From contig USDZ01000001.1 of NCBI GenBank assembly GCA_900553525.1, forward strand, positions 1 through 40,683: a stretch of DNA of 40,683 bases, written 5' to 3'. Positions 1-40,683 of the stretch are shown here, one piece after another. The DNA comes from an uncultured Oscillospiraceae bacterium. GTDB lineage: Bacteria > Bacillota > Clostridia > Oscillospirales > Acutalibacteraceae. The position numbers were made by a program, and so were the translations under genes. How positions within the stretch are numbered: position 1 is the stretch's first letter; each line of letters opens with the position of its first letter. The notes below the pieces were generated by a model. That model was not told where the DNA came from. It searched no databases and saw nothing but the letters and a program-made list of their open reading frames with translations.

Positions 1-313
1 CCCTAATACGACGCAGTCCCGCCAACGAAAAGACCTGGAATCCCCCGCTGTCGGTCAGAATGGGGCCTTGCCATCCTGTGAAGGCATGGAGCCCCCCGAG
101 TTCCCGGATCAGCTTATCTCCCGGACGGAGATGTAGATGATAGGTATTGCACAGCTGCACCTGGCACTTCAGATCCGCCAGATCATACGCAGAAACCGCT
201 CCTTTGATGGCACCGCAGGTTGCGACATTCATGAACGCCGGGGTTTCGATCGTGCCGTGCGGGGTTGCCAAACGCCCGCGGCGGGCCGCGCCCGCCCGTG
301 TCAGTATCTTCAT
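1..313 (-). CDS. tgt: tRNA-guanine transglycosylase (queuine tRNA-ribosyltransferase), 5' part only; the gene runs off the left edge
   Basis: The minus-strand translation from ATG 313..311 reads [32 protein letters not shown]...[10 protein letters not shown]...[15 protein letters not shown], which matches the conserved Tgt N-terminus. GGGAGG lies 4 nt upstream. It is absent from the ORF track because it has no stop inside the window. Confidence 0.85.
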
Positions 314-440
314 AAAACCTCCCGAAAAAGGGCTGCCAATATGGAAATAGTATACCGCATCTCGAAGGCATCATCAAGAGCCAACATCAAAATCGGACAC
401 GCTTTTTCTCCCCTCTCTCCAAAGGGACAAGTGGAAATAG

Positions 441-469
441 TTGCATCCGCAACCTTTATGTGGTATATT
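441..469 (+). promoter_or_regulatory. Putative sigma-70 promoter of the marR-ABC operon (TTGCAT-17-TATATT); the short inverted repeat GTTGC-N4-GCAAC overlaps the -35
   Basis: TTGCAT at 441-446, a 17-nt spacer, then TGgTATATT at 462-469, about 50 nt upstream of ATG 519. Confidence 0.4.
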
Positions 470-518
470 CTTCTTGCAAATTCAGCCATTAAAAGCAGGT
501 GGTATTGTGGAATCTCTC

Positions 519-962
519 ATGAAGTATATCAGTCGGATTCACCGCTGTTCCGGGCGTTTTCGCCATGATAAAATTGAAGGACTGAATGGCCGACAGCACA
601 TCTATATTTTTCACGTCTGCAAATGTCCCGGGATCTCGCAAGAGCAATTGGCCGGGCGGATATGTGTGAATAAAAGCAATATTACCAGACAACTTGGTCT
701 GCTCGAACAGGAGGGTTTTGTTCGGAGAGAATCCGACCCGGAAGATCGGCGTGTGCTGCGGGTCTATCCAACGAACAAGGCAGAAGCCGTGTTGCCCAGG
801 GTTTATGAACTCATGGAAGACTGGAACCGGCTGTTGCTGGAGGAGTTGAGCCTGGAGGAGCAGATATGCTTGCTCTCTTTACTGAAGCGTATCACTAAGA
901 AAGCTGTCGCCGCAGTAGAACCCGCTCAAACGTCCAGATCGGATAGCACTTCGCCTGTTTGA
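519..962 (+). CDS. MarR family transcriptional regulator
   Basis: Winged-HTH signature ISQEQLAGRICVNKSNITRQLGLLEQEGFVRRESDPEDRRVLRVYPT. I prefer the internal ATG at 519 over the ORF-track start 441, which overlaps the promoter. Confidence 0.85.
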   Translation: MKYISRIHRCSGRFRHDKIEGLNGRQHIYIFHVCKCPGISQEQLAGRICVNKSNITRQLGLLEQEGFVRRESDPEDRRVLRVYPTNKAEAVLPRVYELMEDWNRLLLEELSLEEQICLLSLLKRITKKAVAAVEPAQTSRSDSTSPV

Positions 963-1007
963 AAACTCGCCGCCAATCCCAATTTCCGAAAGGCTGGGTA
1001 TTTCGCT

Positions 1008-2723
1008 ATGGACCGGATTTTTCAGTATCTGAAACCCTATCTGCCGCGCATGTCTGTTGGTTTAATCATTAAGTTTGTCGGAACCATCATGGATCTGCTT
1101 CTTCCCGGAATCTTGTCTTATATTATCGACAATGTTGTTCCCCTGAAAAACGTCCCGTTGATCTTCTTTTGGGGTGGAGTTATGATCTTCTGCGCGGCAA
1201 TAGCGCTGATTACGAATATTGTGGCTAATCGTATGGCCTCGTGGGTTGCCCAGCATACCACGGAAGCTCTGCGGCACGACCTGTTTTCCAAAATTTCCCA
1301 TCTTTCGTGTAAACAGATCGACGAATACACCATTCCTTCCCTGGAGTCTCGTCTGACTTCGGATACCTACAATGTCCATCAGATGATCGGCATGATGCAG
1401 CGTCTGGGTATTCGGGCGCCCATCCTGCTCATAGGCGGCATCCTGATCACGTTGCTTCTTGAACCGGTCCTCTCCCTGGTGCTGATCGCCGTTCTCCCTC
1501 TTATCGCTTTTGTGGTATATGGGGTTTCCAGAAAAGGGATTCCCCTGTACACGAAGCTGCAACAAGGCGTAGATGCCATGGTACGCACCGTTAGGGAAAA
1601 CATCACCGGTATCCGGGTAATCAAAGCGCTTTCCAAAACCGATTACGAAAAAGAGCGTTTTTCCACTGTAAACGGTCAGGTGGTGATTCGGGAAAAAAAG
1701 GCCGGAATGACCATGGCTTTGACCAATCCCCTGATGAATCTCTTTTTAAACTTAGGGTTGACAGCGGTTATCGTCGTAGGAGCCTTTCGAGTAAATGGGG
1801 GGCTGACCCAGCCTGGTAAGATATTGGCTTTCCTGACCTATTTCACCATCATTTTAAACGCCATGCTCTCCATCACCCGTATGTTCGTGATGTTTTCGAA
1901 AGGAAGCGCCTCGGCCGGGCGAATCCGCGAGGTATTGGATACGCCGGAAGAGCTGTCCATTGGCCGGCCGGATTCAATTGATGTATCCTATCACATTCTC
2001 TTTCATCATGTCACCTTTTCCTATCAAAAAAAGGAGGATAACGTGCGGGATATCTCTTTCCGTCTAAAGCGGGGGGAAACGCTGGGCATCATAGGGGCCA
2101 CCGGCTGCGGCAAGAGTACCATTGTTTCCCTGTTGATGCGTCTGTATGACGTGGATTCGGGGGAGATTCGGATTGACGGGCAAAAGGTAGAGTCGATTCC
2201 AGCGGAAGTCCTGCACACAAAATTCGGGGTCGTCTTTCAAAACGATGTTCTGTTTGCCGACACCATTGCGGAAAATATCGATTTTGGTCGAAAACTGCCT
2301 CGAGAACAAATCGAAAAAGCGGCACAATGCGCACAGGCGATGGAATTTATCCGCTCTCTTCCCGATGGCTTTGAACATCGGCTGACGGCCAAGGGAACGA
2401 ATCTGAGCGGCGGTCAGAAGCAGCGTCTTCTCATTGCCCGCGCTCTCGCCGGTAATCCAGAAATTCTAATACTGGACGATTCCTCGAGCGCTCTGGACTA
2501 CAAAACCGATGCTCTTCTTCGCCATGCCTTGGCCGCTGAATTTCAGGGTACGACCACCATTGTCATTGCCCAGCGGATTAGTTCTATCCTCCATGCCGAT
2601 CACATTCTGGTCCTGGAAGAAGGGCGGGAACTCGGGTACGGCACTCATGAGGAACTGATGGATACCTGTGAACTTTACCGGGAGATCAGCCGGTCGCAGA
2701 TGGGAGGTGGGGAGGTTGCCTAA
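1008..2723 (+). CDS. ABC exporter, fused permease/ATPase half-transporter carrying the degenerate-site Walker B
   Basis: Six-TM N-terminal half, Walker A GATGCGKST, signature LSGGQKQR, and Walker B ILILDD followed by S, so Asp replaces the catalytic Glu. Confidence 0.9.
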   Translation: MDRIFQYLKPYLPRMSVGLIIKFVGTIMDLLLPGILSYIIDNVVPLKNVPLIFFWGGVMIFCAAIALITNIVANRMASWVAQHTTEALRHDLFSKISHLSCKQIDEYTIPSLESRLTSDTYNVHQMIGMMQRLGIRAPILLIGGILITLLLEPVLSLVLIAVLPLIAFVVYGVSRKGIPLYTKLQQGVDAMVRTVRENITGIRVIKALSKTDYEKERFSTVNGQVVIREKKAGMTMALTNPLMNLFLNLGLTAVIVVGAFRVNGGLTQPGKILAFLTYFTIILNAMLSITRMFVMFSKGSASAGRIREVLDTPEELSIGRPDSIDVSYHILFHHVTFSYQKKEDNVRDISFRLKRGETLGIIGATGCGKSTIVSLLMRLYDVDSGEIRIDGQKVESIPAEVLHTKFGVVFQNDVLFADTIAENIDFGRKLPREQIEKAAQCAQAMEFIRSLPDGFEHRLTAKGTNLSGGQKQRLLIARALAGNPEILILDDSSSALDYKTDALLRHALAAEFQGTTTIVIAQRISSILHADHILVLEEGRELGYGTHEELMDTCELYREISRSQMGGGEVA

Positions 2724-4488
2724 GGGCCCGCGTGGTATTCCGGATAAACCCAAAGATCGCAAAAAAGTCTTACTTCGTATGTGGAAATATCTTTATCGTT
2801 TCAAGTGGATGGTATTCTTCGCTCTATTGCTGACGGTGGCGAGCAACCTGTTCGCATTAATCGGCCCTACCCTGTCCGGGCGGGCTATCGATGCCATCGG
2901 TACCGTGCCGGGTGAAGTCGATTTCCCCCGGGTATTCTTTTACTGCGGGCTGATGATCTTATTTTATTTGCTCTCTTCCCTGTTCTCCTATGTTCTTTCT
3001 GTTCTGATGATCCGATTGAGTCAAAAAGTGGTTTTTCAGATGCGGGAGGATGTTTTTCGCCATCTTGTGGAACTGCCGGTTCGATATTTTGACAGTCATC
3101 AGACGGGTGACATCATCAGCCGTATTTCTTACGACATCGACACGGTCAACGCCTCCCTATCCAATGACCTGCTTCAGGTGGCGACCAGCTTCATCACGGT
3201 AGTCGGCTCTCTCATCATGATGCTGGCCATTTCTCCGCTGTTGGTTCTCGTGTTTGCAGTGACGATCCCCATTTCCATTGTGTTTACCCGCTATATGACC
3301 CGCAAAGTACGGCCATTGTTCCGAAACCGGTCGCTCAAGCTCGGGGAACTCAACGGGTTTGTCGAAGAAATCATCACCGGCCAGAAAACGATTAAGGCCT
3401 ATCACCAGGAACAGACTATGGTCGGCCGTTTCGACGTTAAGAATAAGGAAGCGGTGGATGCGTATTACAATGCCGACTACTACGGGAGTATGACCGGGCC
3501 ATCGGTGAATTTCATCAATAATCTCTCCTTGTCGCTCATCAGCATGTTCGGAGCTATACTCTTTTTATTCGGAAAATTGGGACTTGGCGCACTCTCTTCT
3601 TTTGTTCTCTATTCCCGGAAGTTTTCCGGTCCGATCAACGAGATTGCCAATATCATCAGCGAGCTGCAATCCGCCTGCGCGGCCGCGGAACGTGTATTTC
3701 TTCTCATTGACGAACCCGTCGAGCCGGAGGATGTTCCAGGAGCCGCTATGCTCGATCATGTGCGCGGATCCGTCGAAATGGAACATATCCGGTTTGGCTA
3801 TTTGCCGGATAAAACCGTTATCCAGGATCTGAGTTTGAAGGCGGAACCCGGAAATTTAGTGGCAATCGTGGGTCCAACAGGAGCCGGCAAAACTACAGTT
3901 ATCAATCTGCTGATGCGTTTCTATGACCCGGATGCCGGCCATATCCATCTGGACGGAAAAGAGATCCGGCAGGTGACCCGAAAAAGCCTGCGGCTCGCCT
4001 ATGCCATGGTTCTTCAGGACACTTGGCTCTTTCACGGCTCCATTTTCGACAACATCGCCTACGGCAAAAAGAATGCCACACGGGAGGAGGTGGAAGCGGC
4101 CGCCAAGGCAGCCAAAATCCATTCTTATATATCCCGTCTGCCGGAGGGATACGATACCATCCTTAATGAGGACGGCATGAACATTTCTCAGGGGCAGAAA
4201 CAACTGTTGACTATCGCGCGGGCCATGCTTCTCGATGCCAATATGCTTATCCTCGATGAAGCCACCTCCAATGTGGATACGCGGACGGAAATTCAAATCC
4301 AGGAGGCCATGCGCACATTGATGAAAGGAAAGACTTGCTTTGTAATCGCCCATCGTCTTTCCACAATTCAGAATGCGGATACCATTCTGGTAGTCCGGAA
4401 CGGCGACATAGTGGAACAGGGCGACCACCACAGTTTGATGGAACGGGGCGGCGTTTATGCCGGTCTATATCGGTCTCAGTTCCAATAA
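2716..4488 (+). CDS. ABC exporter, fused permease/ATPase half-transporter, partner of the previous gene
   Basis: Walker A GPTGAGKTT, non-canonical signature ISQGQKQL, Walker B MLILDEATS. The likely start is TTG 2716, behind GGAGGTGGGGAGG, and overlaps the upstream stop. The ORF-track start 2668 lies inside the upstream gene. Confidence 0.9.
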   Translation: MPKGPRGIPDKPKDRKKVLLRMWKYLYRFKWMVFFALLLTVASNLFALIGPTLSGRAIDAIGTVPGEVDFPRVFFYCGLMILFYLLSSLFSYVLSVLMIRLSQKVVFQMREDVFRHLVELPVRYFDSHQTGDIISRISYDIDTVNASLSNDLLQVATSFITVVGSLIMMLAISPLLVLVFAVTIPISIVFTRYMTRKVRPLFRNRSLKLGELNGFVEEIITGQKTIKAYHQEQTMVGRFDVKNKEAVDAYYNADYYGSMTGPSVNFINNLSLSLISMFGAILFLFGKLGLGALSSFVLYSRKFSGPINEIANIISELQSACAAAERVFLLIDEPVEPEDVPGAAMLDHVRGSVEMEHIRFGYLPDKTVIQDLSLKAEPGNLVAIVGPTGAGKTTVINLLMRFYDPDAGHIHLDGKEIRQVTRKSLRLAYAMVLQDTWLFHGSIFDNIAYGKKNATREEVEAAAKAAKIHSYISRLPEGYDTILNEDGMNISQGQKQLLTIARAMLLDANMLILDEATSNVDTRTEIQIQEAMRTLMKGKTCFVIAHRLSTIQNADTILVVRNGDIVEQGDHHSLMERGGVYAGLYRSQFQ

Positions 4489-4530
4489 ACACAAAGCGGC
4501 ATCTATTTTGCCAAAGTGCGATAACGAAGT

Positions 4531-4589
4531 GAACAGCCCCCACTTATTAGGAAGTATGAGATATACTCCATAACAAGTGAGGGCTGTTC
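4531..4589. other. Long imperfect hairpin between the convergent ABC and pepF genes
   Basis: GAACAGCCC (4531-4539) pairs with GGGCTGTTC (4581-4589). The inner arms ACTTATTAGGAAGTAT and ATACTCCATAACAAGT are partly complementary. There is no clear U-tract on either strand. Confidence 0.4.
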
Positions 4590-4695
4590 GGATCGTCACT
4601 GGGAGAGCAACGTGGAAGAGGCTCTTATTAACATCCACAATGCCCCGGATATCGATTTCTCACGGTTATACGGCAACCCGAAAACGACGAGCCTT

Positions 4696-6501
4696 TTATT
4701 GCAGCAGACGTTCCATATCATCCACCAAATCTGCGAACTCCCGCAAGGCCTCCTCCACCGGCGCCGGAGTGCTCATGTCTACGCCGGCACGTTTAAGGGT
4801 ATTGGCCGGATAATCGCTGCCTCCCGCGTGTAGGAAATCCAAATACGGTCCGACCTCTCCCCCGTCCAGGATTCTCCGGCTAATTGCGGCAGCAGCGGAA
4901 AAGCCAGTCGCATATTTAAATACATAAAATGCCCGGTAAAAATGCGGGATCCGCGCCCATTCCCAGTTCATATAGTCGTCAATGGCCACAGATGGACCAA
5001 AATAAACCTCCAGAAGCTGCCGATAAACATGGCAGAGCGTCTCGGCGGTCAGGGGCTCGCCCGCCTCGGCCATCCGGTGGACCTCCAACTCAAATTCTGC
5101 AAACATGGTCTGACGAAACACCGTTCCCCGAAATTCCTCAAGATACCGATTGATAAGAAAAGCTTTTTCCTTGCGCCCTTCTTCTGTGGAAACATCGCAG
5201 CGGGACATCATGCCCCGCATCAGGATGTTTTCATTGACGGTCGAGGCGATCTCGGCGAGGAAAATCGGGTAATCCTTATTGACATAGGGCTGCGTATTGG
5301 AATATTGGGTATGCAGGCAGTGCCCCGCTTCGTGCGCCAGGGTGAAGACATCCCCGAGCTGTCCCGCAAAATTGAGCAACATATAGGGATGCACACCGTA
5401 TACATCCGTTGCATAGGCGCCGGTGGTTTTGCCCGGTGTCTCATAGACATCGACTTTGCCCCCGGACAACAACTCCTTCAAATCACGGATATACCCTTCT
5501 CCCAGCGGGGTGAGAAAGGTGAGTACGGCGCCTTTGGCCTCTTCGTAGGTGTATTCCACCTCCGGCATCTCCACCACCGGCACATAACAATCATAAATGT
5601 GTAGCTGGTCCACCCCCAGCAGTCGGCGGCGCAACTCCAAATACCGGTAATAGACCGGCAACGCAGACCGCACAGTCTGGATGAGACCGGTATAGATAGA
5701 ACGAGGCAGGGCATCGGCGAACAACGCGGCATCCAGACTGTCCGCATATCCCCGAACCCTGGCCGAAAAGACATCCGCCTTTACCTGACCAGAATAAAGC
5801 GCCGCAATGGTGTTGCCCATCTTTTGAAAGGCGCCGTGCAGGGCTTCAAAGGCCTCTTCCCTCACCCGCCGGTCCCGGCTTTCCCGCATCCGGGCAAAAA
5901 GGCCGTCAGTCAGCATCACCCGGTTTCCGGACTCGTCCGTCACCTCGCCACGGCCGAGATCCACGCTGTCCAACATAGAAAAGGCATTATCCATCGACTC
6001 GAGCGCCGGAGACGCCATGGCGAGGATCTGCTCTTCCCTGGAGGACAGAACATGGGCCCTGGAACGGATCACGTTGTCGATCATATGATGGAAATCCTGG
6101 AGTTCCGAACGTCGTTTCACCACGTCCCGCAGCCATGCCGGATCGAGAGAAGTCAGTTCCGGAAGCAAAAACGCCGTTTTCTCCTGGATTTGAAAAAGCA
6201 GGGTCATGGCCCGCTCCTGCATCGACTGAGCTGTGGGAGACGCATTGTCAAGATCTTGCAACATCCGGGCGTAACCGTATACCTTTTCCAAAGTCATAGA
6301 TAGCTTCTCATCCAGAAGAAGGCAGGATACCAGTGCGTCTTCTTCTCCCAAACGGCCGGCATACGCCGCGACCTGGTCCCCTATGGGCTGCAAAGAGGCA
6401 AAATCCCGTTCCCAAGCCGCTGTGTCCGGATAGATATCTTCCATTCTCCACTTGTATTCCTCCTGGATTTCCTCCCGATTCATTTTCTGCGTCCCCTGCA
6501 T
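4696..6501 (-). CDS. pepF: Oligoendopeptidase F (M3B family)
   Basis: Zinc motif HEAGH (TLAHEAGHCLH) and PepF-like N-terminus EEIQEEYKWRMEDIYP. ATG 6501 has AAAGGAG 8 nt upstream. The ORF-track start 6594 would overlap the upstream gene. Confidence 0.9.
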   Translation of the reverse strand: MQGTQKMNREEIQEEYKWRMEDIYPDTAAWERDFASLQPIGDQVAAYAGRLGEEDALVSCLLLDEKLSMTLEKVYGYARMLQDLDNASPTAQSMQERAMTLLFQIQEKTAFLLPELTSLDPAWLRDVVKRRSELQDFHHMIDNVIRSRAHVLSSREEQILAMASPALESMDNAFSMLDSVDLGRGEVTDESGNRVMLTDGLFARMRESRDRRVREEAFEALHGAFQKMGNTIAALYSGQVKADVFSARVRGYADSLDAALFADALPRSIYTGLIQTVRSALPVYYRYLELRRRLLGVDQLHIYDCYVPVVEMPEVEYTYEEAKGAVLTFLTPLGEGYIRDLKELLSGGKVDVYETPGKTTGAYATDVYGVHPYMLLNFAGQLGDVFTLAHEAGHCLHTQYSNTQPYVNKDYPIFLAEIASTVNENILMRGMMSRCDVSTEEGRKEKAFLINRYLEEFRGTVFRQTMFAEFELEVHRMAEAGEPLTAETLCHVYRQLLEVYFGPSVAIDDYMNWEWARIPHFYRAFYVFKYATGFSAAAAISRRILDGGEVGPYLDFLHAGGSDYPANTLKRAGVDMSTPAPVEEALREFADLVDDMERLLQ

Positions 6502-6514
6502 GGCTATCGCTCCT

Positions 6515-6907
6515 TTATTCAGATGATTCGATGGACAAGTTGATTCCTTTTTGCCGCAGATTGTACAGGCATTCCTCAAGGTATTTTCGGTCATGCTCCG
6601 GATAGACTGGCCTGCGGCAGGCCAGCTCCGCTATCTGTGCCGCGTCGATATTCCAAGGATCGCAGCGGCGTCCGCGATACCGGGGTGAGACCCATTTCGG
6701 CTCGACCCGATAGCCGCGACGAGCCATTTCCATCATCACCCGCAGATGATACACAATCAGATATTCGGGCGGGTGAGAAAACACATAGTCCACCACCGCG
6801 TGCTTTTTTCCCCATGAAAGGCCCCTGAGTGCGCAGCATTCCCGGTGCTGCCCAAGCAACTGTGCCCGTGGCAGATGGAAAAGCAGTCCCTCATGCCAAA
6901 GTCGCAT
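6515..6907 (-). CDS. TIGR02328-like conserved protein (pyrimidine-dimer glycosylase-like family, assignment tentative)
   Basis: MRLWHEGLLFHLPRAQLLGQHRECCALRGLSWGKKHAVVDYVF matches my recollection of the TIGR02328 family signature. ATG 6907 is preceded by GAAGGAGGA. Confidence 0.65.
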   Translation of the reverse strand: MRLWHEGLLFHLPRAQLLGQHRECCALRGLSWGKKHAVVDYVFSHPPEYLIVYHLRVMMEMARRGYRVEPKWVSPRYRGRRCDPWNIDAAQIAELACRRPVYPEHDRKYLEECLYNLRQKGINLSIESSE

Positions 6908-7040
6908 CCAGCATCCTCCTTCGTCAGGATATGGATTTCCCGAAGGTAGTATGACCGCGGCCATCGCAAGCCAATCACCCTCCGCCTGCATAAAATGGAG
7001 TGATGAACCATTCTCTTACAGAAAGGACGGAGATGGCCGC

Positions 7041-7529
7041 ATGTATGGCTATGACCGTGAAAAAGCGGTTGCATACGCACACAAATGGGCCTACGGACGC
7101 AACCCGGCTTACAGCGATTTTTCGGACATGGGAGGTGACTGCACCAACTTTGTCTCTCAATGTCTCCGCGCCGGCGGGGCCTCAATGAATTATACGCCAA
7201 CGTTCGGTTGGTATTACGCTTCCTTAAACAACCGGGCGCCCGCCTGGACGGGAGTCCAACCCTTCTACCGTTTTATCACCACCAACGCCAAAACCGGTCC
7301 ATACGGATGGCCTGCCGAACTGCATCAACTGCAAATCGGGGATGTCATGCAGCTGTCCTTCGACAATGGCGTCACCTTTGGACATACGGCCTTAATTGTC
7401 TCGGTCGGCGAACACCCCACGCCCGATAATGTATGGGTAGCCACGCACAGCGAGGACGCCGACAACCGGGCGATCTCCCATTGGTCCTACGCACTGCCGC
7501 GATTTCTGCATATTGAAGGAAGCCGCTAG
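7041..7529 (+). CDS. Putative amidase-domain protein (Amidase_6-like)
   Basis: YDREKAVAYAHKWA...GGDCTNFVSQCLRAGG...GWYY...WTGV...GDVMQL...GHTALIV is the typical pattern of the putative-amidase domain. ATG 7041 follows GAAAGGACGGAG. Confidence 0.7.
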   Translation: MYGYDREKAVAYAHKWAYGRNPAYSDFSDMGGDCTNFVSQCLRAGGASMNYTPTFGWYYASLNNRAPAWTGVQPFYRFITTNAKTGPYGWPAELHQLQIGDVMQLSFDNGVTFGHTALIVSVGEHPTPDNVWVATHSEDADNRAISHWSYALPRFLHIEGSR

Positions 7530-7569
7530 ACCACTGTAAAACTGCTGTGACAGATGGAAATTCTACCAG

Positions 7570-8301
7570 TCAAACGGCGAATCCGCCGTCCACTCCGAGT
7601 ATCTGCCCAGTGATAAAATCGGCTCCGGAAGACGCGAGAAAATACAAAGCTGACGCCACATCCTCCGGAGTTCCCAACCGCCCAAGCGGCGTCTCCTCGG
7701 CAAGAGAACAACGGGTCTCCTCACCCAACCCGGCACACATGGCTGTGTCAATCACCCCCGGCGCGACACAATTCACCTGAATACAAGAAGGCCCCAATTC
7801 CTTCGCAAGCGCTTTGGTCAGCCCAATCAGCCCGGCCTTTGCCGCGGAGTAGGCTGCCTCACAGGAAGCTCCCGTTATCCCCCACACGGAGGATACAAAC
7901 AGGATTTTTCCCCGTTTCCGCCGCACCATACCGGGAATGACATGCCGACATCCATAATACGCGCCGTCTAGATGAACTCCCATCAGAGCACGCCATTCCT
8001 CAGGTTGTAAATCGGTCAGAAGTTTTTGGGAAGCGATGCCTGCGTTGTGAATAAAGACAGAGATTTCACCAAAAGCTTCTTCGGTCTGCCGGACCATCCG
8101 CGCCACCTCTCGGTCGTCTGACATATCCGCCTCAACGAGGAGCGCGTCAGCCCCTACCGCTTCCAACTCTTGGACAAGAACCTCCGCTGCCCGGCGGGAC
8201 TGGTGGTAATGCACCGCCACGGCGTAGCCCTGCTTTGCAAACAACCGCGCCGCAGCACGGCCGATTCCGCCCGAAGCCCCTGTAATGAGTACCGTCTGCA
8301 C
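7570..8301 (-). CDS. SDR family oxidoreductase (FabG-like 3-oxoacyl reductase fold)
   Basis: TGASGGIGRA cofactor motif, NAG motif and the YSAAK catalytic motif. GTG start at 8301. Confidence 0.9.
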   Translation of the reverse strand: MQTVLITGASGGIGRAAARLFAKQGYAVAVHYHQSRRAAEVLVQELEAVGADALLVEADMSDDREVARMVRQTEEAFGEISVFIHNAGIASQKLLTDLQPEEWRALMGVHLDGAYYGCRHVIPGMVRRKRGKILFVSSVWGITGASCEAAYSAAKAGLIGLTKALAKELGPSCIQVNCVAPGVIDTAMCAGLGEETRCSLAEETPLGRLGTPEDVASALYFLASSGADFITGQILGVDGGFAV

Positions 8302-8336
8302 ACTCCCACCCCACCATCGAGTAAAGTTTTATGCCA

Positions 8337-8816
8337 TTACAAGTCCAGCGTAATCTGTTTATGACCCGGCGTGTAAGCACGAAGAATGACACCTGTCAAT
8401 CCGAACATCCTTTTGGACGCCGTTACAGCATCGGTGTCGGCGTATTTATCTTGTAAGTACACCACTTCCCGGATGCCCGACTGAATAATGGCCTTAGCGC
8501 ATTCATTGCAGGGAAACAGTGTGGTGTAAAGTTTTGCACCTTTCAAGCCAGTACGTCCATGATTGAGAATGGCATTCAGTTCGGCGTGACAGACGTACAG
8601 ATATTTGGTCTCCAGAGGTGTCCCCTCACGATCCCAGGGCATTATATCGTCGCTGCACCCTGCCGGCATACCATTGTAGCCGACCGATAAGATTTTATTA
8701 TCCTCCCCTACGATGCAAGCCCCAACCTGGGTGCCGGGATCCTTGCTGCGCTGGGCCGACAGCAGAGCAATCCCCATAAAATACTCGTCCCACGACAGAT
8801 AATCGTTTCGCTTCAT
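8337..8816 (-). CDS. dCMP (deoxycytidylate) deaminase
   Basis: Zinc motifs CHAELNAI and PCNECAK. The ATGA overlaps the mutY stop. Confidence 0.9.
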   Translation of the reverse strand: MKRNDYLSWDEYFMGIALLSAQRSKDPGTQVGACIVGEDNKILSVGYNGMPAGCSDDIMPWDREGTPLETKYLYVCHAELNAILNHGRTGLKGAKLYTTLFPCNECAKAIIQSGIREVVYLQDKYADTDAVTASKRMFGLTGVILRAYTPGHKQITLDL

Positions 8817-9958
8817 GGCATTTTTCCATCCTTTCCTTTATTCAGCCCGTCTCCATCCCCATTTGGAGTCAACAGTATGGGCAAAAGGGAAGCGTAGGCA
8901 CGGAAAGCGCTTGGCAGAGCCAAGTGCTCCGCCATCTCCCGAGCCGTTACAAGACGGCAGTCCGCAGGCGGATCAAAAGGCGGCGCCATCAGCAGCATTC
9001 CCTGCATCCGCCATTCCACATGAGAGAAGATATGGCGGCCTTTGCCGAGGGACTGTGTGGAAACCGGGCGGATTCCCCAAGCGGAGGCCACTTGTTCCGC
9101 CATTGCCCGCAGGAAGGATTCGTCGTCCGATTCAGCAGGCAGTTCCAGTCCCGGCAATTCCCATAAGCCGGCCAGCAAGCCTTTGAAAGGGCGGCGGTGA
9201 AGCAGGACATGGGGTACGTTTTCCTCCGTCACCACCACCAGAATCAAGCGATACTCAACCCGTCGGGCTTTCTTAGGAGAACGGACAGGCAATTCTCGGG
9301 CAATCCCTTCGGCGGCCCCCCTGCACAACGGACGAAGCGGACAAGCCCCACAGCGCGGTTCGGTATTGGGCAGACAGACCGTCTCTCCCAGTTCCATCAC
9401 CGCCTGATTGAAGGCGCCGGGAGTGTTCTCCGGCACTTGGGACAATACCACTTCGGAAAGGGCTTTTTTCACTGCCGGACGGAGTACATCCTCCTTGCAG
9501 GCGGTCAGGCGGGCGAATACCCGCAGGACGTTGCCGTCCACGGCGGCAGCCCTTCGTCCATAGGCAATCGACGCCACAGCCCCGGCGGTATACGCCCCGA
9601 TCCCGGGCAGGCGGAGAAGCTCCTCCACCTGGTCGGGTATGTAGCCTCCGTATTCCTCCACGACTATCCGAGCGGCCTTCTGCAGGTTCCGGACCCGACT
9701 GTAATACCCCAGCCCTTCCCACAGCTTGAGCAGAAGCTCCTCTGGCGCTTCGGCGAGGGCGGCAACATCCGGAAGGGTCTCCATAAACCGGTCGAAATAA
9801 GGCAGGACAGCCTCCACACGGGTTTGCTGCAGCATGATTTCGGATACCCATACCCGATAAGGAGTCGGGGTCTCCCGCCAAGGCAAGGGACGGACGTGCA
9901 GGCGGTACCAATCCAGCAGGGGCGCCGCCATGCCGTCCAGCGTCTTGTCCGGCTCCAT
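8813..9958 (-). CDS. mutY: A/G-specific adenine DNA glycosylase
   Basis: PWR...PYRVWVSEIMLQQT, an HhH-GPD region LPGIGAYTAGAV, the 4Fe-4S cluster C-X6-C-X2-C-X5-C (CLPNTEPRCGACPLRPLC), and a C-terminal NUDIX-like domain. I prefer ATG 9958, which does not overlap the upstream gene. Confidence 0.9.
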   Translation of the reverse strand: MEPDKTLDGMAAPLLDWYRLHVRPLPWRETPTPYRVWVSEIMLQQTRVEAVLPYFDRFMETLPDVAALAEAPEELLLKLWEGLGYYSRVRNLQKAARIVVEEYGGYIPDQVEELLRLPGIGAYTAGAVASIAYGRRAAAVDGNVLRVFARLTACKEDVLRPAVKKALSEVVLSQVPENTPGAFNQAVMELGETVCLPNTEPRCGACPLRPLCRGAAEGIARELPVRSPKKARRVEYRLILVVVTEENVPHVLLHRRPFKGLLAGLWELPGLELPAESDDESFLRAMAEQVASAWGIRPVSTQSLGKGRHIFSHVEWRMQGMLLMAPPFDPPADCRLVTAREMAEHLALPSAFRAYASLLPILLTPNGDGDGLNKGKDGKMP

Positions 9959-9987
9959 AGGTTTTATCCCCTTTCTAGCTATCCGTA

Positions 9988-10332
9988 TCAGCCTTTCTGC
10001 CGCCATTCCTCCCAAATCTTGGGACAATATCCCACGGTGGCTTTTTTTCCGTTGCGGACGATCGGCGTCCGCAGCAGCTTTGGGTTTTCCAGCAGTCTTT
10101 CCTCTTTGTCCGCCTCATAGGCGAGATAACGAATCATCTCAGCCCCTTTCGCCTTGTCATCGATGAGACAGGAAAGACCGCCCACAGCCGTACAAACGCT
10201 CCGCAATTCTCCCTTGCTGATTCCGTATTTTACCACGTCGATCCACTGGTAAGGAATACGCCGTTCCTTAAAATATCGTTCCGCTTTGGCGGTATCAAAA
10301 CACTTGGATTTTCCGAAGATCTGGATGTTCAT
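9988..10332 (-). CDS. ArsC/Spx/YffB family protein (single N-terminal Cys)
   Basis: MNIQIFGKSKCFDTAKAERYFKERRIPYQWIDV...LLRTPIV. ATG 10332 sits 8 nt after AAGGAGGA. Confidence 0.8.
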   Translation of the reverse strand: MNIQIFGKSKCFDTAKAERYFKERRIPYQWIDVVKYGISKGELRSVCTAVGGLSCLIDDKAKGAEMIRYLAYEADKEERLLENPKLLRTPIVRNGKKATVGYCPKIWEEWRQKG

Positions 10333-10346
10333 AAACGCCATCCTCC

Positions 10347-11933
10347 TTATGAACGGCTGAATTCCTCCAGAACCAGTCCCTTGTTATGGTCGAGCGCCCA
10401 TTGTATATTCCAAGAGTTGGTAAACAACAGCAATGGACGGCCCCGCATATCCTGCACTCGTTTGGTATCGGAACTCAGATCAAGGGCCTTGACATCGATA
10501 TCCTCTCCGACGATCCAGCGGATAAACTGATAAGGCAGCCCCTCCATCCGAACTTCCACGCCGTATTCATTTTTTAAACGGTATTCAAACACGTCAAGCT
10601 GCAGGGTGCCCACAACACCCACGATGACCTCCTCCATACCGCCGCCCAGTTCCTGAAAAACCTGAATAGCGCCTTCCTGAGCGATCTGGGAGGTACCTTT
10701 GATAAACTGTTTGCGCTTCATGGTGTCGGTCTGACGGACAAGAGAAAAATGCTCGGGCGCGAAAGTAGGAATTCCCTCAAAGGCAAAGGATTTCCCCGGC
10801 GCACAGACAGTATCCCCAATGGAAAAAATCCCTGGATCGAAAATGCCGAGAATATCCCCGGCATAAGCTTCGTCCACGACTTCGCGTTCCTGCGCCATCA
10901 TCTGCTGTGGCTGAGACAGACGGATTTTCTTGCCTCCCTGAACATGAAAAACCTCTTGTCCCTTCTCAAACTTGCCGGAACAGATGCGCATGAAAGCCAC
11001 CCGATCCCGATGGGCTTTATTCATGTTCGCCTGAATCTTAAAGACAAAAGCGGAAAAGTCCGGGCTGAAGGGGTCGATATCCCCGGCAGAAGAATGACGG
11101 GACAGCGGAGGTGTGGTCATCCTGAGAAAGTCCTCCAGGAAGGGCTCTACCCCGAAATTGGTCAGCGCCGATCCAAAAAATACAGGAGACAGCTTGCCAT
11201 GACGCACCTTTTCCAGGTCGAAATCACCGCCTGCGCCGTCGAGCAACTCCACATCGTCCTGCAGCGTATGGTAAAGTTCGGAACCCAGCCGTTCTTCGAG
11301 TTGAGGATCGTCCAGCCCCGCCTCATTCGCTGCGGCCTCATGCCCGATACCATTATAAGAAAAGGAGAGTACCCGCCCTTTGTCCCGCTCGTACACCCCT
11401 TTGAAATCCTTGCCGGAACCGATGGGCCAATTGATTGGATAGGTAGCGATTCCAAGCACTTGTTCGATTTCCTGCATCAGTTCGTAAGGATCCCGGGCCT
11501 CCCGGTCCATTTTATTGATAAAGGTGAAGATGGGGATATCCCGCATCACACAGACCTTAAACAACTTGATGGTCTGTTTTTCTACGCCCTTGGAGCCATC
11601 GATTACCATAACCGCGGAATCGGCCGCCATCAGAGTGCGGTAGGTGTCCTCCGAAAAATCCTCGTGGCCGGGAGTATCAAGAATATTGATGCAATACCCC
11701 TCATAATGAAACTGCATGACGGAAGAGGTCACGGAAATCCCACGCTGCTTTTCAATTTCCATCCAGTCGGAGACCGCGTGCTTCATGGATTTTTTCCCCT
11801 TAACCATGCCGGCTGCCTGTATGGCGCCTCCGTACAGCAGCAACTTTTCGGTCAAGGTGGTCTTCCCCGCGTCAGGGTGAGAAATGATGGCGAAAGTTCG
11901 CCGCTTTTGGATTTCATCTACATAATTCTGCAA
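10347..11933 (-). CDS. prfC: Peptide chain release factor 3
   Basis: RRTFAIISHPDAGKTTLTEKLLLYGGAIQ G-domain and full-length RF3 architecture. TTG start after GGAGGA. Confidence 0.95.
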   Translation of the reverse strand: MQNYVDEIQKRRTFAIISHPDAGKTTLTEKLLLYGGAIQAAGMVKGKKSMKHAVSDWMEIEKQRGISVTSSVMQFHYEGYCINILDTPGHEDFSEDTYRTLMAADSAVMVIDGSKGVEKQTIKLFKVCVMRDIPIFTFINKMDREARDPYELMQEIEQVLGIATYPINWPIGSGKDFKGVYERDKGRVLSFSYNGIGHEAAANEAGLDDPQLEERLGSELYHTLQDDVELLDGAGGDFDLEKVRHGKLSPVFFGSALTNFGVEPFLEDFLRMTTPPLSRHSSAGDIDPFSPDFSAFVFKIQANMNKAHRDRVAFMRICSGKFEKGQEVFHVQGGKKIRLSQPQQMMAQEREVVDEAYAGDILGIFDPGIFSIGDTVCAPGKSFAFEGIPTFAPEHFSLVRQTDTMKRKQFIKGTSQIAQEGAIQVFQELGGGMEEVIVGVVGTLQLDVFEYRLKNEYGVEVRMEGLPYQFIRWIVGEDIDVKALDLSSDTKRVQDMRGRPLLLFTNSWNIQWALDHNKGLVLEEFSRS

Positions 11934-12050
11934 ACCCAGAATCCTCCATCCTTCGGAAACCCCGATTCCATCGATTCCGCATTATAGCTTAAAGACGGAT
12001 CGTGGTTTGGTCTCCAAACTCTATCATTTTAACCTTTTTACGGGCAATAA

Positions 12051-13394
12051 TCAAGGATTTTCTCGGTTTGCCGACTGCTCGCGCAAAAAACGGAGCAAAG
12101 ACTCCCGCTCATTCGGCAATTGCCCATCCATCACCTGTTCCGTTAGAGAGGCCAGCGCTTTTCCAATCTCCGGCCCTTCAGGAATCCCACAGGCAATCAC
12201 ATCATTGCCGTCAACGGCCAAATCCCGCACCGAGAAACAGGCCCCTTCTGCGAGAATCTGGTCGAGGCATTGTCCCAGGGATTCCACGACCTCCAAAGAA
12301 GCGGACACCACTGAGGGTGCATGCCCTATCGCATCGCCTCGCCTGACCTCGAGCAAGAGACGGAATTCCTCTTCTCCAAGCCGTCTCAGCCATCGTTTGA
12401 CGGCGGGCGGCTCGGCGGGAATAGGCGTATCGTGATACCTAATCAGTCGGACAACCGTCTCCCGCGTTTTTCGATCATATTTTAAAGCGCGAAGCGCCTT
12501 CTCCGCAATGGAGACGCCTGCAGTCGCGTGGCCATAGAAGTGGCCGTGCCCTTCCTCGTCATAGGTAAAGCAGGCAGGTTTTCCGGCATCGTGGAATAAT
12601 AAAGCCAAGCGGACGAGAGGAGCCGGAATACTGGCATTCATACTTGCGACCGTATGGCACCAGACATCAAGATGATGATAAATGCTGTACTGCCGAAATC
12701 CGACCATCGGTGCAATAAAAGGCAAAAAGACCGCTAGTACATCCGGATATTCCGTCAAAATACGCGCCGCACCGGGGGCGACAATCAGACGGTCAAGTTC
12801 GGCACGCAGGCGCTCCATCGCGACAAAGCGAAGTTCTTCCCGCCTGCTGTGCAGGGCCACAGAAGTCAAAGGATCGACCCGCAGCTCATAGGCGGCGGCG
12901 AAGCGCAGGGCCCGCATCAGACGAAGCGCATCCTCCTCGAACCGCTCATTGGGTTCCCCCACGGTTTTTAAGAGCCGGCTCTCCAGATCTCCTTTTCCGC
13001 CGAATGGATCGCGAAGTCCCCGTTCCGGATGCCAGGCCATGGCGTTGATGGTAAAGTCTCGTCGGGACAGATCATCGAGGAGGTTGGAAGTGAAACGGAC
13101 GCCGTCCGGACGCCGGTGGTCACTATATAGGCCGTCCACCCGATAGGTTGTGATTTCCAGTGGAAGATCGTCCACAATGACCGTTAGGGTTCCGTGGGAA
13201 GTCCCGGTCTCGATGATGCGGAAACCGGAAAACACCATCCGCATTTCCTCCGTCAAAGCCGTGGTACAAATGTCCCAGTCGTGGGGGACGAGGCCGAGCA
13301 AGCCGTCCCGCACGCAGCCACCCACAGCGTAGGCCTCAAACCCCTGTTCCTCCAACAGCCGGATAGCGGTCGTTACCTGCATCGGACAAAGCAT
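12051..13394 (-). CDS. cca: CCA-adding tRNA nucleotidyltransferase with HD domain
   Basis: AYAVGGCVRD nucleotidyltransferase motif, the RRDFTINA motif, and an HD domain LLFHDAGK. ATG 13394 follows GGGGAG. Confidence 0.85.
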   Translation of the reverse strand: MLCPMQVTTAIRLLEEQGFEAYAVGGCVRDGLLGLVPHDWDICTTALTEEMRMVFSGFRIIETGTSHGTLTVIVDDLPLEITTYRVDGLYSDHRRPDGVRFTSNLLDDLSRRDFTINAMAWHPERGLRDPFGGKGDLESRLLKTVGEPNERFEEDALRLMRALRFAAAYELRVDPLTSVALHSRREELRFVAMERLRAELDRLIVAPGAARILTEYPDVLAVFLPFIAPMVGFRQYSIYHHLDVWCHTVASMNASIPAPLVRLALLFHDAGKPACFTYDEEGHGHFYGHATAGVSIAEKALRALKYDRKTRETVVRLIRYHDTPIPAEPPAVKRWLRRLGEEEFRLLLEVRRGDAIGHAPSVVSASLEVVESLGQCLDQILAEGACFSVRDLAVDGNDVIACGIPEGPEIGKALASLTEQVMDGQLPNERESLLRFLREQSANRENP

Positions 13395-13561
13395 CGTCTT
13401 CTCCCCTTTTCTTTTGAAAATTTTTCTTGATTTTTCAGAATCCGTCATCCAGCGTTTCCCGTGCCTATATGTTCTCATTCCGTCCACACTAACTGTGGAA
13501 AGAAGTCTATGCGGATTTCTGCATGGGCTTTTTCCAGTTCACGGATGAAAGAGGGAGCCAA

Positions 13562-13741
13562 ATGGGACAAGATACGTTTAGCGGTCCCGGCATTTCAGCG
13601 TATCTGCGCGGGGGAAATCCGTTTGACGACATCAGCCGGCTGCCGGAAGAGATACAAGAGCAGATTAACGCGCACGCCGAAGAATTCCGTACCGAACAGG
13701 ACATCCGACAATTTGTACAAAATTTGGCCATGCGGGCTTGA
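13562..13741 (+). CDS. Small hypothetical protein (59 aa), first of a tandem paralogous pair
   Basis: Internal ATG 13562 lies behind AGAGGGAG. It resembles the next small ORF: LPEEIQEQI...EEFRTEQDIRQFVQNL versus LPPFVQETL...EMNTVQELKCCAENL. Confidence 0.5.
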   Translation: MGQDTFSGPGISAYLRGGNPFDDISRLPEEIQEQINAHAEEFRTEQDIRQFVQNLAMRA

Positions 13742-13756
13742 GAGGAGGGATGGAGC

Positions 13757-13930
13757 ATGGAACAAAACCGGAATCAGCCGTCGGTATGCAAAAACCAGGA
13801 AATGCAGCAGTATTTCAACACCCTGCCCCCATTTGTACAGGAGACGCTTACGCAGTCCGGCCCTGAAATGAATACCGTACAGGAATTGAAATGCTGTGCA
13901 GAGAATCTGATGAAAAAACAGAACGGATGA
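13757..13930 (+). CDS. Small hypothetical protein (57 aa), second of the tandem pair; below the ORF-track length cut-off
   Basis: ATG 13757 lies 8 nt after AGGAGG. Translation: MEQNRNQPSVCKNQEMQQYFNTLPPFVQETLTQSGPEMNTVQELKCCAENLMKKQNG. TGA at 13928-13930. Confidence 0.5.
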   Translation: MEQNRNQPSVCKNQEMQQYFNTLPPFVQETLTQSGPEMNTVQELKCCAENLMKKQNG

Positions 13931-13973
13931 TTTTCTGCGCCTCCCAAGATTTCAATCTCCTCAAAAAACACGG

Positions 13974-14002
13974 GAAGACCGGACGGTTTTCGTCCGGTCT
14001 TC
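13974..14002. terminator. Stem-loop, probably a bidirectional terminator
   Basis: GAAGACCGGACG-gtttt-CGTCCGGTCTTC, a 12-bp perfect stem. The minus strand has TTTTTT 5 nt after the stem. The plus strand has only TT. Confidence 0.5.
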
Positions 14003-14279
14003 TTGCATTCCAGATACTTGTGGAATGTTTAACCATACGGCATCCGCCTCGTTTCATAGTACGGCATAAATTTCCGCCTGTCAAGAAACCGGTCTGTTCG
14101 GATCATGAAAAATCATACACAGTTTGTCCATTTCCGCATAAGCTGCTAAAGGGGATAAAGGGCATCTCTAGAAAAGGAAAGGAGCGCAGAAAGTCCCATG
14201 TTAAATCCTTCTGAATACGCCGGAGGACGGAACGGAACGGGAATGCCGTAACAGGCGAAAAACGAAATACTCTGGATCT

Positions 14280-14334
14280 GCATCATACACGAAATTTCAC
14301 TCTCTATGAAACACGGCTGGCATGATACACGAAA
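14280..14334. repeat. Direct repeat GCATSATACACGAAA x2 (14/15 identical, 40 bp start to start)
   Basis: 14280-14294 GCATCATACACGAAA and 14320-14334 GCATGATACACGAAA, inside a 0.7-kb region with no convincing CDS. Confidence 0.6.
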
Positions 14335-14413
14335 GAGAAACCTCTTATTTTTAAAAGCAACAAATCCTCTCCCGAACAGGCCGCCGGGATGCCTTGAAAT
14401 CACCGCCAACAAC

Positions 14414-14442
14414 GGCCGGTCGCATCCGTCATGCGGCCGGCC
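14414..14442. other. Strong GC hairpin without a U-tract
   Basis: GGCCGGTCGCAT-ccgtc-ATGCGGCCGGCC: 12 bp including one G.U pair. Confidence 0.6.
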
Positions 14443-14658
14443 TTGCTGCTGTCAGTGGCATCCCAATCCGATAAGGACGGATTTTATTTACCTCCCGGAC
14501 CATCCCGGCGTTCGCGATTGTCCGGGCGTAAATCCGCATGGGGATTCATCCATTGGTTGTTTCCACGCGATTTTTTGTTGTGTTTTTGATCTTTCGGTGC
14601 TTTCTCCATTCTTATCATCGTCTTTTTTATCGTGCCCATAGCCGTCGTGAGATATGCG

Positions 14659-15231
14659 TCACAAAATATCCAGATAGTCCAGAATGCCGTCATAAATCCC
14701 GCGTGCAAAACTCTGAGGATCGGATGAAAGCAGTTCCGCATCGTATGGATTGGTCAAAAAACCCATTTCCACCAGTACGGCTGGCATCCTGGTACGCCGT
14801 AGAACATATAAATTCGGATTGGTGCGGACCCCTCGGTTAGGCAGCCCCGTCGCATAGTTCAGCCCAGCCAGGATCTGCTCACCCAAATAATAGGCGGCGC
14901 TGCCGACGCTGTATACATAGGCTTCGCTACCGCTTGCCTCGGTGATGGCGCTCGCATTACAGTGCAGACTGATAAAATAATCCGCCCCCCAGCTGTTGGC
15001 AGCGTTTACACGGGCGGCCAGACTGGTCGCATTGCTCGTGCCCAACTGCTCGGTCGGAGAATTCCGGGACAGCCGCACCTCAAAGCGTGGGTTTTCCCGA
15101 AGCAACTCAGCCAGACGTATCCCCACCTCATAGGTGATGTCCTGTTCCCGAAGCCCATTGGCCTCGGCTCCCGCATTCGGATTTTGTGGATTATGTCCTT
15201 GATCAATAAAAATTTTATATACGATTGTCAT
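14659..15231 (-). CDS. N-acetylmuramoyl-L-alanine amidase (Amidase_3 catalytic domain only)
   Basis: IFIDQGHN...GAE...E (zinc ligands), YFISLHCNA, SEAY and VLVEMGFLTNP. No signal peptide or wall-binding repeats are visible. I prefer ATG 15231 over GTG 15240. Confidence 0.85.
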   Translation of the reverse strand: MTIVYKIFIDQGHNPQNPNAGAEANGLREQDITYEVGIRLAELLRENPRFEVRLSRNSPTEQLGTSNATSLAARVNAANSWGADYFISLHCNASAITEASGSEAYVYSVGSAAYYLGEQILAGLNYATGLPNRGVRTNPNLYVLRRTRMPAVLVEMGFLTNPYDAELLSSDPQSFARGIYDGILDYLDIL

Positions 15232-15463
15232 GCTCTCCACTCTCCTTTATATCTCTGCTCCAGTCTATGCCGGACGAGGAGAGGTTGTTTCTATTTTGTC
15301 CGCGGGATCAACGTGGAACCCCGAACAACCATTTTAGCCGTCCTTATTATGCCGGAGGCATTCCTTCATGCCCGTATCCATTACCGGACAGAAAAGAACC
15401 CCGTTTGGCACATATCTTGCGAAGTGTACCCAAATGGGGCTTTGCATTATATACGACGCTCTG

Positions 15464-15868
15464 TCAAAACAGGGAGTCAAAATCCGTCAGACGGTTTCGG
15501 ATCCTTTCGCACACCGTCTCCAGGCGGTCCATGGGAATTTGTGCGAGAAAGACACAGGTTATACCGTCTATATCGCTGTCCGGCGGTAAAACCGCATCAA
15601 AATACAGGCGTACGGTTTCCGCGTATTCCCCGTACCTGTCGGCGATCAAACGCCCATTTTCTGTCAAACAAACGGTGCCGTACCGGTTTTTTTGAATCCA
15701 TTGACGCTGGCAAAGGGCTTCCATCATACGATGGACGCTCGGTTTCGATATACCCAGTTTTTCCGCTATATGCACACAGCGGATACCGCCTTCTTCCCGA
15801 TCCAGCCTTCTGAGGATCAAAAGATACCGAATCGTGGAAGCGGTCAGTGCCTGTCCATGTTCCGTCAT
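15464..15868 (-). CDS. DtxR/MntR family metal-dependent transcriptional regulator (short, 134 aa)
   Basis: N-terminal wHTH IRYLLILRRLDREEGGIRCVHIAEKLGISKPSVHRMMEAL followed by the LTENGRLIADRY dimerisation helix. It lies at the 3' end of the feo operon. Confidence 0.8.
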   Translation of the reverse strand: MTEHGQALTASTIRYLLILRRLDREEGGIRCVHIAEKLGISKPSVHRMMEALCQRQWIQKNRYGTVCLTENGRLIADRYGEYAETVRLYFDAVLPPDSDIDGITCVFLAQIPMDRLETVCERIRNRLTDFDSLF

Positions 15869-15929
15869 ATCTTACCCCCGTCAAAAAGGCACGGGAGACG
15901 CCGGCGAATGCCCTGCGCCTCCCGTGCTC

Positions 15930-16103
15930 TCACTTTTTTTGATGACATCTGCCACCCATCGGACAGTTTGAGCAGCTGCTGCCGCAGGAGGATTTTCCCT
16001 TCTTTTTGTTTCTGACCATGTACGCAAGTATCGCCACAACCACCGCAAGCAACAGAACTCCCACCAGCAAGGTCGCGATATTATTCAGTATCCATGTCCA
16101 CAT
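15930..16103 (-). CDS. FeoB-associated Cys-rich membrane protein
   Basis: MWTWILNNIATLLVGVLLLAVVVAILAYMV (one TM) followed by KKKGKSSCGSSCSNCPMGGRC. GGGAGGA lies 6 nt upstream of ATG 16103. Confidence 0.75.
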   Translation of the reverse strand: MWTWILNNIATLLVGVLLLAVVVAILAYMVRNKKKGKSSCGSSCSNCPMGGRCHQKK

Positions 16104-16130
16104 ACGAAATCCTCCCATTGGACTGATTCA

Positions 16131-18584
16131 CTATTTGATTCTCACAGGTTTGGAGAGTTTTTCCGACTCTTTATACGGACGGAAAAGGAGATACAAGATA
16201 AGAGCCACGATGGCAAAAGCGACGATAGAACCGATGATGTTGCCGTGTCCGGTAAACAACATACCGAGCTGGTACACGACCAGAGAGACCGCATAGGCGA
16301 AAACACATTGATAACCGATCGCAAAGAAGGTCCATTTCGCCGAATTCATCTCCCGTTTGATCGCGCCCATCGCCGCAAAGCAGGGAGCGCAGAGCAAATT
16401 GAAGATCAGGAAGGAATACGCAGAGAGAGGCGTGAAAACTTCGCGCATATTTGCCCAAATCTGCCAACCGTTTTCCGCTACCTCGTCAAACCCTCCGAAG
16501 AGGACACCAAAGGTTCCGACAACATTCTCTTTCGCTATCAAGCCGGTGATGGTCGCGACGGCGCTCTGCCATTCGCCCCAGCCGAGGGGGATAAAAATCC
16601 ACTCGATGGCGCTCCCGATGACGGCCAGGATGGAATTGTTGAGATCCGTCACCATACCAAAGCTGCCGTTTTCGAAACCGAAGGCCTGAAGGAACCAGAG
16701 CAGGATGGCGGACAACAGAATGACCGTCCCCGCCTTCTTGATAAAAGACCAGGCTCGTTCCCACATCGAACGCAATACGTTGCCCACCGTGGGCAAGTGA
16801 TAGGCCGGGAGTTCCATAACAAAGGGCGCGGGGTCTCCTGAAAACATTCTGGTTTTTTTCAACATAATTCCCGACACAATGATAGCCGCGATTCCGACAA
16901 AATAGGCACTGGGCGCCACCCACCAAGCGCCTCCAAACAGGGCGCCGGAGATCAGAGCGATGATCGGCAATTTGGCTCCGCAAGGAATAAAGGTGGTCGT
17001 CATGATGGTCATGCGGCGATCCCGCTCGTTTTCAATGGTACGGGACGCCATAACCCCCGGTATGCCGCATCCCGTGCCGATAAGCATGGGGATAAACGAC
17101 TTGCCCGACAGCCCAAATTTGCGGAAAATGCGGTCCATAACAAAGGCGATACGCGCCATATACCCGCAGCTTTCAAGAAATGCAAGAAACAGGAAAAGCA
17201 CCAGCATCTGGGGAACAAAGCCCAATACCGCACCGACACCCCCGACGATACCGTCCAGGATCAATCCCTGCAGCCAGTCCGCACAGTGAATGGCGGTCAG
17301 GCCGTTCGAAATCAGAACCGGAATGCCGGGAACCCATACGCCGTATTCTGCTGGATCCGGCTCCTCAAGTTCGGCCGCCTCCAGGTAGGAATCGTAGGTA
17401 ACGGGAATTTCTTTCTCGATGTTGCCTTCGTCGTCATACAGATAAGCGGTGGTGGTCAGAGAGGCCGCGGCCTCCGGAATAAGGACGGTCTTCTCATCAC
17501 TGGAGGCTTCCTCGTCCACAGCGCCGGCTTCTGCCGCCGCCGATTCAAACGCTTCCACGACAGCACCCGGTTCCACATAAGCCTCCGCCGCTTCTTCGTA
17601 GGCAGAGGAACCGATTCCAAACAAATGCCAGCCCTCTCCGAACACGCCGTCGTTAGCCCAGTCGGTTGCCCAGGTCCCTACGGTTGTCACCGACACGTAG
17701 TATACGATAAACATGACGACTGCGAAAATCGGCAGTGCCGCCCATCGGTTTGTGACAACTTTATCGATTTTGTCCGAAGTGGACAGTTTACCCGCACTTT
17801 TCTTTTTATAGCAGCCTTTCAGCAGAGAAGCGATGTAAAGATAACGTTCATTGGTGATGATACTCTCCGCATCGTCGTCGCATTCTTCTTCCGCCGCCCG
17901 AATATCCTGCTCAATATGGTCCAGGACATCCTGGCTCAGACCCAATTGGGCGAGGACTTTGTCATCTCTCTCAAAAATCTTGATGGCATACCACCGCTGC
18001 TGTTCAGCCGGCATATGATGTACAGCCGCTTCTTCAATATGGGCCAGGGCGTGTTCCACCACCCCGGAAAAAGTATGCATCGGTACCGTTTTGCTCGATT
18101 TTGCGGCTTCCACGGCCGCTTGGGCGGCCTCCTTGATGCCGGTTCCCTTGAGGGCTGAAATTTCTATAATGGTGCAACCTAGTTCCCGGGAAAGTTCGGT
18201 CACATCGATCTTGTCGCCGTTCTTTTTCACCACGTCCATCATATTGATGGCAACGACGACTGGAATTCCCAATTCGGTGAGCTGCGTGGTCAAATACAAA
18301 TTTCTTTCCAAATTGGTGCCGTCAACAATGTTTAGAATCGCATCCGGCCGTTCTCCAATCAGATAATTGCGAGCCACCACTTCCTCCAATGTATAGGGAG
18401 AAAGCGAGTAGATGCCGGGCAGGTCGGTGATCGTGACACCGTCGTATTTTTTAAGTTTGCCTTCCTTTTTCTCGACGGTAACACCCGGCCAGTTTCCCAC
18501 AAATTGGTTTGAACCGGTGAGTGCGTTGAACAGGGTTGTTTTACCACTGTTGGGGTTGCCTGCTAGGGCAATTCTTAACTCCAT
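16131..18584 (-). CDS. feoB: Ferrous iron transporter B with a ~100-aa acidic loop insertion
   Basis: G-domain GNPNSGKTTLFN, DLPG and NMMD, plus a polytopic C-terminal gate domain. 817 aa. Confidence 0.95.
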   Translation of the reverse strand: MELRIALAGNPNSGKTTLFNALTGSNQFVGNWPGVTVEKKEGKLKKYDGVTITDLPGIYSLSPYTLEEVVARNYLIGERPDAILNIVDGTNLERNLYLTTQLTELGIPVVVAINMMDVVKKNGDKIDVTELSRELGCTIIEISALKGTGIKEAAQAAVEAAKSSKTVPMHTFSGVVEHALAHIEEAAVHHMPAEQQRWYAIKIFERDDKVLAQLGLSQDVLDHIEQDIRAAEEECDDDAESIITNERYLYIASLLKGCYKKKSAGKLSTSDKIDKVVTNRWAALPIFAVVMFIVYYVSVTTVGTWATDWANDGVFGEGWHLFGIGSSAYEEAAEAYVEPGAVVEAFESAAAEAGAVDEEASSDEKTVLIPEAAASLTTTAYLYDDEGNIEKEIPVTYDSYLEAAELEEPDPAEYGVWVPGIPVLISNGLTAIHCADWLQGLILDGIVGGVGAVLGFVPQMLVLFLFLAFLESCGYMARIAFVMDRIFRKFGLSGKSFIPMLIGTGCGIPGVMASRTIENERDRRMTIMTTTFIPCGAKLPIIALISGALFGGAWWVAPSAYFVGIAAIIVSGIMLKKTRMFSGDPAPFVMELPAYHLPTVGNVLRSMWERAWSFIKKAGTVILLSAILLWFLQAFGFENGSFGMVTDLNNSILAVIGSAIEWIFIPLGWGEWQSAVATITGLIAKENVVGTFGVLFGGFDEVAENGWQIWANMREVFTPLSAYSFLIFNLLCAPCFAAMGAIKREMNSAKWTFFAIGYQCVFAYAVSLVVYQLGMLFTGHGNIIGSIVAFAIVALILYLLFRPYKESEKLSKPVRIK

Positions 18585-18674
18585 ATGGCTTTCCTCTCTT
18601 TCCTCAATCAGAAGCGTTCGGTAAGTTTCAACTAACTACCTTCCAAAAAAGAGGAGGGTCCTCCCTCTCCCAGG

Positions 18675-18896
18675 TCATACGACCTCAATCATGTCCGCAT
18701 CCGACTTTCGGATAGAAAGCTCATAACCGCGGACCGTAACTTCGACCGGATCTCCCAAAGGCGCCACCTTGCGAATATGGACTTCGACCCCCTTGGTTAT
18801 CCCCATGTCCATGATACGCCGCTTGACAGCCCCTTCGCCATGAAGCCTGACAACCTTGACCGTATCGCCGATTTTAGCTTGTTTGAGTGTTTTCAT
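18675..18896 (-). CDS. feoA: FeoA family protein
   Basis: LKQAKIGDTVKVVRL...RRIMDMGITKGVEVHIRKVAPLGDPVEV is a typical FeoA SH3-like domain. Confidence 0.85.
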   Translation of the reverse strand: MKTLKQAKIGDTVKVVRLHGEGAVKRRIMDMGITKGVEVHIRKVAPLGDPVEVTVRGYELSIRKSDADMIEVV

Positions 18897-18933
18897 GCGA
18901 TTTTCCTCCTCCCATCGTCTATATGCAAAATCA

Positions 18934-19146
18934 TCATATCATGATTTTTTGCGCCATTTCTTTACTGATTGCGACGCGGGACTCTTTGACGTTGACAATG
19001 ACATTCCCGCCGAGAGTCGTGATCACGGTCACATTTCCCCCCACGACAAAACCGAGGTTTTCCAAGTGCTTTCTCACCTCGGGTTTGCCTCCGACCTTTT
19101 TGATGGTGTTTTCTTCACCGATCTGTGCAAGCGCCAGCGGCATCAT
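18934..19146 (-). CDS. feoA: FeoA family protein (second copy)
   Basis: LALAQIGEENTIKKVGG...RKHLENLGFVVGGNVTVI. RBS GGAAGGA. Confidence 0.85.
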   Translation of the reverse strand: MMPLALAQIGEENTIKKVGGKPEVRKHLENLGFVVGGNVTVITTLGGNVIVNVKESRVAISKEMAQKIMI

Positions 19147-19198
19147 CCTGCATCCTTCCCTATATCCACCATGCGTTTTAATTATCTTATACGTAGGA

Positions 19199-19214
19199 GT
19201 TAGTTTTTGCTAAC
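19199..19214. promoter_or_regulatory. Candidate metalloregulator operator GTTAG-N6-CTAAC at the predicted feo transcription start
   Basis: An inverted repeat immediately downstream of the -10 of the feo promoter. The TTAG/CTAA arms resemble the half-sites of the DtxR/IdeR box TTAGGTTAGCCTAACCTAA. Confidence 0.3.
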
Positions 19215-19221
19215 CGAATAC

Positions 19222-19250
19222 ATCATACGCATATTATTCCAAATTGTCAA
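19222..19250 (-). promoter_or_regulatory. Sigma-70 promoter of the feo operon (TTGACA-17-TATGAT on the minus strand)
   Basis: The reverse complement of 19245-19250 is TTGACA. A 17-nt spacer follows, and the reverse complement of 19222-19227 is TATGAT. Confidence 0.55.
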
Positions 19251-19449
19251 GGGCTTCCCGGGATGACAAATAGAGTTTCATTCAGATTCGGAGAATTGCT
19301 GATGAAATTAGGATAGACTAACCGTCAATCTGTGCAGAATTCCTATTTCTGTGTTTGGAGCATGCATTTCCTAAATAAAAAGAGAATACTATTTTGGAAT
19401 TTATGAAGGTATCGGATAACAGCGTCGCTTGGGAAATTAGTATGCCGCA

Positions 19450-19491
19450 ACAAAAAAGGCATATCCCGGTGAAATTTCGCCGGGATATGCC
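19450..19491 (-). terminator. Rho-independent terminator after the MIF-like gene
   Basis: GGCATATCCCGG-N10-CCGGGATATGCC (12-bp stem) followed by TTTTTTGTTG on the minus strand. Confidence 0.8.
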
Positions 19492-19546
19492 GTCGACCAT
19501 ATTTCAATAGGCCGGGGATAAACATTAGGCCCAAAAATTCTATCCA

Positions 19547-19885
19547 TCAGAAATTGCTGCCGTCATAGCCCCAATACTGAACTTCCTCATACTTGACGTA
19601 AATTCGCTCGGACGGGATATTGAGCTCCTTATTGAGCAACGCTGTCACGGCCGCTGTCATTCGATCATAGGCATCCGAGCCGGCGGCACCGTAAAGCTTA
19701 ACCTCCACGAAAGCCGCAGGACGGTCTTCTCCTTTAAAGTATAAACGGCAGCGATCCTCAAAGGTCAGCATCAGCCAGTCCTCGCTCTTGCGCAGAATCG
19801 GCATCAACTCGCCGAAACCGGTTTTCAGACGAGCCTCTTGTTCGGGGGATATGGAGACGTTTACTTTTGTCTGGATACAAGGCAT
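19547..19885 (-). CDS. MIF / phenylpyruvate tautomerase-like protein (tautomerase superfamily)
   Basis: N-terminal MPCIQTKVNV (catalytic Pro-1 after Met removal), ~112 aa, with the pattern FVEVKLYG...IYVKYEEV. Confidence 0.7.
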   Translation of the reverse strand: MPCIQTKVNVSISPEQEARLKTGFGELMPILRKSEDWLMLTFEDRCRLYFKGEDRPAAFVEVKLYGAAGSDAYDRMTAAVTALLNKELNIPSERIYVKYEEVQYWGYDGSNF

Positions 19886-19901
19886 TGTGTTTCCTCCTTC
19901 T

Positions 19902-20279
19902 TTATTTGGATGTAGCGGGTTCCCTCAAAAAGGCGATCCATTCATCCGGCCGGAACCCAGGCAAGGCCCGATTTCCAACGAGCAGAAGCGGGCGCCGGAC
20001 CAACATACCGTCCGACGAAAGCAGGGCCAGTTGCTCTTCCTCGTCCAGACCGGGCAGGCGTTGCGACAGGTTCATTGAGCGGTACAGCAGGCCGCTCGTA
20101 TTGAAGTAACGTTTAAGAGGGATCCCTGCTTCCCGGCTCCAAAGCCGAAGTTCCTCCGCTGTCGGGCGCTGCTCCGTGATATGCCGTTCATGAAAAGCGA
20201 CCCCCTGGTCCAACAGCCAGGCTTTCGCTTTCCGGCAAGTCGAACAAGGCGGATAAAGGATCAAACTGACGGGTTCCAT
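19902..20279 (-). CDS. ArsC/Spx/MgsR family protein with a CXXC motif
   Basis: MEPVSLILYPPCSTCRKAKAWLLDQGVAFHERHI...RRPLLL. ATG 20279 follows GGAAAGGAAGG. The ORF-track 5' extension overlaps yjbQ. Confidence 0.8.
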   Translation of the reverse strand: MEPVSLILYPPCSTCRKAKAWLLDQGVAFHERHITEQRPTAEELRLWSREAGIPLKRYFNTSGLLYRSMNLSQRLPGLDEEEQLALLSSDGMLVRRPLLLVGNRALPGFRPDEWIAFLREPATSK

Positions 20280-20325
20280 CCATATACCTTCCTTTCCGGG
20301 GAGTAGGCTTCTATCCATAACCGGC

Positions 20326-20742
20326 TCATTCCCCGATAATTTTAACCAGAGCGTGCTTATCCCGCTTCCCGTCAAACTCATAATAAAAAATTTGTTCCCA
20401 AGTTCCGAAATCCAACTTACCGTTGGTAATAGCGACCACAACCTCCCGCCCCATAATGGTGCGTTTCAGATGAGCGTCCGCATTGTCCTCATATCCGTTG
20501 TGGGCATAGCGGCTATAAGGCTTTTCAGGGGCCAGGCTTTCAAGCCAAGCCTCAAAGTCCCGATGCAGGCCGCTTTCATCGTCGTTGATGAAGACGCTGG
20601 CGGTAATGTTCATGGCATTGACCAGTGCCAAGCCTTCTTTCACACCGCTGTCCCTGACCGCCTGCTGCACCTGGGATGTGATGTTGACAAGCCCCCTCCG
20701 GGTGGGCAGATGGAACCACAATTCCTGCCGGTAGCTTTTCAT
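20326..20742 (-). CDS. yjbQ: YjbQ/UPF0047 family protein (secondary thiamine-phosphate synthase)
   Basis: ITSQVQQAV...[32 protein letters not shown]...[12 protein letters not shown]...[18 protein letters not shown]. Confidence 0.85.
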
Positions 20743-20982
20743 CGGCTCTCCCTCTTTTCCTTTTTGTTCCAGTATAGCAGATTCTTTTTCCACGGACAAG
20801 GCTCAAAAAGGACTTTGAAAACGGAGCCGATTTTCTCTATCAAACGGCCGATATGATCATATCCGTTCTCCTCCGGATCCTGGGGCAACGTCTATCTCAC
20901 GGGAAATTCTCATGCATATTTTGCTTGATCTTAGGGAGCCGTTTCTTTATACTGAAAAGGTATTCCACAGGGAGGTACAGAC

Positions 20983-21297
20983 ATGGAAAACCGCCGTTTC
21001 GTTAAAAACGATCAGGGATTTATCTGCGGACATTGCGGGCGCAGGGTAGAACCGCTGGGCTATACCTCCCGCAACCACTGCCCTTATTGCCTCTATTCCC
21101 TGCATGTGGATATTTATCCCGGAGACCGGCAGAATCCCTGCCGAGGCTTGATGGAACCGGTGGGCCTTGAAATTTCGCCCAAAAAAGGATACGTTATCCG
21201 TTTCCGCTGCACGAAATGCGGAGGCGAAGGACGCAATAAAGCCGCAAGAGACGACGATTATGAGCAGTTGCTCCGCTTGTCCACTAAAGAACATTAA
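20983..21297 (+). CDS. RNHCP domain-containing protein
   Basis: Contains the literal RNHCPYC motif plus CGHCG and CTKCG zinc-ribbon pairs. RBS GGGAGG. Confidence 0.85.
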   Translation: MENRRFVKNDQGFICGHCGRRVEPLGYTSRNHCPYCLYSLHVDIYPGDRQNPCRGLMEPVGLEISPKKGYVIRFRCTKCGGEGRNKAARDDDYEQLLRLSTKEH

Positions 21298-22223
21298 CGC
21301 TGCCCATCCAATGATGTTGCCGCCGGCCAGCGGATGGTGATGGTGAGTTTATTCTGAAGCAGCAGGGCTTCAGTCTCTCCTCCCATCTGCACCGCCAGGC
21401 GATGAACAATCGCAAGCCCCAGCCCCGTGTCTTGTCCGGTCCGCATCTTGTCGGCTGTAAAAAACCGATCAAACAGATGCTCCACATCCTGAGGCAGAAG
21501 TCCCGGTGCCAAATTGGTAAAGCAGGTGACGACAAGCTCCTCTTCCTGGAATACCCGGACATACAGATCCCCTGTCCCATGCTTGATGGCATTTTGAAAC
21601 AGGTTGGTATAGATGCGCAGAATCGCCTGCGGATCCCCTAAGATGGGAGACAGGTTTTCGGCGATATCGAGTTCAACCTTTCGTCCGGATTCATGAAAAT
21701 CGGCATAAAATGCCGCCGCCAACTCATATAGAACAGAGGCAAGCGCCACCGGCTCTTTTACAAGGGTGTAGCCGCCCGCCTCTAAACAGGACAGGTCATA
21801 AAAGCCCGTAATCAAGGCTTTGAGGGCATTGGCGCGGTTCTCTACGATGTCAAGATATTCCCGGCGTTCCTGCGGACCAACATCCTCCGATTTGAGGATC
21901 TGCAAATAGCCGAGAATCGAAGTCAAAGGGGTTCGCAGGTCATGGGAAATGTTGGCGATCTCCAGCCGCCGCTGCTGTTCCTGCCGGTGATGCAAGCTGT
22001 CGTTAGCCTGCCGGTCATCGAGCAGCGCGTTGATTTCTTCAAGCAGACGCTCCAGTTCTCGATCGGGGACCCTCAGTTTAAGCCGTTGGTTGGTCCGGGT
22101 ACGCCGCAGTTCTTCCAGCGACATCCGCGCTTTGTGCAGGTTGTGTCTATACAATACCAGTGCGGCAACACACGCGACGAGCAGAAGGGTCAATGCGGCG
22201 ATGATCCATCCGGCGGGCTCCAT
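21294..22223 (-). CDS. Sensor histidine kinase with one N-terminal TM and no extracytoplasmic domain
   Basis: One TM (WIIAALTLLLVACVAALVLY), H-box ISHDLRTPL, N-box NLFQNAIKH and G-box DTGLGLAIV. Confidence 0.9.
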   Translation of the reverse strand: MEPAGWIIAALTLLLVACVAALVLYRHNLHKARMSLEELRRTRTNQRLKLRVPDRELERLLEEINALLDDRQANDSLHHRQEQQRRLEIANISHDLRTPLTSILGYLQILKSEDVGPQERREYLDIVENRANALKALITGFYDLSCLEAGGYTLVKEPVALASVLYELAAAFYADFHESGRKVELDIAENLSPILGDPQAILRIYTNLFQNAIKHGTGDLYVRVFQEEELVVTCFTNLAPGLLPQDVEHLFDRFFTADKMRTGQDTGLGLAIVHRLAVQMGGETEALLLQNKLTITIRWPAATSLDGQR

Positions 22224-22254
22224 TTCTTCTCACCCTCTTTGTCTTTAGTATAGC

Positions 22255-22290
22255 ACATCCTTCCCGGATTGGAAAGTCCGGGAAGGATGT
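22255..22290 (-). other. 14-bp perfect hairpin between the permease and kinase genes; no U-tract; directly followed by TATACT
   Basis: The minus strand reads ACATCCTTCCCGGA-ctttccaa-TCCGGGAAGGATGT, then gcTATACT. Confidence 0.6.
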
Positions 22291-22338
22291 CCCCTGCTGT
22301 CACTCTCTCCCGAAGTCGGAAATTTCCAGGAATGCGGG

Positions 22339-23106
22339 TCAATGGATTTCCTTTTTGCGGTAGAAGATTAGCCCGATTAAGGTGCTGCCTATCAGATAAG
22401 CGGCGCCTGTGACGACGCTGCGCAGGATGATCTCGTTGGTCAGCTCGGTATTAGCCAGTTGTTCGAGCAGCGGCGTCATCAACCACAAGCGCACTTCGCC
22501 CAGAAACGGATAATAATATGCCGCCATCTGTAAAACCACGGGCAAAGCAGCAAAAAGTCCAATAAAAAACAGCGTATACAGCGTGCTGCTCTTGAAGTGG
22601 AAGGCCAGCATGTTGCCAAAGGAAAGGGCTCCGATCCATAAAGGAAGGGAAACCAGCAGACGCTGGCCAAACTTCACAAACAATTCAGAAAACGAAACCG
22701 GATATACAGGCCCCAGCAGCAGGAGGCCGACGCCCAAAATGACGCCCAGGATGACTATAAGGCTGATGACCGCCACAATCAGTTCCGCGGCCAGCTTACC
22801 CAGATAAAGACTCGTCCGGGGAATGCCGAAAGCCAGAGGATTCTTCATTGTCTGATTCTTATATTCTTCCGAAAACACCATATCCACAAAAGCCACCGTC
22901 AAATAAAGCCCCAGCGGCAGCATATACAGGGTAAATCCGATCATGCCGTCAAAGCCGACCTGTTTATCGGCTGGAAGATTGGGATTGGTAAAGGCGAAGA
23001 GAAAAACCATCAGAAGGCCGAGGGCCACGATAACCCCGCTAAATACAAAAGGATACAGACGATGACAGGTTTTATACAGTTCACTCTTGATGACACGGAG
23101 CATCAC
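22339..23106 (-). CDS. ABC-2 type transporter permease (lantibiotic/bacitracin-immunity-like)
   Basis: About six hydrophobic spans and an N-terminal VIKSELYKTCHR motif typical of ABC-2 immunity permeases. The ATGA overlaps the ATPase gene. Confidence 0.8.
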   Translation of the reverse strand: MMLRVIKSELYKTCHRLYPFVFSGVIVALGLLMVFLFAFTNPNLPADKQVGFDGMIGFTLYMLPLGLYLTVAFVDMVFSEEYKNQTMKNPLAFGIPRTSLYLGKLAAELIVAVISLIVILGVILGVGLLLLGPVYPVSFSELFVKFGQRLLVSLPLWIGALSFGNMLAFHFKSSTLYTLFFIGLFAALPVVLQMAAYYYPFLGEVRLWLMTPLLEQLANTELTNEIILRSVVTGAAYLIGSTLIGLIFYRKKEIH

Positions 23107-24047
23107 GCAAACCCCCTTTCGTTCCCTTCCGGGCGTGAACGGCTTAAAAGTTGAAGGAAGTAGTCCTCCAAATTGGTTCCGCGGGTATTGATCGTCTGTA
23201 CCCGTACGCCATCTTCGGTCAGCGCCGTCGTCACCTTTACCGGTTCCTCCAGAAAAGCATAAACCCGAATGCGATTTTCCGGGAGAATCTCATACGAGGA
23301 GCAGTGCAGGCGGCTTTCCAGCGATACGGCCGCCTTGGGAGCATCGTCCACCGTCAATTCCAGGCATTCCCGGCAGCATTCCTCGATATCCTTTGCCGAG
23401 ATCTGCTGCAGCATCCGACCGCCGTCGATAAACCCGTAATGGGTTGCGAGATTGGCAAGCTCGCTGAGGATATGGCTGGAAATCAAAATGGTGATCTGCC
23501 GTTCGGCGTTCAGGCGAAGCAGCAGGTCCCGGAACTGCACGATTCCCATTGGATCCAGCCCATTGATCGGTTCATCCAGAAGAAGCAGATCCGGGCTGCC
23601 CAGAATTGCCAATGCCAACCCCAAACGCTGTTTCATACCCAGGGAGAACTGCTTGAATTTTTTATTCTTGGTATCGCTCAAGCCGACAAGCCGCAAAGCG
23701 TCCCGAATGCAGTCCCGACCCGCGATCCCTCGCTGCAGCCGGTAATATTCCAGATTCTGTTCCGCTGTCAGAAAAGGATAAAAGCTCGGCGTTTCAATCA
23801 CCGCGCCCATCCGTTCCCGCATACGGCCGGCACCGCGCGGATCCGCCGCCCCGAACAATTCAATTTCTCCCGAGGTCGGGCTGCTTTGTGAGGTAATCAT
23901 CCGCATCAAAGTGGTCTTGCCCGCTCCATTTTTTCCAACCAATCCGTAAATCTGCCCGCGTTCCACCCGCAGATTTACATGGTTTACGGCCAGCGCGGAA
24001 CCATACCGTTTGCATAGGTTCCGTGTGACCAGCACATTGTCCGTCAT
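23103..24047 (-). CDS. ABC transporter ATP-binding protein (BcrA-like)
   Basis: Walker A GKNGAGKTT, signature FSLGMKQR, Walker B LLLLDEP. I prefer ATG 24047 (GGAAGG 9 nt upstream) over 24056. Confidence 0.9.
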   Translation of the reverse strand: MTDNVLVTRNLCKRYGSALAVNHVNLRVERGQIYGLVGKNGAGKTTLMRMITSQSSPTSGEIELFGAADPRGAGRMRERMGAVIETPSFYPFLTAEQNLEYYRLQRGIAGRDCIRDALRLVGLSDTKNKKFKQFSLGMKQRLGLALAILGSPDLLLLDEPINGLDPMGIVQFRDLLLRLNAERQITILISSHILSELANLATHYGFIDGGRMLQQISAKDIEECCRECLELTVDDAPKAAVSLESRLHCSSYEILPENRIRVYAFLEEPVKVTTALTEDGVRVQTINTRGTNLEDYFLQLLSRSRPEGNERGFA

Positions 24048-24102
24048 ACTGTCCATCCTTCCATCTGAGATTGGCCTCAGTATACCCCCCCGCTTTCAAA
24101 AA

Positions 24103-24135
24103 GCCTTAAAGGAAATCTAAAGAAAGTCTAAAGAG
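24103..24135 (-). promoter_or_regulatory. Three direct heptamer repeats at 11-bp spacing (CTTTAGA, CTTTAGA, CTTTAAG on the minus strand) upstream of a TATACT -10; candidate OmpR-family regulator binding site
   Basis: Plus-strand CTTAAAG 24105, TCTAAAG 24116 and TCTAAAG 24127. The -10 is the reverse complement of 24079-24084. No good -35 is present. Confidence 0.4.
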
Positions 24136-24204
24136 ACCGTCCGGTATTCTGCATCCTCTTTTCCAAATGTCCTCGCGTTCCAGATGGAAACCCCGTCCTG
24201 TATT

Positions 24205-24238
24205 TCGACAAAAGACGGACGGGATTTCCTCCCGTCCG
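24205..24238 (-). terminator. Rho-independent terminator between the response-regulator gene and the ABC genes
   Basis: GGACGGGA-ggaaa-TCCCGTCC followed by gTCTTTTGTCG on the minus strand, 12 nt after the regulator's stop. Confidence 0.7.
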
Positions 24239-24249
24239 CCGATTTTCAT

Positions 24250-24948
24250 TCACTCCTCCTCCATCTTAAATCCAATCCCCCAAACGGTTTTGATATAGCC
24301 GTTGTCCGGATCGGCCGCCGCCAGTTTGGCACGCAAATTGCTGATATGCACGTTGACCGTGTTATCGTCTCCGATGTAGGGATCTTCCCAGACCGATTCA
24401 AACAGATTGGCACGGGTGAACACTTTTTTGGGGTGGGAGAGCAGCAAATACAATAACCCGTATTCCCGGACGGTCAAAGATACCTCCCGGCCCTTCACCG
24501 TCACCCGCCGCCCCTCCGGGTCGAGAACCAGTTCCTTAAACTGTAAAGGCGTCTCCCCCTGTTGGGCCGGCGTGAAGCGGGTATACCGACGAAGCTGGGC
24601 CGCCACGCGGGCTTTGACATCCTCGATGTCAAACGGTTTGGAAATAAAGTCATCCGCTCCCTCCGCCAGAACATGGAGCTTATCCTCCCGCCCCTTGGCA
24701 GACAACACGATGACCGGCATCACGTACTTTTTCCGAATGGTTACAAGCAGTTCTTCTCCCGTCAATCCGGGAAGCATCAGATCGAGCAAAATCAAATCAT
24801 ATCGTTCGGATTCCAGGCGCATACCCGCCTCACTGCCGGAATAGGCAGAAGTGACAACATAGCCCTCTTTGGATAACAGGGTGGTCAGCAGGCGGTTGAT
24901 ATCGGCGTCGTCCTCCACCACTAGGATACGCGCTGCGGTGTCCTCCAA
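24250..24948 (-). CDS. OmpR/PhoB family response regulator
   Basis: Receiver ILVVEDD...LILLDLMLPG and a winged-helix C-terminus VWGIGFK. TTG start 8 nt after GGGGAGGA. Confidence 0.9.
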   Translation of the reverse strand: MEDTAARILVVEDDADINRLLTTLLSKEGYVVTSAYSGSEAGMRLESERYDLILLDLMLPGLTGEELLVTIRKKYVMPVIVLSAKGREDKLHVLAEGADDFISKPFDIEDVKARVAAQLRRYTRFTPAQQGETPLQFKELVLDPEGRRVTVKGREVSLTVREYGLLYLLLSHPKKVFTRANLFESVWEDPYIGDDNTVNVHISNLRAKLAAADPDNGYIKTVWGIGFKMEEE

Positions 24949-25159
24949 TTCCGTTTTCCTCCCCTACGACCGGAGAAAACCATCCTCCGGTGTTTCTCCG
25001 GCTTATAGCCGTTTCGATGTCCAGTATATCATCCCTTCCACCCATCCGCAAGGATGGTTTCCGTCCCTTGATCCTGAAATTCATAAATCCTTCATCCGTT
25101 TCTCCGGAATCGGGCTATAATGATAACGAAGATAAACTCCACAGAAAAGAGGTCGGAAT

Positions 25160-25492
25160 ATGCAGGATCATCTGAGCGAAGATCTCAAAACGGTGTTTCT
25201 TGCCGGGATCGGCATGGCGGCCATAACGGTTGAAAAAGCCAAAGAACTCATAACTGAACTGGTGGAAAAAGGCCGTCTGACGGTGGATCAGGGCCGGGTA
25301 CTCAACGAGGAACTTCACCGCCGGAACTCGGCCGCATCTACATCTCAGATAAATCCAGCGGATTCCAGCATCGACACAGATCTTTTATTGCGCAACCTCG
25401 ACCACATGAGCCGGGAAGATCTCGCCGCCCTGAAGGCCAAACTTGCGGCGATGGAGACCGCGGAGGAAATCAATGGACAATCGGAAAATTGA
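25160..25492 (+). CDS. Phasin-like protein (COG3937-type)
   Basis: LAGIGMAAITVEKAKELITELVEKGRLTVDQGRVLNEEL is typical of phasin-family proteins that precede ABC1 kinases in Firmicutes. Confidence 0.6.
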   Translation: MQDHLSEDLKTVFLAGIGMAAITVEKAKELITELVEKGRLTVDQGRVLNEELHRRNSAASTSQINPADSSIDTDLLLRNLDHMSREDLAALKAKLAAMETAEEINGQSEN

Positions 25493-27074
25493 GGCCGGCA
25501 AACAGGCGGACAAACGCCACCGTCTGCGGGAAATTTTGGGGATACTCGCGCAGCACAATATTCTACGCGGCCTTACCCCGGTCAAATTGCGCCTTATTAT
25601 TCAAGATCTGGGACCAACTTTCGTTAAGCTGGGACAGATCCTCTCCATGCGGCAGGATATGCTCCCAGCGGAATATTGCCAAGAACTCACACTCCTTCGG
25701 ACAGACGTGTCCCCCATCCCCTTCGATGAAGTCAAAAAGGTGATCGAGGGGGAATACGGTGCTCCGATGAAATCCCTCTTTTTATCTTTCGATGAAACGC
25801 CCCTCGGTTCTGCCTCGATTGCACAGGTTCACACGGCTGTACTGCGAAACGGGTCCAAGGTCGCCGTCAAGGTGCAGCGCCCCGGCATCTGGGATACGAT
25901 GGCAAGGGACATTGCGCTTCTGCGCAGGGCGGCAGGGATCCTCCAACGGATCGGCGGCATCGGCGGAGTCATCGACTTTGGCATGGTACTCGACGAGATG
26001 TGGGCCGTGGCGCAGGAAGAGATGGACTTTCTTCTGGAAGCCCGTCATATGGACGAGTTCCGGGATGGAAACGCCGGCGTCGCGTATGTTTCCTGTCCTC
26101 GGGTGGAACACCGTTATACCACCTCGCGCGCCTTGATGATGGAATATATAGACGGCATCTCCATCGACGATACCGACCGTCTTCGGCGGGAGGGATATGA
26201 CCTCGATGAAATCGGGGAAAAACTGGCTGAAAATTATGTCCGGCAGATTCTGGACGAAGCTTTTTTTCATGCCGACCCCCATCCCGGCAATCTGCGGATA
26301 CGGGACGGCAAAATCATTTGGCTGGATCTCGGCATGATGGGCCGTCTAACTGAAAAGGACCGCGAACTCCTGAAAACTGCTGTGACAGCCGTGGCACAGT
26401 ACGACGCCGGGACTCTCAAAGACGTGCTGTTGGCGCTGGGCGTTCACAGTGGACGGATCGACCATGTCCGCCTCTATGCGGACATTGACGAATTCCTGTC
26501 GAAATACGCCGGAATGAGCATGGCAGAAATCGACCTGGCGCAACTGATGCAGGAACTCCTGTCTCTGGCCGAATCCCACGGCATCTCAATGCCCAAAGGT
26601 CTGTCCATGCTGGCTCGGGGCATCGTCACCATTCAAGGGGTTTTGGCCCGGATCAGCCCCGACATCCAGATCATCACGATCATGCACAACCACATTGCGG
26701 GCGGAGCCTTCGCTTCCTTCAACCTGAAAAAGGAAATGGAAAGCGGGGCCATGACCCTGCTGACTTCCAGCCGCAAGGCGCTCGACGTTCCGGCCCAGAT
26801 GTCCGACTTACTGAAAAACACGCTTAAAGGCCAGACCAAATTCTATATCGAACTAACCGGCTCGGCAGATCCTCTAAAGGCTGCTGACCAGCGGATGGAC
26901 AAGCTGGTTCTTGCATTGATCGACGCGGCTCTGATCATCGGCGCGAGTTTGCTTTCCACTTTAGATGCCGGACCCCGATTCTGGGGACTCCCGGTGCCGT
27001 CATGGATTGGGTATCTATTGGCTCTTGCGTTGGGCGGCGTGCTGCTGTTTCGAATGCGCCGCCGAAAGCGTTGA
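25473..27074 (+). CDS. ABC1/UbiB (AarF) family atypical kinase with two C-terminal TM segments
   Basis: LGPTFVKLGQILSMRQDMLPAEY, ASIAQVH, VAVKVQRPG and HADPHPGN. ATG 25473 overlaps the phasin-like gene by 20 nt. Confidence 0.9.
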   Translation: MDNRKIEAGKQADKRHRLREILGILAQHNILRGLTPVKLRLIIQDLGPTFVKLGQILSMRQDMLPAEYCQELTLLRTDVSPIPFDEVKKVIEGEYGAPMKSLFLSFDETPLGSASIAQVHTAVLRNGSKVAVKVQRPGIWDTMARDIALLRRAAGILQRIGGIGGVIDFGMVLDEMWAVAQEEMDFLLEARHMDEFRDGNAGVAYVSCPRVEHRYTTSRALMMEYIDGISIDDTDRLRREGYDLDEIGEKLAENYVRQILDEAFFHADPHPGNLRIRDGKIIWLDLGMMGRLTEKDRELLKTAVTAVAQYDAGTLKDVLLALGVHSGRIDHVRLYADIDEFLSKYAGMSMAEIDLAQLMQELLSLAESHGISMPKGLSMLARGIVTIQGVLARISPDIQIITIMHNHIAGGAFASFNLKKEMESGAMTLLTSSRKALDVPAQMSDLLKNTLKGQTKFYIELTGSADPLKAADQRMDKLVLALIDAALIIGASLLSTLDAGPRFWGLPVPSWIGYLLALALGGVLLFRMRRRKR

Positions 27075-27422
27075 GTTACCCTAATATAAAAGAAGATTGG
27101 CCTCACGGGGCCCTCCCCCCTTTTAGGCCCCACCGCCATACTCGTCACTCTGGCTCTGTGCGTAATGCTGCGCTCTCTGTCCGCCCGGAAGCCGGAACGG
27201 AATTTCCGTGTGTTTATCTTTCATTTCTCGTATGGGAACTGGTTTTTCCTCCTGGACGCGCTTTTCTATAACTTAGGTGAAAAATTCTACCATTCCTGCC
27301 GTATGCGGCCTCATTCCGCCGGGAAAGAGCGGTTCGGCCTGGATTGGGGGCGTTAAAACACGGCGCTCATCATCGCTCCAAACAAAAAATCGGCACTATT
27401 TTAGAGAGAAGACACGATTTTT

Positions 27423-27448
27423 CCCCGGACCGGTTTGCCAGTCCGGGG
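27423..27448. other. Hairpin marking the left edge of the AT-richer LytTR/ABC segment
   Basis: CCCCGGAC-N10-GTCCGGGG, an 8-bp stem. Confidence 0.5.
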
Positions 27449-27496
27449 ATACATTTGTTCTAATCCTTTATATTTGTAAAAACTGTTCTCTTAGAT

Positions 27497-27525
27497 TTGA
27501 AATATATGGGCATTTCTGCTATTAT
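27497..27525 (+). promoter_or_regulatory. Putative sigma-70 promoter of the LytTR-kinase genes (TTGAAA-17-TATTAT)
   Basis: TTGAAA at 27497-27502, a 17-nt spacer, and TATTAT at 27520-27525. This implies a ~230-nt leader. Confidence 0.5.
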
Positions 27526-27765
27526 ATATGAGATAAACAAGGCGTATTTTTATGAGTATTGGTTATAAGTCGTTGTTTGAACGGGATATGGGAAAACCGG
27601 TCTTCTGCATGGGGTGGGAATGGCGTAAACCCCCTTGCAAAACTCGGTAAAAATGGGTCTGCTAAGCTCGTCCTGTCTATAAAAAGCCGCGGGGCTGCCG
27701 AATTGAAGAGGAAGTGGAATTGCTGGATGAATGAGTTGAAAAAATCAAAGGGCGGGAGAATCGCA

Positions 27766-28464
27766 ATGAGATATAAAATTGCCATCTGTGACGACATGGA
27801 ACAGGATATAAAATATCTGGACTCTCTTGTCAACAAATGGGCTGTTCGAGTCAAAGCCTCTGTCGACATTCGCACATTTCCGTCTGCGGAAACCTTTTTG
27901 TTTGATTATGCAGAACAGAAGGATTATGATATTTTGTTGCTGGATATTGAGATGAAGTCCATAAACGGCATGGAGCTTGCCAAAAAGATCCGTAAGGAGA
28001 ACGAGGCGGTGCAGATTATCTTTACTACGGGATATTCGGATTATATTGCCGAAGGTTATGAGGTCGCGGCGCTGCATTATTTGATGAAGCCTGTTTCTCC
28101 AGAAAAGCTGGAAAACGTTCTGAACCGTGCCACAATGCAAATCAAGAAAAACGAAAAATCACTGTTTCTTTCGCTATCAGGTGAAATGATTCGGATTCCG
28201 GTTTACGAGATCCAATATCTTGAGGTGCAGCAAAACTATGTGACGATCCATGCTAAGAAGGACTATACCATTAAAAAGACACTGGGTGAATTTGAGCGGG
28301 AGTTGGACGACCGGTTTTACCGCATGGGGCGGTCTTATCTTTTGAATCTCTCCTATATTGATAAAATTACGAAAAACCGTGTTTTCCTTTCGGATGGCTT
28401 GATCATCCCACTGCCCAGAGGGCAGTACGAACCATTGGTCAAAGCGTTTATTGCGCATACATAA
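27766..28464 (+). CDS. LytTR/AlgR family response regulator
   Basis: Receiver IAICDD...ILLLDIEM and a C-terminal LytTR domain (IPVYEIQYLEVQQNYVTIH...FYRMGRSYLLNL). ATG 27766 lies 8 nt after GGGAG. The ORF-track 5' extension looks non-coding. Confidence 0.9.
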   Translation: MRYKIAICDDMEQDIKYLDSLVNKWAVRVKASVDIRTFPSAETFLFDYAEQKDYDILLLDIEMKSINGMELAKKIRKENEAVQIIFTTGYSDYIAEGYEVAALHYLMKPVSPEKLENVLNRATMQIKKNEKSLFLSLSGEMIRIPVYEIQYLEVQQNYVTIHAKKDYTIKKTLGEFERELDDRFYRMGRSYLLNLSYIDKITKNRVFLSDGLIIPLPRGQYEPLVKAFIAHT

Positions 28465-28475
28465 CGGAGGCTGCT

Positions 28476-29138
28476 ATGAAATTTTTCTCGAAACAAATCG
28501 ATAAACGCCTTGCCGCCTATCAACGGGAATTGATTGAAACACATTATACAGAAGTTGAAAATATGTATAAGCAGATGCGCGGCTGGCGCCATGACTATCG
28601 AAATCATATTCAGGCCATGAAAGCCTATGCGGCCAGCGGAGATATGCAGGCAATCCAAACGTATCTGGACGAATTGGAAACCGATTTGTCCACGGTAGAT
28701 ACCGCTGTTAAAACGGGCAATCCGATGGCGGATGCGATCCTCAACAGCAAAATTTCTCTTGCAAAATCAAGAAATGTCCCGGTGAAGGCGGATGTGTTTA
28801 TTCCGCTTGCTCTGAAAACTTCGGAACTGGATTTATGCGTGATCATAGGAAATCTTTTCGATAATGCTATCGAAGCCAGCCTCGCGTTGCCGGAGGAAAA
28901 GCGTCTGATCCGCATCTATATGGATATGAAAAACACGCAGCTTTATATTTCTTTTACCAATTTCACGGCCACGAAAAAGCAAAGGAAACAGAACGGAAGA
29001 TTTCAGACAACCAAAGGAAACGGACACGGTTTCGGTTTAGTCAGAATGGATACCATTATTGAAAGGCTGGACGGATATATCAACCGGAACAGTGAGGACG
29101 GCGCTTTTACCACGGAAATTCTCATCCCGCAAACATGA
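28476..29138 (+). CDS. GHKL-domain sensor kinase of the AgrC/HPK10 type lacking any transmembrane segment (220 aa)
   Basis: H-box WRHDYRNHIQ at residue ~38, N-box IIGNLFDNAIEA and G-box GHGFGL. I see no hydrophobic span. RBS GGAGG. Confidence 0.85.
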   Translation: MKFFSKQIDKRLAAYQRELIETHYTEVENMYKQMRGWRHDYRNHIQAMKAYAASGDMQAIQTYLDELETDLSTVDTAVKTGNPMADAILNSKISLAKSRNVPVKADVFIPLALKTSELDLCVIIGNLFDNAIEASLALPEEKRLIRIYMDMKNTQLYISFTNFTATKKQRKQNGRFQTTKGNGHGFGLVRMDTIIERLDGYINRNSEDGAFTTEILIPQT

Positions 29139-29139
29139 T

Positions 29140-29169
29140 GCAGTTCGTCACCCGCAAACAACGATTCGT
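29140..29169 (+). promoter_or_regulatory. Candidate LytTR box: two 9-mers (GCAGTTCGT, ACGATTCGT) separated by 12 nt
   Basis: The 9-mers match the LytTR consensus [TA][AC][CA]GTTN[AG][TG] at 8/9 and 7/9 positions, with 21-bp start-to-start spacing. A TAAAAT -10 candidate lies at 29201-29206 with a poor -35. Confidence 0.45.
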
Positions 29170-29229
29170 CCCCAAAATACCATTTGGGAGCGTCGCATGA
29201 TAAAATGGGCAGTGAGAGGGGTGGAAATT

Positions 29230-31089
29230 TTGAAAAAAGAGAAAGAAAAAACCGCAAAGCCCAAATATAACATGTGGCAGTGTTCCGCGTACATGATAGC
29301 GCTTACGTGGCGCGAAAAAGAGAAAAAGGTTCTGGTTTTGTGCTCGTTGCAGGTTTTGCTTGCGGTGGCAAGCAATCTGGTTAACCTGTATGTTTCGCCG
29401 TCCATCCTGTCGGTTGTGGAACGGCGGGCTTCGTTTACGGAGTTAACCGTGACCCTTTTGCTGTTTGTTTTGCTGTTGATGCTTTGTTCGGCGGCGACTT
29501 CCTATGTGAATGCCAATACTTTATACGGAAGAATCACCGTCCGATTATCGGTGATCGCGGCATTAAACAAAAAAGCCTGCACTACCTCTTATCCCAATTT
29601 GACAGACGAAAAATTTATCAAGCTGGGATCCAAGTCGCAGCAGGCAGTAAACGGTAATCGAGCAGCCACCGAAGCCGTTTGGGAGACGCTCACATCCCTC
29701 ATGCAAAATATTATTGGTTTTGTTATTTACCTGTTTTTACTGGTGTCCCTGGATTTATGGCTGATGGTGGTCATTTTACTCACCGCTTTAGTAGGGTATT
29801 TTGTGAATAAAAAGCTGACCGGCTACGGATACCGGCATCGTGAAGAAGAGGGCGAAATATCCGCAAAACTATGGTATCAGACCGACCAGGCAAGAAATTA
29901 CTGCGCGGCAAAGGATATTCGGATTTTTGGCATGAAGCCGTGGATTCAGGAGATCACCGCCAAAGCGATGACAGCGTATACCGCTTTTCATCGCCGTGCG
30001 AACAACATATACATCTGGGGAAGTATCCTGGATTTGGTGCTGGCGTTTCTGCGAAACGGCCTTGCGTATGCCTTTTTGATCCATTCGGTACTGACAAGCG
30101 AATTGAGCGTATCCGCATTCCTCCTGTATTTCTCGGCGGTAAACGGCTTTACCGCGTGGGTAAGCGGTATTCTGGGCAGTATGACAACCCTGTATCGCCA
30201 AAGTCTCGACATTTCCACCGTAAGAGAATTTATCGAATATCCGGAGCCTTTCCGGTTTGAAGACGGGGAAGAATTATCGGCTTCTGCCGATACCCAACAT
30301 GAACTTACGCTTGAGCATGTGTTTTTTAAGTATCCGGGAGCAGAGGAGTATACTCTGGAGGATATCAATATTACAATTCATCCGGGAGAAAAAATTGCCG
30401 TTGTCGGACTCAACGGCGCGGGAAAAACCACGCTCGTCAAGCTCCTTTGCGGCTTTTTTGACCCGACGCGCGGAAGGGTTCTCCTGGACGGAAAGGACAT
30501 CCGAACTTATAACCGGCAGGATTATTACACGATGTTTTCGGCGGTTTTTCAGGATTTTTCGCTGCTGGCAGGAACCGTGGCCACCAATATCGCGCAAGCG
30601 GAAGAGAATCCGGATATGGAGCGCATAAAGGACTGTGTGGAAAAGGCCGGGCTTACCGCGAAAATTAATTCCTTGAAAGACGGCTACCAGACCTATTTAA
30701 ACCGTGTCGTTTATGAAGACGGGGCGGAATTGTCGGGTGGGGAAACACAACGGCTGATGCTGGCCCGCGCCCTTTACAAAAAAGCGCCGTTTATCATTCT
30801 GGATGAACCGACGGCCGCCCTTGACCCCATCGCGGAAGCGGATCTGTACAGCAAATATAACGACATGACACAGGGCTGTACGTCCGTTTACATTTCACAC
30901 CGCCTTGCTTCCACCCGCTTTTGTGATCGGATCCTGCTGATTAGCGATCATAAAATTGCGGAAGAAGGCACCCACGAGGAACTCTTGAAGCTTTCCGGTG
31001 AATATGCGCGGCTGTTTGCAATTCAGAGCAAATATTACCGAGAGGGGGATGTTTATGAAAAAGGAAAAGAAGCTGCCGACCTGGCGTGA
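29230..31089 (+). CDS. ABC exporter, fused permease/ATPase
   Basis: Walker A GLNGAGKTT, signature LSGGETQR, Walker B FIILDEPTAALD. I prefer TTG 29230 behind GAGAGGGGTGG: (L)KKEKEKTAKPKYNMW parallels MKKEKKLPTW of the partner gene. ATG 29197 is the alternative start. Confidence 0.85.
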   Translation: MKKEKEKTAKPKYNMWQCSAYMIALTWREKEKKVLVLCSLQVLLAVASNLVNLYVSPSILSVVERRASFTELTVTLLLFVLLLMLCSAATSYVNANTLYGRITVRLSVIAALNKKACTTSYPNLTDEKFIKLGSKSQQAVNGNRAATEAVWETLTSLMQNIIGFVIYLFLLVSLDLWLMVVILLTALVGYFVNKKLTGYGYRHREEEGEISAKLWYQTDQARNYCAAKDIRIFGMKPWIQEITAKAMTAYTAFHRRANNIYIWGSILDLVLAFLRNGLAYAFLIHSVLTSELSVSAFLLYFSAVNGFTAWVSGILGSMTTLYRQSLDISTVREFIEYPEPFRFEDGEELSASADTQHELTLEHVFFKYPGAEEYTLEDINITIHPGEKIAVVGLNGAGKTTLVKLLCGFFDPTRGRVLLDGKDIRTYNRQDYYTMFSAVFQDFSLLAGTVATNIAQAEENPDMERIKDCVEKAGLTAKINSLKDGYQTYLNRVVYEDGAELSGGETQRLMLARALYKKAPFIILDEPTAALDPIAEADLYSKYNDMTQGCTSVYISHRLASTRFCDRILLISDHKIAEEGTHEELLKLSGEYARLFAIQSKYYREGDVYEKGKEAADLA

Positions 31090-32935
31090 AACATGGAAGC
31101 TCAACCGGCGCGCTTTTTCTTTGATTTATAAGCGTTGCCCTCGGATGATTGTTTCCCGGCTCATGAGTATCATTTGGGATGCTCTGACTCCGTATGTCGA
31201 CATTTATCTTTCGGCCCTGTTGATCACGGAACTTACCGGAACCCGCAATCCTTCCGTACTTACCAGGCTTGTTCTGATTATTTTGTGTTCGGCGGCGGTT
31301 ATTTCACTGGTGGCCGCCTTTCTGCATAAATGGCGCGATACGGAATGTGCCGGTCTTTATTACAAGGTGCAGCTCATTTTTTCTGAAAAAACGATGAGTA
31401 TGGACTATGCGGATGCAGACGATGCCAAAACCCATGAACTGTATAATACCATTGAGCAAAACCGCAACGGCGGCGGGTGGGGACTAAACCGGGTATACGG
31501 TCATATTGAAGGGCTCCTTTCAGCATTTCTCACCTTATTTGGCGGGATTGCGTTGACAATCTCATTATTTACAAGCCGTGTGCCGGAATCCTCCGGCGGG
31601 TATACCATTCTGAATAGCCCCTTGTTTATTCTGCTGATGATTTCGGTTATGCTGGCCATTACCTATTTTGCTCCCCTGCTTTCCAATAAAGCCGGAAGTT
31701 ATTATGCGCTCCATTCCGACTCCCACAATTTAGGGAACCGTTTGTTTGGCTATTTCGGCTTTCTTGGCTATAAAAATAACTTGGCCGCCGATGTGCGGAT
31801 TTACAGACAGGATTTGATTTGCGATAAGTATGCCAAGGATAAGACCACAACATTTAATTCCAAAGGGATATTTGCCAAATTTGCGAAAGGGCCGATGGGT
31901 CTTTATCATGCGGCGTCATCAGCTGTATCGGTTCTATTTACAGGGGTGGTCTACGCCTTTGTGTGCTTGAAAGCCCTGGGCGGCGCATTTGGAATCGGCG
32001 CTGTTACGCAATATGTATCCGCTATCACGCGGCTTGCCGGAAGCATCGGCTCTTCGATTGGCATCATGGGAGAAATGCGGAATAACGCCTCTTTTCTCAA
32101 GCTGATCTTTGAATTTTTGGATATTCCCAACCGCATGTATCAAGGCAGTTTGACGGTAGAAAAACGCATGGATCGGGATTATGAAATTGAATTTTGCAAC
32201 GTTTCTTTTCAATATCCCGGGAGTGAAACTTTTGCACTGCAAAATGTTTCGATGAAATTCCGTATCGGGGAGCGCCTTGCGGTGGTCGGCATGAACGGGA
32301 GCGGGAAAACCACCTTTATTAAGCTGCTGTGCCGCTTGTATGATCCGACGGAAGGAGAGATTCTGCTCAACGGGATTAACATTAAAAAATATGATTACAA
32401 GGAATATATGTCCGTCTTTTCGGTGGTGTTTCAGGATTATCAGCTGTTTGCCTACGGTCTCGGTGAAAATGTAGCGACGAAAACCGATTACGATCCAACG
32501 TTAGTGAAACGGTGTTTAACAAATGCCGGATTTGAAGAACGGCTCAAAGAATTACCGGATGGTCTCAATACCTATCTGTATAAGTATTTTTACAAGCAAG
32601 GTATCGATATTTCGGGCGGTGAAGCGCAAAAGATTGCGCTGGCCAGAGCGCTGCATAAAGATGCACCGTTCATCATTTTGGATGAACCGACCGCCGCCCT
32701 CGATCCGGTCGCCGAATATGAGATATACTCGAAGTTCAACGAAATCGTAGAGGACAAAACCGCGGTTTATATCAGCCATCGGCTTTCCTCCTGCCGGTTT
32801 TGCGATACAATCGCCGTGTTTGATCATGGACATATTGTCCAACATGGAAGTCACGACGAGTTGATAGCGGATATAAACGGCAAGTATCATGAGCTTTGGA
32901 ACGCACAGGCGCAGTATTACGTATCCAACACGTAA
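31055..32935 (+). CDS. ABC exporter, fused permease/ATPase, partner of the previous gene
   Basis: Walker A GMNGSGKTT, signature ISGGEAQK, Walker B FIILDEPTAALD. ATG 31055 follows GAGGGGGA and overlaps the upstream gene by 35 nt. Confidence 0.9.
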   Translation: MKKEKKLPTWRETWKLNRRAFSLIYKRCPRMIVSRLMSIIWDALTPYVDIYLSALLITELTGTRNPSVLTRLVLIILCSAAVISLVAAFLHKWRDTECAGLYYKVQLIFSEKTMSMDYADADDAKTHELYNTIEQNRNGGGWGLNRVYGHIEGLLSAFLTLFGGIALTISLFTSRVPESSGGYTILNSPLFILLMISVMLAITYFAPLLSNKAGSYYALHSDSHNLGNRLFGYFGFLGYKNNLAADVRIYRQDLICDKYAKDKTTTFNSKGIFAKFAKGPMGLYHAASSAVSVLFTGVVYAFVCLKALGGAFGIGAVTQYVSAITRLAGSIGSSIGIMGEMRNNASFLKLIFEFLDIPNRMYQGSLTVEKRMDRDYEIEFCNVSFQYPGSETFALQNVSMKFRIGERLAVVGMNGSGKTTFIKLLCRLYDPTEGEILLNGINIKKYDYKEYMSVFSVVFQDYQLFAYGLGENVATKTDYDPTLVKRCLTNAGFEERLKELPDGLNTYLYKYFYKQGIDISGGEAQKIALARALHKDAPFIILDEPTAALDPVAEYEIYSKFNEIVEDKTAVYISHRLSSCRFCDTIAVFDHGHIVQHGSHDELIADINGKYHELWNAQAQYYVSNT

Positions 32936-32948
32936 CCACACAAAACGG

Positions 32949-32994
32949 CCGGCCCTCAGATTCGAGAGAATCCGAGGGCCGGTTGTGGTTTTTA
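32949..32994. terminator. Strong terminator between the convergent ABC and Gfo/Idh/MocA genes
   Basis: CCGGCCCTCAGATTC-gaga-GAATCCGAGGGCCGG (15-bp stem, one G.U pair) followed by TTGTGGTTTTTATT. Confidence 0.8.
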
Positions 32995-33107
32995 TTCCAC
33001 TTCTTCTTTGCTCGTTGTGCTGAAACAGCCGGCCTTGCATCCGGTTATCTTACGCAACAAGGCGGCCTATCCCCTTATCGTTTCCAAAGCCTGCAACGAT
33101 TTCCGAT

Positions 33108-34193
33108 TCAATCGAAGTAGACGGCTTTGCCGGTCTTGGATGAGGTATAGATCGCTTCCAGGATCTCCGTGACCACCAGCGCCTGCTCGGGCAGGACCAG
33201 AGGCTGGGTATCCTTGAGAATCGAGGTGATCCACTGGGAACACTCCAATTCGGAAGGATCGGCGGAAGAGGCTCCATCATAAAAGGCCACCCCACCGGCA
33301 TTCAGATCAACCTTTTCCACCACCTGGCGCCCCAAATGGATCCGATTGAAGCGCAGTCCGTCGATCATGTCTGCGCCGCCCTTGGTTCCGCACAAGGTTG
33401 TCTGGGCCTCCCGGACGTCGAGAAGGTTGATTGCCCAACTGGATTCCAGAATAATCGCAGCGCCGTTTTCCATCGTCACCATACCGAAAGCGGAATCTTC
33501 CACCGTGAACTCTTTCGGATCCCAGTCACCCCAAGCATTCCCGGTCTCCTTCTGATCACCGAGTTTTTTAAACGCCCGGCCGAGAACCGCCTTCGGCTTG
33601 TAATTGTTCATCATCCACAACGTGAGATCGAGCGCGTGGGTACCGATGTCGATCAGCGGGCCGCCTCCCTGCTCATATTCATTGAGGAAAACGCCCCAGG
33701 TAGGCACCGCGCGGCGCCGAATGGCGTGGGCCTTGGCAAAATAAATATCGCCGAGTTCCCCTTCTTCTGCCGCTCGTTTCATCAACAGGGAATCCGGACG
33801 GAAGCGGTTTTGATAACCGATGGTCAGCTTTTTCCCCGTCTTCTTCGCGGTTTCCAGCATCAACCGGGCGTCCGCCGCGGTTTTAGCCATCGGCTTCTCA
33901 CACATGACATGCTTGCCGGCCTCCAACGCCGCCACCGTGATCTCGCAGTGGGAACGATTGGGGGTGCAGACATGCACCACATCGATGGACTTATCCGCCA
34001 GAAGATCCCGATAATCCACATAAACTTTGGCGTCTGCAGTTCCATATGTAGCTTTTGCCGCTTCCGCCCGCTCCACAATCAGGTCACAGAAAGCAACCAT
34101 TTCCGCACGGTCAGCCTGCTTCTTCAAAGCGGGAAGATGCTTGCCGTTCGCAATGCCGCCGCAGCCGATTACACCTACTCTCAATTTTGCCAT
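33108..34193 (-). CDS. Gfo/Idh/MocA family oxidoreductase
   Basis: N-terminal Rossmann motif LRVGVIGCGGIANGKHLPAL and EKP motif CEKPMA. ATG 34193 follows GGAGGA. Confidence 0.9.
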   Translation of the reverse strand: MAKLRVGVIGCGGIANGKHLPALKKQADRAEMVAFCDLIVERAEAAKATYGTADAKVYVDYRDLLADKSIDVVHVCTPNRSHCEITVAALEAGKHVMCEKPMAKTAADARLMLETAKKTGKKLTIGYQNRFRPDSLLMKRAAEEGELGDIYFAKAHAIRRRAVPTWGVFLNEYEQGGGPLIDIGTHALDLTLWMMNNYKPKAVLGRAFKKLGDQKETGNAWGDWDPKEFTVEDSAFGMVTMENGAAIILESSWAINLLDVREAQTTLCGTKGGADMIDGLRFNRIHLGRQVVEKVDLNAGGVAFYDGASSADPSELECSQWITSILKDTQPLVLPEQALVVTEILEAIYTSSKTGKAVYFD

Positions 34194-34470
34194 CTTTGTT
34201 TCCTCCATTTCTTAAACACTGAAAAATGGGTAGCTTTTGCCCTTAACCAGCAGATTCAGCTTTATTATAGCGAGTTATCCAGGTCTCCGCAAGCCCTTTC
34301 TTTAATAGTTTACAAACTATATTTCACAGCTTGTCGGTAAACTAGTTGTTGGTACAGAACGGTATTCTTATGTCCACAGTTGGCACAGTAGCCGAAAACA
34401 GGCCGCCATTGCCCGTTTTTGTCCTGCGGCGACGCTGATGCCGGGTTTCCTGAATCTCCTTGGTTTTTCA

Positions 34471-34508
34471 TAAAAGAAAAGCGCAACCGTTTTTAGGGCG
34501 ATTGCGCT
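34471..34508 (-). terminator. Rho-independent terminator after the 405-aa membrane protein gene
   Basis: AGCGCAA-N15-TTGCGCT followed by TTTCTTTTAT on the minus strand. Confidence 0.65.
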
Positions 34509-34527
34509 TTATGAGCAAGCTGCTCAA

Positions 34528-35745
34528 TTATTCATTCAAACTGCCGTCCCATGTTGGCATGTTGGAGATATAAGCTCCATCCACTGCTGGCACATAGTAT
34601 GCCCCATAGGTTTTTAGCCCGTTTTCGCGTTCATCTTCCGGCAATTCGACATAGAAACGATAGTATGGCATAAAATATGCTTCTCGTTCCCCCGCTCGAT
34701 AACCAAGTTCAACTTTTTCAACATACTCTAATCCAGGCATTTCATAAGGGGCGGTGGTGATGTAATTTCCCTTTGACAGCAATTCCTTTGCTTGCTGCGA
34801 ATCAATAATGGGATAATCTCCAACTTTCATCGATAGATCCGGTTGATATATCCTTGCTAAAAATAGTTTTCCCTCATCGTCACAATAGAAAGTCACTCGA
34901 TTAAAATTATAATTGATAATCTGCTCCGCATCATTTCCACTTGCATCAAAAAACTCAATGGAATACATCTGCTGAGCGTAAATGGTATAGTCGCCACCAC
35001 AAATGTTCACCTGCGGATTTTCAATACCGATAAAATCTTTATATTCGGTTTTCAAATATTCAGCCACGGCCACTACATCTTCATAGGGCGCAAAGTGCGT
35101 AAAATTATACTTGTCGGGCAGGGATACTGCGGGTTCAAAAAAGACATTGGCTGTCATAGATTGATCAACTTCGATTACCAATCCCTCTGCTTCCATTATC
35201 AGTTTTGTTGGATCAAAGTATCCCTCGGGAATAGCCTCTTCCCCTATTTGCAGTTTCTCGCGAATCTTTTGTTTTGTTTCCTCGTCCGGTACATCATCGG
35301 TGATAGCGATTTCCTGTGTATCAAGCCCCAATCTGCTGGCAACTTCCAATAAAAACTCCCGCATTTTATCAAAGTCAGCTCCTGATGCAATATGGTTTGC
35401 ATCGTAGGTCAGCGGGTTTTGGTAGACTGGCAGCGTGGATAACTCTAAATCCTCGTTCCAAGGATTTGCGTTCACAAGTTCTGAAACGTCATAAGCCATG
35501 TACCCCTCAAAACCCATTCCGCCGCTTGTATCTTCCGAAATAGAAAGCATAGAAAGATTATGGATATTCCCCGGCGATTCTTGTATAAAAAGCCTTGTTC
35601 CTGCGTGGATCATTATGGCAAATCCGGCGGCAATCGCGCCCCACTTAACCCAACCATTGTTCCTCTTTTTCGGGTTAGCGTCTGCTGCTTCAATAAAAGC
35701 AGGATCGACAAGCTCCATCTTATCTAAAAATTCGGCTCCTCTCAT
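34528..35745 (-). CDS. Membrane-anchored protein of unknown function, translationally coupled to the sigma factor (putative anti-sigma/co-factor)
   Basis: A ~30-aa cytoplasmic N-terminus (FLDKMELVDPAFIEAAD), one TM (WVKWGAIAAGFAIMIHAGTRLF), then ~350 extracytoplasmic residues in which I recognise no domain. The ATGA overlaps the sigma stop. Confidence 0.8.
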   Translation of the reverse strand: MRGAEFLDKMELVDPAFIEAADANPKKRNNGWVKWGAIAAGFAIMIHAGTRLFIQESPGNIHNLSMLSISEDTSGGMGFEGYMAYDVSELVNANPWNEDLELSTLPVYQNPLTYDANHIASGADFDKMREFLLEVASRLGLDTQEIAITDDVPDEETKQKIREKLQIGEEAIPEGYFDPTKLIMEAEGLVIEVDQSMTANVFFEPAVSLPDKYNFTHFAPYEDVVAVAEYLKTEYKDFIGIENPQVNICGGDYTIYAQQMYSIEFFDASGNDAEQIINYNFNRVTFYCDDEGKLFLARIYQPDLSMKVGDYPIIDSQQAKELLSKGNYITTAPYEMPGLEYVEKVELGYRAGEREAYFMPYYRFYVELPEDERENGLKTYGAYYVPAVDGAYISNMPTWDGSLNE

Positions 35746-36302
35746 ATAGTGTAACCCTCCTTTTCAAGATACTCCCGAAGCTGATTGCGGCATCGGAAGA
35801 GCGTGGTTTTCACTTTGCTCTCGGACAGTGCAAAGCGTTTGGAGATGGCAGCGATGGAATCCAAATACCAGTACCGGCGTATAAAAATATTTCTTTTTTC
35901 TTCACCGGACGCGTTGAGAAATCCGTTAATGGCTTTACTTAAAGCCATATCATCCATGCGGCACTCGACATCATCTGGCACCGGAATACATTGTTCCATC
36001 TCTGCGCTGAGTTCGCATATAAAGGCGTTGCGTTTTAGGCGGCTGCGCTCACGGCAGCAATTCAAAGAAATATGGCGAGTGATCCGAGCCAGGTAAGCAT
36101 ATAGATAGCTTCTTGGCTCATGCGGCGGAATTGTGTTCCATGCTTCCACATAGGTGTCGTTTTCGCATTCTTCGGCTGTTTGCCGGTCATGGATTATCCC
36201 ATATGACAAAGAGCGTAAACGGTTTCCGAACTTTTCGGAAGTCTGCTTAATAGCTCTTTCGTCACGGCACAAGTACAGCTCAACGATTTGATTATCGTCC
36301 AA
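35742..36302 (-). CDS. Sigma-70 family (ECF-like) RNA polymerase sigma factor
   Basis: Region 2 ECENDTYVEAWNTIPP...YLYAYLARITRHISLN and region 4 HTH IAAISKRFALSESKVKTTLFRCRNQLREYL. TTG start 8 nt after AGGAGG. Confidence 0.85.
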   Translation of the reverse strand: MDDNQIVELYLCRDERAIKQTSEKFGNRLRSLSYGIIHDRQTAEECENDTYVEAWNTIPPHEPRSYLYAYLARITRHISLNCCRERSRLKRNAFICELSAEMEQCIPVPDDVECRMDDMALSKAINGFLNASGEEKRNIFIRRYWYLDSIAAISKRFALSESKVKTTLFRCRNQLREYLEKEGYTI

Positions 36303-36379
36303 CGCTTTCGCCTCCTTTCTTTTTGTATTGAAAGGCCTTCACCCACATAAGCACCGTTTAGGGTGTGGAGGTTACACTG

Positions 36380-36408
36380 TTTAAAAAATTATAACATAAT
36401 TTTTTAAA
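36380..36408. repeat. Perfect 29-bp palindrome TTTAAAAAATTAT-aac-ATAATTTTTTAAA in the sigma-factor upstream region
   Basis: The 13-bp arms are perfectly complementary. The palindrome overlaps a TGTTATAAT extended -10 on the minus strand, ~80 nt upstream of the sigma start. Confidence 0.9.
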
Positions 36409-36613
36409 TACTTTGACATCAGTCGCAGCTACCATTTGCTTTTTCCCGTTTGCTTGCCGCTTTCCGGCATTTTTTCGCTGTATGGTACAGTCAAGCGAAA
36501 GCCCTGTCCGCCTTTTTCAAAAGATCAGCCCACTTTGCCCTCTCATTCTCTATGGGATGGATTTGATATAGGTATACTCGAACCGTAAATAAATCTGTTG
36601 CCTTCCATTACGG

Positions 36614-36657
36614 ACAAAAAAATACCGGGTAGTCGGCTTTAATACCGAACACCCGAC
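36614..36657 (-). terminator. Probable terminator after the RHH gene
   Basis: Minus-strand UCGGGU...ACCCGG stem enclosing UCGG/CCGA, followed by UAUUUUUUU. Confidence 0.45.
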
Positions 36658-36732
36658 ATTTTGTTTCAACCCCGTTTACTTTCTCATGAGTACCCATAGA
36701 ATCCCGCGGTGTCTGAAAGAAAAGACAGCAGT

Positions 36733-36912
36733 CTATCGGGCTTTCATGAGTTCTCCGTATATCCGGTCGATTCCCCGGCGCAGGATCTCAGAGCGGCTTG
36801 TCTTTAGAAGGCGGCAGCAGACATCCAGCTTGCCGATCGTTTCGGCGTCTATCCGTGTGCGAACGACAAACTCCTTTTGATGCCGATAGGTTTTCCATGT
36901 CTTTTTCTCCAC
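36733..36912 (-). CDS. Ribbon-helix-helix (CopG-like) small DNA-binding protein, 59 aa; not in the ORF track
   Basis: From GTG 36912 (GGGAAGGGA upstream): VEKKTWKTYRHQKEFVVRTRIDAETIGKLDVCCRLLKTSRSEILRRGIDRIYGELMKAR. It shows a beta-strand/helix/helix pattern with the typical S-R-S-E-I-L-R-x-G-I helix. TTGACA lies upstream. Confidence 0.55.
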   Translation of the reverse strand: MEKKTWKTYRHQKEFVVRTRIDAETIGKLDVCCRLLKTSRSEILRRGIDRIYGELMKAR

Positions 36913-37042
36913 CAGCTCTATCCCTTCCCTATTGACCGAATTCCATATAACACTATTCCGAATATTCCTCGCTTGTCAAGTGAACATATTTCACTTATGG
37001 GTATCAACAATTATTTGAGAGGAAAAAACCGACGCCACTTTT

Positions 37043-38005
37043 CTAAACAGACGCGTTGCACAGTAAGGTATCCGCCTCATTTTCCGTCCTCATCTCGGCC
37101 AGGAAAGCCCCCGCCTGAAAAGCCGCTATCGCACCGTCAGCCGTAGCCGTCACAATTTGACGAAGCGGCTTGGCACGGCAGTCCCCGGCTGCAAAAACCC
37201 CCTCTATATTGGTTCGGCAGTCTTCTCCTGCCAGGATATACCCGGCTTTATCCAGAGCGACCGACGGGGAGAAAAGGCCGTTGTCGGGTTCATATCCAAT
37301 GGCAATAAAAACGGCTGAAGCTGTGACGGGAACGGTTTCTCCGGTTTTGTCGTCCCGGATTAAAACCATATTCACCGTATCATCCCCCTGAATTTTCACC
37401 ACAGTAGTATGATACAATACTCGAATACGCGGATGCTCCAAAACCGCTTGAGCCAAGCGTTTCTCCCCACGAAAGGAACCGCGGCGATGTACTAATGTAA
37501 CGCCGCTGCATATTTTAGCGAGATAAAGTGAATCCTCCAGTGCCGTATTCCCTCCCCCGACTAGAACGACTTCTTGATTTTTGAAAAAAGCGCCGTCACA
37601 GGTCGCACAATAGGATACGCCCCTGCCGGTAAACGCTTCCTCTCCCGGACAGCCGAGACGGCGCCGCTTCGCGCCATTGGCTACGATGACAGTCCGGCCC
37701 TCATAGCGGGCTTTCGACGTCATTACCGCCTTACGCTTACTTTTGAATGAAACCTTCTGTACCTCCTCAAAAAGTATCTGTGCTCCAAATCCCACCGCCT
37801 GCTCATACATATTCTGAGATAAATCGGGACCGGTCGTACGTAGCACACCCGGGTAGTTTTCCACTTCCGGTGTGATCGCCATCTGGCCCCCATAAAACCC
37901 TTTATCCAAAACTGTGGCCGTCCACCCGGCCCGGCAGACATACATGGCCGCCGTCAAGCCGGCGGGACCCGCTCCGATGATCAGGACATCGCTTATCTGT
38001 TCCAT
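37043..38005 (-). CDS. trxB: Thioredoxin-disulfide reductase
   Basis: FAD motif IIGAGPAGLTAA, redox CATCDG, NADPH motif VGGGNTALE, and GDC near the C-terminus. Confidence 0.9.
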   Translation of the reverse strand: MEQISDVLIIGAGPAGLTAAMYVCRAGWTATVLDKGFYGGQMAITPEVENYPGVLRTTGPDLSQNMYEQAVGFGAQILFEEVQKVSFKSKRKAVMTSKARYEGRTVIVANGAKRRRLGCPGEEAFTGRGVSYCATCDGAFFKNQEVVLVGGGNTALEDSLYLAKICSGVTLVHRRGSFRGEKRLAQAVLEHPRIRVLYHTTVVKIQGDDTVNMVLIRDDKTGETVPVTASAVFIAIGYEPDNGLFSPSVALDKAGYILAGEDCRTNIEGVFAAGDCRAKPLRQIVTATADGAIAAFQAGAFLAEMRTENEADTLLCNASV

Positions 38006-38079
38006 TTGTGTCGCCTCCCTGTTATTCCCCGTTTATTTTTAGTATAAGCAAGCCCAAAGAAGAATATGTTTTTATAACA

Positions 38080-38106
38080 TTAGCACTCTAGTTTATAGAG
38101 TGCTAA
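38080..38106. promoter_or_regulatory. Perfect CIRCE operator (HrcA binding site) TTAGCACTC-N9-GAGTGCTAA
   Basis: Exact match to the CIRCE consensus, in the divergent trxB/hsp20 intergenic region. Confidence 0.9.
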
Positions 38107-38108
38107 TG

Positions 38109-38137
38109 TTTACATTTTATTCATTTTTAATTATAAG
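38109..38137 (+). promoter_or_regulatory. Putative hsp20 promoter TTTACA-17-TATAAG, abutting CIRCE
   Basis: TTTACA at 38109-38114 and TATAAG at 38132-38137. Confidence 0.4.
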
Positions 38138-38260
38138 CTTTGTCACAAATTCCGGATAAACTAAGAATTGTTCAAGAAAACAGATGGAAGGCGAATCCCA
38201 TGGAGTATGGTAACGCAGTAAAACACAAAACTAGAATTTAACAAAACGGAGGTATGACTT

Positions 38261-38692
38261 ATGTTTGATCTGATTCCTTTTGGACGCAATGAACGCAACC
38301 TGTTTCAATATCTGGATGATGTCGAAAAGAATCTCTTTGATGGATTAGACTCCCGTGTATCCCGATTCCGCACCGATATTCTAGATAAGGGCGACCGATA
38401 TGTTCTCGAGGCAGAACTCCCTGGGTTCCGAAAAGAAGACATCCATCTCGACCTGGATGGCGACACGCTGACCATCCATGCAGAACACACGGATGAAAAA
38501 GAAGAAAAGGACGACAAAAAACAGTACGTCCGTCGCGAACGCCGTTACGGTTCGTTTTCCCGCAGTTTTGATATTTCCGGCATTAAATCGGATCAAATCG
38601 CCGCGTCTTACGAAAATGGTGTTTTGAAATTGGATTTGCCGAAGTCCGAACCCGCTCCGCTTCCGACTTCCCGTCGGATTGAAATCCGCTGA
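38261..38692 (+). CDS. Hsp20/alpha-crystallin family small heat-shock protein
   Basis: DILDKGDRYVLEAELPGFRKEDIHLDLDGDTLTI...ERRYGSFSRSF...ASYENGVLKLDLPK. Confidence 0.9.
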   Translation: MFDLIPFGRNERNLFQYLDDVEKNLFDGLDSRVSRFRTDILDKGDRYVLEAELPGFRKEDIHLDLDGDTLTIHAEHTDEKEEKDDKKQYVRRERRYGSFSRSFDISGIKSDQIAASYENGVLKLDLPKSEPAPLPTSRRIEIR

Positions 38693-38705
38693 CATCTGAC
38701 ATCTA

Positions 38706-38745
38706 AAAAGCCCGGGCCATCCACACAGATGGCCCGGGCTTTGCG
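38706..38745. terminator. Bidirectional terminator between hsp20 and the hydrolase gene
   Basis: AAAGCCCGGGCCATC-cacaca-GATGGCCCGGGCTTT, a 15-bp perfect stem flanked by A/T runs. Confidence 0.8.
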
Positions 38746-38788
38746 AATTGTTGTAGTGTCTCCACCTGTTCTTTCGGGTGCTGCAGAT

Positions 38789-39730
38789 TCATCTTTTGTT
38801 TTCCTCATGTTGCTTAATCCAATCGGTCAAATCCGAGACGACCTCGTCTCGATTTCGTTCATTGTGCAGTTCATGGCGTGCGCCCTCGTATAGTTTGAGG
38901 GTCACATCCCGTACCCTCGACTTCTTTAGCCAGCCTGCCACCTTTCGGGGACCTTCGCCAAACTGGCCTACCGGATCCTGATCTCCCGACATAATAAGAA
39001 TGGGCAGATTTTTAGGCACCCGATCGCTCCAGCGGAGTCCATTGACGTTCTTGAGCAAGCAGAAGAGATCCCGAAATCCGGCGTTGGTAAAGATAAAGTT
39101 CGCCTTGGGATCCTCTGCGAAAGCCTTGTAGACTTCCGGATCCCGACTGAGCCATTCGAGTCCCGAACTGGACTTCTCTTCTACACGGTCGAGATACCCT
39201 CTGTGCGCCAGCTTATCGATGAGCTTTCCTGGTTTTTTCCCCTGTCCCAAAATACAAAGAAAATGGACCAGCGCAAGCCCGAAACCCATACCCGGAACCG
39301 GCCCCGAAGTCCCCCAGCAGATATACCCTGCCATCCCCTCTCCATGCCGGGCCACATAACCTCTCGTAATGAAGGAACCCATGCTGTGTCCCAGCAAGAA
39401 CAAAGGAAGGCCAGGAAAGCGCTTTTCGAGTTCACAGCGCATCTTATGTTCATCCTCAATCAGATGGTTCCATCCGTCGTGTTTCCCAAAATAGCCCAGA
39501 TCGTCCTCAGTTCCAGCCGTCCGTCCATGTCCCAGGTGATCGTCCCCACATACCGCAAATCCTTTATCGCAAAGTTGTCCGGCCAGCCAGGCGTACCGGC
39601 CGATATGCTCCGCCATACCATGGCAGATCTGAATAACGCCAACGGGCCGACCTTCCGGCTCCCAGAGAGTGGCATATACCATTGTTCTGCCATCCGAACT
39701 CAAAAAAGACAGTTCCGTTTGTGCCGCCAT
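38789..39730 (-). CDS. Alpha/beta hydrolase (lysophospholipase/monoacylglycerol lipase-like)
   Basis: HGMAEH oxyanion region, nucleophile elbow GHSMGS, and a C-terminal Asp/His (GDQDP, HE). I prefer ATG 39730 over GTG 39751. Confidence 0.85.
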   Translation of the reverse strand: MAAQTELSFLSSDGRTMVYATLWEPEGRPVGVIQICHGMAEHIGRYAWLAGQLCDKGFAVCGDDHLGHGRTAGTEDDLGYFGKHDGWNHLIEDEHKMRCELEKRFPGLPLFLLGHSMGSFITRGYVARHGEGMAGYICWGTSGPVPGMGFGLALVHFLCILGQGKKPGKLIDKLAHRGYLDRVEEKSSSGLEWLSRDPEVYKAFAEDPKANFIFTNAGFRDLFCLLKNVNGLRWSDRVPKNLPILIMSGDQDPVGQFGEGPRKVAGWLKKSRVRDVTLKLYEGARHELHNERNRDEVVSDLTDWIKQHEENKR

Positions 39731-39862
39731 TTTTTCCAGCCCCTTTTCCACCTAAGATTACTTGAGTATACACCGTTCCGGACGACTTGACAATCCACCG
39801 TTCTATTCTGCCGGGACTAAAATAAAGGTTTCTCCTTGACAGATTAAATTTCGAAAAAAGAC

Positions 39863-39891
39863 TTGACAATCCCCTATAGACCCGATATAAT
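39863..39891 (+). promoter_or_regulatory. Consensus sigma-70 promoter of the tRNA gene (TTGACA-17-TATAAT)
   Basis: TTGACA at 39863-39868 and TATAAT at 39886-39891, ~35 nt upstream of the tRNA 5' end. Confidence 0.7.
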
Positions 39892-39925
39892 AGTTCACGT
39901 TGTCGAGATGGTTAATACCATATAT

Positions 39926-40012
39926 GCGGATATGGCGGAATTGGCAGACGCGCTAGATTCAGGTTCTAGTCGGGGCAACTCGGTGGAGGTTCAAGTCCTC
40001 TTATCCGCACCA
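39926..40012 (+). tRNA. tRNA-Leu (anticodon CAG), class II with a long variable arm and an encoded CCA
   Basis: Acceptor GCGGATA/TATCCGC, anticodon stem CTAGA/TCTAG with loop TTCAGGT, T-arm GGAGG-TTCAAGT-CCTCT, and a 3' ACCA. Confidence 0.9.
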
Positions 40013-40020
40013 TTAAAAAA

Positions 40021-40048
40021 GCATCGGCTTTTGCCGATGCTTTTTTTT
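40021..40048 (+). terminator. Rho-independent terminator after tRNA-Leu
   Basis: GCATCGGC-tttt-GCCGATGC followed by TTTTTTTT. Confidence 0.85.
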
Positions 40049-40335
40049 AATGAAATTCGTTTCCTGCGGAATGAGTGAAATATCTTTGATATAAAATATT
40101 GGAACACTCTTTTATCCGTTTTCTCCTCCTCTCAGCCGGTGTTCCTTGTCAACTGTACACGGCAGTTTAAAGAGTTCGTGCGGAAGTGGTTTGACGCTTT
40201 TTATCTTCGTCGCCCTGTGGCTCCTGCTGCTGTGAAAAAACTGGCGTATGCCGCATCTTTTATTGGCGTACCCCTTTCAACCACAGAAAATCAATGTGTA
40301 GAATATATTTTTTATCTTTTTACATTAAAAATCTA

Positions 40336-40364
40336 TTGACAAACATTAAAGTTCATGATATGCT
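40336..40364 (+). promoter_or_regulatory. Putative promoter TTGACA-17-TATGCT
   Basis: TTGACA at 40336-40341 and TATGCT at 40359-40364, 30 nt upstream of ATG 40394. Confidence 0.5.
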
Positions 40365-40393
40365 TTCATCATCAAATAACCTTGGAGGGATCG

Positions 40394-40683
40394 ATGATGA
40401 AAGGAATCGTAAAAGCTGCAAAAATAGCCACTAAGATCGTTGAAGTATTTCATTGGGTGGGAACCGCCTTGATGCTGGCGGCAACCGTATGCTCGCTTGC
40501 GGCGCCAGCATGGGTAAAGTATTTTGTAGGCATTAATGCCAAAGAATGTTGCGGTGCTGAGCTGAATGTATATGGGTTTGAGGTCATTGCTCCAGTGAAA
40601 AATGGCAGCGTTGACATGAAAGCGCTGTTTTTGTTCGGCATTGGCGCGGTTATTATTCTTTCTCTTATGGCAATGGTCTTCAG
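40394..40683 (+). CDS. Hypothetical membrane protein, 5' part; runs off the right edge
   Basis: GGAGGG lies 4 nt before ATGATG. Translation: MMKGIVKAAKIATKIVEVFHWVGTALMLAATVCSLAAPAW...LFLFGIGAVIILSLMAMVF, with two hydrophobic spans and no stop before the window ends. Confidence 0.55.
   Translation, partial: MMKGIVKAAKIATKIVEVFHWVGTALMLAATVCSLAAPAWVKYFVGINAKECCGAELNVYGFEVIAPVKNGSVDMKALFLFGIGAVIILSLMAMVF

Follow-up and report, generated by a model that had tools for sequence, protein, structure and literature searches.

How does a histidine kinase that carries no sensor domain receive its signal? The question is raised by a locus in the window (the whole stretch of DNA analysed, 40,683 nt), where a LytTR-type response regulator, an AgrC-type kinase and two fused ABC exporters are encoded one after another. 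All open reading frames named in the original prediction exist (Table 1), and the ORF check gives a cassette of four genes in the order regulator-kinase-ABC1-ABC2, with a gap of 11 nt between the first two genes and the expected overlap of 35 nt between the last two. The homologue survey revealed the same four genes in hundreds of gut Clostridia. Taken together, these genes make up an export module that is self-contained and widely conserved; no paper describing it was found in the literature.

Table 1. Features of the cassette and its borders (positions in the window)
Feature	Position	Strand	Basis or remark
Hairpin, 8-bp GC-rich stem	27423..27448	.	sequence read; not terminator-like
Putative regulator-kinase promoter, sigma-70-like, TTGAAA-17-TATTAT with TG extension	27497..27525	+	10/12 matches
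Response regulator, REC and LytTR domains, 232 aa	27766..28464	+	Pfam; also called as a gene in identical contigs
Soluble AgrC-type (HPK10) histidine kinase core, 220 aa	28476..29138	+	Pfam, hydropathy, PDB/Foldseek, AF2
Putative operator, direct repeat 1, CAGTTCGTCACC	29141..29152	+	3 nt past kinase stop
Putative operator, direct repeat 2, CGATTCGTCCCC	29162..29173	+	21 bp from repeat 1
Weak hairpin, degenerate in the window	29167..29192	+	folding z = 0.28
Predicted extended -10 of exporter promoter, TGATAAAAT	29198..29206	+	sequence read, cross-locus comparison
ABC1, fused TMD-NBD type-IV-like half-transporter, 619 aa	29230..31089	+	ORF, Pfam, NCBIfam, L006 call
ABC2, second fused TMD-NBD half-transporter, 626 aa	31055..32935	+	ORF, Pfam, NCBIfam
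Hairpin, 15-bp GC-rich, terminator-like	32949..32982	.	terminator scan, listed on minus strand

Composition and conservation of the cassette

The pairing of the kinase with two fused ABC exporter genes proved to be strongly conserved: where the flanking sequence sufficed, 66 of 74 close loci and 40 of 50 distant ones had the complete gene order. The exceptions are mostly cut off by their contigs, and those inspected contain decayed or rearranged cassettes. The distant single-helix and helix-less kinases surveyed, at 44-57% identity, are encoded in the same gene order, and one locus (L009) contains two complete paralogous cassettes with one kinase each. Across 160 loci, no further conserved gene was observed in or beside the cassette, and the loci compared share no small conserved ORF upstream of it. 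In line with the original remark that no agrB- or agrD-like gene is seen, the cassette comprises only the four genes, and the flanking genes that were scanned or called show no such domain.

Both downstream genes encode exporter subunits, with ABC_tran matches in Pfam (1.4e-32 for ABC1 and 8.8e-29 for ABC2), 5-6 clear membrane spans each by hydropathy and canonical motifs in their nucleotide-binding domains (in ABC1, Walker A, signature, Walker B glutamate and H-loop). ABC1 aligns end to end with MsbA-type exporters of NCBIfam; ABC2 diverges in the N-terminal part of its TMD and gave no Pfam ABC_membrane match. A peptidase domain was found by Pfam in neither protein, and both are too short for one. 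The most likely start of ABC1 is the TTG codon at 29230, which is preceded by the Shine-Dalgarno sequence GAGAGGGGTGG at 29214-29224 and agrees with a 619-aa ABC1 called in locus L006. The ATG at 29197, chosen by several gene callers, lies within the conserved promoter. The regulator matches Response_reg (2.4e-17) and LytTR (6.1e-17) in Pfam, and its translation contains the canonical acceptor-site residues D9-D10, D59, T87 and K109.

The segment had been described as AT-rich, and this is real: the GC content of the cassette is 0.464 versus 0.517 in the remainder of the window, and its GC3 of 0.50-0.56 lies below the values of 0.655 and 0.666 in the flanking genes. Equally AT-rich patches are found elsewhere in the window (34.5-36.3 kb, HSP20). 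Of the two hairpins said to bracket the segment, the 3' one stands as a terminator-like structure between the convergent genes for ABC2 and a GFO-family oxidoreductase. The 5' one, located in a 690-nt non-coding stretch, has a stem without a T-run and was not flagged in the terminator scan; the regions upstream of the cassette show no conservation between loci. The proposal that the segment is an acquired module fits its composition and the flanking genes, which vary between species. However, no mobility gene adjoins the cassette in the window, no close relative is located on a plasmid, and fourfold-degenerate sites are only 0.18-0.53 identical, which is near random, even in comparison with homologues of 91-92% protein identity. 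The high cross-taxon identity thus reflects purifying selection and not recent transfer, and acquisition of the cassette is only weakly supported.

The sensor-less kinase and its homologues

The kinase matches HATPase_c_5 (3e-19) and SPOB_a (2.1e-07) in Pfam, and its best PDB match, 6e52 (E 1.7e-11; Foldseek E 7.8e-12), is the kinase module of AgrC. The three catalytic motifs reported originally are present in the translation as W37-R-H39-D-Y-R-N-H44 (H-box), I123-IGNLFDNAIEA134 (N-box) and G183-HGFGL188 (G-box). The N-terminus is short, as described, with 38 residues before His39 rather than about 35. No 19-residue window reaches a Kyte-Doolittle value of 1.6; the maximum, 1.57 at residue 107, falls within the ATPase core. 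The kinase therefore has no hydrophobic segment and cannot sense at the membrane on its own, as the original prediction held. The AF2 model has one unbroken helix, residues 3-36, that leads into the H-box; DHp helix 2 and the CA domain come next, and nothing else precedes the latter. Neither Pfam nor AF2 revealed a sensor or ligand-binding domain. Thus, the signal would have to come from the exporter or from the cell interior.

Close homologues of the kinase are uniform in their extent. A length of 219-236 aa is kept throughout more than 100 clusters of homologues and the 80 loci compared, with over 120 clusters falling at 219-233 aa, and in all 80 loci the start lies at aligned residue 1 or at most two residues away, while the upstream frame is short and bounded by stop codons, which excludes miscalled fragments of longer genes. 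Whether the ORF might be what truncation left of a membrane-spanning kinase had been left open originally, and this survey refuted it; judged by its homologues, the kinase is sensor-less by design. More distant proteins provide a hint of its origin: relatives at 40-57% identity include forms with a single N-terminal helix and no extracytoplasmic domain, with no helix or with multiple spans, and at 35-48% there are longer proteins (326-464 aa), several of which span the membrane more than once in their N-terminal region, so the soluble kinase presumably derives from a membrane kinase.

Judging from the alignments, the kinase is under strong purifying selection. An alignment of 30 sequences with at least 79% identity shows no variation in 110 of its 220 columns, among them C121 and the greater part of the N-terminal helix. 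This helix, M-x-[FL]-[FL]-S-K-x-I-D-K-R-I-A-A-Y-Q-R-E-L-I-E-T-H-Y, matches the juxtamembrane linker of the membrane-spanning relatives. Median identities are 76-78% for the kinase, 65-70% for the exporter NBDs, 57-59% for REC and LytTR, and 40-42% for the exporter TMDs.

Predicted operator and exporter promoter

The sigma-70-like element listed in Table 1 is the best such match upstream of the regulator, and -10 words similar to TGCTATAAT recur 5' of the regulator in other loci. In the window, the sequence 5' of the regulator contains no LytTR repeat pair, and at least one TTCGTC on either strand is present in only 11 of 63 upstream regions of this gene.

The guess of a promoter at 29140-29210 was correct, and within it lies a new, putative LytTR-type operator: two 12-bp direct repeats with the consensus C[AG][AG]TTC[GA]TC[CA]CC and a 21-bp spacing. 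This period is the same as that of the AgrA sites, two 9-bp sequences 12 bp apart (PMC10482373). The -10 hexamer begins 31 nt past the core of repeat 2, as it does in 50 of the 64 loci having the element. The operator pattern has a single exact match in the 40.7-kb window and, in 67 of the 80 loci of about 16 kb, exactly one match, which is invariably located directly 5' of ABC1. Where the exporter genes are inverted, as in loci L024 and L035, the operator is found on the minus strand along with them. Since the operator occurs once per locus and tracks ABC1 through rearrangement, the conserved target is predicted to be the exporter promoter.

Repeat 2 also takes part in a hairpin that is degenerate in the window and strong in most other loci (z = -3.2 in L022 and -2.7 in L082), where the repeat pairs with its own inverted copy and a U-run follows. 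The inverted copy is present in 43 of 68 sites and a T-rich tail in 35. The strong form would terminate the regulator-kinase transcript.

These features suggest the following wiring, which we consider highly probable as a whole: (i) the regulator and kinase genes would share a separate sigma-70-type promoter without the operator, (ii) the kinase, which consists of the bare DHp-CA core and retains intact H-, N- and G-boxes, would phosphorylate the REC-LytTR regulator, as expected from homology, (iii) the phosphorylated regulator would bind the two conserved repeats just 3' of the kinase gene and activate the extended -10 promoter of the exporter genes, and (iv) ABC1 and ABC2, by homology, would be the two halves of a heterodimeric type-IV ABC exporter in which both ATP sites are canonical. 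In most species, the hairpin would stop the regulator-kinase transcript at the exporter promoter, so that expression of the exporter would depend on the phosphorylated regulator.

Possible sources of the kinase signal

As to the input, we tentatively favor sensing of exporter activity. The kinase may read a generic feature of the exporter working cycle via the cytosolic face of the exporter, either the NBDs or the coupling helices, and relatives anchored by one N-terminal helix would represent a membrane-tethered form of the same arrangement. A kinase that binds the exported compound should diversify with the exporter TMDs; the sensor-less kinase remains near-invariant while the TMDs diversify, and thus, in all likelihood, is not a receptor for the exporter substrate. 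Signalling from a transporter to a kinase has a precedent in BceAB-BceS, which follows the same logic, although the module described here belongs to different protein families and its kinase has no membrane contact. BmrD, a subunit of a heterodimeric type-IV exporter, was reported to interact with the soluble kinase KinA (PMC7828314), and a transporter input was suggested for AtcS, a sensor-less kinase that is paired with the LytTR regulator AtcR and adjoins an ABC transporter (PMC12070737).

The following points speak against exporter-coupled input. In the close clade, divergence of the kinase tracks that of the regulator (rho 0.57) but not significantly that of ABC1 or ABC2 (rho 0.23 and 0.18 in a small test), so that no co-variation points to a specific interface between kinase and exporter; the pattern fits docking on an invariant NBD surface and fits no docking equally well. 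Further, some basal exporter would be needed, but the strong terminator that precedes the exporter promoter in most loci would limit read-through. Finally, in locus L052 the exporter genes are reduced to a 132-aa remnant and the kinase and regulator are intact; the two-component system can thus outlast the exporter, at least for a time.

The kinase might instead be an ungated, constitutively active core, which we regard as unlikely. Since no sensor would hold the linker helix in check, the regulator would be phosphorylated all the time, and the exporter level would be set by regulator-kinase transcription or by a balance with acetyl-phosphate and phosphatase activity; the module would then be an amplifier or a growth-state gauge and not a stimulus sensor. 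AgrC is held off by a latch between R238 and Q305, and replacement of R238 by alanine makes it constitutive (PMC6755735). The kinase studied here retains the corresponding R38 beside the histidine and has a lysine at the Q305 position, so the latch may not form, but this comparison is a single pairwise alignment. The absence of any input domain and the separate, operator-free promoter of the regulator-kinase operon agree with constitutive activity. However, a constitutive promoter could do the same job, yet the kinase is near-invariant in hundreds of genomes, and a terminator combined with an operator would make the exporter strictly regulator-dependent, which suggests regulated expression.

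It is similarly improbable that the core senses a generic cytosolic cue and the exporter is its output only. The cue might be the nucleotide or energy state, pH, redox via the invariant Cys121 or a second messenger; a membrane-proximal signal received via the N-terminal helix is a further candidate. Sensing within the DHp region was proposed for EnvZ, and pH-gated switching was studied structurally in HK853, whose structures are among the Foldseek matches of the kinase. Very high constraint over the entire kinase surface and divergence decoupled from that of the exporter are in line with such a cue. On the other hand, no ligand-binding domain is recognisable, little sequence precedes the histidine, and the exporter pair is the sole conserved genetic partner besides the regulator.

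A separate membrane sensor encoded elsewhere, a split sensor or accessory protein docking on the N-terminal helix, would fit the conservation of this helix and its correspondence to a juxtamembrane linker, but it is quite improbable, as neither a further conserved gene nor a small upstream ORF accompanies the cassette and each of the paralogous cassettes of L009 would require its own unlinked partner. There is next to no chance that the ORF is a remnant of a multi-span peptide-sensing kinase of the AgrC/ComD type or the cassette a degenerate Agr-like quorum-sensing locus, despite the long multi-span relatives, since length, start and the intact catalytic motifs are conserved in all close homologues, near-random fourfold sites at about 77% protein identity indicate strong selection on the short form, no AgrB/AgrD-like gene or conserved peptide ORF was seen in the cassette or the scanned flanks, and the exporters lack a peptidase domain.

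The wiring together with exporter-coupled input is the best explanation overall, with a probability of roughly one half. Under exporter-coupled input, the kinase would provide the bacterium with need-based, activity-dependent induction of the exporter.

Kinase and exporter genes of the cassette

The regulator, the kinase and the two exporter genes ABC1 and ABC2 are listed below together with their control elements and a neighbouring two-component module. The original prediction had described a REC-LytTR regulator, a kinase with three conserved boxes and two overlapping fused exporter genes, and ORF listing, Pfam and motif reading recovered all of these features where it had placed them.

Positions of cassette genes, control elements and a neighbouring two-component module
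Feature	Position	Strand	Basis or remark
HisKA kinase, 309 aa	21294-22223	minus	Single N-terminal hydrophobic helix, no sensor domain
ABC-2 permease	22339-23106	minus	
ABC ATPase	23103-24056	minus	
47-aa ORF	24106-24249	minus	
OmpR-type regulator	24250-24948	minus	
Regulator promoter (ordinary sigma-70, best match)	27497-27525	+	Promoter scan
Regulator	27766-28464	+	ORF listing; Pfam Response_reg and LytTR
Kinase, 220 aa	28476-29138	+	ORF listing; 11 nt after regulator; HATPase_c_5 and SPOB_a
Repeat 1	29141-29152	+	Spacer alignment
Repeat 2	29162-29173	+	Spacer alignment
TG of extended -10	29198-29199	+	Spacer alignment
-10 hexamer TAAAAT	29201-29206	+	Spacer alignment
ABC1 ribosome-binding site	29214-29224	+	Spacer alignment
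ABC1 start codon TTG	29230	+	619-aa product; matches the gene call of locus L006
ABC1	end 31089	+	ORF listing; Pfam ABC_tran
ABC2	31055-32935	+	ORF listing; Pfam ABC_tran; 35-nt overlap with ABC1

The kinase is catalytically complete; it matches the Pfam models HATPase_c_5 (3e-19) and SPOB_a (2.1e-07), and its RHDY-type H-box (W37-H44, with the phospho-acceptor His39), N-box (I123-A134) and G-box (G183-L188) are invariant across the alignment of the kinase family. The regulator, in which Pfam identifies a LytTR and not a Trans_reg_C output domain, has canonical acceptor residues as read from the translation. The nearest NCBIfam models of the kinase are AgrC, which covers residues 15-197 with a score under the equivalog cut-off, and DcuS/MalK; both matches lie far under the equivalog cut-offs, and thus the kinase is claimed by no curated family. 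By sequence (PDB E-value 1.7e-11) and by fold (top Foldseek hit) the closest solved structure is the AgrC kinase module 6e52. An AF2 model of moderate confidence (pLDDT 64.9, below 50 in the N-terminal helix), used for secondary structure and fold class only, starts with a helix (residues 3-36) that leads straight into the H-box; the other DHp helix and the CA domain come next.

The two exporter genes have the layout of heterodimeric type-IV (ABCB-like) exporters: they are adjacent, and each encodes about six spans fused to a C-terminal nucleotide-binding domain (NBD), of which 5-6 are clear in Kyte-Doolittle hydropathy. In NCBIfam, ABC1 aligns along its whole length with fused exporters of the MsbA, HlyB and CydCD types, and the exporter models span the greater part of ABC1 and, in ABC2, the C-terminal half. 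The NBD motifs (Walker A, Q-loop, signature, Walker B and H-loop) were located, and in neither domain is the Walker B glutamate (FIILDEP), the H-loop histidine or the xSGGE signature missing. The paired overlapping genes suggest an ABC1-ABC2 heterodimer; the combination of one degenerate and one consensus ATP site, typical but not obligatory for heterodimeric exporters and known from BmrCD, PatAB and TM287/288, is absent, since both sites are canonical.

The earlier claim that the kinase contains no hydrophobic segment was upheld by the Kyte-Doolittle scan, in which no 19-residue window reached 1.6 and the maximum, 1.57 at residue 107, fell in the ATPase core. Searched against 5.8 billion protein clusters, the kinase had more than 120 matching clusters with 79-99% identity, all of 219-233 aa. 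Among the 600 matches listed (one genome per species), at least 537 stretches encode a relative; the named hosts belong mainly to Lachnospiraceae, Oscillospiraceae and Ruminococcaceae of the gut and rumen. The best 80 of these at least 537 relatives, which define the loci here called close, have 74-92% identity to the kinase; their hosts are labelled Lachnospiraceae, Oscillospiraceae, Ruminococcaceae, Christensenellales, Peptoniphilaceae and Gorillibacterium, among others. In all 80 close loci the kinase ORF starts at aligned residue 1 or at most two residues off, the in-frame stretch 5' of this start is short and stop-bounded, and the N-terminal consensus is M-x-[FL]-[FL]-S-K-x-I-D-K-R-I-A-A-Y-Q-R-E-L-I-E-T-H-Y. 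Hydropathy and the start conserved in 80/80 loci leave the kinase without a polytopic (5-8 span) peptide-binding N-terminal sensor. The lengths of the homologues, the shared start and the divergence at fourfold-degenerate sites also exclude the reading of the 220-aa ORF as a truncated remnant.

An exhaustive search of 50%-identity representatives gave the next relatives, at 40-48% identity, which are helix-less (213-225 aa), one-helix (236-273 aa) or multi-span (326-441 aa). The one-helix relatives have an N-terminal helix with essentially zero extracytoplasmic residues, and the N-terminal residues of the soluble kinase match the juxtamembrane linker of the membrane-bound relatives. From this mixture the soluble kinase looks like the end point of a series of sensor loss. 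One distant relative of 441 aa (P0172) combines, by eye, a REC-like N-terminal region, hydrophobic segments and the kinase core in one polypeptide. A database protein joining kinase residues 1-107 to an ABC1-type NBD (P0168, 360 aa) was considered as evidence of interaction and rejected, as it seems to have arisen by deletion or chimeric assembly and not as a designed fusion; three others with the kinase part joined to unrelated sequence (P0202, P0260 and P0191) are most likely products of the same kinds.

Conservation and genomic context of the cassette

The four cassette proteins and the products of two flanking genes were searched by tblastn against the fetched loci. Of 74 close loci with enough sequence, 66 show the order regulator-kinase-ABC1-ABC2 with two or more exporter genes, and a REC-LytTR regulator gene adjoins the kinase gene across the surveyed loci. 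The window flanks, UbiB and a GFO-family oxidoreductase, were not found beside the cassette in other species, apart from one weak GFO match in L029. A second survey of metagenome contigs, begun from a single-helix relative (P0144), yielded kinases with 44-57% identity to the window kinase and with one helix or none; the four-gene arrangement is present in 40 of the 50 distant loci with room for it, with the exporter pair upstream in a few. Recurring in close and distant loci, the pairing of a short sensor-less kinase and a LytTR regulator with two fused ABC exporters is thus old and general.

Most close loci lacking the exporter pair are limited by their contigs, and those inspected are decayed or rearranged cassettes. 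The exporter genes appear to carry frameshifts in the assembly of Roseburia inulinivorans DSM 16841 (L076), possibly a natural mutant and a cultured carrier like Gemmiger gallinarum DSM 109015, Negativibacillus massiliensis and Gorillibacterium timonense; the cassettes of L011 and L055 are rearranged, and in a Peptoniphilaceae locus (L052) the exporter genes have shrunk to a 132-aa NBD remnant. The latter locus retains the operator at 8672-8698 despite the exporter loss and has, at 7380-7982 between regulator and kinase, a 200-aa ORF that is HD-domain-like by sequence reading. Three long distant loci are without the exporter pair, one of them owing to a prophage-like insertion. Multiplied forms are also present: two complete paralogous cassettes stand in tandem in L009, and a single two-component system precedes two exporter pairs in L043, L079 and L080.

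The domains of the module are constrained to very different degrees. In the close set, median identities to the window proteins are 76% (DHp) and 78% (CA) for the kinase, figures somewhat inflated by the choice of these loci by kinase similarity, 65% and 70% for the NBDs of ABC1 and ABC2, 59% and 57% for the REC and LytTR domains of the regulator, and 42% and 40% for the transmembrane domains (TMDs) of ABC1 and ABC2. In the second set, collected with a different query, the kinase is again ahead of most domains (DHp 53%), with the ABC2 NBD higher (57%). The kinase genes agree with the window gene at only 0.18-0.53 of their fourfold-degenerate codons, even where the proteins have 91-92% identity; these are thus old divergences under strong purifying selection and not recent horizontal copies. 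The exporter membrane domains, the expected place of the substrate site, are free to diversify, and the kinase hardly changes; this argues against recognition of the transported compound by the kinase and for the reading of something generic. Within the close set, in a mirror-tree style comparison, kinase identity correlates with regulator identity (rho 0.57), and its correlation with exporter identity is not significant (rho 0.23 and 0.18); no specific kinase-exporter co-variation signal for an interface was found within the close clade.

The original prediction also described the segment as more AT-rich than its flanks by eye and as consistent with an acquired module. The AT-richness was confirmed (GC3 of 0.50-0.56 against 0.655 and 0.666), and this composition and a context that differs between species are compatible with a past acquisition. 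The evidence goes against a recent one: (i) no mobility gene adjoins the cassette in the window, (ii) close relatives are absent from plasmids, where the best matches have about 30% identity or less, (iii) synonymous sites are saturated, and (iv) other parts of the window are equally AT-rich. An empty-site comparison did not define island borders: among the same-species contigs listed that reach past a flanking gene, all but L169 carry the cassette between UbiB and GFO. In L169, at 7065-9543, the kinase is cut to 139 aa, the SPOB_a part only, and a Phage_integrase fragment, a DUF6262 gene and an 85-aa ORF stand in place of ABC1 and ABC2. Thus the module is dispensable in some strains. Members of 118 and 137 aa in the 90% cluster of the kinase may be fragments related to that of L169.

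Several other regions of the window were characterized. Just upstream of the cassette, a second two-component-plus-ABC module occupies 21294-24948 on the minus strand; as its HisKA kinase has no sensor domain either, the window contains two sensor-less kinases, each beside a transporter. An AT-rich gene pair at 34528-36302 (minus strand, GC3 0.41-0.51), in which a 186-aa product matches Sigma70_r2 weakly and an overlapping 405-aa ORF has no Pfam match and a mildly hydrophobic, below-cut-off stretch near residue 35, resembles an ECF sigma/anti-sigma pair in layout. FeoB and two FeoA genes, followed by MIF-, ArsC- and YjbQ-family genes, lie at 16131-20742 on the minus strand; the arrangement recurs in same-species metagenome contigs reaching that far, and the genes look like ordinary chromosomal housekeeping.

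Operator and promoter ahead of the exporter genes

In word counts, ATTCGTCCCC is present in the kinase-ABC1 spacer of 50/69 loci and the shorter word TTCGTCCC in that of 53/69. The spacer contains the direct repeats tGCAaTTCgTCcCC and aaCgATTCGTCCCC, 21 bp apart, with the consensus TTCGTCCCC; the period is exact in 32 of 36 adjacent TTCGTC pairs. At agrP2, the two 9-bp sites bound by AgrA are separated by 12 bp (PMC10482373). Two short direct repeats with a 21-bp period have the signature of LytTR regulators, and we predict this pair to be the site of the cassette regulator. Downstream, an extended -10 element (TGnTAnnnT) was identified in 64/68 sites, its hexamer starting 31 nt past the repeat 2 core in 50 of them; next come a ribosome-binding site of the GAGGTGA type and the start codon.

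The pattern TTCRTC-N15-TTCRTC has a single exact match in the 40.7-kb window (29144-29170) and is found exactly once in 67/80 close loci, always immediately 5' of ABC1. Two loci, L024 and L035, have exporter genes that run opposite to the kinase, and there the motif is on the minus strand ahead of ABC1; hence it belongs to the exporter promoter and not to the end of the kinase gene. The repeat pair is not enriched 5' of the regulator, either in the window or in the upstream regions of the close loci. The LytTR-type operator ahead of the exporter genes is the only conserved target of the module. Two additional repeat pairs considered as clues to a wider regulon were uninformative: that of L020 lies inside a 3.6-kb insertion with HAD-hydrolase-like and deaminase-like ORFs, and that of L031 within an unrelated gene.

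An inverted copy of repeat 2 is present in 43/68 sites, with a T-run after it in 35. RNA folding of repeat 2 and its inverted copy gave a hairpin of 11-12 bp with U's after it (z = -3.2 for L022, -2.7 for L082), which in these other loci would end the regulator-kinase transcript on top of the exporter promoter. The hairpin is degenerate in the window (z = 0.28), and read-through from the regulator and kinase into the exporter genes is therefore plausible there.

The operator consensus allows the regulon of the module to be predicted and corrects the ABC1 start codon of several gene callers. The ATG at 29197 (630 aa), called in L001-L005 and L007, falls inside the conserved extended -10 region and was rejected; the TTG start agrees with the conserved ribosome-binding site and with the N-termini of ABC1 from other species.

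Upstream of the regulator, an unusually long non-coding stretch of 690 nt (27075-27765) extends from UbiB and holds a hairpin at 27423-27448, the promoter with the best match and an approximately 240-nt leader; the stretch is not conserved in other species. As candidates for a leader peptide or an AgrD-like product, a 32-aa ORF at 27552-27650 (MSIGYKSLFERDMGKPVFCMGWEWRKPPCKTR) and other small ORFs were unconserved across 62 loci, and no known RNA or riboswitch was matched in Rfam (E up to 1) within 26500-34000, including the leader.

Input to the kinase and comparison with known systems

In the working model, the regulator and kinase very probably form an operon with its own promoter, the phosphorylated regulator would activate the exporter promoter, and the working cycle of the exporter would control the kinase from the cytosolic side. 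We favour this last step, by elimination and analogy and with a probability of about 0.4, because the exporter pair is the only conserved partner, the kinase has relatives with at most a membrane anchor, and the kinase itself is held invariant. A more detailed form of it is tentative: the ATPase cycle of the type-IV exporter might switch the soluble kinase via cytosolic contacts with the NBDs or coupling helices, so that, across hundreds of Clostridia species, exporters with diversified substrate-binding TMDs would have their activity reported by one near-invariant kinase design. Transport activity would then be sensed with no sensor embedded in the membrane. The interpretation in the original prediction is supported in part; its central inference, a kinase without membrane sensing whose input comes from the exporter or the cytosol, holds.

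Direct sensing of a generic cytosolic cue by the kinase we consider unlikely, the exporter pair being the one conserved partner besides the regulator. It is just as improbable that the kinase is an ungated, constitutively active core. AgrC is held off by an R238-Q305 latch (PMC6755735); the latch arginine is kept in the kinase, but the Q305-aligned position is, in one alignment only, a lysine, which may bear on such a loss of gating. Action of an unlinked membrane partner on the kinase is very improbable.

Bce modules confer antimicrobial-peptide resistance in Firmicutes such as Bacillus subtilis. Their kinase BceS has two spans, is of the intramembrane-sensing type and makes contact with BceB inside the membrane; the regulator BceR is OmpR-type. 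In Bce modules the transporter controls the kinase and transporter activity is sensed, BceAB consisting of a separate ATPase and a large permease with a 200-250-residue extracellular loop (PMC7828314). The cassette shares with these modules (i) a sensor-less kinase gene adjoining an ABC transporter, (ii) a two-component target that is the transporter's own promoter, and (iii) the occurrence of whole modules as paralogues, each with its own kinase. In contrast, its kinase is a soluble HPK10 core, its regulator is of the LytTR type, its transporter consists of paired fused TMD-NBD type-IV exporter halves, and kinase-transporter coupling, if any, would be cytosolic. Pfam and hydropathy revealed in the cassette neither a BceS-like two-span kinase with an OmpR-type regulator nor a BceAB-type separate ATPase with an FtsX-fold permease bearing a large extracellular domain, both genes encoding fused TMD-NBD proteins. 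Conserved synteny and the absence of another input domain are the observations that bear on a possible need of the kinase for the transporter, as in Bce modules. The module logic resembles that of Bce, whereas the defining Bce kinase, regulator and transporter components are absent.

A LytTR-type two-component system, NatK-NatR of B. subtilis, has the adjacent NatAB ABC transporter operon as its known target. NatK has a multi-span membrane domain, and NatAB is a separate ATPase with an ABC-2-type permease, not a pair of fused exporters. The HPK10 catalytic core and REC-LytTR regulator are common to the cassette and to AgrC-AgrA of S. aureus, ComDE, PlnBCD, FsrCA and VirSR, and a direct-repeat pair with a 21-bp period is shared with agrP2 (PMC10482373). 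The module differs from Agr-type systems in the missing polytopic sensor, in having an exporter as output and in its own repeat sequence (TTCGTCCCC). No AgrB/AgrD-like or peptide gene was seen in the cassette, no AgrB domain was found in the Pfam-scanned flanking genes, and an autoinduction operator ahead of the regulator and kinase genes is absent, the repeat pair lying only before ABC1.

Closest in spirit to the module are two published cases, AtcS-AtcR and BmrD-KinA. In T. denticola, AtcR is a LytTR regulator and AtcS a membrane kinase without an identifiable sensing domain; the adjacent ABC transporter TDE0028-0029 shifts expression in an atcS mutant, and the authors speculate on BceS-like sensing (PMC12070737). 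Compared by description only, AtcS is membrane-bound and affects motility and many other genes, whereas the kinase here is soluble. BmrCD (YheI/YheH) of B. subtilis is a heterodimeric fused TMD-NBD ABC exporter, as predicted for ABC1-ABC2; BmrD is reported to interact with the soluble kinase KinA, and the exporter has been proposed to signal to KinA (PMC7828314). Unlike the cassette kinase, KinA has PAS domains, feeds the sporulation phosphorelay and is encoded by a gene unlinked from bmrCD; bmrCD is controlled by ribosome-mediated attenuation via the BmrB leader peptide and not by a two-component system, and BmrCD has one degenerate ATP site, whereas both are canonical in ABC1/ABC2. A full-text literature search, with most subscription journals outside its coverage, found no published description of the module. 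New here are the conservation of the short kinase throughout its family, the occurrence of single-helix relatives within this gene arrangement, the operator-terminator-promoter layout, the corrected ABC1 start and the unusual constraint on the kinase.

How signals enter histidine kinases without a sensor domain is an open question in the field. BceS, the single well-understood answer, relies on membrane-helix contacts, and the module kinase has no membrane helices. With a 220-aa soluble kinase, one regulator, a sharply defined operator and promoter and one exporter pair, the module offers a minimal test case, which four genes suffice to rebuild. Control of the kinase from the cytosolic face of the exporter, if true, would couple transport to transcription in a new way and might provide a general activity readout for type-IV ABC exporters, a class with many multidrug pumps. 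Given at least 537 stretches that encode a relative, mainly in gut and rumen bacteria, the module may shape the responses of commensals to drugs, bile or antimicrobial peptides.

What the first reader, a model, noticed from the sequence alone, without database searches (positions are those of the whole stretch)
29140..29232. Canonical LytTR box (9-mer, 12-nt gap, 9-mer) placed exactly between the kinase stop and the ABC exporter start
Seen in the sequence:
- GCAGTTCGT (29140-29148) and ACGATTCGT (29161-29169) are direct repeats, 21 bp start to start.
- They match the published LytTR/AgrA-type consensus [TA][AC][CA]GTTN[AG][TG] at 8/9 and 7/9 positions.
- A TAAAAT -10 candidate (29201-29206) with a poor -35 (TACCAT) follows at the distance expected for an activator-dependent promoter.

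Inference: the exporter pair is the regulated output of the LytTR regulator. If transcription starts near 29213, the ATG at 29197 is excluded and the exporter starts at TTG 29230 behind GAGAGGGGTGG. That makes its N-terminus (L/M)KKEKEK parallel the partner protein's MKKEKK. I did not find an equally good box upstream of the regulator gene itself.
Basis: partly seen in the sequence, partly recalled or inferred. Interest (0 to 1): 0.6.

Follow-up and report, generated by a model that had tools for sequence, protein, structure and literature searches.

The report
Regulator binding site driving ABC exporter
Two 13-base direct repeats just after the kinase gene are a real, widely conserved docking site for the neighbouring LytTR regulator, placed to switch on a two-gene ABC export pump; it is a correct but fairly ordinary promoter prediction for an uncharacterised gut-Clostridia gene cassette.

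Summary
Observation confirmed; interpretation supported, with corrections.

All coordinates are right.

The evidence comes from relatives.
- All 70 related loci with the order kinase then exporter carry the same element in that spacer: tGCAATTCGTCCCC-N8-RCRATTCGTCCCC, with a 21-bp period.
- An extended -10 (TGnTAnnnT) follows at a fixed 38±1 nt in 62 of 71 spacers.
- A Shine-Dalgarno and the exporter start follow 11-22 nt after the predicted transcription start.
- A pattern built from the other loci hits the window once, with no mismatch (0 of 100 shuffles match). It is the only pair in the 1.76-Mb assembly.
- In 401 class-level genomes the core pattern occurs in 8. Seven of those hits lie between kinase and exporter.
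- Distant paralogues keep the layout but change the half-site (ATTCGTGC; TYATCCCT).

No box lies upstream of the regulator gene. TTG 29230 is supported as the exporter start.

In 51 of 71 spacers repeat 2 also forms a terminator hairpin. The window has lost it.

This scan has noted the same cassette and box on other DNA (e1-2203560, e1-4239039). Binding and the transcription start remain untested.

The parts
27497..27525 (+). Sigma-70-type promoter candidate (TTGAAA-17-TATTAT, TG-extended) for the regulator-kinase operon. It is about 240 nt before the regulator ATG.
   Evidence: 10 of 12 matches, TG present. No box pair occurs anywhere upstream of the regulator.
27766..28464 (+). Response regulator with a receiver domain and a LytTR DNA-binding domain (232 aa).
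   Evidence: PF00072 at 63.6 bits and PF04397 at 62.1 bits, against a cut-off of 22.6. It is the only LytTR regulator of this type found in the assembly.
28476..29138 (+). 220-aa histidine kinase core (SpoOB-type helical domain plus GHKL ATPase). There is no room for a membrane sensor.
   Evidence: PF14689 and PF14501. It is 74-92% identical in 80 loci from many Clostridia families.
29140..29152 (+). Repeat 1 of the operator, GCAGTTCGTCACC. It starts 2 nt after the kinase stop. It lies at about -73 to -61 if transcription starts near 29213.
   Evidence: family consensus tGCAATTCGTCCCC, up to 2 bits per position; 17.8 bits.
29161..29173 (+). Repeat 2 of the operator, ACGATTCGTCCCC, 21 bp after repeat 1. 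It lies at about -52 to -40.
   Evidence: (21.4 bits, the best half-site in the genome).
29171..29188 (+). Vestigial hairpin CCCAAA-ATACCA-TTTGGG with no T run. It occupies the place of the terminator hairpin that most relatives have.
   Evidence: the window folds no better than shuffles (z = 0.28), while L015 and L032 give z of -4.2 and -3.7; hairpin plus T run in 51 of 71 spacers.
29198..29206 (+). Extended -10 element TGATAAAAT (TG at 29198-99, TAAAAT at 29201-06). The -35 position holds TACCAT (29178-83), which is a poor match.
   Evidence: TGnTAnnnT is present in 65 of 71 spacers. The hexamer starts 38 nt after the first A of repeat 2 in 52 loci, and 37 nt in 6 loci including the window.
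29211..29214 (+). Predicted transcription start zone (inferred, 5-8 nt after the -10).
   Evidence: Inference geometry.
29214..29224 (+). Shine-Dalgarno GAGAGGGGTGG, 5 nt before TTG 29230.
   Evidence: Relatives carry GAGGTGA or GGGGTG 5-8 nt before the start.
29230..31089 (+). ABC exporter half-transporter 1 (fused membrane and ATPase domains), with a TTG start.
   Evidence: PF00005; MsbA-like, below all equivalog cut-offs; 47-87% identity in relatives; conserved N-terminus.
31055..32935 (+). ABC exporter half-transporter 2. It overlaps the end of gene 1 by 35 nt.
   Evidence: conserved MKK..K..LTWREAWKLNRRA N-terminus.
32949..32982 (.). 15-bp GC-rich hairpin directly after the exporter genes. 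The T run is on the minus strand, so it is shared with the convergent gene.

Best explanation
Proposed mechanism. The two 13-bp direct repeats (29140-29152 and 29161-29173, 21-bp period) are the operator of the adjacent REC-LytTR response regulator.

1. Once phosphorylated by the 220-aa cytoplasmic kinase, the regulator binds the two repeats as a head-to-tail dimer on one face of the helix. The pair is centred near -56.
2. This activates a promoter that has no usable -35 and relies on an extended -10 (TGATAAAAT, 29198-29206).
3. Transcription starts near 29211-29214. The short leader carries only the Shine-Dalgarno.
4. Translation of the first exporter subunit begins at TTG 29230, and the second subunit is translationally overlapped.

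The regulator-kinase operon has its own sigma-70-type promoter (27497-27525) and no box. The circuit is therefore a constitutive sensor plus an inducible pump, like a detoxification module. It is not a self-inducing quorum-sensing loop.

In most relatives repeat 2 also forms the 5' arm of an intrinsic terminator that ends the regulator-kinase transcript. The window has lost that hairpin and T run, so some read-through into the exporter genes is likely here.

What is shown:
- Conservation, phasing and uniqueness of the box.
- Fixed spacing to the -10.
- Linkage to the cassette.

What is inferred:
- Who binds the box.
- The sign of regulation.
- The transcription start.
- The inducing signal.
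For: Conservation and phasing:
- All 70 loci with the order kinase then exporter carry the box in that spacer; 64 reach 16/20 or more and six carry self-similar variants.
- An unbiased search for the best 11-mer direct repeat in those spacers returns a 21-bp period in 52 of 70.
- Core positions reach 1.7-2.0 bits.

Promoter geometry:
- The extended -10 sits at a fixed 37-39 nt from repeat 2 in 62 of 71 spacers, with or without a hairpin.
- The Shine-Dalgarno and start codon follow 11-22 nt after the predicted start.

Uniqueness and specificity:
- The pair is unique in the window and in the genome.
- Other single half-sites lie inside long ORFs.
- In 401 class-level genomes the core pattern is in 8 genomes, once each. 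The reversed control gives 0. Six of the 7 non-own hits lie between kinase and exporter.

Link to the cassette and its regulator:
- In L012 the whole box-plus-promoter unit is duplicated in front of additional genes.
- Distant paralogues (kinase 47-56% identical) keep the layout but carry other half-sites. These are ATTCGTGC twice at 21 bp, and TCATCCCT/TTATCCCT. Different classes coexist in one genome. This is as expected if box and regulator co-evolve.
- The regulator has a LytTR domain.

Agreement with known LytTR regulators:
- AgrA binds paired direct repeats just upstream of weak promoters (PMC4227749).
- The half-site core CAGTTCGTC resembles the AlgR core CCGTTCGTC at 8 of 9 positions (PMC4064291).
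Against: - There is no binding, footprint or transcript-end data.
- The generic LytTR consensus match is itself no better than chance.
- The family consensus departs from the generic one at position 4 (A instead of G).
- Repeat 2 is part of a terminator stem in 51 of 71 spacers. Part of its conservation could therefore be RNA-structural.
- Co-variation of box class with regulator rests on a handful of distant loci.
- The window lacks a terminator, so the exporter could be expressed partly by read-through, independent of the box.
Confidence: 0.8

Rival explanations
1. The repeats are conserved mainly as RNA. They would be pieces of the intrinsic terminator, or a 3'-UTR structure, of the regulator-kinase transcript, not a protein-binding operator.
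For: - In 51 of 71 spacers repeat 2 pairs with a downstream inverted copy (GGGGACGAAT) followed by a T run.
- These hairpins fold far better than shuffles (L015 z = -4.2, L032 z = -3.7).
- G-to-A changes in repeat 2 are matched in the 3' arm in L029, L030 and L037.
Against: - Repeat 1 is as conserved as repeat 2 but is outside the hairpin.
- The box is fully conserved in the 20 spacers without a hairpin or T run, including the window and L001, L002 and L021.
- The 3' arm is much less conserved (0.3-0.75 bits) than the repeats (1.7-2 bits), and often pairs only with CCCC plus loop bases.
- The strict 21-bp phasing and the fixed distance to the -10 have no RNA rationale.
- There is no Rfam match.
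Confidence: 0.05
2. The box is a genuine protein site, but it either acts negatively (operator for repression or roadblock of read-through from the kinase gene) or is bound by a regulator other than the adjacent LytTR protein.
For: - The sign of regulation and the identity of the binder were not tested.
- The window has no terminator, so read-through exists to be blocked.
- AlgR-type regulators can repress as well as activate (PMC4064291).
Against: - The site lies upstream of the -35 position, not over the -10 or the start.
- The promoter lacks a -35 in nearly all loci, so it needs help.
- Box and cassette are inseparable across families and change together in paralogues.
- No other regulator gene is conserved beside the cassette.
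Confidence: 0.12
3. The repeats are a chance similarity in a short spacer and have no function.
For: The generic LytTR consensus at this stringency matches 52 times in the window against 50 expected.
Against. These show conservation in 70 of 70 loci, uniqueness in the genome, and 0 of 100 shuffles matching the family pattern.
Confidence: 0.01

Closest known systems
AgrA boxes at the agr P2/P3 promoters of Staphylococcus aureus (LytTR family)
   Same: - A pair of direct repeats with a period of about 21 bp.
- The pair is bound (there) by a dimer of a REC-LytTR regulator.
- It lies directly upstream of a promoter with a defective -35/spacer, which therefore depends on the activator (PMC4227749).
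- Here the pair is centred near -56 relative to the predicted start.
   Different: - The half-site is GCAATTCGTCCCC (13 nt with a C4 tail), not ACAGTTAAG (the AgrA sequence is from my own knowledge).
- The promoter relies on an extended -10.
- There is no box in front of the regulator-kinase operon, so there is no autoinduction loop.
- The kinase has no membrane sensor, and there is no peptide pheromone gene.
AlgR binding sites of Pseudomonas aeruginosa (core CCGTTCGTC)
   Same: - The regulator has a LytTR domain.
- The 9-bp core is nearly the same. The window's repeat 1, CAGTTCGTC, matches at 8 of 9 positions. Repeat 2, CGATTCGTC, matches at 7 of 9 (PMC4064291).
   Different: - AlgR sites are single 9-mers scattered at very different distances and orientations from the start.
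- Here there is a strictly phased tandem pair at a fixed promoter distance, in Gram-positive Clostridia, controlling one adjacent operon.
Bce-type detoxification modules (BceRS-BceAB of Bacillus subtilis); comparison from my own knowledge and from note e1-2203560
   Same: A constitutively expressed two-component system sits next to an ABC transporter operon that it induces through a promoter-proximal repeat. The kinase has little or no sensing domain of its own. The regulon is essentially one operon.
   Different: - There the regulator is of the OmpR family; here it is LytTR.
- There the kinase has two membrane helices; here it has none.
- There the transporter is a BceAB (FtsX-type permease plus separate ATPase); here it is a heterodimeric fused exporter.
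- The substrate here is unknown.
VirR boxes of Clostridium perfringens (VirSR)
   Same: A clostridial LytTR regulator recognises two imperfect direct repeats immediately upstream of the target promoter, where spacing and phasing matter (my own knowledge; VirSR papers were listed but not read).
   Different: The box sequence differs. VirS is a polytopic membrane kinase. The targets are toxin and regulatory RNA genes, not an adjacent exporter.

Membership tests
LytTR-type operator (AgrA/ComE/PlnC/VirR style paired direct repeats) | Two direct repeats of about 9-13 bp with a start-to-start period of about 21 bp (two helical turns). | tested here: met
   The window period is 21 bp. The best direct repeat in 52 of 70 related spacers has exactly a 21-bp period. 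One locus (L069) has 20 bp.
LytTR-type operator (AgrA/ComE/PlnC/VirR style paired direct repeats) | Half-sites match the published degenerate consensus [TA][AC][CA]GTTN[AG][TG]. | tested here: inconclusive
   The window matches at 8/9 and 7/9, but this level of match is at chance frequency (52 hits against 50 expected). The family consensus is (G/A)CAATTCGT, with A at position 4 in 48 of 70 (repeat 1) and 59 of 70 (repeat 2). The similarity to the AlgR core CCGTTCGTC is closer.
LytTR-type operator (AgrA/ComE/PlnC/VirR style paired direct repeats) | A LytTR-domain regulator is encoded in the same locus. | tested here: met
   PF04397 at 62.1 bits against a cut-off of 22.6, in the gene at 27766-28464. 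A regulator homologue lies in the same locus in about 73 of the 80 loci, usually directly upstream of the kinase; the rest are mostly cut by a contig end.
LytTR-type operator (AgrA/ComE/PlnC/VirR style paired direct repeats) | Located just upstream of the -35 position of a weak, activator-dependent promoter. | tested here: met
   The extended -10 lies 37-39 nt after repeat 2 in 62 of 71 spacers. There is no TTGACA-like hexamer at the -35 position. The scan finds no canonical promoter there in the window. The transcription start itself was not measured.
LytTR-type operator (AgrA/ComE/PlnC/VirR style paired direct repeats) | Bound by the phosphorylated regulator. | not testable with these tools
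   This needs EMSA or footprinting. The only indirect support is that the box class changes with cassette divergence.
Peptide quorum-sensing LytTR circuit (agr, com, blp, pln type) | The box also lies in front of the regulator/kinase operon (positive autoregulation). | tested here: not met
   There is no second pair in the window. There is none within 4 kb upstream in any of the 80 loci, on either strand.
Peptide quorum-sensing LytTR circuit (agr, com, blp, pln type) | A polytopic membrane kinase that senses an exported peptide. | tested here: not met
   The kinase is 220 aa and contains only the SPOB_a and GHKL domains. No pheromone or C39-peptidase exporter signature was found; the exporters lack a peptidase domain.
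Intrinsic (Rho-independent) terminator | A GC-rich hairpin followed directly by a T run. | tested here: not met
   The window has only a 6-bp stem at 29171-29188, no T run, and z = 0.28. The feature is met in 51 of 71 related spacers.

The most novel reading that the evidence does not exclude
The box is the operator of an undescribed, horizontally spread family of self-contained 'sensor-less kinase + LytTR regulator + exporter' modules. Three features would define the family:

1. The operator-promoter unit is portable. In L012 it is duplicated to recruit a HAD hydrolase, a dCMP/cytidine deaminase and a NUDIX hydrolase.
2. In most members the unit doubles as the terminator of the upstream sensor operon.
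3. It comes in several mutually insulated operator 'dialects' (TTCGTCCCC, TTCGTGC, TYATCCCT), which let two or three paralogous modules coexist in one genome without cross-talk.
Probability: 0.45. Interest if true: 0.6.

Novelty: new member of a known kind. Interest (0 to 1): 0.42.

Why it matters
The result gives a concrete, testable cis-element and a predicted one-operon regulon for a four-gene cassette.

How widespread the cassette is:
- More than 500 kinase-encoding stretches matched in species-representative genomes.
- About 3% of sampled class-level genomes carry it.
- It is patchy across families, yet the kinase is up to 92% identical between them.

I found no description of the cassette in the searched literature.

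What the operator sequence makes possible:
- Building reporters to look for the inducing signal of a kinase that has no sensor domain.
- Finding out what the exporter expels.
- Annotating the exporter's true TTG start.

On its own, it is an expected type of site for a LytTR regulator.

Tried and rejected
- **Generic LytTR consensus scan.** It has no discriminating power (52 hits against 50 expected), so it was rejected as evidence.
- **First family-pattern scan.** I used a wrong spacer of 8 N instead of 9 and found nothing. This was my slip, corrected.
- **Rfam at a permissive threshold over 27000-29500.** There was no RNA family match, so a riboswitch or known leader is unlikely.
- **Plasmid collection with the kinase protein.** Only matches below 31% identity were found, so there is no evidence that the cassette is plasmid-borne.
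- **Solved structures with the regulator.** Only receiver-domain hits and a weak ComE hit came back. That is too distant to read DNA-contact residues, so I did not pursue it.
- **Literature searches.** I searched for the box sequence and for LytTR plus soluble kinase plus heterodimeric exporter. Nothing describes this cassette. PMC6222199 turned out to concern an OmpR-family regulator.
- **Other high-scoring single half-sites in the genome (C51, C36, C24) and a 17/20 pair (C60).** All lie inside long ORFs, and the single half-sites have no partner. I treated them as chance.
- **A third, inverted box copy as a regulator site.** I rejected this as the main reading. That arm is weakly conserved, often pairs only with the C4 tail, and is missing in 20 spacers.
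- **Residue-level co-variation between regulator and box class.** There are too few distant loci to test it.
Full report
**1. What is in the sequence**

The window holds, on the plus strand, four genes in a row.
- A REC-LytTR response regulator at 27766-28464.
- Eleven bases later, a 220-aa kinase consisting only of a SpoOB-type helical domain and a GHKL ATPase, at 28476-29138.
- After a 91-bp spacer, two fused ABC exporter half-transporters at 29230-31089 and 31055-32935.

Every coordinate in the finding is correct:
- GCAGTTCGT at 29140-48 and ACGATTCGT at 29161-69, 21 bp apart.
- The kinase stop at 29136-38.
- ATG at 29197, TAAAAT at 29201-06, and TACCAT at 29178-83.
- TTG 29230, five bases after GAGAGGGGTGG.

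**2. Is it more than chance?**

The published degenerate LytTR consensus, written as two 9-mers with a 12-nt gap and allowing three mismatches, matches 52 places in the window against 50.2 +/- 6.9 in shuffles. The match to that consensus therefore carries no information. The evidence comes from relatives.

**3. Comparative evidence**

*Relatives and synteny.* A scan of species-representative genomes with the kinase returned more than 537 relatives. The best 80 are 74-92% identical. They come from Lachnospiraceae, Oscillospiraceae, Ruminococcaceae, Christensenellales, Peptoniphilaceae and even Gorillibacterium. Seventy of these loci show the order kinase then exporter 1, nearly all with the regulator upstream and exporter 2 downstream.

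*The box.* Printing the DNA after each kinase stop showed the same element nearly everywhere.
- Scoring ATTCGTCCCC twice at 21 bp, each 8.6-kb locus has at most one hit of 16/20 or better on either strand. L012 is the exception, with two.
- Every hit is on the gene strand, downstream of the kinase in the gene direction; in a few loci it overlaps the kinase's 3' end.
- All 70 loci with kinase then exporter carry the box in that spacer. Sixty-four reach 16/20 or more. Six carry self-similar variants, such as GTTCATCACC twice or ACTCAGCCCC twice.
- A consensus-free search for the best 11-mer direct repeat in each spacer, over periods of 12-39 bp, returns exactly 21 bp in 52 of 70.

*Anchored alignment.* The ungapped alignment gives tGCAATTCGTCCCC-N8-(A/G)C(A/G)ATTCGTCCCC, with 1.7-2.0 bits at the core positions. 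After that come a T run, then TG, then TAnnnT.

The conserved half-site is thus 13 nt, not 9. In the window these are 29140-29152 (GCAGTTCGTCACC) and 29161-29173 (ACGATTCGTCCCC).

**4. Significance with a motif derived from other loci**

- The degenerate family pattern CRRTTCRTCMCC-N9-CRRTTCRTCMCC matches the window once, with no mismatch. Even at three mismatches nothing else matches, and 0 of 100 shuffles give any match.
- A half-site matrix trained without the window scores repeat 2 at 21.4 bits, the best half-site in the 1.76-Mb, 77%-complete assembly. Repeat 1 scores 17.8 bits, the third best.
- The pair is the only one in the assembly at 18/20 or more.
- Other isolated half-sites lie inside long ORFs without a partner.

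The converse test also holds. The core pattern TTCRTCMCC-N12-TTCRTCCCC was searched in 401 evenly sampled genomes of the class.
- It occurs in 8 genomes, once each.
- The reversed control gives none.
- Six of the seven non-own hits lie between a kinase homologue and an exporter, on the same strand.
- The seventh sits inside a pseudouridine-synthase-like ORF and looks like chance.

**5. The promoter**

- TGnTAnnnT is present in 65 of 71 spacers.
- Its hexamer starts 38 nt after the first A of repeat 2 in 52 loci, 37 nt in six (including the window) and 39 nt in four.
- This spacing holds whether or not a hairpin lies in between.
- No TTGACA-like hexamer sits at the -35 position. In the window that position holds TACCAT.
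- The window's -10 is an extended -10, TGATAAAAT at 29198-29206.

With a start near 29211-29214, repeat 2 lies at about -52 to -40 and repeat 1 at about -73 to -61. This compares well with AgrA, which binds paired direct repeats directly upstream of promoters with defective spacing (PMC4227749). The consensus scan finds no canonical promoter before the exporter. It does find a good one (TTGAAA-17-TATTAT with TG, 27497-27525) before the regulator.

**6. The exporter start**

- In relatives the start codon with the best Shine-Dalgarno lies 11-22 nt after the predicted transcription start. It is often TTG or GTG.
- The proteins begin with a short Lys/Glu-rich stretch followed by KPKYNMWQ.
- The closest relatives (L001-L003, and L090 and L091) keep the GGGGTG Shine-Dalgarno plus TTG.
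- In L002 an in-frame stop lies between the -10 and the TTG.

The ATG at 29197 is simply the RTG of the -16/-10 element. TTG 29230 is therefore the supported start. The partner subunit's Lys-rich N-terminus (MKKEKK...) is also conserved.

**7. A second layer: the terminator**

In 51 of 71 spacers repeat 2 pairs with a downstream inverted copy (GGGGACGAAT), which is followed by T5-7. This makes a strong intrinsic terminator for the regulator-kinase transcript, immediately in front of the TG of the -10.

This does not explain the box, for four reasons:
- Repeat 1 is outside the hairpin and equally conserved.
- The 3' arm is far less conserved (0.3-0.75 bits).
- Some hairpins use only the C4 tail.
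- Twenty spacers have a perfect box and no hairpin. The window is one of them: it has a 6-bp stem, no T run, and z = 0.28.

In the window, read-through from the upstream promoter into the exporter genes is therefore plausible.

**8. Box and regulator change together**

More distant paralogues (kinase 47-56% identical, regulator 41-51%) keep the layout: kinase stop, two repeats at 21 bp, extended -10, Shine-Dalgarno, exporter. Their half-sites differ:
- ATTCGTGC(C/T) in L105 and L106, and a related version in L098.
- TCATCCCT/TTATCCCT in L099 and L100.

Genomes G079 and G356 each carry both a TTC(G/A)TCCCC-class and a TTCGTGC-class module. This is what a cognate regulator-operator pair would show. 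The sample is small.

**9. No autoregulation**

Neither the window nor any of the 80 loci has a second pair upstream of the regulator. The circuit thus differs from agr, com and blp loops. It resembles a constitutive sensor with an inducible pump.

**10. Comparison with what is known**

- The element meets the architectural definition of a LytTR operator: phased direct repeats, an adjacent LytTR regulator, and a position upstream of a weak promoter.
- Its core is closest to the AlgR 9-mer CCGTTCGTC, matching at 8 of 9 positions in repeat 1 (PMC4064291).
- I found no paper describing this cassette or box.
- Earlier notes of this scan had already recorded the same cassette on other DNA. One recorded ATTCGTCCCCC at 21 bp in another genome. 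I treated those notes as leads and re-derived everything here.

**11. Verdict**

It is a new member of a known kind of site.

Two things remain inferred:
- Binding by the regulator, its sign, the transcription start and the signal were not tested.

Noticed in passing
window 27000-33000: The cassette sits in a low-GC island: 43-50% GC against 52-56% on both sides. The kinase is 89-92% identical in genomes of another family (G304, G015), yet it is found in only 1 of 8 other genomes of the window's own family and in 13 of 399 class genomes. This looks like horizontal spread.
   Followed up: partly
80 related loci (L001-L080): The sensor-less kinase is the most conserved part of the cassette. It is 74-92% identical, against 46-76% for the regulator and 45-87% for the exporter subunits. 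That is unusual for a signalling protein with no obvious input domain.
   Followed up: no
L012:5600-8260: Two identical copies of the whole box-plus-hairpin-plus-extended -10 unit. One precedes a HAD hydrolase, a dCMP/cytidine deaminase and an unknown membrane protein. The other precedes a NUDIX hydrolase and the exporter. A DUF2971 protein follows the kinase. This may hint at a link with nucleotide or nucleoside chemistry, which is speculative.
   Followed up: partly
window 29126-29135 and 29151-29160: An exact 10-bp direct repeat, CCCGCAAACA, with 25-bp spacing. The first copy encodes the last kinase codons and the second is the spacer between the two boxes. The repeated unit may therefore be longer than the box, and may have arisen by tandem duplication of the kinase 3' end.
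   Followed up: no
L098, L099, L100, L105, L106 (spacer after the kinase): Distant paralogous cassettes carry other half-site classes at the same 21-bp period: ATTCGTGC and TCATCCCT/TTATCCCT. Two classes coexist in genomes G079 and G356.
   Followed up: partly
L007, L029, L030, L046, L071 (between the -10 and the exporter start): These loci have leaders of 56-171 nt, or longer in L071, instead of the usual 11-22 nt. The L029 leader contains a GC-rich hairpin-like insert. Their nature is unknown.
   Followed up: no
L016, L018, L027: A rearranged version of the cassette: the kinase is followed by the regulator, and the exporter genes lie on the opposite strand. The exporter promoter lies beyond the end of the fetched DNA, so the box could not be checked there.
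   Followed up: no
G100, G262, G314 (L099-L101): Three genomes of one genus show a single in-frame TAG inside the kinase homologue. It could be a shared pseudogene, two genes, or a recoding event.
   Followed up: no
window 27075-27765: A 690-bp stretch without a convincing gene lies before the regulator. It holds a strong TG-extended promoter candidate at 27497-27525, which leaves a leader of about 240 nt. No Rfam family matches it.
   Followed up: partly
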